45,614 nucleotides of DNA, from contig CAJFCJ010000065.1 of the NCBI GenBank assembly GCA_904063045.1, forward strand, positions 117,311-162,924. The letters are read 5' to 3'. This DNA is from Dimorphilus gyrociliatus. Taxonomy: Eukaryota; Animalia; Annelida. The position numbers were made by a program, and so were the translations under genes. Below are positions 1 through 45,614 of the stretch, piece after piece. The first letter of the stretch is position 1. Each line of letters starts with the position of its first letter. The notes beneath the pieces are model-generated. The model was not told the DNA's origin and did not search any database. It saw nothing but the letters and a program-made list of their open reading frames with translations.

Positions 1-1503
1 CTATGCAATAACAAACTTGCAAGCACTGAATCAATTTCAGTTTGTTTAGCCATTTCCAATCTATCAAACAGAACTTCTGTTCTACATTCTGTAAATTTCG
101 GTTAAAAGTGTTCATTGAGCGAAATGTTTGTTTTACAAATAGTTATTGGACATTAGAATGCAGGCATTACGTCATTTCCTTAACTGCACACACACCTACA
201 CACATACACACATAAACATTACGTTTTATTCTGTTTACATCCTCTTTGACCTGTTGCAAAGATAAAATGTTACTCAAATTTTTCTTCATCATTCTATCAG
301 GGTTATGATTTGAATATTTTACTGCATAATTTCTCATCCGAACCATCCAGACAATCTTCTACAAAATTACAAACTAAAGCATAAGTTAAAGATAGATCAG
401 ATGAAAAACAGTTAAATTGTTCCACTTGTGAGAAAATTGAACAGTTTCTCTCATCTTCGGATGACGGACAATCAACTTTACCATCACAAACGTATACCAT
501 ATTTATATACGTTTGACTTTGATCGCAGACGAAAATGTTTATGCGTTGAGTACTATTGAAACTGAATCTCCTAATAAAGTGTTGTTTATCAATTTTAGAA
601 TTAAAGTGCAGAAATACAAGAAAGTTAACTTGGTTATATTCAAATAGTTTATTAAAACAAAAAAAAAGAATTCATCATTAAGTCACCAAGTTAGCTTGGA
701 AATATAAAACTAACAATTTGTAAACAGTTTCATTTTAAAGGCTTCTTCTATCAATATCATACTGTTGAGTTATCAAAGGAGCTTTCAATTTCAAAGGTCA
801 CCTTGAAACACAGTTACTTAATTGTTTCTATAATTCTTCTTATCTGCATCCATATTACATTATTATGTTTTTCTTGCAAATGTTCCATATTCACACATTG
901 GTAAACAACCTATCTATTTCCTACAATTACAATAAAACAAAGAACAAAGCTTGTCCATTCTATTAATTATAAAATTAATGAAATATTACTAGACATTTTA
1001 AACTTGTTTATACTTTTTTTATTTTATGAAATGCAGTTTTCTAAGTAACAATTAAAGATTTTCACACGTCAATTCAATAACAAATTAGATAATGCAATTC
1101 TAGTTTGTAACATTCTCCTTAGGCTTTTCCCAAATGCGAAAATGTCCAATCTATCACCATTTTCATCCAACATATACATTTTCACTACCAATAGCATCCA
1201 TCTACTCTGCTCTTCTTTAACCTAATTAATTTAAAACAAAAATAAGAAGTTTAACACTGAATTGTTTTACAATTTTATAGAATATTTTTCAACCTGAACA
1301 GCTATTGTATGAAATGAAATATTGCCTCCTAATGCCAATTTAGAGACATGGCAAAAAGAGATTGCAGTTGTTATTGATTTTGAAATCTCATGTATACTCG
1401 CTATTGTAAACACTGGAAGGGAACTTTTACATTTTTCCAAATTTTTTAAAGAAACATCTAAAGAGAGAAAATGATTTTGCATTTTAGAGAAAAAATCAAA
1501 ATC
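1..1503 (-). CDS. GRL101/LGR-like receptor paralog A, partial (C-type-lectin-like exons plus a double-LDLa exon; remainder runs off the left edge)
   Basis: Exon ~303-600 encodes VYVCDGKVDCPSSEDERNC...LVCNFVEDCLDGSDEKLC, the same double-LDLa exon seen in the three other copies. 1267-1503 (KCKS...SITTAISFCHVSKLAL) resembles the start of a degenerate C-type lectin domain. Upstream exon boundaries are uncertain. Confidence 0.6.
187..214. repeat. Imperfect (CA)n microsatellite
   Basis: cacacacacctacacacatacacacata read directly. Confidence 0.7.
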
Positions 1504-1635
1504 TATAAATAGAAATATAAGCAAATAAGCTATTAGCTGTTTGTTCAGTAAGTAAACAATTATATCACATACTATCTTCCAACTGCCTATTTAACATCAT
1601 TTTCATAGAAATTTCACTGAAAATATTGAATACTG

Positions 1636-4600
1636 TTATATGAAAAGAAAATGTTTAAATATTTTGAAAGAACAGACTGTTTTATTTTTTTCTCTAGTAA
1701 AGAAGAATTATAATGATTTTTCATATCTTGTAATGAGTATAACAGTGGATTTATCACTGCATTCAAAGGAAAAATCACAATCACTATTGTAGTATAAAAC
1801 TCTTTGGAGATAATTAGTTGAAAAAATACTGAGTAGATTCCTATAAGGTATTATTTATTTTCAATGATTTTAAGTCTGCCTAAATTTCAAAATTCTACTA
1901 AATCACTAACCTAACAAAGAAATTGGAAACCAACACAAAATATTTGTTAGGACAATTAGAAATACTTTCACTTTAATCTTCCTCTGTTGAGCTTCAAAAT
2001 TCAATTTCTCAACTAGATTTTTTGTTTTTAAAGTTCTTTTCCAAATAATAAAGTAAATAATACAAATTACCAAGCATACAGTGCTAACAAAACAACCAAA
2101 GAGCAAAAATGAGTAAAACCATCCTTCATTTTTTTCACTTGAAATATGTAGTGTAAAACAAATGGCACTATTTGAATAATATTCCTATATAAAAAAGTAT
2201 GATTGATTGAAAACATTAGTGTTGAGAGTATATCAAATAATAAATTGTTTGCTTACACCATAAATAAGAACTGGTAGAACAGAACAGATAATTGAGAATG
2301 AAAATATGAATAATAGAAAAAGCCACTTTTTAAAAGAAAGAAAAATTTTTAACCAAGGATAGACAATTGTTTGGAACCTTTCTAATGTTATAAGCATCAA
2401 ACTCAGAACTGATAATTGAATAGAAAAACTACAAAATATTCCAATTATTGAACAGCCTAAACTATTTCTCCATTTAAAATCATTTTCTATATAATTTCCT
2501 CTAAAAGTTAAGTCAACAATTCCAATTGAAATGAAATAGATTGAAGTACTCAAATCTGCAAATGTCAAAGTTATATAGAAAATATTTTTCTTCTTTTTAC
2601 AGAAAAGCAGCCTGAAAATTAAAGATGTTAAATTTTCAAAAAATGCTAATAGGCCTAATAGCCATATAAGAGTTTTCAAAAAGTTTGATTCTAATAAATC
2701 ATCACAAGAATTGAAAAGAGATTTGTCAGGTTTACAATTCTTTACATTCATTGAATATTTCCATGCAAAGCAGCATAACTCAAAATATTTACTTGTTAAA
2801 TTTTCAAGTTTTTGTAAGTGTTCCATAAGAAATTTACCATCAGCTAAGAAAATTATTGTATCTTGTAAATTGAGATTTTTTAAAAATACAAGATGATAAA
2901 ATGACTTGGCATGGATTTCTCTGATATGGCAATAACTGAGATCAAGATGTTCAAGTTTATCAAGATTTGCGAAAAGTTCAGATGCAATTGAGTTTAGGTT
3001 TGTTCTTGATAGATCAAGCTTTCTTAGATTTTTAAAAATACCAAAAGAAAAGTTTGATGGTCTAAACAGAAAACTTTTGCTAAGTATCAAAATTTGAAGC
3101 TTATTATCCAAATTTTCAACTAATTTCTGCAAATATACGACTCCATTGTGACTTGCATTTAAAAAAAATACATTTGGAAAATGTCTAAGCATTCTATCCA
3201 TAGTAATATTACTCATTATTACTGTTAGATATGAAACAGATGGGTGAATTTTATTGAAAATTTTGTATAAAAAATGAAAATTTGAAATGTATAATTTTTT
3301 TCCATAAAAAGTCTTAGAGTTATTTAAAGTTTTTACAGTAAACAAGTTAAAGTTACACTTGACATTGTAAAAATTTTCACAGGAGCAGTAAATTGGGCAG
3401 GAATTTAGAGCAATGCAGTAAATTTCATCACTTCCTTGGATACAATCCACAATTCCATTACAAACATCAGAGAGGAGAATATAAAATCTTTCTTTACGGC
3501 ATTTGAAAAAACCCTTTGGTTTAAAATTTTCTAAAGTGAATGAAATTATGAATAATGGAATGAATTTTTGTTTTTCTGGCCCCAATTTATATATATATAT
3601 ATATAGATATATACCACAGTCAAGTTCATCATCATATTCTTCACAGTGAACAACACCATCACACACTTGTTTTATTGAAATACAGTAATTTGTATTTCTA
3701 CATAAATATGCACCATTTTTGCATTTATCAAGTTTACATCCAAGTAGATGCTTATATGGATAATGAACTTTTGTTAATAAATTGCCTGTTGAGTCATACT
3801 CAACATAACAATTTTGCTTGCTTATATCTATTATGTCATCCATTATATTTGAACATATAGTATTTTCTTCACTGGTAAATTTTTTCCTACAGATGGCCAA
3901 TGTTTCGTCGGCAGAATCAAAACAATCTGCATGAAAATCACATTCTTTTGAGCTAGGCAGACATTTCTCATCACAGGGGAAATATTTATCACTGCATTCT
4001 AAATGAAAAAAAAAACACCTATGAAATAAAGAATGATTCTGGGAGATTTCATCTCTTATGTTTGGGCGTTTTTTTTTTATCAAAGAATTAGCAAGAGAAG
4101 CTGAACTAATACATGTTCAAAAAATATTGTCAGAGGGGAAATTCAAAAGATTAGAGAATGGAAAAAATATGAAAATCTTCAGTCAAATATTTTCTATTTT
4201 GGGATCAGTTTGAAAAAAAAAGAAAAATCAATTTGGATATTCTCTTAGAGCATTAGTACTATTTTTATATATCAGTATATATACTGTATATATATTATAT
4301 TTAATCGATTTTTAATATTTAATTAATATATGTTTAATATAGTAAAAATAGTCCTAGAAAATACACAACACATTCCTACAAATGGACGAAAAGTCCAGAA
4401 TAAAATGAAAAAATGTCCCTGCAAAAGGGATGAAATGTCCCGACCCCAAAAATTATATGTACAGGGTTACTTAAAGAATTTTTCCGCTTACCAGTTACTT
4501 CTGTAGAATTTTCCTGAAAACTGGTAGGACATATTTCATCAGAACCATCAATACAATTGATTTCACTGTTACAAAAATAGGTTGAGTTAATGCATTTGAA

Positions 4601-7600
4601 ATTCTTGCACCTGTGTTTGAATTGATATTCTTCTAATTTTAAGCTGTGATATAATACAGACTAAAACCTTTTGCTTGTTGATGAGCAATCATCCCACACT
4701 GTTTAAAGAGATGTCATTAAAAGGTGTGTTTATATATTCTAAATGGATTATTAGGGAAGAGGTTTAAAATAAATTCTTAAACCATTTTTCATAGAATTGA
4801 TCAATTGCAACTTTATTTGAAAAATCACTTCTTCTTATGTCAATGATTGAGAGAAACAAGAATATTATAATTATATAACAGATTTACCACAGTTTTTCTC
4901 ATCAGCTCCATCGGAACAATCCCGTAAATGATCACAAACATATTTATAGCTTATTTTGTAACCATCTCCACACTGGTATTCATCTAATTGAGGGCAATTT
5001 TTTTCATCTTCACCAGAGAAACAATCCTGATAGCCATCACACTGATAAATTCTATTAATACAGATTTCATCCTCTAAACAAAGGAATAAATGCTGAGAAC
5101 ACATATCTTTATTGATATCAAGGTGTAAAGATTGACTAAGTATTCTTCCATTCTTTCCTTTCAATCCATCAACTATTTTTTAATGAGGAAAAATATTTGT
5201 TCTCACTTTTGTGGCTATTTTCAGTTTTTACCTGCTGGGTTAATGCATGGTAGAAATGTTATTTGTTTCATTTTACATATAGAAGGTTCAATGATGTATG
5301 ATTCAAATTTTGAAGTGAAGAAGTTGTTTTTTTTCTTAATTTTAGGTGGCAGTTCAAGTTTTTTATAAATAAAACATTTGGAAATTTTAGAAATTGTTGC
5401 TTGCTTAATAGCATTGTCATATAGAATTCTGCCACAAAGATCATCCACTAATCTTTGGATGATGAAGGACTTAATTAAAATGTTAAATAGTACTTTCTTT
5501 TTAAATTTTGGTTACATAATCACCTAAAATGAACTGGTTCAGTTGAAGTAAAATCATATGGTTTGTTATCTAAATGAACTATGACTGATCTATTTCTTCT
5601 ATCTTTTATTGTTTTGAGTTCTACAATATACAAATGAAGTATAATGGATTAATGTTAGAAGACATATATTCACTTCCAGGTAAATTGAAATATAAAATAT
5701 TCGATTCATTCCTTTCTAATGACATAAACATTTCAATAAATTTAAAAAACTCATATTGTTCAGATGATATAAAGCTTAGTGTACTATTTTTCCTTCTACA
5801 AACATTTTCACTTGTATCAATAGATATTTTGTTTTTGTAATGCATTAATAGAAAACAGTAACTTTTAAACAGAAATGCATCTTTGTTCTGACATACTGCA
5901 ACCATATAAAAGTAAGAGACATTTTAAAAATTATATTTTAAATTTACAAAAAAGACCTTGACCATTATTTAAACATTTTATTTCAACATAAAAAAATTTT
6001 CTTTCTTGTCTACTGTTTAAAACTGAATTTATTATTTCATCATTTGCATTTACAGTACACAAAGATCTAGTTTCATTTTTCAATTGAGTACATTTCATAC
6101 TTAGATAATAGTTTAGAAACTTTGCTGATTTATAGGTATAGCTAAAAATTTTGCCAAATTTAAAACCAAATGTTTTACACAGATAATTCAATTGCTGAAA
6201 TTTTAATGATTCAACTGTTGTTTGAAACCAAACATTTTTATAAAGTATTTGTAAATTCCCAACAAAATGTGTAAGATTGTGATTTGTATTAAAATTTAAA
6301 ATACTTTTAGTGTTTCTGAAAAGTCTATAATGAAAATCTATAGAAAAAATTTTCTTGATTATAGAAATATTGTGTATTTAAAAACAGAAAGAAAAACTAA
6401 AGATGAAAACCTTTATATGATCCTGCTTCACAGAATATAAATAATGCTTTAATAAAATAACGAGTAGTTGACATTTTACAAGTAGAAAAATCATTATTCT
6501 TCAAGTTACAATTTGAAAATGATATTGAATTATCATAAAATTTGTTACTAATTGTTCTACAATTTTTCTTAAAATTTAACATTCTATATTTTCCAAAATT
6601 CATAACTTTATAGCTTGGTCCAAGTATTTTATTACTTAATTTACATAAAGATGATCCCATCTTAAAATTATCCTCTTTCTCATTGAAAATCAATGGAAAA
6701 TGTCCCATCGTTTTTGAATTAACCATAAAAGATATTCCAACTGGAAAGTATTTTCCAAAAATTATCTCCTGAAACAAATTTGGCATTTCTTCAATAACAA
6801 AATCTAGAAAAAAAAAAATCCAAATAAGAAGATGAAAAGAATTGCGTTTTCATCCATCAACCTTTTAACTCGGGAAAATTACAAAGAAAAATTTGTTTAC
6901 TAAAATCATTGAGTTGATTAATTAAGTAAAATTTAAATGATCCATTATTTTGTAATATAGCAGATTTATCATTAACTAGGTAAATATTTTCATGATTCTG
7001 TCGATAGAATAATGCTCTTTTGCATAGATTTTCATTCTTTACATTACGATCTCTGAATAAGAGAATAGTTTGTCCATTATATCTTACATACAGTTGATAC
7101 TTTGAATGTCTATTTATTTCATAGGCAAACATAACTAGTACAAAAGGTGAGAAATTACTTTTATATTATATTATCATTTTTAAAATTAACAGAAAATATC
7201 CTTTCTTTCTGTATATTTAATCATTTTGTTATTATTCAATACCTAGATATAAGAATGGAAATCATGGATATTTTCTACTATATATATTTTGCTTCTCTCT
7301 TTACAAGGTTTATTAGTAATGAAACATTTTAGGCACATTAAAGCTATCTTGACATTCTTAAGATGGTTATACGAATACCTTTTGAGAAGAAGTTTAAAAC
7401 TATTTTAACAAGAAATTTACACAAACAATTCACAACTTACAATTCAGCTTTGTTATCATCAAATGCCAAAACATATTCTGGTTTTTCTAATGGGAATGTA
7501 GAAATTCTTATTTTAAAAAAATCATAATTTTATCTTACTATATTTCCTTAGTTTGCATCCTTGAATCAGGTTAAACTTTGGATCATATCCCATTGAATAG

Positions 7601-7866
7601 CAAATATTTTGAACAAATTCAGTTGTAAATTGAGTTTGTGAAAATGGAATAAAAGCAATTTTTCCAGTTTTGTTTGTTACTAATATTTTAATATTTAATA
7701 TTCCATAACTAAAATATTCATTTTCTTCTATTTTCTCAAGGAAAAAATTCGCATTTTCTTGTTCAAAATTCATTAAAAACCTTCCTTTGAAGTATTGACA
7801 ATATGGTAAAATTTCAGATACAAAATTAATAACAATTATAAGAATACAATGAAAAATTAAAGGCAT
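1636..7866 (-). CDS. GRL101/LGR-like GPCR paralog B: signal peptide - SRCR-like x3-4 - C-type-lectin-like - LDLa array - LRR - 7TM (multi-exon; one likely in-frame TAG at 4661-4663)
   Basis: ATG 7866 with a hydrophobic N-terminus (MPLIFHCILIIVINFVS). SRCR-like exons: YGILNIK...QNICYSMGY (7570-7720) and GNLQILYKNVWF...LNYLCKTFGFKFG (5950-6290). CTL-like VCQNKDAFLFKSYCFLL...ENVC (5620-5900). Many LDLa repeats (CDG..DC.DGSDE) and LxxLxLxxN LRRs. Hinge LCCFAW...DSLFNSCDDLL, TM3 ITLERF, spliced EYYSNSAICF, TM6 NILCWFPI, TM7 FPLNAVINPLLYS, stop at 1636-1638. Confidence 0.85.
4383..4447. mobile_element. Solo right-hand terminus of a MULE/foldback-like DNA transposon in an intron of paralog B
   Basis: GC-rich island in an AT-rich intron, with repeated aaatgtccc units. 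It ends in CGACCCC, identical to the right end of the intact MULE at 22171-22177. No matching left end was found. Confidence 0.5.
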
Positions 7867-8502
7867 ATTGAATGTAATGATTTTAAAACATTTTTGCCAA
7901 CAGCAGTTGTATGTCTAATTAGTTGTTTTTGAAAAAATGATATTTTAATGCAAAATGTAAACATTTGATCTTCTTCTAATGGTTTTAAGAGTAAGATTCA
8001 ATGAGATCTACAAAGATTAATGTAAAATACATAGTTTGGATACTGTAAAGAGTATTGAAATAATTTTTGACATTACTACATGAGTAATTGATCCAAGTTC
8101 AATGATTAATATATTCTTGGATATCCTGATTGTCTTTTATATATAAAATTAACAATAACACTTTTCTTTCCTAGTTAATTTTAGTTAATGTATTTATTAA
8201 ATTGCATTTTTTTGTTAACTCGAAAAAAGTGCAATATCATTTTCAAAAGTCTTTGGATTATTTTGTTCATGTTCATGAAAACCTTTTGTACATCTTATTC
8301 GATTTCAATCAAGAGTCAGGGTCAAGGTCCTGGGTGATTTATTTTAACATGGATGAAGTAAAAAAAATATTCCTTCATGATTTTATAGCTGACGAAACAG
8401 CAATTTCAAATACAAATTTAATTTTTAAAATATGTTTAATATAAAGTTTATGCTAGGAATGCTTTATCTGTTGATTGAACATGTTCAATTTAGCAGTTGG
8501 TC

Positions 8503-8560
8503 TGCTGTTTTAAGCGCATCATAGATCCTAACCCTTAGTTTGGACCCATCTAATTACAAG
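8503..8560 (-). repeat. Copy of a dispersed TTAGGG-containing repeat family
   Basis: ctgttttaagcgcatcatagatcctaacccttagtttggacccatctaattac aligns with the reverse complement of 28590-28645. Confidence 0.7.
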
Positions 8561-8568
8561 TCAACTGA

Positions 8569-8826
8569 TTAAATATTTTTTCTAACCCATTCCCAACCCA
8601 AAATTTTACCCCAAAATAACTTCAAAATGCTCGCTTTCAAAAGATCCCCTTTGATACCCACTCTCTTAAAATATTTTTTTGTTGTGGCTGCTGTTTGACA
8701 ACTAACCCTATCCTGCTGGAAATTTTTGCGTTTGCTGAATACTCTGTTATAGTCTAATGCCCTCTTATAATGAAACACTATACCTAAGTCCTTATTTCCA
8801 TTAAACTTGATATAACCAAAAGCCAT
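8569..8826 (-). mobile_element. Possible non-LTR retrotransposon remnant (post-RT region)
   Basis: KDLGIVF...DRVSCQTAA...KASILKLF..ILGWEW loosely follows the (Y/K)LG...RI..A...K..L...YG.E.W pattern after LINE RT cores. No catalytic YADD motif is visible. Confidence 0.3.
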
Positions 8827-8997
8827 GATAATCCCTCCCCCAAAAATTTCACTATTTTTGTTGTGTGATGTTTAAAAAATATCAAAGTCAGAAATGATCA
8901 CCTCTATGATGACTGCATATCAAATAGCTGTTTTCCTGTAACTGGAATAATTTATCAAGTTCATAGATACCTTCTTTCCTTTGTATTTATTTCAGCT

Positions 8998-9417
8998 AAC
9001 CTACAAACACACATCATCTCCACCTGAAAAAAAGCTAAAAATGACTAAATCAGCTGAAAAACTGATGTGTACAGTTTTCTGGGACTGTTCGGGATTAATC
9101 CATCTTGAATTTATGGTGAAACAGTCAACTCAATAGCATTTGTGGAGACCCTAAAGAGATTAAGAAGGAGACTGCATAGGATAAGGCCTGGAAAACAGAT
9201 TATTTTACAACATGACAATGCAAGACTCCATACCAGTCTGCACACAACTCTTTTTATCAGAAATCAGGGATGGTCTGTCTGTCCATATCCCCCATGCGGC
9301 CCTGATTTGGCCCCATCTAATTTGTACCTGTTTGGATGAGTGAAAGATCGTATCAGGGGAGTTGATTACCAAAAATTAGATGAGCTAAAAAAAAACATCA
9401 GGGAATTTTTGAGGAAT
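8998..9417 (+). mobile_element. Mariner transposase fragment (5'- and 3'-truncated pseudogene)
   Basis: Encodes YKHTSSPPEKKLKMTKSAEKLMCTVFWD, ILQHDNARLH and YPPCGPDLAPSNLYLF. Directly alignable to the full-length copy at 32530-32955. Has a small deletion, a stop and no TIRs. Confidence 0.9.
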
Positions 9418-9449
9418 CAAAATATCTCACAAGTTGAGTGTGTTGAAGC

Positions 9450-10926
9450 AGCATCCATCCTTAAATGTCTCTTGAAAAGATATACTGTAGTGTCTAAATT
9501 GGAAAAAATGCTCAATAGCCAAGGAATGATTCCATAGTTCATTATGCCGATCCAAAATCATACAATAATTTCTTTCCATAACATTATTATCAAATTATTT
9601 TAATTCTTTGATTCCAGCTACTGTTAATTTAGGCTTTTCTGGAAGTAAACATCTTATTTTTAGACATGAAATATACATTAAATTCAATGATTTAGCTATG
9701 CAAAGGCTTTTACTGGGTTATGTCGAAGAACATTGCATTATATTAATATATTCAGATTTGAATTTAGCAACAAAAATTCCAAAATGTTAACATTTCAACT
9801 AACAATATGAATGAGTTTAAAGGTCTAGTACACAAAGGATCTCATTCCAGTAATCAGGTAAAAAGGCCTGTTTTTTTTTTGTTTGTTTAAGTGTATACAG
9901 TAAAAAAATTGGAACACCATAAATTTTGATAGGCTGAACATTTTTTATTTTTTCTGTCTTAAATATTAGATTAAACATAGACATAAATGAATATCTTCTA
10001 AATAGAATTAGGTGACTTAATTAGAATTAAGCAAGTTTACACAAGTTTGTAAACTTAATTCATCTAGTCTATAGTTTAGATCCCCTGCATAAAGGACTGA
10101 CTCATTTGCTGGTATATTTAGAGTCTGAGTAAATGATGCCATTTCTTGACACTGAGCTTCTCTTATAGTATTATCATCACCACCTCCACTTTGTAAGTGA
10201 GTTGACATTAAATTATAGAGCATTGTAACACCATTAACAGTTTTCTCAATTCTGGCGTATGAGACACCTTTTGCTACAAAAATTTCTGCTGTAAAAAAAA
10301 TTACAGCTTTAAATATATAACTTTCTTCTCTTACTATCGGCCATTTTGAAGTAATAAATATTCCACCATTTATTGCTAATATACTGTCTACAATGGATTT
10401 TGCATACTTGAAACCATAGTAAGAGAGTACTTTTTTCAAAGACAAGTTGTTTTCATCACAGCCACCAAGAAACACTTCTTGGAAAGCAATGGCATCGACA
10501 TCTGGAATAGTTTCCAATATCCATGAAGGTATTCTGCAAGTTCTTTCTCTCTGACCATCAACACTTACAAAGTAGAAACGCTCAAATATATTGTACATCA
10601 AAAATTTGAATTCATTGGCTGGTGTTGTAGATAGTTTTGGTTTTGGTTTTACAACACAACGTATAGCACGTCCTCCATTAAAACAGTCAAAATCTTCTGC
10701 GAATGAATGTGATATATCATATTCGAGCCCATAGTTTACACAATCTTGAGGGACAGCATTACAGTTCTGTTACCAAGTAAATGGCCTAGATGCTGGTTGA
10801 GGATCAATACATCTTCCATTTACTGGATTTTTTTCTCTGACCAGATGAACACAAATATAGATGTCTACAGAAATTTACTGACAGAAAAGAAAACAGAAAA
10901 ATGTAAAATATCTTTAGGAATGTCAT
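9450..10926 (-). pseudogene. Secreted sphingomyelinase C-like (EEP/nSMase fold) gene, apparently intronless, disrupted
   Basis: ATG 10926 gives the signal-like MTFLKIFYIFLFSFLSVNFC, then a Cys-rich segment, then EEP motifs LMYNIFER, DVDAIAFQEVF, NGGIFITSKWPI, AKGVSYARI, STHLQS, YAGDLN. Lesions: +1 A in an A7 run (~10830), TAA at ~10778, stop at 10017. Downstream sequence is degraded, so the left boundary is approximate. Confidence 0.75.
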
Positions 10927-11159
10927 ATTTGCAAATTCGCTGCTTCAACTGAATAACTCCAAGTTCAGGAACACAGACTATTAAAGTAGTGAAAATAAAT
11001 TGAACAAAGAGTTGCCTGAACCATAAAGTTTGAATGCTCAGATCGCCTCTATGGCAAATCTTTTATAGAAAAAACAATTTGCAATCTTTGAACATTAGAG
11101 GCTAAAATCATAGAAAAAGAAAAAAGTTCAAGGAGATAATAATTACACAAATAATCCAT

Positions 11160-11255
11160 CTAAGGGTTAGGAGCAATCAAAAAGGTTAAGGAGAGACAAG
11201 GGCTAGGTTAGGGTTGGGGTTAAACCGTGCATTTGGGGACGTTTTCTGTCGTATC
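11160..11255 (+). repeat. Copy of the dispersed TTAGGG-containing repeat family
   Basis: taagggttaggagcaat...gggctaggttagggttggggttaaac...ggacgtttt parallels 28612-28700. Confidence 0.55.
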
Positions 11256-11485
11256 CAAAATACTAGGGTCACCCAAAAAATTCTTGCCATTTTGCTGTAT
11301 TTTTAAAATGGTACACTGTAGACCTATATTTTTATCATTAATAGAAAGTGAATTAAGTAATGTACCATCACTAAAAACTTTCTCAACTTACAAGCTCTGG
11401 TTGAAAAGTTATTGAGACTTTAGTTGTGGCATGGTATGGATGATAGTATAAGTATACCACCTACAAACTAGCCAATATCTTGTTG

Positions 11486-11660
11486 GGTAATGCTGCCTCA
11501 TCCAGCCTAAAGCCCAGATCTTGCTCCATCAAACTATTATCTTTTCTGGAAATTAAAGGACCATCTTTGTGGACAAATATTTGAAAATGATGATGAATTA
11601 AAAACAGCAGTAAGGGCATATTTTAGGTCCAAGCCGCCTGAATAGTTTGCCAAAGGAATC
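11486..11660 (+). mobile_element. Mariner transposase C-terminal fragment (divergent subfamily)
   Basis: Translates WVMLPHPA*SPDLAPSNYYLFWKLKDHLCGQIFENDDELKTAV, the mariner YSPDLAPSD motif region, with stops. Confidence 0.85.
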
Positions 11661-11779
11661 TTTTAGAGAGTTTAAATTCATCAAATTGGCATATTCTCTT
11701 TGTACTGGATATTTTTAACAGGAAAATATCATCAAATGAATCTAAAAATATAAATGTCACCTGGTAACAAAAACTTAAA

Positions 11780-12135
11780 TGTTTTTTAGTTGGTTCTGAA
11801 ATTTACTTGCTTCTAAAAGTGCTATAAAATATATTATATCTATATGGGACAATCTTTTAACAAGATTTCTAAGTCTTGTACATTGCTCTGCATTCAAAGA
11901 GCAGCCAAAGACTTCAAGAACCCTTAATGTATATTTAATGATTTCTGAAATCCATCAAATATAGCATAAAATCCATTTGCCATATGTAAACTTGCTGATA
12001 AATTTATTTTTTCTATATGGGATCAAATTTTGAAGAGATTTCCAAGCGTTGTACTTTGCTTTTCATTTAAATGGCAGCAGAATAATTCAATAGATTTTAA
12101 TGTATTTGATGATCATATGATTTGCAAGTGTAAAG
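11780..12135 (-). pseudogene. RI-type/NLR-like LRR relic (two ~180 bp tandem units)
   Basis: Imperfect direct repeat on the plus strand (ctatatggga at ~11831 and ~12014). Minus translation SSNTLKSIELFCCHLNES...IEKINLS matches the LRR unit at 34902-35477. Frameshifted. Confidence 0.65.
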
Positions 12136-12139
12136 GTAA

Positions 12140-14070
12140 AAAAAGAAGATAAAATGTGTTGAATGCCAAAAATTTCTCCACCAAAGTGTTTCAAAGGTAG
12201 ATATCTTTATATTTAATAAGCTCTTTTTTAAAGATCCAACTCAGCAGATTTGCAATCTTTGAGAACCATACCCCAAAATGACATTGAAATGCTTATATTG
12301 CAATCATACATGTATAGGTAATTATTCAATTGATTTTAAGATATTTAATTTATTTCTTTAATTAAAGTAGAAATGACTGAAGGCTTGTGTGAATCTTGTA
12401 ATATGATTACCAAGAAAACATGTTTTGTTAGACTGAAGAGATTAGATAGAAATGTCAATTTAGATGCCACAAATAATGGTAATATTTCTGAAAATCAACA
12501 AGTGGAAGCTGATACAACTATTGCAAATAGTATGGATTACAATAATTTTATAGTGGACTCATTTGAAATGAATGAGGAAGAAAAAAGGAGATCCAAATGA
12601 AAAAATCACACTTCTTCTTGGAGGAAGCCAGAGAGGCAAGGACATTCTATCACATTGTGGATTTACTTTTAATATAAAGAAAAGAAGTGAGAATATGCTA
12701 ATTTGGAGATTCTCTGTCAGAAATAAAAAAACATTTTGTCCTGCAACAATCAAACAAAGAGGAAATATATTTGTCTCAAGTCATATAAATCATAACCATG
12801 AAAAAAGGAAGAGTTTAATATCAAGTATAAAGGCAAGGAGAGAACTTAGAAGTATTTGTAATAATGATATCAGGTCATCAGGCAGAAAAATTGCTGAAGA
12901 TATTTTATTAAAATGTTCAGCTGAGGGGAATAGTTTGCCAAATAGGGAAAATTTGAGGAGGTTAGCCAATATCACCAGACAGAAGAACTGACCTATAACA
13001 TCAAATGATCCTTTTTTTGAAATAAATATTGATTTTCTTCCTGACGATTTCCTGCAAAAAGATGTTTCATTTGGAAATCAGAGAATAATCATATTTGCTT
13101 CCAAGCAACAGTGTGACCTTTTATCCAAAAGCAAAGTTTGGTATCTGGATGGTACATTTAAGGTTGTCAAAGAACCATTTGTTCAACTTTTCTCCATCCA
13201 TTCTTTTATTAAAAAAGATGAAGAAACAAAGCAGATTCCTTTGGCATTTATTTTCATGACATTGAAGAAGAAAGCATAGAAACATGTATTAAGGGTAAGT
13301 TAATAAACATTTTATCTAACCTCTAAATTTCATCATATTCTTTAAAAAATTCAAACAATTACAAATTATGCCAAACTAAAAAAGTTCTTTGCTGATTATG
13401 AGTTAGGATTATGGACTGATTTATCATCTGTCTATCCAAATATACCAATTCAAGGATGTGTCTTCCATTGAACACAAGCAGTTTTCAGAAAAATCCAAGT
13501 AATATATCAGTGCAGTGACATTTTGGCCCAGGATATTTCGGCCCACTTTAGGACATTTTGCCCATTTTTGCCCACTTTTGGACATTTTTGCCCAGGACAA
13601 AAGAGAACTGAGTTTGGATGAATTATTGGATAGACTTGTACATTTAAATATTTTTTAACATTAGTTAACATTTCTTACTTTGCATTTTAGTTATTGAAAA
13701 GTATATTATATCATTCTTTTACTGTTTTGAAATTGTTTTCTTTTTTATTGAAAAAATTAACATAATCCATCATAAAATGGAAAGTTATATTCTTGAATAT
13801 TAATGCTCTAAAATGGGCCAAAATGTCTAAAGTGGGCCGAAATGTCCTGGCCCCTAACATATATTATTACATATTTTAATTATGTAATAATTTCATGTTT
13901 TTAGAATTTGGGATATGCAACTGAATATAAAACTAGTCTGGCGTATAAAAATATGATGAGAAATTTATTGGCTCTTCCTTTTCTTCCTTCTGAAGTAATA
14001 CCCCATATTTTTCCATCTTTAAAAGAAGCTTTTGAGAAAAATGTATATAAAGATTTGTATGAATATAGGA
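12140..14070 (+). mobile_element. Degenerate PHD-FLYWCH-MULE transposase pseudogene (relative of the intact element)
   Basis: FLYWCH-type GKDILSHCGFTF...WRFSVRNKKTFCPA...HNH. MULE motifs WYLDGTFKVVKEPFVQLFSIH, FADYELGLW, QGCVFH*, LLALPFLP. PHD remnant KCVECQKFLH/KC...GLCESC. Several stops and frameshifts, no TIRs seen. Confidence 0.85.
13525..13854. mobile_element. Non-autonomous MITE/foldback element nested in an intron of the degenerate MULE
   Basis: Left ggcccaggatatttcggcccactttaggacattttgccc matches the reverse complement of the right end (ggggccaggacatttcggcccactttagacattttggccc). Left end has tandem gacattttgccc subrepeats, and the core is AT-rich and non-coding. No clear TSD. Confidence 0.8.
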
Positions 14071-14540
14071 AAAATTTAGGTAGTATATATTTTATATACT
14101 TTTTCTTATTTCTTTTAAAAATGATAAAACTTGATGTTACAAAATGGGGACGAGTTTACCCGCTCCCTACCTATCACTTAGAAAAAGTTAACTATTCATT
14201 TTAAAACTCTCATCAAAGGTGATAAAGCCATTCTGAATTTTTTGCCATTATATAAATTAATAGGGTTTCTATTCCAATCTTCTAAACTGTCAGACTTGTA
14301 TGAGACTTTAAAACCCAAGATTTTGTTCACTAAGTTTGAAAATGCATCACAGAAAGTTTAAAAAAATTAGCTAATTTATAGGTACAATTATTTTTTCATT
14401 TGATTTATTAACTTTTGACCCTAGACAAGGGAGTTTATTTGAATATGGATAAACGTAATGTCTACATCATTATTATCATTATTATTGAATTTCAAGAATT
14501 TCAAATGATTGCAAATTCTGAAAAATTTTTCCCTTCAATT

Positions 14541-15680
14541 TCATTTTTTCACAGAATTACTGGTTTGAGTATTTGTTATTGACATAGGTTTACTACAACC
14601 AATCAATGTTAATAATTCACTCCTAAATGTTTCACCGCATGCGCAATAAAATATAAAATTGATCACGTGATTCAAGCTATTAATGATTAATATAAATTCA
14701 TAAATCACGAGTACGGTTTGAGATTGATAAAGGTGTGGTGCAAATTTTAAAAGATGAATATTAATGACAGAAACAGGAAATGTTGTAATGATGAATGTTG
14801 TTGATAATAGAAGAGTTAAGATAGTTAGTTTCTTTGTTGTTCTCTTAAGTTTATTATCTTTGGAGTTATTAGTTTTTTCTCCAAAATCGCCCATCTTTTT
14901 AGTATGAACTCTTAATTTATAAAGAATAAGAGTATTCAATATTCCCATACCAATTGATGGAAATAATGAATAAATCACATTGTGATTTACATAAAAGTAA
15001 TTCTCAAGAAAATCTCTGACATCTGGGTCATTTGGAGCACAATGAACTGCTGTTGGAGAATATCTAGTAGGTGTTTCTTTTGCAACCAATTTGACTAAAT
15101 CCATTCCAATTCCATAGAAAATTATACCTGCAACAACTATGTTACAAACTTTGAGTGTAGACCAAATTTTTGCCCTAGTAGGATACGCAATACACAAAAA
15201 TCTATCAAAAGTTACAGCTATAAGAGTTAAAGATGAAATTTGTGTGAAAGAAAAGTAAAGGAATCTAAAAAGTTTACAATCAATCCAAAGAGCAACTTTC
15301 TCATCAACAATTCTTATATTTAGAAAATATATACCTCTAATCACATTACCAACTATTATCAAGAGATCTGCAAATGTGACAATTAACATATACCTGAAAA
15401 AGGTAGTCTTCCATAGACTACCTTTTAGTATTGTAATTATTGATATCATATTAAATGGAATTCCAAAAATTATACCAACTGATATAAAAATAATTGGTGT
15501 TATTAGTACTGTAAACTTCTCCACAATAGATAAACTATCATTACTGCTGCTGCTACTGTTTCCAGTATCCAAATAAGCGGGATCTAATGTCACATTCATT
15601 TTCTTTGTCTTTTTTCTGGTACAACTATTTTGTATGTGCAATTGCTGAAGAACAGTATTTTCTTTTATAGTATTGAGCAT
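14541..15680 (-). CDS. Intronless class A (rhodopsin-family) GPCR, peptide-receptor-like, 379 aa
   Basis: Uninterrupted ORF with seven hydrophobic segments. TM1 GIPFN, TM2 LIVTFADLL, TM3 VTFDRF, TM6 FIITTFP, TM7 NHVINFIFYC..GETFR. Confidence 0.9.
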   Translation of the reverse strand: MLNTIKENTVLQQLHIQNSCTRKKTKKMNVTLDPAYLDTGNSSSSSNDSLSIVEKFTVLITPIIFISVGIIFGIPFNMISIITILKGSLWKTTFFRYMLIVTFADLLIIVGNVIRGIYFLNIRIVDEKVALWIDCKLFRFLYFSFTQISSLTLIAVTFDRFLCIAYPTRAKIWSTLKVCNIVVAGIIFYGIGMDLVKLVAKETPTRYSPTAVHCAPNDPDVRDFLENYFYVNHNVIYSLFPSIGMGILNTLILYKLRVHTKKMGDFGEKTNNSKDNKLKRTTKKLTILTLLLSTTFIITTFPVSVINIHLLKFAPHLYQSQTVLVIYEFILIINSLNHVINFIFYCACGETFRSELLTLIGCSKPMSITNTQTSNSVKK

Positions 15681-16064
15681 GAGGATGAAAATAAAGTCAT
15701 TAGAATAATTAATCAGACTAATTGAGGCTGTGAACTATTTATTTTATTGTGGTACATTTTCATTAAGTGAATATACTGGATATAACTAGATATAGCTGCA
15801 TCATTAAAAGTTGGGTGTATCTTGTTTAGAGATCAATTTGCCCCTGCTTACATTCTTTTGTGTATTTCTCCCCTATTACATTACATTACAGAATTATTTC
15901 ATACATTGGCCACATTCCCTTAGATCAGATGTTGCTGAACTATAACTCCCTTTTATTGTTATTGTGTATTGTTTAAGCTGATTTCTTGAAAGATTAATTC
16001 AATCAAATATATAAATCGATACTTTGAATCCATTCAATCGCTCAGTAAACAACAAAGGTGTAAG

Positions 16065-16969
16065 TCAGTGTACAGTGTTTGGTAATAGGTTTTTTTCCAT
16101 TTTAAAAGCTCCCTTTTAGAAAAGAAAGACTGATTAAATATATAAATTTTCTAACAAAAGAAATTACCTCATTTCCCCATAGAAACCATTTCTTAAAGAT
16201 AAATGCTTTTGTTGAAGAATATCCACATTTTTCATAAAATCTTCTAGCTCCATAATTAGAAAATACAACTAACAGAGATATTTTCTATTTAAAGAAGCAA
16301 ATTATTTAGAGAAATATTTTAAAAGATATTTAATAGAACCGTCAATACAAACATTGCAACTCTTTTGCATTGCCAATTCGTCTGCTTTTGACAAAAGAAT
16401 TTTTCCTACACCCAGACCTCTAGAATATTTATTTACAGCTAGAAAATCAACTGTAGCCTCTCCTGGCTCTTTAGTTGCTATATGATTATACATACCAATT
16501 GTAGCGAGAGTAATAATCATTGACTTCAATGGAAAATGTGTTATAGATTTAAAGAAATCTATTGTAAATGTTTTAGATTTTCTAGTTTTTTTAAATATTA
16601 ACATAATATTTAAAATATTTCATTTCGAAAAGGAAACTATACCAACCGTTTATAGAAACTTAATTCGCACATTCCTATTATTTCGTTGTCTACAGTAGCA
16701 ATTAAAACATTTTTCATTTTTTCTTCATTGCTTTTGTAAGAATCTGCAGTTATGACACGACTTAATTCAAATGATTTATTTTCATATGCAAATATCCATT
16801 GTTCATAAAATGCTTCATAGCACAAAGCATGAACTTTATTTATATCATCTTTAGTCATAAATCTAACATCAACATTCTTATTTTGAAGTTGTTGATAAGG
16901 TTTTAAACTGAAATTTTTATCAACATTAATATTGGCAACTTTAACAAAAAATTGGAAAAAAGAGACCAT
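16065..16969 (-). CDS. GNAT-family N-acetyltransferase, 4 exons
   Basis: Spliced frame: ...VLIATVDNEIIGMCEL... / ...VDFLAVNKYSRGLGVGKILLSKA (acetyl-CoA motif A) / KISLLVVFSNYGARRFYEKCGY (motif B) / GAFKMEKNLLPNTVH*. GT-AG introns with compatible phases. Confidence 0.85.
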
Positions 16970-17096
16970 GCTGTAAACAATTGAAAGGCAAAGTTCACTT
17001 TAACTCTTATCATTATCTAATCTAAATTATATTTATAATGTTGCCATATAGGCTAAATATTACTGTTATATAGACATGAAACCTTACATTAAAATA

Positions 17097-17975
17097 TTAG
17101 GTGCGATCTGTATATTGTAGATGCTTTGCTGTAATTTTAAAACGGGTTCACTAATAGTATTGATACTTTCCAAATATATTACTTAATCTGTTAGCTTTCA
17201 TTGTGAAAACTTTCACCTGGTTCTGTCAAGCCATTACAAAATTATTTTGGTGCAAGCAACTGCTAGTCATGCCTACACGTTCCGATCAACGAAAAATTAT
17301 TTCATTTTTAGTACACGAGAAGGCCTCTCCAAAGAACATTCACACACAGTTAAAAAGCTATTGTGGTGATGAAACTCTGAGTGAAGGTTCAGTAAGAAGG
17401 TGGGTTATTAATATAAAAAAGGGAAGAAAAAATTTCTGGGACCGCTCAGGCTTAATCCATGTTGAATTCATGGATTATGGTGAAACAGTCAACTCCATCC
17501 AGTATGTGGAGACCCTGAAGAGATTAAGAAAGAGACTGCATAGGATAAGGCCTGAAAAACAGATCATTTTACAACATGATAATGCCAGACCCCATACCAG
17601 TCTATACGCAATAGATTTTATGATGAATAAGGGATGATCTATATGTCCACATCCCCCATACAGCCCTGATTTGGCTCCATCTGACTATTACTTGTTTGGA
17701 CAACTAAAAGATCATATCAGGGGAGTTGACTATGATAATTTGATAATTTAGATGAGCTAAAAAAAGATATCAGGGAATTTCTGAGGAGAAAACCATCTTC
17801 CTTTTATCGGAACGGCATTGACTTACTACCATCCAAATGGCAGACATGTATAAACAATGGGGGGGGGGGACTATTAAAAACTCAAATAGTTAATTTTTAT
17901 AGAGTAGACTATAGGCTATGACATTAAACAAATATTATTCAAATTAGTTTACTATTAGAGCTAAAAATACAAAAC
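17097..17975 (+). mobile_element. Internally deleted mariner element (left end present, right TIR missing)
   Basis: Begins TA|TTAGGT at 17097. The subterminal region aligns to the 31838 copy. N-terminal MPTRSDQRKII...KKGRKNF is fused directly to WDRSGLIH, deleting about 430 bp including WVPHEL and the first catalytic D. Retains QHDNARPH and HPPYSPDLAPSDY. Confidence 0.9.
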
Positions 17976-19507
17976 GTAATTAAGCAAGTCCTGTTACTTA
18001 AATATTTCACATTTTTCATTTCAAGAACAACCCTGCCATAGATTTTTTGGGGGGACTGTATTTCAACATATAAAAAATGATCAATTTCATTTGGATATCT
18101 TTGAAGAAAATCAAGTGTTTAGCCTAGGACTTTTACAGCTGTGGAAATATGGAAAGTTAAACAGGAATTATACTGTGAAACAGTTATCTTTTCAATTTGA
18201 AATATACAATTTTTTTTGCCATAAATTAAATTATGATAACATTCATTCAGTTGGTTTTCAGTGTTTATTTCCCGTAAAGAAATATTTTGCAACATATTCC
18301 CTAAATAAAAAAGGAATATTTATTAAGTTAGTCATTTTCATTGAGTTCTTTTTTGTCATTTAAAAATACTTACTCTTTTCTTTTTTTCCAGAGTGTTATC
18401 ATCTGAAAATGACAAATCTGGATTGTGTTTGAAATGCTTCAAGAAAAAATCAAATTATTGCTAAAGTAAATTCTAGTCAAAAAAAATTACTATTTTATTT
18501 TGTTTTCTTTAGATATTTTTGCGTTAAAGTCGAATTTAAAGACAAGAAAAAAATATCTATTATTTTTGAGTAGTTTCGAAAAAATTTATCAAATTTTTTC
18601 AAATGATAAAGAAAATATTGAAATTTGTGATAAAGCCAACTTTTTTATTCAAAATATTAATAACATTGAAAAGAGAATTGAAAAGCGGAAATATTGTATT
18701 TTTAATAGAAATCTGAGCTGTTCAATTATTCAAATGAAGGCAAGAAATATTACATTTCCACAACAATATAAATGCATTTTCTCACAACTTAAAGGTTTGT
18801 CCATTTCATACTTTTCGCTACTTATTTTCGAATGATGTGAACATTATATGCTCAAAATTTGGATTTGAATCTGGAACTCTTCTTTCATACCACGATAAGT
18901 TTTTTTGGGAGAAAACAACTGTCAACTCTTTTGAGAGATTCTATTATTTTCTTACAATGAAATGTCCACAAAATGCAACTAATCTCAAAGAAGAATGCTC
19001 TCTGGAAGACGACCTGCATCAGAGGTTAGCCCTACCCATTCAAAGAATTCAATAAACCTATTGTATTAAACAAAATCTAGCTATTCAAGAAGTGGCATAT
19101 TTCAAATTGAATGTTCAAGCATTCTCAGTAATTTTCTATATAACACGTGACCTCTGTTATTTAAATAAACATTTATCCATAAAGATAACTGTACTGGAAA
19201 GGATGTTTTATCATTTCGAAATATTTGTTATAAATTCTTTAATTTTGATAATCCATTATCAAATTTGGAAATGTCTGCCTTTTGCCAGATATTCAATTAT
19301 ACTCTCATAGATTTTCAAACTCTCTCCTCTACTATTCATGTTTTAGCTTTAACAAGATTTTCTAATAGTATTTTGAAGAAATTCACTTCTTCCAATGATC
19401 TATTATCAGCCATTGAAAGTATGGTAACCAAATCATTTATTATATTTTTCTCTCTTCAATTTTGGTTTTTGTATTTTCTAGCTTTACACACCACAGTTGA
19501 TATTAAT

Positions 19508-22177
19508 GGCTTAGGGTCAGAACGCCCCTGGTCAGTACGCCCCAGGTCAGAACGCCCCAATTTTGGGTCAGAACGCCCCATTCTTGATTTCGAATGCCCC
19601 ACTCATGAGTCAGAACGCCCCACTGATTTTTGAAGAACATAATATTTTTTAATGCTGTACTTATTAAATTAAAAAAAGTCAATTGAATATAAAAATATAT
19701 ATGCATAATGTATTTTTTGTCTTAAAGTACAAAAGCTTAAACAAATATAATAAGTGATCACAAAAAAAGAAATAATTTTTCAAGCAATGTTCAAGTCAAT
19801 TAAACCCTTTAAGAGATTATCTAAACTTAATTCTCTTACTTCAAACTTCTTCCACAACTCAAAGATAATATCCTGCAAATCTTTATATTTATTCTTCTGA
19901 TTCTGTCTCATTTTATTTTCCACCAACATATCCTCATAAACTTCAATAAGGCTGCTTTCTCTATGAAGTTCAGTGATAAGAGTATAAAAGTTTTCATTGC
20001 TTTTCAAATTTTGATTGATTCTTGTGTGCCAAGACTCTACATGATTATTTGTACGAACTATTAATTTATAAACTGACCAATTTTCTGGTTTCCAAATATT
20101 GCTTTCAATGTAAGTAGATTCCATATACTCAAGAAGATCAGCATATAAATTCAGTTCCAAAAGTTCCTCTTTAATTTGATAAAACTTTTGTTTGATGAAT
20201 GATGCTGGTAAGTATGCTAGACACATTAGTTTTCTTAACACATTTCCTTTATAACCTTTCATTTTATAGTCCTTGATGTATCCTAATTTCTAAAAAGAAA
20301 ATTTGTATTTGTTAATTTCTTAATTTCACAAATTAAATCTGTAACAGAATTGTTATAATTACTTTAATTTACCTGTATGTTTTTAAGAATTGCTTGTTTA
20401 AAATGAAAAGCACATCCTTGTAGATCAGAATCAACAAAAGCATTTTTTAAAGATATCCAAAGAGCTTTTTCAAAATCAAGAACAAACTTTTTTGGGCTTT
20501 TTCCATCTATTAAGATTTTTAACTCCTTGTAAAGAAAAATATATCTTTAGAATTTTTACTCAAATATTTACTTTAGAAAGCCAACCTCAAATATCAATGA
20601 ATAATGTTTCTTCTTCTTTCCTGTCATGAGGACAAACATTAAAGGAACTTGTTTATATTCACCTTCTTTTCTTATAAATCCATGAATTGTAAACAATTGG
20701 TAAAAAGGTTTTCTCACAATTTTAAATGTGGCATCAATAAACCATATCTTACAATGTTTCAATAATTTAATTTGATGGTCAGTTGCAAACATCATGTTTC
20801 GGCTTTTCTTCCCTTTTATATCTTTTAAGAAAAAATTATCTGGAATTTCATTTAAATTTAATTCAAACATAATGTTTTCTGGGTGCTTTGGTCTGGCACC
20901 TTCTCTGTATCTATTAGCAGATCTTTTCATGACATCAATGCTTGGAATATGAGAAATATCCTTTCTGAACTTCAGACTGATATCTTCTGCAATTCTTTTA
21001 CCAGATTTGTCTTTATCAATAATTGCAGCTTCCTTTAAATTTAACCTTGCTTCAATAATTTTTCTCATATCATTTTTCTCTCTTTTGTGAATGTGATTAG
21101 AATTTTTCAAAATGAACTTTAAATCTTTTTGAATTACAGATGCAAGACATGGTGATTTTTTAGTTCTTTGACTACATTTCCAGGTAATGGTTGTTTCACT
21201 TGATCTTTTTACAGTATAAGTAAAATTATTGTGAAGAAGAATATCTTTTCCTTTTCTGCTCCCATTCTTAAATATTTCAAAATCATGTTTTAAATTATCA
21301 TTTAGACAAAGCTCTCTTGTATCATTAAAAGAAGATTCATTATTTATATCAATTCTTCTTACAACTGGACTATTTTCTGTAACAATTTTAGCAGGTTGAT
21401 GTTGATCTTCTCTTGAAATTCCATCATTATCAATATCAATATCTTTATCACAACTCTCCATTCCATTATTCCCTGGAGTACTTGAAACATCAGGGAAATT
21501 AGATTCAAAGTCAAAAGATAACCTCAGCTATAGTAAAACATTAAATAGTTTTTTTAACAGATATTTGTTAAATATTTTGTACCTGTTCGGAACTTGAACT
21601 TTCACTAACAGTTTCATTTCCAAATACTTTTGAACATGTTGGTGATTTTTTGTTTTCCAGCTTTTTTATTTTAACAATTAGCTTTTTGTTTTTTATATTA
21701 AAACAGTCTATACAATAATCTGCATCTGAGGAAATGGTTAAATAGAAAAGAAATATTAAAGAATAAAATCTTACTATTTGAACATTTAGCATGGTAAAAG
21801 TGCCTACATAATTTGCATCTAAACTTCTTTTGAGTCCAATGAAACTTCTTCATACATTTCCAACAAGTTTTTAAATTCATCCTCCTTTTTTCAGTGAGAC
21901 ATTAACAGCAAAAAAATTAATTATACTAAGATGAATTATATTTAAGCAACACAATTTCTGAGAATAAACTGATAAAAAAAAAACTGGTAAAAATATTTAT
22001 AATAACTGGTATATAAGAATATTTTTCTCTCAGCATTGTTTTCTATAATTCTCTAAAGAGAGTGGGGCGTTCTGACTCATGAGTGGGGCGTTCAAAATCA
22101 AGAATGGGGCGTTCTGACCCAAAATTGGGGCGTTCTGACCTGGGGCGTACTGACCTGGGGCGTTCTGACCCGACCCC
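19508..22177 (-). mobile_element. Intact autonomous Mutator-superfamily (MULE; Phantom/Rehavkus-like) DNA transposon, 2670 bp
   Basis: About 110 bp near-perfect TIRs built from repeated GGTCAGAACGCCCC units. GG...CC termini. Exact 9 bp TSD GATATTAAT at 19499-19507 and 22178-22186. Confidence 0.95.
19780..21880 (-). CDS. Spliced PHD-finger + FLYWCH + MULE DDE transposase (5 exons)
   Basis: Exons join in frame through GT-AG introns: CWKC...CKLCRHFYHAKC/NADYCIDC (PHD); GKDILLHNNFTY...WKCSQR...CLA...HIH (FLYWCH); WFIDATF (D1), FVLDFE (D2), GCAFHF, RTNNHVESWH (E). No stops found. Confidence 0.88.
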
Positions 22178-25100
22178 GATATTAATAATAGAACAATTGA
22201 AGCTACTGGACTTTCCTATCCACTTGACTATCTTACAGATTACATGTTTTTAAAGAAAGAATATCTAAAATCCTTTGTTAATGACTACATATCGAATCAA
22301 CAACTCAATCGCGCCAAATGTCTAATTTACAAAATTTACAACAAATTTACGAAAGTAATTCCAACAACTTGTACAAATATTGAATATCATGAAATCATTT
22401 GTCAAAAAATACCAAATTTAAAAAAGAAACTTGACTATAATTTCTTTATGATTGAACTCGACCATTTTAATTGTTCATTGTATTTGTTTCTTTGCATTCG
22501 GACAAAAATTTGTATAAATGTAGTTTATGTTTGCGATGGAGAAAATGATTGTCCACTTGGAGAGGATGAAGAGAATTGTTCTGGTGTAATTGAACATGAA
22601 CAATTTCATTGTCATAATTCAAAGCAAACTATTCATCTTCATCTAGTTTGCGATTATAATTTTGATTGTATCGATCATTCCGACGAAGAATTTTGTCGTA
22701 AGATTTTTTTGTCAAATTTTACAAAAGAGCCTTAAGAGTTAAATTAATAAATATTTTTTGGCAATTTGGTGTTTTTCAGACAGGAAGTTGTACAAAAATG
22801 ATGAAATATTTGTATTAATATGAAACATATTAATAAATACAACAATGCGGCAATAAACAATGCATTAATGAAGGATTGTTGTGTAATAATGAAAGGAATT
22901 GTTTCGATACAACTGATGAAAAGTGTTTTGGCAGGGAAAGTCTTACAAATCAAGTGAAAGGTAAATGTTAATTGGCTTTAAAATGTTATTTTTTAGTTAT
23001 AACCCTAAAGCTTTAAGATTGTAAAAAGAGTCAAGTGTGTAATGAAATTGTCGATTGTCTCTTCGGTAGCGATGAACTTGTTTGTTCCGAAAAAGAAATT
23101 CAAAATAGACATTGTAAAACTGATACTCTTCTAAAGGTCTACTGCAACATTAACAATCAACAAAATGGCGGCCAACTCAAGAATTTTATTTCTAGATTTG
23201 TCTTTTAATAAATTACTTGAATTGTCAATAAAAGATTTTCAGTCTCTTATCTATTTAAGAATTTTAAATTTGAATTATTGTTCTTTTAAACACGTTACGA
23301 ATGGATTTTTAAATTTTCAAATAAATCTCGTTGAAATTTATTTACGTAATTCAATTGTGGACGATATTACAGAAAAAATCCGTTTGGATAGATTTGGAAA
23401 AATTGAGAAGATTGTTAGCAATAGTTTCAAATTGTGTTGTTTCGCTTGGAAATATCGTGGAAAACTGGTAGACTGTCGGCCGAATTTTTCAATATATTTC
23501 ACTTGTTCAACATTACTTAGTTCGCGAATGACAAGAATTGTTTCATGGACAATTGGAATAGCCGGTTTATTGGGCAATGGCGTCTCTCTTTTGCTAATTG
23601 TTTCCAGTGTAAAAGTATCAAAAAAATTCAGATTTCTTACATCATTTTCTGATCTTTTAACGTCGTTCTACGTCACTTCCGTGGCTGTAGCCGATTTTTA
23701 TTTTGGTACTGCTTACCTAGAAGCCGATTCGTTTTTGGAGAAGAAGTATCCAATGCCAAACATTGGAGATAGTCATGACTTTTTCATTAATTCTATCTTC
23801 TATTTCTATCCTATCAGTTGCCATAGAAAGGCATAAAGCTATTGTCTACCCGTTATCATTGTACAAGATTCCAATAGGAGATAGTTGGAAAATTGTATTA
23901 ATAGTACTCTTAATAAGTTTTCTTTTAGCAATAACACCTGTATTTTTATATCAAGTAGTTAAATCATAATGGAGAATTAGGCCTATACATTTCCAGAATT
24001 TTGTTGCAGAAATCTGAATCAACCGTTCCCATCTGTTTTAATATACATATTCGCAGCGATAGAACACAGGAATGGCTATATTCGTTTATAGTATTTGGTG
24101 TTTTTACCTTTGTAATTAACCTTTTCATTGCAATTTTGTATTTTCAAATACTTTACAAGTTTACATCGTCAATTAATGAATTCCAAGCTAATTTTAAAAA
24201 AAGACAGACAGTTGTTCTAACAAAAACAGTTTTTCTAATTGCGTTAACAATCCTTCTGTGCTGGCTCCCTCTATCGATTATAGGAAACTTGGGAATATTT
24301 TCTAAACTTCACTTTCAAAATGACGTCTACAGTATCATTGTAATTTTAATTGTTCCAATAAACTCCCTTTTAAATCCAACTATTTATTCATCCAATGAGC
24401 TCGTTTCTTTCATTAAAGAACATCAAAAATCCCGAAAGGAAAATTTGTTTGTCTTCAAACTTTTTACCAGTTTTTTAAACACTTAACCCCATTTTAAAAC
24501 CACTTTCAGTTATTCAGCTTTACAAACAGCGAAAGATGACACTCTAGCAGACGGTTTGTCAAAAATTCATATGAATAACCTCTGACATTTCTTTTAAAAC
24601 GAACAGCTATAAAAATGTTGGCAGTTTCCATTTCTTAACCCAAAATGCTGCCTTCAAATATCCTACTTGGGGCCGTTTTCTGTTGATCCCAATTGTTACA
24701 CTACTCATTGATATTGCACAAGTCAATTATTGTTATTTATCTTCTTAGGAAAAGGAAAAGAAAGATTATTTTATCGTTTGTTCTCAATTTCAAACTTTAA
24801 ATGAAGAGAATGAAAAAAATGATTTGCTACAATTTGGAAATAATATTAGGAAAATTCTACAAAAAAAGAAAATGATGGAATAGTAAAACCATAAATTCAA
24901 TACAAAAACACACCAATATTTTTCCAGATATTTTGATACCAGTTATCATTAACATTTCAAAGATTTAACAAATATCTTCTTTAGTCAATAGTTAATAACT
25001 TTTTGTGAATATTTCTCAATAAAAAATTCGTTTTGACATATAAAAATCTAGAGATTCAATTTCTTTATGATATTCTGACCATAAATCATTTTTTAAATAA

Positions 25101-25228
25101 TTAATATCCAGTAAATTATTTAAACTTGTCAAAAACTTCATCAATGCCAAGGATTGGGAAAGTTTGTCAACACTCTTGCATGTTTGTAAATCTTTTCTTT
25201 TTAACTTTTTGATATCATTTATAAAGTT

Positions 25229-25936
25229 TCAACAAAAAGCCAAAATAGTTGAAATCGGTGTACCAGTATTAGTATATGTACCAAACTTGAAAACTCTATC
25301 CCAATCAATAGCAAAGTTAGGTTTTACATGATGAATGATGCTTGTGCTTCCAACTGGAATTTGGTTTAAACATGTTTGAATTATTGGTAATTGTCTTGTC
25401 CAATCTGTCAATAGTTCCATAAGCAGATGTTTATGTAGTGCTTTGAATATTTCCAAATTCTCTCTTTTCTACCATTTCATTAGTTTGGCTGTGAAATGCT
25501 GTTTTTTTTATTTTTCTTATTCGGATTGATGATACAATTTCTGTAAAAATTTCCTCAAGAAAATTCCTTCCTTGATCTGCAAGAATTTCTTCTGGGATAC
25601 AAAATATTGGGAAATTTCTTCAGCTCATCAGGGTCTAATAACCTACACCTACAGAGAGGTTGAAGATTTCCAATAGGGAATTCTCTTCTACAGGTTTTAT
25701 TCAACTTGGGTAGGATCAAGGTTTGCCATACCTTCAGGAATTGTGGCTGCCCCAGTTAATGAATGGTATTTCAAAAAGCTATTACCGTCACCTTTGGCTC
25801 CACTACCTTTAATTTTCAACATTAATTCATTTATTTTAGAGAGATACTCATCTATTTCTTTTGCTCTGATTTTGTCACATTCATAAACCAAAATATTATT
25901 CCTTAAAGTTGAATTATGGACTGTCAGCTGCTCCAT
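25229..25936 (-). mobile_element. Gypsy-type LTR retrotransposon remnant (integrase core)
   Basis: FCIPEEILADQGRNF at ~25561-25610 matches the integrase FG.P..I.SDQG..F motif. Downstream LKALHKHL..DWTRQLPIIQTCLN matches the post-catalytic W...LP..Q...N helix. Broken frames. Confidence 0.7.
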
Positions 25937-25962
25937 ATTTGTACTTCTTTCTGAAGTATTAA

Positions 25963-26144
25963 AAGCTAACTCTACGAAATAAAAGTCTTTCCAAAGTTGG
26001 ACAATTCTAATTCCTTCGAAATAGAAGTCTTTCTAATGTACCTTCATATCTAAATTCTAAATATTGGGACGTCATGAAAAATGTCCATAGAATTTCTGAA
26101 AATGACCCCCTAAATAATGATATATCATTATATCTAAGTGCACA
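25963..26144. repeat. Dispersed repeat, copy 1 (possibly part of an LTR)
   Basis: aagctaactctacgaaataaaagtctttc...aaatagaagtctttctaatgtacc...gatatatcattatatctaagtgcaca recurs at 28816-28986. It lies directly 5' of the gypsy remnant, next to a TGG-starting PBS-like motif (minus strand, ~25925-25935). Confidence 0.7.
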
Positions 26145-26856
26145 GTAACCCTAACCACGTTGAGCAATGCTTGACTGTTAGCTATAAAAGCACAGCCGAG
26201 TCTGCTCGTGAGCTTGACAGAAAATTAAAATTTAGACAGATTGCTAACACAGTACATCTGTATACATATTTATTTACAAATTAAATATACTAAAACCTCA
26301 CAAGGTGGTGTTATCACACTTTATATCAGATTGATTGTTTTCAAAATCACTATCTGATGATAACATAAGGTCCATAAAAAGGAGTTTAGAAAAGCTCTAA
26401 TACATAAATAATTTATGATTTGATAGTTAAATACTTAATTATCGCTCTGAATGATATAAGATTTTATCATAAACTTTATATAAAGGTAGAAAAACAATTT
26501 CATTCTGGCAACGGAATGTTGAATGTGGTTTCAAACTACTGCAATTGATTTCATCATCCGTTTTATCCCCTAAAGTTCTCTTTAAATGTTCATTTTTTCT
26601 GACAATTCCCATTTTACTCTTTGACTAATAACTAGTTTCACTAAAGAATAGTAGGCAAGTTTCTTTCAATGTTTGGCACAACTACCTGAATATTTAATTA
26701 TAAAACAAAAGTCAGCCTGTTTGATCTAATTATTGGATGAACAATCAATGCGTTGACCATTTATAGAGAGTTTATTGGACTGTTTGATTATCTTGGCACT
26801 CTGCCAAATATCAAACAACAAAAAAAAGTTTAATATATTTATAGGTGAATAGTACT

Positions 26857-27831
26857 TTACATTTTAATTTCACAGAGTTCAAATCCATTTTGCATTTCAT
26901 TCCATAAAAATGCAACAACTTCTCTTGCTGTGTTACTACATTGGAATTGTAATTTCTGTATTTCTTTACACACTGTCATTTGAGTTAGCCCTCTCTTTTC
27001 GTAAACAACAGCTTTAAGAGTATCATTAAATGTACTATACATTTTCAGAATATCTCTATATTGAATACGAATTAAAATGGAAGGAGATTGAAATTGTATG
27101 CAAGAGTGTTCATCATCATCTAATAAAAGAAGAGTGTTCTTAGAGCATCCATTCCATGATAAAAATTCAATAGTAGGTGGAGTAGCACACACCAATGGGC
27201 CTATATAATGTTTTGCAAATTCATTATCACCATCAATATCACCATATCTAGTGCGAACTAAAGGTAATCTTTTTGGTAAAACAGCAATTTTACCGGAAAT
27301 GTTGAAATTCTGACTATAATCATTTGGTCCAGTATGGTGACAAGTTGCATTAGAATCATTGTTTTCAATACAAGTTGTTGTGATTAAACATCTACAAATG
27401 CCATCTTGAAATTCATTTAATTTAAACTCTGTATTATCTATAAATTTAAAAGACAAGTGGTTCTGATGCGTGTTTTCTCCTATAAAATGCATTTTTTGTG
27501 AACAAATTCCAGAATATTTTAAGAGTGTTTTCAATTCTTCAGTAGGTAAATTTCCATATCTTATACTAAGAATTAGATGAGTTTCAGATTTAAGCATTTT
27601 ATACTGCTCAACATCATTATCAATTTGTGTTATATATTCATTATTTGTATTCAGTGAGCATAAAATGCTTGCAATTGCTCCATTGGGCATACACTGAATT
27701 TTGTAGATTGATTTAACATAATTGTTTCTCAGTAATGCTTCTTCACAATTTTTATAAACACCATCACCTTTCATAGAGACAATTAACATATAAACTGGTA
27801 GAATATCTCTTAATGTCCACAAATGTTTCAT
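26857..27831 (-). CDS. Intronless, probably secreted protein: CASPR/neurexin-IV-type fibrinogen-like domain plus a degenerate F-type-lectin-like C-terminal domain
   Basis: KNCEEAL...SIRYG...LKTLLKYSGICSQ...CRC...C...C...LP..RYGD......YIGPLVC follows the CASPR fibrinogen-like pattern (SCE..Y..L..L...S..C.Q..CAC..C..C..LPV..FGD..LGPL.C). The C-terminus has LLDDDEHSC and FELCEIKM, resembling the F-lectin DG...C and L.LCEV motifs. Confidence 0.7.
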   Translation of the reverse strand: MKHLWTLRDILPVYMLIVSMKGDGVYKNCEEALLRNNYVKSIYKIQCMPNGAIASILCSLNTNNEYITQIDNDVEQYKMLKSETHLILSIRYGNLPTEELKTLLKYSGICSQKMHFIGENTHQNHLSFKFIDNTEFKLNEFQDGICRCLITTTCIENNDSNATCHHTGPNDYSQNFNISGKIAVLPKRLPLVRTRYGDIDGDNEFAKHYIGPLVCATPPTIEFLSWNGCSKNTLLLLDDDEHSCIQFQSPSILIRIQYRDILKMYSTFNDTLKAVVYEKRGLTQMTVCKEIQKLQFQCSNTAREVVAFLWNEMQNGFELCEIKM

Positions 27832-27868
27832 CTTTTTAGGTGAAAAAACTTAATTTCATTGATATTTA

Positions 27869-27893
27869 AGAGAGAGAGAGAGAGAGAGAGAGA
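27869..27893. repeat. (GA)n microsatellite
   Basis: About 12 perfect AG units read directly, just upstream of the 27831 ATG. Confidence 0.95.
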
Positions 27894-28584
27894 ATCCAAA
27901 GGAATAAGGCTGTCTTCCGCTGTTGAATAATGAAACAAATGGTCAATATGCTCTTTAATAAATGCATAGAATCAGAACTTAATATCTCACTTGTAAATCA
28001 TGTAAAACATGATAAAATATTCCTCTGGTTAAGACTATTTAAGGATTTGTTTGTTTGCTGTCAAGTAACTGAACCAGTTATTGACAATTTTGGGAGAAAG
28101 AAATGCCACTACAATGAATGCAAAGACTATCTAACTACAAACAAACACTGGTATGTAGTTGATGCTCTTGTCTGCTCAAAGTTACCAAATCTTGTCATTA
28201 TGCCATCTACAATTGTTTAATATATGTCTATTGAGTAATGGCTCCATTTTTTAGAAAAGGTCTATTTGATTATCTCAAGAAAAGAAAAACAAATGAAAAA
28301 CAGTTATTTATTTATAGCTTCTTTAATCATGCAATTGAAACTTTTGTAAGCTGCTTGAATATTATTGGCTTATAAGAAATATTGATTTATTGTTAATATA
28401 TACATTTTATTATATATGCATATAGCTCAGTTCTTTTCTGCAAATCTTTATTAGATTATTATGACCTATTTAATTTTTGATCATTTGGTATGGTTGCCAA
28501 TATTTCCTCATTGTTTAATGGGTTTATTGCCTTTTTAAAAGTGTATAAAGTATGCATGTACCATAGGAAAAATATTTAAACTAT

Positions 28585-28710
28585 TGATTTGTAATGAGGT
28601 GGGTCCAAACTTAGGGTTAGGAACAATGATGTGCTTAAAACAGGATCCAGGGCTGGGTTAGGGTTAGGGTAAAACTATAAAAATGTGGACGTTTTAAACA
28701 ATATCCCATA
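28585..28710 (+). repeat. Copy of the dispersed TTAGGG-containing repeat family
   Basis: gtaatgaggtgggtccaaacttagggttaggaacaatgatgtgcttaaaacagg...gggctgggttagggttagggtaaaac is homologous to 8503-8560 (inverted) and 11160-11255. Confidence 0.7.
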
Positions 28711-28815
28711 GAAATGAATCTTCCGAATCTGTTTTTGAATAAGATGCAACAAATTTAACATGCATTTTTTCTATATTGCTTGTTCCTTTGTTAATTCTAT
28801 AGTGGTAAGCTATAT

Positions 28816-28986
28816 AAGCTAACTCTACAAAATAAAAGTCTTTCTAAAATTCCACCATTATAATTGGTACGAAACACAAGTATTTCTATAGTTGGACCAT
28901 TGTAATTCCTATGAAATAGAAGTCTTTCTAATGTACCCTTATACCTAAAGTCTAAGTATTGATATATCATTATATCTAACTGCACA
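28816..28986. repeat. Dispersed repeat, copy 2 (possibly a solo-LTR fragment)
   Basis: Direct homology to 25963-26144, with indels. Confidence 0.7.
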
Positions 28987-29099
28987 TTTACCATATCAAT
29001 ATCCTCACTGACAATCTCCAGTTTTTATTTTACACAGGATTTTGTTACCATCTTATTATCTTCAAATACAATTGTTGGTTTTGAATTTGGATTATAGAT

Positions 29100-29190
29100 A
29101 ATATTTGGTCACCAAAGCAGTGGTCAGTGTATCAAAATGCAATTAGAACTAACAATGATAAGGAAGAATTCTATAATTGATTAAATGGAA
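29100..29190 (+). mobile_element. MULE transposase C-terminal fragment
   Basis: NIWSPKQWSVYQNAIRTNNDKEEFYN*LN aligns with NIWKPENWSVYKLIVRTNNHVESWHTRIN of the intact element. Confidence 0.75.
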
Positions 29191-29736
29191 TCTTAAGAGC
29201 AAATTCCTCAGATTAATAATATTAATCTTAACTGTTGGTGCCATAAACTTTTACATACCAATTTCAAAACTTTACAACAACTTCTAATATTTTATAATTT
29301 CTGATCTATCATTGTTTTTTCATTATATCAAGTGTACTAATCATAGTACATTTTTTTTACCAAATCAATATCTCCACAACCAGTTGGCCGATTTTGATGA
29401 AATTTGAAGCAAAACAAATTGCAGAAAGAAATACTTTCTATTAAAAACACATTCAATTAATTAAAATCAATATTTCTCATGGAAAAAAATTAATTTCTAT
29501 AATTAATTATATAAGGAAATTATAGTTCAATAAGCATAAAAGATATTTAAATTCTATAAAAATATTTATAAACAGCATACCAACATTAGTCAATGAACAA
29601 AATTTGAAATATTAGCTAGAATTGCTAGAAGAAGATTGCTACTCTTTCTGCTTGGAGGCTAGTATTACAAACTATCTACCCTGCTATTGAACTTTCCTTT
29701 TACATAAAAAAAGAAAAGAAAATTTCATTTTATTTA

Positions 29737-30186
29737 TCAATAGCTGTCAAGAAACCTTGCAATTCGATGCATTCTTTCCCAAAACGCCTTTACCGCATAA
29801 AGTTTTTGGAGTTTTGATCTTAATTCAAGACAACAGTTGTTTGGATTGACAATTTCCATTTTCCTTGGGAAAAGCATATAAGCATTCTGTCCATAAGCCG
29901 CAGGATATTTAGAAGGAAAAAATGCTGAAGAAGTATGATATACATATAACTTCAAGTTGGGATATATTACAGATAAAGTCACCGAGCATACCCTGGAATG
30001 CACACATGGTAAAGCAAAACTGAGCGAGAAGCAAGAAGGGTAATTCTTTACTAACCGAATGGGCCTCTTTCCATTTATCTGTCCTCGGCCAGTGCAGTTG
30101 GTGATCATATCGCCTAAGTTTGGCATGCTTCTCTTCCTGTTAAAGAAGATGTATCGGCTGAAATGGGCAGGAAATACATCTTCCAG
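29737..30186 (-). CDS. Unassigned terminal-exon-like ORF (~150 codons)
   Basis: Open frame from an AG acceptor at 30186 to a stop at 29737. Noticeably higher GC than the flanks. No recognisable domain. Confidence 0.35.
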   Translation of the reverse strand: MEDVFPAHFSRYIFFNRKRSMPNLGDMITNCTGRGQINGKRPIRLVKNYPSCFSLSFALPCVHSRVCSVTLSVIYPNLKLYVYHTSSAFFPSKYPAAYGQNAYMLFPRKMEIVNPNNCCLELRSKLQKLYAVKAFWERMHRIARFLDSY

Positions 30187-30965
30187 CTAGATAATATTTG
30201 TATGAAAATAACCTTTAGAAATATTTTTAAGGAATATTATTTTTATTGTATTTCATTATTCATTCTCTCCATATTCCCCATTTTTGTATGTATTCACAAT
30301 AGATTTTTGTATTGATCATACCATTGATTTTCTACTTTTCTTAAGTAGTGTTAACACTAAAGTATATTTTATTATAATAAAATGACCTATTTAACAATAT
30401 TATTGTAAATACTGATTGTTTGGAGAATACCTATAAGTGGCACACCCATAACACTAACTGCTAGCCATTTGATGTTCAGCCGATGGGATGTGACACAGTT
30501 GCGAAATATTTCATAAAAATTAATTTATTCAGTACAAAATTGTAAATAGATAAGAGTAGAATATTTTCATTTATGGATATATTTTGAAAATCATTACCTA
30601 TGGCTTATAAGGTGAAAATAAACTGGTTGTGCCAGTTAAAGCTGTAAGGCTCATTCTAATGATTGATGATACAAATTTCCAATGTATAACTCCTAATTTA
30701 CAATGAAAGACTATGGCATTTTTAAATTGACTAATATTTTTAATACTACAACAGCACAATTACTTATCTACACATATCATTGGACAAATACATTTTAAAA
30801 TCATCCATTCAAACCCGGCCAACACTTATAACAACCAAAAAATTTATGCAAAGAGTGATTCAATTACAGTGTGACTTCTCTTCTCTTACTTCAATGTCAT
30901 ATTGTATTAAGTGGAGCTATCTTCTTGAATGATCAAAATGGTTAGGGTTGTTTGCAACAGTTTCT

Positions 30966-31748
30966 TTATAGACTTAAATATTCAAAGAATCTATTTAAAG
31001 TCAGACTACAAAGCAAAGGAAGTAAGATAAGACTAGCTAGAAATTTAGCTGTTGCTCCATTGTTTTTGGAACCTAATTCATAGGAAAAAATATTTATACA
31101 GTATATATATTACATTAAGGTTAAAGCTATATCTTACATTTGTGAAATGCTATTTCTGACTGTTTTTTAATGAATCCTCTATATCCATTACAATTTTTGA
31201 ATGCTGTTGCAGTAGCATTATAAAATTGGCAAAATTCCCCTCTGACAAACCATTTACCTTTAACAAAGTCCTTTGACAAGCTATAACACAAAAAATACAA
31301 AAAAAAGTCAGTTGTAGATTATATGTTTACCAGTGAAAAACATGCCTGAGTTACAGGTGTCATGTACATGTTTCAACATGTCATAAAGTTCGTATACAAT
31401 GCATAAATTTGAATTAATTCTTGTAAGACACTGAACATATTTTCTTCTAATTGAACAATACTTTGCACCATTAAATGAATATCTGATGTATCCATAATCT
31501 AGACGGAAAATGTTGTTACATTTATCAATCTCTGCCTTACAAAAAGCATATCCTGATCTTGAAAGGTCGTTATCACTGACAGGAAATTGGGAAACATTAC
31601 TCATAGCTTGTTCAAGTTTTTCCAATTTTGAAAAGTGAAGTAGTGTAAAAGCTATTAAAGCATAATTATTAAAATGTAAACAAGATTTCTACTATCTCTA
31701 CCAATTTTGTTATAACTTACCAATTAAGATAAATGAGTAGAGAATCAT
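30966..31748 (-). CDS. Small Cys-rich, probably GPI-anchored surface protein (4 exons)
   Basis: Exon 1 MILYSFILI(G)|gtaagt splices in phase to AFTLLHFSKLE...FCKAEIDKC...YCSIRRKYVQC...C...TC. Exon 3 gives ACQRTLLK...(FCQFY...C...C) with a -1 G in a G-run (~31240). Last exon CSKNNGATAKFLASLILLPLLCSL* has small residues followed by a hydrophobic tail. Confidence 0.65.
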
Positions 31749-31837
31749 TCTTTAATTCTTGTAGGTTTAATACAGTTTTGAACATTTTACAAGTTTATAT
31801 ACCCTCCACCACAAGAACATAACTAATAACATATATA

Positions 31838-33164
31838 TTAGGTATGAATGAAAAGTTTCAGTCACTGTGCTGTAATTTTAAAACGGCTTAACTAATATCA
31901 TTGATACTTTCCAATAATCTTAGGAAATTAGTAAACTTTCACTGTGCAAACTTTCATTCGATTCTGTTGAGGCATTACAAATTTATTTTGGTATAAGCAA
32001 CTGCAAGTCATGTGCACACGTTCCGATCAACGACCAATCATAGCATTTTTAGTGCATGAGAAGGTGTCTGTGAGACAAATTTATAAGTGGTTAAAAAGCT
32101 TTTGTGGGGATGAAACTCTGAGTGAAAGTTCAATAAGGAGGTGGGTATCTGACATAAAAAAGGAAGAAAAAATTTTGAAGATTTGGCAAGATCTGGTCAT
32201 CCAAGCACAACTGTAACAGGTCAGAATAGAGAAGAAATTGACAGGCTTATCAGAGAAGATCGGACCATTTCTCAGAGAGCAATCGCCCAACAAATAGAAA
32301 TTTGTCAACAGACTGTAGGGAAAATTATAAAGGAGCTAGGATACAGAAAGATCTGTGCAAAATGGATTCCTTATGCTCTCAATCTGGACCAGAAGCTGGT
32401 GAAGGTGAGTCATTGTATGGAGCTACTTGAAAGATACATGGCAGAAGGAAGAGACTTTTTAGAAAAAATTGTGACTGGAGATGAAACCTGGGTACACCTC
32501 TATGATCCACAATCTAAAAGGTCTTCTTTTACTTATAAACACACATCATCTCCACCTGACAAGAAGCTTAGAATGGCCAAGTCAGCAGAAAAACTGATGT
32601 GCTCAGTTTTTTGGGACTATTCTGGTTTAGTCCACATTGAATTCATGGAGTATGGAGAAGTAGTCAACTCAATACAATATGTTCAGACCCTAAAGAGACT
32701 AAGGAAGAGGTTGCATAGAATTAGACCTGGAAAACAAATGATACTACAGCATGATAATGCAAGACCGCATACAAGTCTCTACACAACAGATTTCATAAGA
32801 GATCAAGGGTGGTCATTATGCCCTCACCCAGCCTACAGTCCTGATTTGGCTCCCTCTGACTATTATCTTTTTGGGAGATTGAAGGACCATATCAGAGGAT
32901 CCCATTATGACAATTTGGAGGAATTGAAGACAGATGTCAAAGATTTTCTGAGGAGAAAGCCAACCTCGTTTTACCGGAACGGCATCACTCTACTTCCTAG
33001 CAAATGGCAGGCTTGTATAGAAAAAGGAGGGGACTATTGAAAAATTAAATTATCAATATTTGTAGCATATACTTTAGGCTTTAACATACACAAAAATTAA
33101 CCACATTCATCAAATATTTCTAACAAAAAACACACAGTGACTGAAACTTTTCATTCGTACCTAA
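31838..33164 (+). mobile_element. Full-length mariner (Tc1/mariner, DD34D) element, 1327 bp, one frameshift
   Basis: 32 bp TIRs with 1 mismatch (ttaggtatgaatgaaaagtttcagtcactgtg) and TA on both sides. Transposase 32010-33040 has WIPYAL, VTGDETW, QHDNARPH and AYSPDLAPSDYYLF. A single missing G at ~32163 splits KKG-RKNFEDL. Confidence 0.95.
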
Positions 33165-33183
33165 TACTAGGTGGCTACCCTTG

Positions 33184-33203
33184 CACTAGCGCCATCTGTT
33201 TTG
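33184..33203 (-). promoter_or_regulatory. Candidate CTCF-type motif (CAGATGGCGCTAGTG)
   Basis: Plus strand cactagcgccatctgtt matches the core of the bilaterian CTCF consensus. The 5' CCAC part is not matched. Confidence 0.35.
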
Positions 33204-34610
33204 GACAAGCGACATTAGATGTTCACTATTCATTGAACAACACAATAATGTTATCAAGCTGACCCTTTAAACTTTCCTAATCACCTATTGTTCAGGGATT
33301 AATAATCATGGGGGTCAACTGTCTGAGGGTCAATTTTCCTTTACCCGAATTAGGCTTGGATCTATTTCCAAAAGAGAATATCAAGAAAGTAGTACAATAT
33401 TTGATTATCAATCCACTAATATTTACAACTAACCCTGGTTGACCTACCATGGTTTCACCTCCCCCTTTGCAAAGACCCATCAGGGTAATTCCAGAGGATA
33501 GTTTCACTTAAAGGCGCGGCTTGCCATTACAGTTCTGTAACTGAATTCTGCCTTTGCTTTTATATTTAATTATTTTGTTGCTATATTTATGATGTTGTTC
33601 TTTGTTATATCATCAAATTCAATTTGTTTATAACTAATAATAAGCTAAAGAACAGTTTTAAATAGAACCTCAATTTTATTAACAACTCACATATCTCTCT
33701 AAATACTTGTTGTTCTGAAAAAATAATGATATTATTGGTGGAGTCACTAAATCTGATAGGGGCAGCACTACCTTCAGATGGAACCTCCATCTACAAATAC
33801 ACATCTCTGTTAAATCCTTGGAACACTGATACCATGTCTTCCAGTTTCTCTTGCAATGATTTGACAGAGAAAATGAGTAGTAATGAACACTTTATACTTT
33901 AAAATGTTTTTTATGAAAGAAGCTGACCACCTAAATTTATCTGCCAAATTACTCAGGGTGAATGAAACCAATTAAAGGCAGAACCATTTTTAGAACTTTC
34001 AATTTTGTCAAAATGTTACTTTGCATTGTTCAAACTTTGAAATTGTGAACTGTTCAACTCTTAGGAAAGTACATAAACCAATGAATTTAATTCACTTCTA
34101 TTTGGACCAGCACTTACCTACAACCCCCATCAGGAAAGTACACTTACCTTGTAACTTTTAGAGAATATTCAAGTTGAAATAAAAAATTAGCCCTTGAAAA
34201 ATGCAATTTAAAAAGCGGTTTTCTCAGAGAACTAACAAATATTATAACACATTTTTGCTCTTTATCAAAATTAGTTTTTCCCATAACAAATTTGATTTGG
34301 GTTCAACAGAAAAATTCCTGATTAAGTTATCAGTGGATAAATGATTAAAACTGTACACATATGAACCAGAAATTCCTACAATTACTATACAAAAATGTAC
34401 AATTTTTGAATAGGAGAAATGTCCACTGAAAAGCATGGGTTTTCTAGTAAAATTTACACATAAAGATTAGTGTGAAGCAATTATTATTCTATCTCATCTC
34501 AGTTTGAATATTTTTGATGTCACTATTGATTGGCAATATATAATAGGCCTAGGACAAAGGAGAAAATTATTGTCTGAAAATCACGTTTCATTTCATTAAT
34601 AATGATAAAT

Positions 34611-35780
34611 TTAAGACTGTGGTTTACTAAATTGAATAACTACAACAGATTTGATTGATTTGATACAAAAGTCCATTTGCTCCAGAAGTACTGCTGTAAC
34701 TTGCAATGTATAAATTGACCAAACAGAGCAGTACGATATATATAAAAGTAAAAAAATGGTGGTCTTCTGTTCTAGAAGAATCAGCTGTTCAATCATAATC
34801 TTTACTCTTTCAAACAACAGATTCAAGTTTTTTTGACACATTTTTAGTCACATATTATTGAAATGTCAAAAAAGTCCATTTAGAAAATGCAAGTTATTCA
34901 ATTAGTCTGTTAGTACATATTCACAAAATTTTCCCAACTGATATCTAAACACCATAAGGTATTCTTCTGGGAAAAAGCTTCTGCTGAGAATAATCTTCTT
35001 CAATGTTCTTGTTGAATATTGAAGTCTTTTAGAAATATGAAAAATTCCTTTTCCCATATATGAATTTTTTGATATATCTATTACTTCTATTTTAGAACAT
35101 TTTTTCAGAAGATTTCCAAATTCTTTACAAAGGTCTGCCTTGAAATCGCAATGTTGGAAAATGATAGTATTCAAATATTTTGATGATTGTTTAAGTCCTT
35201 TACAGATATGAAAAAAATGTTCTCTCATTGAGCAATTGGTTGATAAATTAATATATTCTATTTTAAAACATTTTTTCAGAAGATTTACAAAGATTGTTAG
35301 TTGTTCTGGTGACCCAAAGCAACTTTTGAAATCAATACATCTCAATGTATTGGATGATTGTTCAAGTTCTTTACAAATATTATTTTCCATTATCCAATTA
35401 TTTGATAAGTATATTTTTTCTATTTTAGAACATTTCTTCAAAAGTTTTGCAAGTTGTACACCATCGTTATAATTCAAATCACAGCCACTGAATAATCTTC
35501 AATGTTTTTGGATGAATATTCAAATCCTTTCAAAACAGTAACTTATTCTTTTCTAGTTGTTGAATCATCAGAAAAATCTATATTTTCTATTTTTGAACAT
35601 ATTTTTAGAAAATTTCCAATTATTTCACATTGATGTACAGTCAAATTATTGTTTTGAAATGAATAATTGTTCAGTGCACAATCTTCAGGATGAGGTTTTG
35701 CTGACAAGGCTTTTCTCATTTTCCAGTTGTGCCATAAATACATTTCTTTTATATTTAAAAAGCTTTTTAGAAGATTTCCA
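34611..35780 (-). pseudogene. RI-type/NLR-like LRR repeat gene fragment
   Basis: Repeating ~56 aa unit LKKCSKIExIxLSxN...ICKxLxxSSxxLxxIxFxxC in 34902-35477, with further units in 35543-35743 and 34611-34841 in shifted frames. No NACHT or death domain is visible. Confidence 0.7.
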
Positions 35781-36169
35781 ATTTTGTTACATTGTTAGAG
35801 TTGTATAATCATGATATGGTTAAAGTTGTAACCACCTTTTCTAATAAGATGTTTTTCAATGGTTAAGATTGAAGTTTGGATTATAAACAAAAAAAGCGAG
35901 AATGGGAAAAAATGACCCTGAGAAAAAACGTCCTAGGGTGGGAAAAACATCCAAGGAGTGGGAAAAGATATTTGAATGGCAAAAGCTAAGAATGTTATAC
36001 AAAGTCTAAATGTTACTAGAATACAAACAAAGTAGGTTAAGACACTAAGAATTATTTTGAATAGATTGATGCAATCTTCTGCAAGAGGACAGCAATCATT
36101 CCCAATTTGTATTTATCCCAAACAGCAAACACTTGGTTCTGCATCTGGATCACACTTTTCCTCTGATAC

Positions 36170-36345
36170 TCCTTTTGTTATGATTGCGTTCATGTTTGCT
36201 CTTTATGAAAATATTTCCTTTTTGTTAAATAATAACTGGACATTCAACATTGTTATTTCTAACAGAACATCTCCAGATGGTTCTCTTGTCACTTCTAGTA
36301 TATCTTTAGCCATGCATAGGATGCTTTTTCCCAAACCTGTTTAAC
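36170..36345 (-). mobile_element. MULE FLYWCH-domain fragment
   Basis: GK-HPMHG*RYTRSDKRTIWRCSVRNNNVECPVII*QKGNIFIKSKHERNH aligns with WRFSVRNKKTFCPATIKQRGNIFVSSHINHNH at ~12700-12800. Confidence 0.75.
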
Positions 36346-36365
36346 CCAGGTACATTTTAACAGAT

Positions 36366-36830
36366 ATGATCAATAATTATGAAAGCTTTATTGCCGCAAA
36401 CCAAAGTGATATTGGTTCACCCCATGTTCAACCAATGACTATTGAATTATTGGAAGATCTAAAACCTTTTAAACAAAGACCTATTAGATTACCACCCAAT
36501 GAACAACAGGAATTTAGGTATCAACTTAATGGTTTATTGGAAATGGACAAATTAGAACAAATAAAAGTCAATGGGCTTTGCCAATCATTTTTGTTAAAAA
36601 GGAACATTGAGAATGTGTGTGGATTACATAAAACTTAACAAGCAAATTAGTTAATAATTACACCAAAAAACTGGTGTAAAATTGAAAGGGACTAAAGAAG
36701 CAGAGGAGGCTTATCAGACACTAAAGAAATCAATGACATACTTCAACTACCTTATTACCATTTTATTTAACAACAGATACTTCCAATTATGCAGTTGGTG
36801 CAGTTCTGGAACAAGAATGGGAAGATGATG
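36366..36830 (+). mobile_element. Gypsy pol fragment (pre-RT, RT start, RNase H start; RT core deleted)
   Basis: PFKQRPIRLPP...SQWALPIIFVKK...LRMCVDYIKLN, then EAEEAYQTLKK and ILTTDTSNYAVGAVLEQ (RNase H TDAS..GAVL motif), across frameshifts. Confidence 0.85.
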
Positions 36831-36839
36831 TAAAGAAAA

Positions 36840-37330
36840 TAAGATTCCTACTGGTTGCATTGATGGTTATTTCACCAAATCTGAAGATGGAAGTTGTGTG
36901 AAATGTGACATCTCTTGTTCCAGATGTTATACGAAGAATGGTGGAAATCTGGAATGTTCTAAATATGCTTCTGGTTATACTTCTGGTGATAATAGAAATT
37001 GTGCATTATGTCCAAGTAATTGTGTGAAATGTGATTGGAGTGCTCTTACATCAGAAACTAAATATAAAGAATGTAAAGCTACCCACAAGCTGTATTCTTT
37101 GGGAAATAAATGCCCTAGTCGTTGCTCATCTTGTAACATTGATTCAAAACAATCTACAGATCGTGCAACTTGTATAAGTGGTTATGGAACATCAGCCAGC
37201 AATGGAAAGTGTCTATGTAAGTCTTAAAGTGTTCATTTATGACTTGTAAATAAGAAATCTTAATCTTTAAAACAAGATGTTTCTACAGCTCGTGAAAAAA
37301 ATTGCGTAACTTCTAGAGGTTATGGAAAGA
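36840..37330 (+). pseudogene. Furin-like/EGF-like Cys-rich repeat gene fragment
   Basis: GCIDGYF...CVKCDISCSRC...SGY...CALCPSNCVKC...CPSRCSSC...TCISGYG...KCL|gtaagt. Several expected Cys are replaced (SKYASGY, TKYKEC, TDRATC). No start or signal exon. Confidence 0.7.
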
Positions 37331-38344
37331 ACATCCCATTTTTGCAAAAAAAGTCCCATTCTTAAAAGAATATACTTATTTGAAAGAAATATTCAATATT
37401 TGAAAAATGTATTATATGTTTGGAAAGATATTTGTACTTTGATGTTTTTGGTATGTTTTTGTAGAATTTTGTTGATTTTTGTTGGTTATTGTTGGAGAAA
37501 GAGTTTTTAAATTATGAAAGAGTAGGAATTGATGAATTAAAAACAATTATATATAAATGTAAACATTTAAAACCCACCAAACATCTAGACAACCAAAACC
37601 CAGGTCAAGTATATAGGATTTTATTTATCCTAAGTTCAACATACACATGCCTATTGCACCAACTCACATAAGGGAACTGACATATCTCAACTAAGAGATA
37701 CAATTATTTTTCCAATCAATTCATTAGCCAAAATCAACTGAACATACTTGGACTAACAAAATGAATGTTGGAAATGAGATTTTACAAACAAAAATACTGC
37801 ACACCACGGATTCCTTACATTCTTATACCAAACAAATCAAAATCTATATTCAAAAAAGAATGAGGAATCTTGACATCTTCCCCAATACTTAAATTATTCA
37901 TTACACACAATATTTATGGAGATAAACAATACTTATTCAAATTTCCTTTCCAATCCATTCATTAGCCAAAACAACCTACAACATGGATCAATTAGATGAA
38001 CGTTTACAAATTCCATAAAGTATTGATAGGAAAACTGTTAAAAGTTCATTAATCTTTGAATAAGTTTTCAGCAGATATTTTCTATATCTGATTCAAACTT
38101 ACACCATAAACAAAATTACCATCAATATTAATTAAGTAAAAAACATTATAGCCTAATGCTAACGACTTGGTTTGAACTATTTAAGACTAATTTTTATAAA
38201 ACTATTGTTAAAATCATTAATTCATTTCCCATCTTCCATTTGCACTCAGTTCATTAAAGCAAAAAATTGACATTTTACTAACTTTTTATGAATAAAAATG
38301 ACATTATGACAAGTTTATTATATGAACTATACAATATCTAAACC

Positions 38345-38374
38345 AGAGACAGAGAGTGAGAGAGAGAGAGAGTT
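38345..38374. repeat. Imperfect (GA)n microsatellite
   Basis: gagacagagagtgagagagagagagagt, just upstream of the 38401 ATG. Confidence 0.8.
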
Positions 38375-38400
38375 TAGAGAAAGGAAAGAAAAGAAAAAAT

Positions 38401-40687
38401 ATGAAGTTGTTAACATATGTTTTACTTGGTAATTCGAAATATTAATATTTATTTTAAAGAAAGTTTTTAATATTTTAACCTAAAGGATATGCTACTACCA
38501 ATATTTTACAAGCTCTTACCACAAACAATATTGCAAGAGGAAAAATGGCTTTCCAAAGTTCTACTAATAAATCTCAAGACCATCCAGAAGATTCAAATTT
38601 TGCAACTCTTGCAACACAATCATCTAAAAATATCACTCAAGATACTAATGTGATTTAAAAATTTTATTCTTTCTTTTCACCTTTTATTGAGCACTTTTTT
38701 GTTTTTGCACAAAATATTTTTCTTCTTTAAAGGATACATTTGCTTGTGCATTTACTGATGCTGACTCTGCAGAATATTCATGGTGGGCAGTTGACCTTGA
38801 AGATATTTATTCAATTTCAAGTGTATGTTTATTAACTGGAAAAACTGGTACAACTATTTTCCAAAAAACTATTTATTTTTGCTAAAAAAAATTATTCTTC
38901 TCTGATACAGGAATTTCAAAATTTGATATTACAATGGGAAATTCATTGACAGAACAAAATTCTTTATGTAAAAGAGTAGATGAATCAAGAAAATATCCTA
39001 TATCAGAAACCAAATACAATTGCTATACATGTTCAGAAGCAATAGGATCATTTCTGTTCTTAAAATCATACTTATTGGGAGGTGATATCTCACTTTGTGA
39101 TATTGATGTAAGAGGGAAATTTTTAAAAAGAAGAGGTTAAATTTAATATTTTAATTTTAGTTTATTTATGAAACTTAATTATATATGAAAACAGAATTTC
39201 AACTTTTAAAAATGAATGATGTACAGTTAATTGGAGGAAAACATTACCTAGGTCACTCTGTAAATAAAGTTATTGATAGAATTTTTTCAACTATTTATAA
39301 TAGTAGAGGTCAGGTTATTGGTCGTTATTATGCGCCATTTATTCTTATAAAATTTACCAAACTACATGATTTTTACGGAATTCTTGTCATAGGAAATCCA
39401 TCTAGCAGTAAGCTTTTTCAGTTGTTTTGAAAGAAAGACACAAATAATTGAACAATTAGTAATCTTTGTTTTTTTTTTTAGATAATTACTTTAAACATTT
39501 CTATGGATCAGTTAATATTTTACCAGAGACAGTTTTTAATCCTGATAGAAATTTTTGCATTTCCGATAAAAATCCTATATATGAACCACATTTTGGAAAT
39601 CAAGTTTGGTGGTGTGATCAAATTTATTCTGGTAGATACTTCCTTGTTCAACAATTTCTCGATTATAAAACACTTATGATATTGAAAATATCGGAAATAT
39701 TTTTATATGGAAAATTGACAACGCTCTCAAAATATCATAGTGAATATCTTATCTCTCTTTGTCTCTCATCATATTTAAAATTATTATTGAAACAAATTTT
39801 TTTTTCAGCTTTTTCTCATCAATTTGAAAATATTATTGAGAATGTGACAATAAATAAATCAAATTTAATTCCTCAACAAATCAATTCACTTCAAGATTAT
39901 TCATCATTTTTCAACAACAAAATAGAAATTTTTGCAGATAGCATTATTCAAATTGAAACAAATCTTATCTATTTAAATGCTATTTGTTTATCTCGTTTGT
40001 ACCAGTTTCTTTCTATTAAAATAGGCCTAACTTATTATTCCTATTAATTAAATAGTTGACAATAAAAAGTTTCTAACATCAGGAACTATTTTAAAAATTC
40101 AAGATTCTATTTGGAATAATGTTGTTGTTGTAGAATTTACTGGCCAATTTCTACATGATCATATAGTTTGCAGTACATTTAGATTTTCATTTGCAAAGAA
40201 ATTTGAAATAATTTCCAAAGCGAAAAATATTGACAGAATACTTTTTTATGATATTTCATTCTTTTCAAAAACAGGTATATTCAAATTTCTTTCTATTTTT
40301 TGTTTTATGTTTCTCATTTAAACTAAAACAACAAATCTTTTGGTTTTTTTTTTTTTAGTAAATTCCATTAAAAGTAATGAAATGTGTGAATCAAATTTTA
40401 ATTCATTTACTCAATTTATTAATTTAACCAATTTTAAATCTACAATGGAAAAGAATAATGTTTATATGTTAATTAGTGGAAATATTAATCCTTATCAATT
40501 GATTATTTGGAATGATTTAGAAGGATTTATTTCAAAGAAGAGCCTTTGTGAGAAGATTGAAATTTTAAACACAAATCAGCATTTTACAGAAAAATATTTT
40601 TTCAAGTGTTCTAATGTAAGCGCTCGAATTCAAATTTACAACTCTAATGACAAAATATTTCCTTATGATATAGTTTTATATGTGTAG
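38401..40687 (+). CDS. Secreted multi-domain F-type-lectin (FTP/discoidin-like) protein, multi-exon
   Basis: Signal exon MKLLTYVLL(G)|gt. NIARGKMAFQSST, CAFTD...WWAVDLEDIYSISSV and DISLCDIDVRG match the F-lectin N.A.GK.A.QSS, C.HT..WW.VDL and L.LCEVEV.G motifs. A second domain ends WWCDQIYSGRYFLV...LKISEIFLYG. Further beta-rich exons run to the stop at 40687. Confidence 0.7.
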
Positions 40688-41504
40688 TAACAGATTGACA
40701 AAGTCAATATATTGTAATTTTCATTTTAAAAATAAAGTTATTGTTGTATTGAATATTATTCTAAAATAATTAATCAAACACTAAGAACCTCTTCACCTCT
40801 TCCCTTCTGTTATTCAATAAATTATTTTCTAATCAATCAATTCAGAGATTTATAAAAAATGGATGAATCTGATAAATATCTCAACAGCTGCAATAGCATA
40901 CCATTCGCCTTTCAATATATTATAAGTTTCAAGAAAGGTCACACATCTATTAAAAACTAATGTTGGCTCTGAGTTTGTTGATTTATGTCAGAACTGCCAA
41001 TTAATTAATGATTGCTTTTGTTTTTACATTGCAATTTTTATAAGTATTGACTACCTGAATGTGAATAAATGACATCTGTCTAAGTAGATATCCACCAATA
41101 TGAAATATAAATTAAAGTATTTTGTGTATATAGGACTTATATCTTTTTTTAAATTTAAATATTTAAAAACTGTATATATGAATGTTTAAATGAACAAAGT
41201 GAAAAGAGACGTTTTTTTTAAAATTCTTGTGCGTGTTACATTTATTTAAAAAGTAGAAGAGAAATGAAAATGCACACTTGGAATGAATGACATATTGATA
41301 TTTATGTCATACAAAATGCCTACATTGGGATAATGTTAAAGAAAGTAACCTTGCCCATCACAAAGGAATCAAGAGAAGATGATTACACAATTATCTACAA
41401 AATTTAATGAAGAAAAATTGTTGCCAAAAGTAGATGTTTTTTCTTAGCAGACGACATTAAAATTCATAAAAACTTTTTTTAATACGACAAATAAAACATA
41501 GAAA

Positions 41505-41880
41505 CTAGCACAAGTTTTGAGTTCTTTTCTGCAAGACTTTTCTTACAAATATACCAAAGCTGTAAATATCATTTTTTTCTGTTTCTACTGTCTTTTCTTG
41601 AAAATTGTTTATATAAATGAAAAATTCATTTTTCTGTGTTAGAATGTCAATTGAAAAAACACAGATTTGCATTGTTTCCTTTTGAGTGAAATTGAGCCTA
41701 TCAATACTTACATCTTTGTATAATAAATCTGTAGAAAGATTCACACCAAGAGTTAGATTATAAGAATGGACAAAGTGAATAGTTTCAATGACTTTAACTA
41801 TGCATTTCATATGTAAATTGTCTGTGAAAAAGTTTCTTGAATAGTGTAACTTTTGAAAAGAGTCTGGAATGTCTTGAAAA
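41505..41880 (-). pseudogene. Degenerate CUB-like exon (possible relic of a further receptor 5' end)
   Basis: After an AG acceptor: LHYSRNFFTDNLHMKCIVKV...NLTL...IDRLNF...IC...FIYINNF...FGIF loosely follows CUB (SP.YP..Y..N..C.W.I, D.L.I, GF). A weak LDLa-like FLCDG lies at ~41360. Confidence 0.3.
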
Positions 41881-42111
41881 AAATATTTTCTATTTGAATT
41901 AATATGAAAAAAGTTAATCACTGAAAATATTTTAGAAAAGATTTAGGTTGAAAAGAAGATAAAAATTTTTATCCCTACTTTTCATTTGAGTTTCATATCT
42001 AATTGAGTGAATTATGTCATTTCTGTGATAAAATGATAATTTAATAGGTATGCCTAGAGACAACCCTAACCAATAGATTTATAGTGAAACCCCTTTCCCG
42101 GATCTATAAAC

Positions 42112-45100
42112 CTATTTTTTTGTTTTTTGTAACAAAGAAAGACCTTTCTTTAATTCTCTTATAGGACAACTTGTTATAGTAGTCCACGCATTGGCCGAGT
42201 AGAAAGATGATTGGATTGAGAAATGAATTTAATGGTAAAATCAAAATTATGATCAAACTATAAACATCATTCTTCATTTCTAAATTTATTGCTTTGGCTA
42301 ATATTCCTGAAGAAAAATGAAGCAGATATAGATGTTTTGTTACTTTTGGATTTTTTATAAAGAAAATGTGCCATGTAAGGGTTTCAAGTTTAACTTTTAG
42401 GTTAAAATTTTGAAAATTTTATTATTTAATCTATTTTTTCTACCACAAAGTTTGAATTTTTATCCTAACATCTAATGTCAAGGTCACATCAAGCTTATTT
42501 TGAAATTTTCAAAACCAAATTCCTCATTTCAACTAAAATCTGCAATTGCCCTTGCCCTTGTCTTTTAGGAACATTAAGTCTCACTTTTAGAGCCCTTTTC
42601 GAACTATGGATCTTCTCTGAACTATTTTTTTTTTTACCTAAAACAAAGCATGGCATCCAAACAAGAATATTGGAAAATACCAATATCAGAACATTTTTCT
42701 TTATTTTCCTTTCTTTCGTGTGACAATTCACCAATTTGGACGATTTTAGAACAACTCTAATTATATGAATATACAAAATACACATAATCAGGCTGCATAT
42801 TGGTATTATTACGCCAAATAATATAAATGAAAACATCCAATCACTTCTCTCTTCGTTCCTTATATAGACATTGAAACAGATTGGAGTAAGGTTATATATG
42901 TTCTATTATATTGGAAAAGGAAAATTTTTTGAGTACTTTTAAGATAAAAGGGACAAGGAGGATTTTTTAGCCTATAATCTATAGGGAATAAAATCCATTA
43001 TCCCTTATCATCATTACCTTTTGTTGCATAAAGTAATGAGATAGCGAAGCGATAAGGCAACAAACTAGAATTGCAAGAGTTGATAGTAGATTAGAGTGTT
43101 TGGAAAAGAAGGATTGAACGAAGGGATTATACGCGGTTTGATGTCTATCGCAAGTGATTAATAGGGTAAAACAGGTTGATAATAGCAGAGAAAGCGTCAT
43201 AATTTTACCCAAGACATAACACCAGATACTATTTCTCCAATAATTGTCATTTTCTAAATAACTACCTCTGTAATAATTATCAACAATTGCAATGGCCAAA
43301 ATGTAGATTGACGTCAGTAAATCGCTCAAAGATAACAATTTGAAATATCTCAATTTAAATCTTCTATAAATCATATTAAAAATAGTTAAAGAATTTGCAA
43401 TAAAACCAAATAATCCATAAAACCAGAATAATAATTTTATATAATTTGAACTAATTAAATTTGAACAGGTGTGAAAAAATGCCGACGACGGATAACAAAT
43501 TACATTCTTTCCTAGAAATTTCCAAGAGAGGCAACACAGTTTAAAACTTGTCCCAAAAAGTTTTTTAAGCCTATTCAATCCTTTTACTAAATGAATTTCT
43601 TCATTTGATGGAAAGAATGTATTATTTAAATGAAGTTCTTGTAAATTTATTGAATTGTATAAGAGATTGTTAGCAATAGTTTTTAATTTACAATTTGTCA
43701 TTTTAAATATTTTCAAGTGATGTAAATTTTGAAAATATACTGATGATAATGACGTTATTTTCGTATACGAAACGTCAAAATGCCTTAAATGTTTACAGTG
43801 AAAATGTTTTAAAAATTCAAGTGTATACATTGAGTTGTTTGATAAAAATAGATACTGTAATAGTCTTAATGAAGAATTATAGATAAATGTTTCATTTGTA
43901 TAAGCATTGTTTGTCACTGATAGATAAATTAAATTTGGAAAATTTCTTACTGGACAACTCAATTTCATTTGAATATTTTCAATTTTTAAAATTAATATTT
44001 TTGTTGAATACTTGAACATCTTTATTGGAATTGAACCAATTATTGTTAATTTTTCAAAATATTTCCCAATTTCACTTAATTTTTTACTATGATTCAACTC
44101 AATACTATTTAATGAATTTGAACTAAAGCTGCAATTCAATTCGAATAATGACGTTTCGTTGCAGTTTTCAAAATGAATTGGATTTTTAGACTTTAAACAA
44201 AATTGTTCGTCACTTCCGTATCGACAGTTGACGACGCTGTCGCAAACTTTTGCCAATAGAATGAAAAGTGTTTCGTTATGACATTTAAAGAAATGTTTTG
44301 GAGAAAAATTGTCTATGGAATACAAAAACCGCTTTAGGGCTGAGTTAGGGTTAGGGTAATAGACTTACCGCAATTAAACTCGTCGTCTTGGTTATAGCAA
44401 TGAATAACACCGTCACAAACTTGTTCAATTGATATACAGTAGTTTTCTCTTTGACAAAGGTATTCTCCAAATTGACATAACCTTTTAAAGCATGGTTCGC
44501 TTAATAGGAATAAATTTGTATTTGGTATTTTCAATGAACTTTCTTTAAAATAGCAGGTTTCTCGATGAGAATCTACAAAAATTCTCACTTTATACTCGTC
44601 ATTTTCACCGCAATCGTATTTTCCATCGTTAATTAACGTATTCGATAAACAGTACGATCCGCATTGTAATTGATACTCTTTGTTGCACACTAACAAAATA
44701 ATGAATGAGCACGAAAGAGATATTTTCTCTTTTCATATTTAAGAAATAAAAATTGGGCAAACTTTTTCGAAATTCCTTTCTAATTGCTCGTTTATTCTGA
44801 CACAATTCATCGCTGGAATCGAAACAATTTCTTTCGTTATTACACACAGTATCTTCTTTAATACATTGAAAATTTGCGCAAGGTCTAAAAGAAAGTGATA
44901 TCTTCAAAACGAATCAATAAAATATCAACTAACGTTTCGTTCGACAAACAATCTCTAATTTCTGAAATAATTATCTATAGATAATACGTATATAGGCCTA
45001 TTTAGTTTGCTTATCGACTTACTACAATAAATCTCATCAGATTGATCTGGACAATCTGCAATGAAATTGCAAACTTTTTGAAAATTGACTAATTTCCCAG

Positions 45101-45614
45101 TTGAATGGCATTTGAAAATAATTGTTGTTTCGTCTTTAACGCAATTTTCTTCGTCCTCGTTTAATGGACAATCAAAAATACCATCGCAAACGTATATGAT
45201 ATTTATGTATGTTTCGCTTCTTTGACAAAAAAATACATTATTGAGTAAACTGGTAGTAGCGCTTCTATTTTGAATTGTTAGCGAATTGAATGAACTTTGA
45301 ATATCTATTTAAAAAAAGTGAAATTTAAAAAGATAATGTATAAACATGACAAACATAGAAATTTGAAATTTAGATACTTTGAAATTTTTGACATATAATC
45401 CAACTTGTCTCGTGATGATTACAATCAATATCCAAGATTTTAAAATATGTTTTAATCCTTTTCGAATTAGCCAAACGCTTGCCTTGTTTCTCTTTCTAAA
45501 ACATTAAAAAAGGATGATAAGCTTTTCTGTCTTTTTTTTGTGGAACACACATACAATAATTTCAATTTTATAACAACTTAACAATTCCGATGAACAGTAG
45601 AAACTTTGTTTTGA
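42112..45614 (-). CDS. GRL101/LGR-like GPCR paralog D (CTL-like - LDLa array - LRR - 7TM; 5' end beyond the right edge)
   Basis: CTL end DCNHHETSWIICQK (~45380-45430). Double-LDLa exon IYVCDGIFDCPLNEDEENC (~45000-45290) and further LDLa exons. LRRs, hinge LCCLSWK...FHTCSNLI, TM3 ITCDRH, spliced PICFNVY, TM6 NILVWMPC, TM7 LPLNSFLNPIIF, stop 42112-42114. One extra T at ~44888. Confidence 0.85.

What the first reader, a model, noticed from the sequence alone, without database searches (positions are those of the whole stretch)
1636..7866. GPCR family with a scavenger-receptor + C-type-lectin + LDLa + LRR ectodomain
Seen: signal peptide, three to four SRCR-like exons and a CTL-like domain upstream of a GRL101-type LDLa-LRR-7TM body. 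The same N-terminal motifs recur in paralog C (EEN..FS.G.L, LCLKCF, IC..FGF), and the CTL end recurs in D. Known: RXFP1/2 carry one LDLa and Lymnaea GRL101 carries a long LDLa array; SRCR and CTL domains are typical of innate-immune and adhesion receptors. Inference: a lineage-specific expansion that couples pattern-recognition-like modules directly to G-protein signalling, as microbe/glycan-sensing or chemosensory GPCRs. This is the best candidate for an undescribed system here.
Basis: partly seen in the sequence, partly recalled or inferred. Interest (0 to 1): 0.85.

Follow-up and report, generated by a model that had tools for sequence, protein, structure and literature searches.

The report
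Worm GRL101-type receptor with lectin-like head
This is an intact, transcribed worm gene for a large GRL101-type cell-surface receptor whose outer end carries one degenerate scavenger-receptor-like module and one lectin-like module; receptors of this type with a lectin-like head are already described in snails, so it is a new variant, not a new system.

Summary
Gene A lies on the minus strand at 7866-1614, with about 15 exons encoding about 1,585 aa. Its body is confirmed as a GRL101/relaxin-receptor-like GPCR: six LDLa repeats, LRRs and a 7TM domain with ERF, CWFP and NPLLY motifs.

Public RNA contigs show canonical short introns. One junction (5172|5232) joins the upstream part to the first LDLa exon.

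Of the claimed "three to four SRCR-like exons", only one is supported (6303-5948). The support comes from sequence and profile tests, not from a fold. That module has lost one conserved cysteine pair. The three modules before it (about 330 aa) match nothing.

The C-type-lectin-like domain (5895-5232) is real but divergent. A profile built from four paralogs hits solved C-type lectin domains (PLA2R, E 3.7e-7). Gene A lacks the EPN/WND sugar-binding motifs.

Six copies were compared: A, the dead copy C and D in the window, E1 and E2 on a Dimorphilus gyrociliatus contig, and one copy of unknown origin. They form one long-branched clade inside GRL101-like receptors.

CTL+LDLa+LRR+7TM receptors are common in molluscs, a brachiopod, echinoderms and a nemertean. 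Snail clusters of them were proposed as pathogen sensors in 2025.

The scan noted similar clusters elsewhere in this genome (s1-081437, s1-084896). The verdict is a new variant of a known kind, of moderate interest.

The parts
7539..7866 (-). Exon 1. It starts at the ATG at 7866, has a hydrophobic N-terminus that may be a signal peptide, and begins orphan module S1 (motif EENEYFSYGIL).
   Evidence: First ATG of the open frame. The 3' border is fixed by RNA joint 7539|7486. S1 is conserved in E2 and C. No family match.
7441..7486 (-). Exon 2, a short piece of module S1.
   Evidence: The 5' border comes from the RNA joint. The 3' donor comes from my own splice model.
7279..7378 (-). Probable exon 3, carrying the LMCLKCF motif at the end of module S1. 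Its borders are uncertain.
   Evidence: Enumeration of frame-keeping GT..AG paths. The motif is conserved in C (18393-18461) and E2 (L001:9317-9415).
6862..7099 (-). Exon 4, orphan module S2. Its 5' border is uncertain.
   Evidence: Open frame and splice model. 28% identical to E2. No match to SRCR or PDB.
6398..6803 (-). Exon 5, orphan module S3 (134 aa, five cysteines).
   Evidence: Splice model. RNA contig 6588-6805. 36% identical to E2. No family or PDB match. AF2 pLDDT 40.
5948..6303 (-). Exon 6, the SRCR-like domain (S4). It keeps cysteines C3, C5, C6 and C8 and the conserved Trp. The C2-C7 pair is lost.
   Evidence: (Pfam SRCR E 0.078). Fold evidence is inconclusive.
5232..5895 (-). Exons 7-9 (5895-5632, 5578-5524, 5452-5232), encoding the C-type-lectin-like domain plus a linker. 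There is no EPN/WND motif.
   Evidence: RNA joints 5524|5452 and 5232|5172. Profile of four paralogs against PDB. hhalign against GRL101 CTLDs 68%. Family HMM hits CTL-bearing GRL101-likes. The 5632/5578 junction is model only.
4880..5172 (-). Exon 10, LDLa repeats 1 and 2.
   Evidence: Pfam Ldl_recept_a 66.3 bits, two stretches. RNA contig 4888-5172 spliced to 5232.
4471..4660 (-). Exon 11, LDLa repeat 3. Its borders are uncertain and there is no RNA contig over it.
   Evidence: Pfam Ldl_recept_a 30.6 bits. Splice model. Depth is 0 over 4115-4714.
3615..4100 (-). Exon 12, LDLa repeats 4 and 5. It is followed by a probable 84-nt in-frame intron (3614-3531) that contains a TA repeat.
   Evidence: Pfam. 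Sequence read directly. E2 has an intron at the same place.
2257..3530 (-). Exon 13, holding LDLa 6, the leucine-rich repeats, the cysteine cluster CCFAWK, and TM1-TM4 with the ERF motif.
   Evidence: Pfam LRR_8 63.5 bits and 7tm_1 33.4 bits. RNA joint 2257|2184.
1911..2184 (-). Exon 14, TM5-TM6 (CWFP).
   Evidence: Pfam 7tm_1 30.3 bits. RNA joint.
1614..1840 (-). Exon 15, TM7 (NPLLY), a short tail and the stop codon at 1616-1614.
   Evidence: Sequence read directly, intron 1910-1841 GT..AG. Paralog matches.
18061..24483 (+). Paralog C, with the same module order (S1, SRCR-like, CTL-like, LDLa, LRR, 7TM) but broken.
   Evidence: TIR element 19501-22184 inside the CTL-like exon. Frame break near 23730.
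42107..45614 (-). Paralog D, covering LDLa, LRR and 7TM. Its N-terminal part runs off the window.
318..539 (-). LDLa pair of a further copy, cut by the left edge of the window.
   Evidence: (tblastn E 1e-14).

Best explanation
Gene A encodes an intact, transcribed type-C leucine-rich-repeat GPCR of the GRL101 kind. It belongs to a tandemly duplicated, fast-evolving family, probably of the annelid Dimorphilus gyrociliatus.

From the N-terminus the ectodomain reads as follows:
- a probable signal peptide;
- three cysteine-poor modules of unknown fold (about 330 aa);
- one degenerate SRCR-derived domain;
- one divergent C-type-lectin-like domain without the calcium/sugar motifs;
- six LDLa repeats;
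- the LRR block.

Shown here: the architecture, the splicing, transcription, intact GPCR motifs, and monophyly of the copies.

Inferred: a ligand is captured by the long ectodomain. The signal then passes through the LDLa/LRR-hinge unit to the 7TM bundle and a G protein, as in relaxin receptors.

The family shows birth-and-death turnover, long branches and separation from the conserved GRL101 clade. I therefore think a variable outside cue (microbial, environmental or from other worms) is a more likely ligand than a conserved hormone. About 50% against 20%, with the rest unknown.
For: - Pfam domains of the body.
- Canonical spliced RNA joints, including the one that links the CTL-like exon to the LDLa exon.
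- Intron lengths of 52-94 nt, which fit the 66-bp median of D. gyrociliatus (PMC7854359).
- Open frame through about 15 exons, with ERF, CWFP and NPLLY present.
- SRCR homology of one module.
- CTLD homology.
- The same module order in C, E1 and E2.
- The public annotation of E2 (DgyrCDS14413) also joins CTL-like and LDLa exons in one CDS.
- Single clade with 100% SH-aLRT, sister to a mollusc-rich GRL101-like expansion that includes CTL-bearing members.
- Dead copy C shows turnover.
Against: - No single read or contig spans the whole gene. The key junction rests on one contig with 25 bases on the short side.
- Exons 3, 4 and 11 have uncertain borders, and there is no RNA depth over exon 11.
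- Pfam gathering thresholds are not met for SRCR or Lectin_C in gene A.
- The SRCR-like module lacks a cysteine pair, and the CTL-like domain lacks EPN/WND and probably one core cysteine. These modules may not bind anything in the classical way.
- Structure predictions failed (pLDDT 62 and 40).
- The tree has long branches and compositional bias.
- Nothing here speaks to the ligand, the tissue or G-protein coupling.
Confidence: 0.7

Rival explanations
1. The receptor works like an ordinary GRL101/relaxin-type receptor, through its LRR and LDLa parts, for an internal insulin-like or other peptide hormone. The degenerate SRCR-like, CTL-like and orphan modules are relics or a spacer with no recognition role.
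For: - The LRR and LDLa parts are well conserved, while the N-terminal modules are degenerate. They have lost cysteines, lack EPN/WND and fall below Pfam thresholds.
- GRL101 has been proposed as an insulin-like-growth-factor receptor (PMC8286064).
Against: - The N-terminal modules keep their order and 28-38% identity across paralogs that have diverged to 48% or less even in the 7TM region. This suggests constraint.
- The family lies outside the conserved GRL101 clade and is tandemly expanded with dead copies, which is unusual for a hormone receptor.
Confidence: 0.2
2. The region 7866-5232 is a separate gene for a secreted or membrane SRCR/CTL-like protein. It only appears fused to the GPCR because of read-through or a chimeric RNA contig.
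For: - The linking joint is carried by one short contig with only 25 bases beyond the junction.
- The run also produced one odd non-canonical joint at 6173|6320.
Against: - The joint is canonical GT..AG and keeps the frame.
- There is no stop codon or terminal exon before the LDLa exon in the model.
- The same colinear order, on the same strand with short gaps, is found in C, E1 and E2.
- The independent public annotation of E2 joins CTL-like and LDLa exons.
Confidence: 0.05
3. Gene A is a decaying pseudogene in a dying family. The RNA signal is background transcription.
For: - Neighbour C is clearly dead (transposon insertion, frame break).
- The domains are degenerate.
- RNA depth is low and patchy.
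Against: - A frame of about 1,585 codons stays open across about 15 exons in a 26% GC genome where stops are frequent.
- All GPCR motifs and all six LDLa calcium-cage motifs are intact.
- The RNA contigs are correctly spliced.
Confidence: 0.05

Closest known systems
GRL101-like GPCRs with an N-terminal C-type-lectin-like domain. Examples are the 12-gene SudRes2 cluster of Biomphalaria sudanica (PMC12297450) and database proteins such as Gigantopelta aegis P0003, Lingula P0132 and Lytechinus P0136.
   Same: - The order CTL-like domain, LDLa repeats, LRRs, rhodopsin-class 7TM.
- Tandem clusters of paralogs with truncated members.
- A proposed role as ectodomain-recognition GPCRs.
- The family CTL profile hits their CTL domains.
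   Different: - The worm copies add one SRCR-like module and about 330 aa of orphan modules in front of the CTL-like domain.
- None of about 145 fetched LGR-type proteins has an SRCR domain.
- The worm copies form their own long-branched clade.
- The CTL-like domain is far more divergent (Pfam not significant).
Lymnaea stagnalis GRL101 and its conserved orthologs (arthropod LGR5, Owenia, Mytilus, crinoid copies), known as type C2 LGRs.
   Same: LDLa array plus LRRs plus 7TM, and the closest 7TM relatives overall.
   Different: - The conserved orthologs are short-branched and reported as single-copy in the ambulacrarians studied (PMC8286064).
- In these data they are listed with only LDLa and LRR ectodomain parts.
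- The worm family sits outside that clade and has six rather than twelve LDLa repeats.
Relaxin-family receptors RXFP1/RXFP2 (type C1 LGRs).
   Same: LDLa module, LRR ectodomain and 7TM. This is the model for how an LDLa/hinge unit activates the 7TM bundle (established knowledge, not tested here).
   Different: They have a single LDLa repeat, no SRCR or CTL modules, and known peptide ligands.
Amphioxus adhesion-class GPCRs with SRCR and Lectin-C N-terminal domains (PMC2246102).
   Same: SRCR and C-type-lectin modules joined to a seven-helix receptor.
   Different: They belong to a different GPCR class (adhesion/secretin-like, with a GPS site). They are not LGRs and have no LDLa-LRR body of the GRL101 kind.

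Membership tests
Rhodopsin-class GPCR (Pfam 7tm_1) | Match to 7tm_1 above the curated threshold, and seven hydrophobic helices | tested here: met
   33.4 bits against a cut-off of 30.5 on exon 13. A further 30.3 bits on exon 14. TM7 is in exon 15.
Rhodopsin-class GPCR (Pfam 7tm_1) | Activation motifs E/DRY, CWxP and NPxxY | tested here: met
   ERF, CWFP and NPLLY read in the spliced model. E2 has ERY.
Type C LGR / GRL101-like | LDLa repeat(s) followed by LRRs directly N-terminal of the 7TM | tested here: met
   Six LDLa repeats (2+1+3) and LRR_8 at 63.5 bits.
Type C LGR / GRL101-like | 7TM region groups with GRL101-like receptors rather than with type B LGRs | tested here: met
   Tree of 58 sequences rooted on LGR4/5. 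The worm clade nests among GRL101-like sequences (88-100% SH-aLRT), but outside the conserved ortholog clade. The best database hits are GRL101-like.
SRCR domain (PF00530) | Pfam match above the gathering score | tested here: not met
   Gene A scores 13.7 bits, E 0.078. E1 scores 20 bits, E 8.6e-4. The cut-off is 26.1.
SRCR domain (PF00530) | Significant sequence or profile homology to bona fide SRCR domains | tested here: met
   Applies to one module only (6303-5948). phmmer E 5e-8, 4 of 4 hits SRCR. hhalign 92%. Family HMM hits SRCR proteins at E 1e-19. Modules S1-S3 are not met.
SRCR domain (PF00530) | Six (group A) or eight (group B) conserved cysteines | tested here: not met
   The alignment keeps C3, C5, C6 and C8. 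The Cys of the WGTVCDD motif and its partner are missing.
SRCR domain (PF00530) | SRCR fold | tested here: inconclusive
   AF2 pLDDT 62.5, with a beta-beta-alpha-beta-beta core. Foldseek found nothing at E below 0.5, although the top hits are SRCR-bearing proteins (enteropeptidase, neurotrypsin, CD5, CD163). VIA-align Z was at most 4.4, to unrelated folds.
C-type lectin-like domain (PF00059) | Pfam match above the gathering score | tested here: not met
   No hit on the separate exons of gene A. The first CTL exon of E2 scores 15 bits, E 0.043, against a cut-off of 22.6. The spliced domain could not be submitted to Pfam.
C-type lectin-like domain (PF00059) | Significant profile homology to solved CTLDs | tested here: met
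   Profile of four paralogs: PLA2R 3.7e-7, FcRY 3.5e-4, DEC-205, NKG2D and CLEC proteins. 23 of 25 hits are CTLDs. The profile covers the N-terminal half of the domain only.
C-type lectin-like domain (PF00059) | Calcium/carbohydrate motifs EPN or QPD, plus WND | tested here: not met
   Gene A reads EPV at the expected place and has no WND. E2 has neither motif. So it is a CTLD, not a demonstrable lectin.
Secreted / type I ectodomain | Cleavable signal peptide | not testable with these tools
   A hydrophobic stretch follows Met1 in A and in E2. No signal-peptide predictor was available.

The most novel reading that the evidence does not exclude
The worm family may be the first rhodopsin-class (LGR) GPCRs with scavenger-receptor modules. 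On this reading the three orphan modules are further, extremely diverged SRCR repeats or new binding domains, and the whole SRCR-CTLD head acts as a fast-evolving recognition surface for microbes or other outside cues wired directly to G-protein signalling.
Probability: 0.2. Interest if true: 0.65.

Novelty: new variant of a known kind. Interest (0 to 1): 0.4.

Why it matters
- It extends the recently described lectin-headed GRL101-like receptors from molluscs to an annelid. It also adds a domain (SRCR-like) that I did not find on any LGR in the fetched proteins or in the searched literature.
- The reference annotation of D. gyrociliatus misses this family. DgyrCDS14413 is a mis-spliced 359-aa fragment of paralog E2, so published GPCR counts for this genome probably undercount it.
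- If the head modules bind ligands, the family would be a small, compact-genome model for asking what such hybrid receptors recognise.
- The degenerate state of the modules and the missing sugar-binding motifs mean the immune or glycan-sensing reading remains a hypothesis.

Tried and rejected
- **Pfam on N-terminal frames.** Scanning each N-terminal open frame gave only a weak SRCR hit.
- **My CTL HMM on gene A.** An HMM built from GRL101-like CTL domains did not score gene A (negative bits). The CTLD signal appeared only through paralog E2 and through family profiles.
- **AlphaFold2, SRCR-like exon.** With a mixed alignment the model reached pLDDT 62.5. Foldseek PDB, VIA-align wide and AFDB Swiss-Prot gave no significant match.
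- **AlphaFold2, module S3.** pLDDT was 40, so the model is unusable.
- **ESM Atlas feature search of S3.** It returned only noise, mostly bacterial methyltransferases at score 0.70 or lower.
- **Profiles of S1, S2 and S3.** Searches against PDB sequences, SRCR, CTL and each other gave nothing significant.
- **Searches for the window's own annotated protein or further paralogs.** None were found. The length window of the tool and the poor annotation explain this.
- **Spliced ectodomain.** It could not be given to Pfam or to structure prediction because it has no contiguous reference. I left that step out.
- **First splice model.** It missed two RNA-proven introns and the last exon. I corrected it with the RNA joints and by reading the sequence.
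- **Odd RNA joint.** The non-canonical joint 6173|6320 was set aside as a probable chimera.
Full report
**Where we are.** The window is very AT-rich (23-40% GC, mostly 25-33%) and comes from an animal genome. Earlier notes of this scan name the annelid Dimorphilus gyrociliatus. In agreement, the closest relatives of the gene (up to 48% identity in the 7TM region) lie on a contig of the D. gyrociliatus assembly GCA_904063045.1. I reached that contig through protein P0019, DgyrCDS14413. The introns found here (52-94 nt) fit the published median of 66 bp (PMC7854359).

**The body of the gene.** On the minus strand, Pfam finds two LDLa repeats in 4874-5179, one in 4379-4660 and three in the large frame 2236-4116. 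The large frame also carries LRR_8 (63.5 bits) and the first half of 7tm_1 (33.4 bits, cut-off 30.5). The second half of 7tm_1 lies in 1909-2184. TM7 with NPLLY lies in 1840-1614, behind a 70-nt GT..AG intron that I read directly. The ERF (DRY position), CWFP and NPLLY motifs are intact. The best database relatives are GRL101-like and relaxin-receptor-like proteins of molluscs and other invertebrates at 22-32% identity.

**One transcript or two.**
- One public run (X1) holds spliced contigs of this locus.
- It shows canonical joints at 7539|7486, 5524|5452, 5232|5172 and 2257|2184, with depth over most predicted exons.
- The joint 5232|5172 ties the last exon of the upstream part to the first LDLa exon.
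- The support is thin: one contig with 25 bases on the short side.
- It is backed by the same colinear arrangement in three paralogs. The public annotation of paralog E2 also puts CTL-like and LDLa exons in one CDS.
- Using these joints, a simple splice-aware dynamic programme and direct reading, I obtained a model of about 15 exons and about 1,585 codons with no stop.
- Exons 3, 4 and 11 have uncertain borders.
- No RNA depth covers 4115-4714.
- One non-canonical joint (6173|6320) is unexplained.

**The N-terminal 670 residues.** I divided them into modules S1 (7770-7279), S2 (7099-6862), S3 (6803-6398), S4 (6303-5948) and a CTL-like region (5895-5232).

*S4 (SRCR-like).*
- Pfam gave only E 0.078 for SRCR.
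- An exhaustive phmmer search of 1.84 billion representative proteins returned four hits, best E 5e-8. All four are multi-SRCR proteins.
- An SRCR HMM that I built from those proteins scores S4 at 18.6 bits.
- hhalign of the family alignment against SRCR gives 92% probability.
- An HMM built only from the four worm paralogs finds the SRCR proteins at E 1e-19 to 2e-9.
- Pfam SRCR reaches E 8.6e-4 on paralog E1.
- The alignment keeps the Trp and cysteines C3, C5, C6 and C8. It lacks the C2-C7 pair.
- The AlphaFold2 model was mediocre (pLDDT 62.5). Structural searches were not significant, although SRCR-bearing proteins head the Foldseek lists.
- S4 is therefore an SRCR-derived, degenerate domain by sequence. 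Its fold is not shown.

*S1-S3.*
- None of the tests gave significance.
- hhalign probabilities were 11% or lower. S1 aligned in register with the SRCR helix at E 0.014 only.
- Family HMMs did not find SRCR proteins, and PDB profile searches gave nothing relevant.
- The AlphaFold2 model of S3 had pLDDT 40.
- These modules are conserved between A and E2 (28-36% identity), and S1 is also conserved in C.
- So "three to four SRCR-like exons" shrinks to one supported module plus three orphan modules.

*CTL-like region.*
- It is split over three exons, so exon-by-exon Pfam saw nothing in gene A.
- The first CTL exon of E2 gave Lectin_C E 0.043 and the CTLD-like poxvirus A33R family E 0.041.
- A profile of that exon from three paralogs, and then from four, was searched against all PDB sequences. 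It returned almost only C-type lectin-like domains: PLA2R 3.7e-7, FcRY 3.5e-4, DEC-205, NKG2D, CLEC1B, CLEC4, CD302 and echicetin.
- hhalign of the spliced family region against the CTL domains of GRL101-like proteins gives 68% probability over 80 columns.
- The family HMM picks out CTL-bearing GRL101-like proteins.
- The domain is therefore a real CTLD.
- Gene A reads EPV where EPN or QPD would be, has no WND, and seems to lack one of the four core cysteines. Sugar binding of the classical kind is not supported.

**The family.**
- The window holds gene A, a broken copy C, a copy D that runs off the right edge, and an LDLa pair of a further copy at the left edge.
- Copy C has a 2.7-kb element with 133-nt terminal inverted repeats inside its CTL-like exon. 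It also has a frame break near 23730 and a mariner remnant upstream.
- The D. gyrociliatus contig L001 holds two more copies, E1 and E2, with the same SRCR-like, CTL-like, LDLa, LRR and 7TM order.
- In a maximum-likelihood tree of 58 7TM regions rooted on vertebrate LGR4/5, all worm copies plus one copy from an unidentified Logan contig form one clade.
- That clade has 100% SH-aLRT support and a stem of 1.9 changes per site. It is sister to a mollusc-rich GRL101-like expansion and separate from the short-branched clade of conserved GRL101 orthologs, which includes the annelid Owenia.
- Long branches and compositional bias call for caution.
- Earlier first-stage notes report similar clusters on two other pieces of this genome. 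I did not test them.

**What is already known.**
- A search with a snail relative showed that GRL101-like proteins with Lectin_C, CUB, VWA or PAN domains ahead of the LDLa-LRR-7TM body are common. They occur in molluscs, Lingula, sea urchins, a nemertean and a hemichordate.
- By my CTL HMM, 64 of 193 fetched proteins carry a CTL domain. None except the four SRCR query hits carries SRCR.
- A 2025 paper describes a cluster of 12 GRL101-like genes with CTL, LDL and LRR domains in Biomphalaria sudanica. It proposes that the CTL head presents pathogen-derived ligands to the GPCR (PMC12297450).
- Amphioxus adhesion-class GPCRs with SRCR and Lectin-C domains were reported in 2008 (PMC2246102).
- No paper in the library holds both "GRL101" and "SRCR".
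- GRL101 itself has been proposed as a receptor for insulin-like growth factor (PMC8286064) and has been noted in starfish sensory organs (PMC6267866).

**Mechanism.**
- Shown: the architecture, transcription with correct splicing, intact signalling motifs, family expansion and gene death.
- Inferred from relaxin-receptor knowledge: ligand capture by the ectodomain, then activation of the 7TM bundle through the LDLa/LRR-hinge unit.
- The pattern of tandem duplication, fast divergence and loss, and the position outside the conserved hormone-receptor clade, make a variable external cue the more likely ligand. This is inference only. The degenerate head modules could also be relics.

**Verdict.** The finding is a new variant (SRCR-like plus orphan modules, in an annelid, unannotated) of a known kind (lectin-headed GRL101-like GPCR clusters).

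Noticed in passing
window 19501-22184: A 2.7-kb transposon with 133-nt terminal inverted repeats (90% complementary). It carries FLYWCH/MULE-like open frames on the minus strand (20568-21461, 19780-20262) and is inserted inside the CTL-like exon of paralog C.
   Followed up: partly
window 23700-24483: Paralog C has a frame break between TM2 and TM3 near 23730. It lacks the TM6-TM7 intron that gene A has (open frame 23959-24483 is continuous). Together with the insertion, this makes C look like a pseudogene.
   Followed up: partly
window 32183-33040 (+), 17164-17918 (+), 8981-9540 (+): One full-length mariner-type transposase frame (285 aa) and two decayed copies. One decayed copy lies directly upstream of paralog C.
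   Followed up: no
window 14541-15680 (-): An intronless 379-aa frame with the look of an ordinary class-A GPCR (DRF motif, seven hydrophobic stretches). It appears unrelated to the LGR family.
   Followed up: no
window 10017-10601 (-): A 194-aa frame that by eye resembles an endonuclease/exonuclease/phosphatase or sphingomyelinase-type protein. It was not scanned.
   Followed up: no
L001:10001-12698 (D. gyrociliatus CAJFCJ010000036.1): The public gene model DgyrCDS14413 (359 aa) is a mis-spliced fragment of paralog E2. It skips the SRCR-like exon and two LDLa repeats and stops before the LRR and 7TM parts. The family is essentially unannotated in the reference proteome.
   Followed up: partly
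window 6173-6320: One RNA contig skips 146 nt with non-canonical ends (TT..GA) at the 5' end of the SRCR-like exon. It is probably a chimera or derived from a paralog, but it is not explained.
   Followed up: no
L002 (Logan SRR23372229 contig, 24.6% GC): It carries an LDLa-LRR-7TM copy that nests inside the worm clade next to gene D. The organism of that run is unknown to me.
   Followed up: no
window 1270-1590 (-): An open frame just downstream of gene A has a motif (…TIASIHE…) reminiscent of the CTLD helix region. It may be the head of the left-edge copy. Pfam found nothing.
   Followed up: partly
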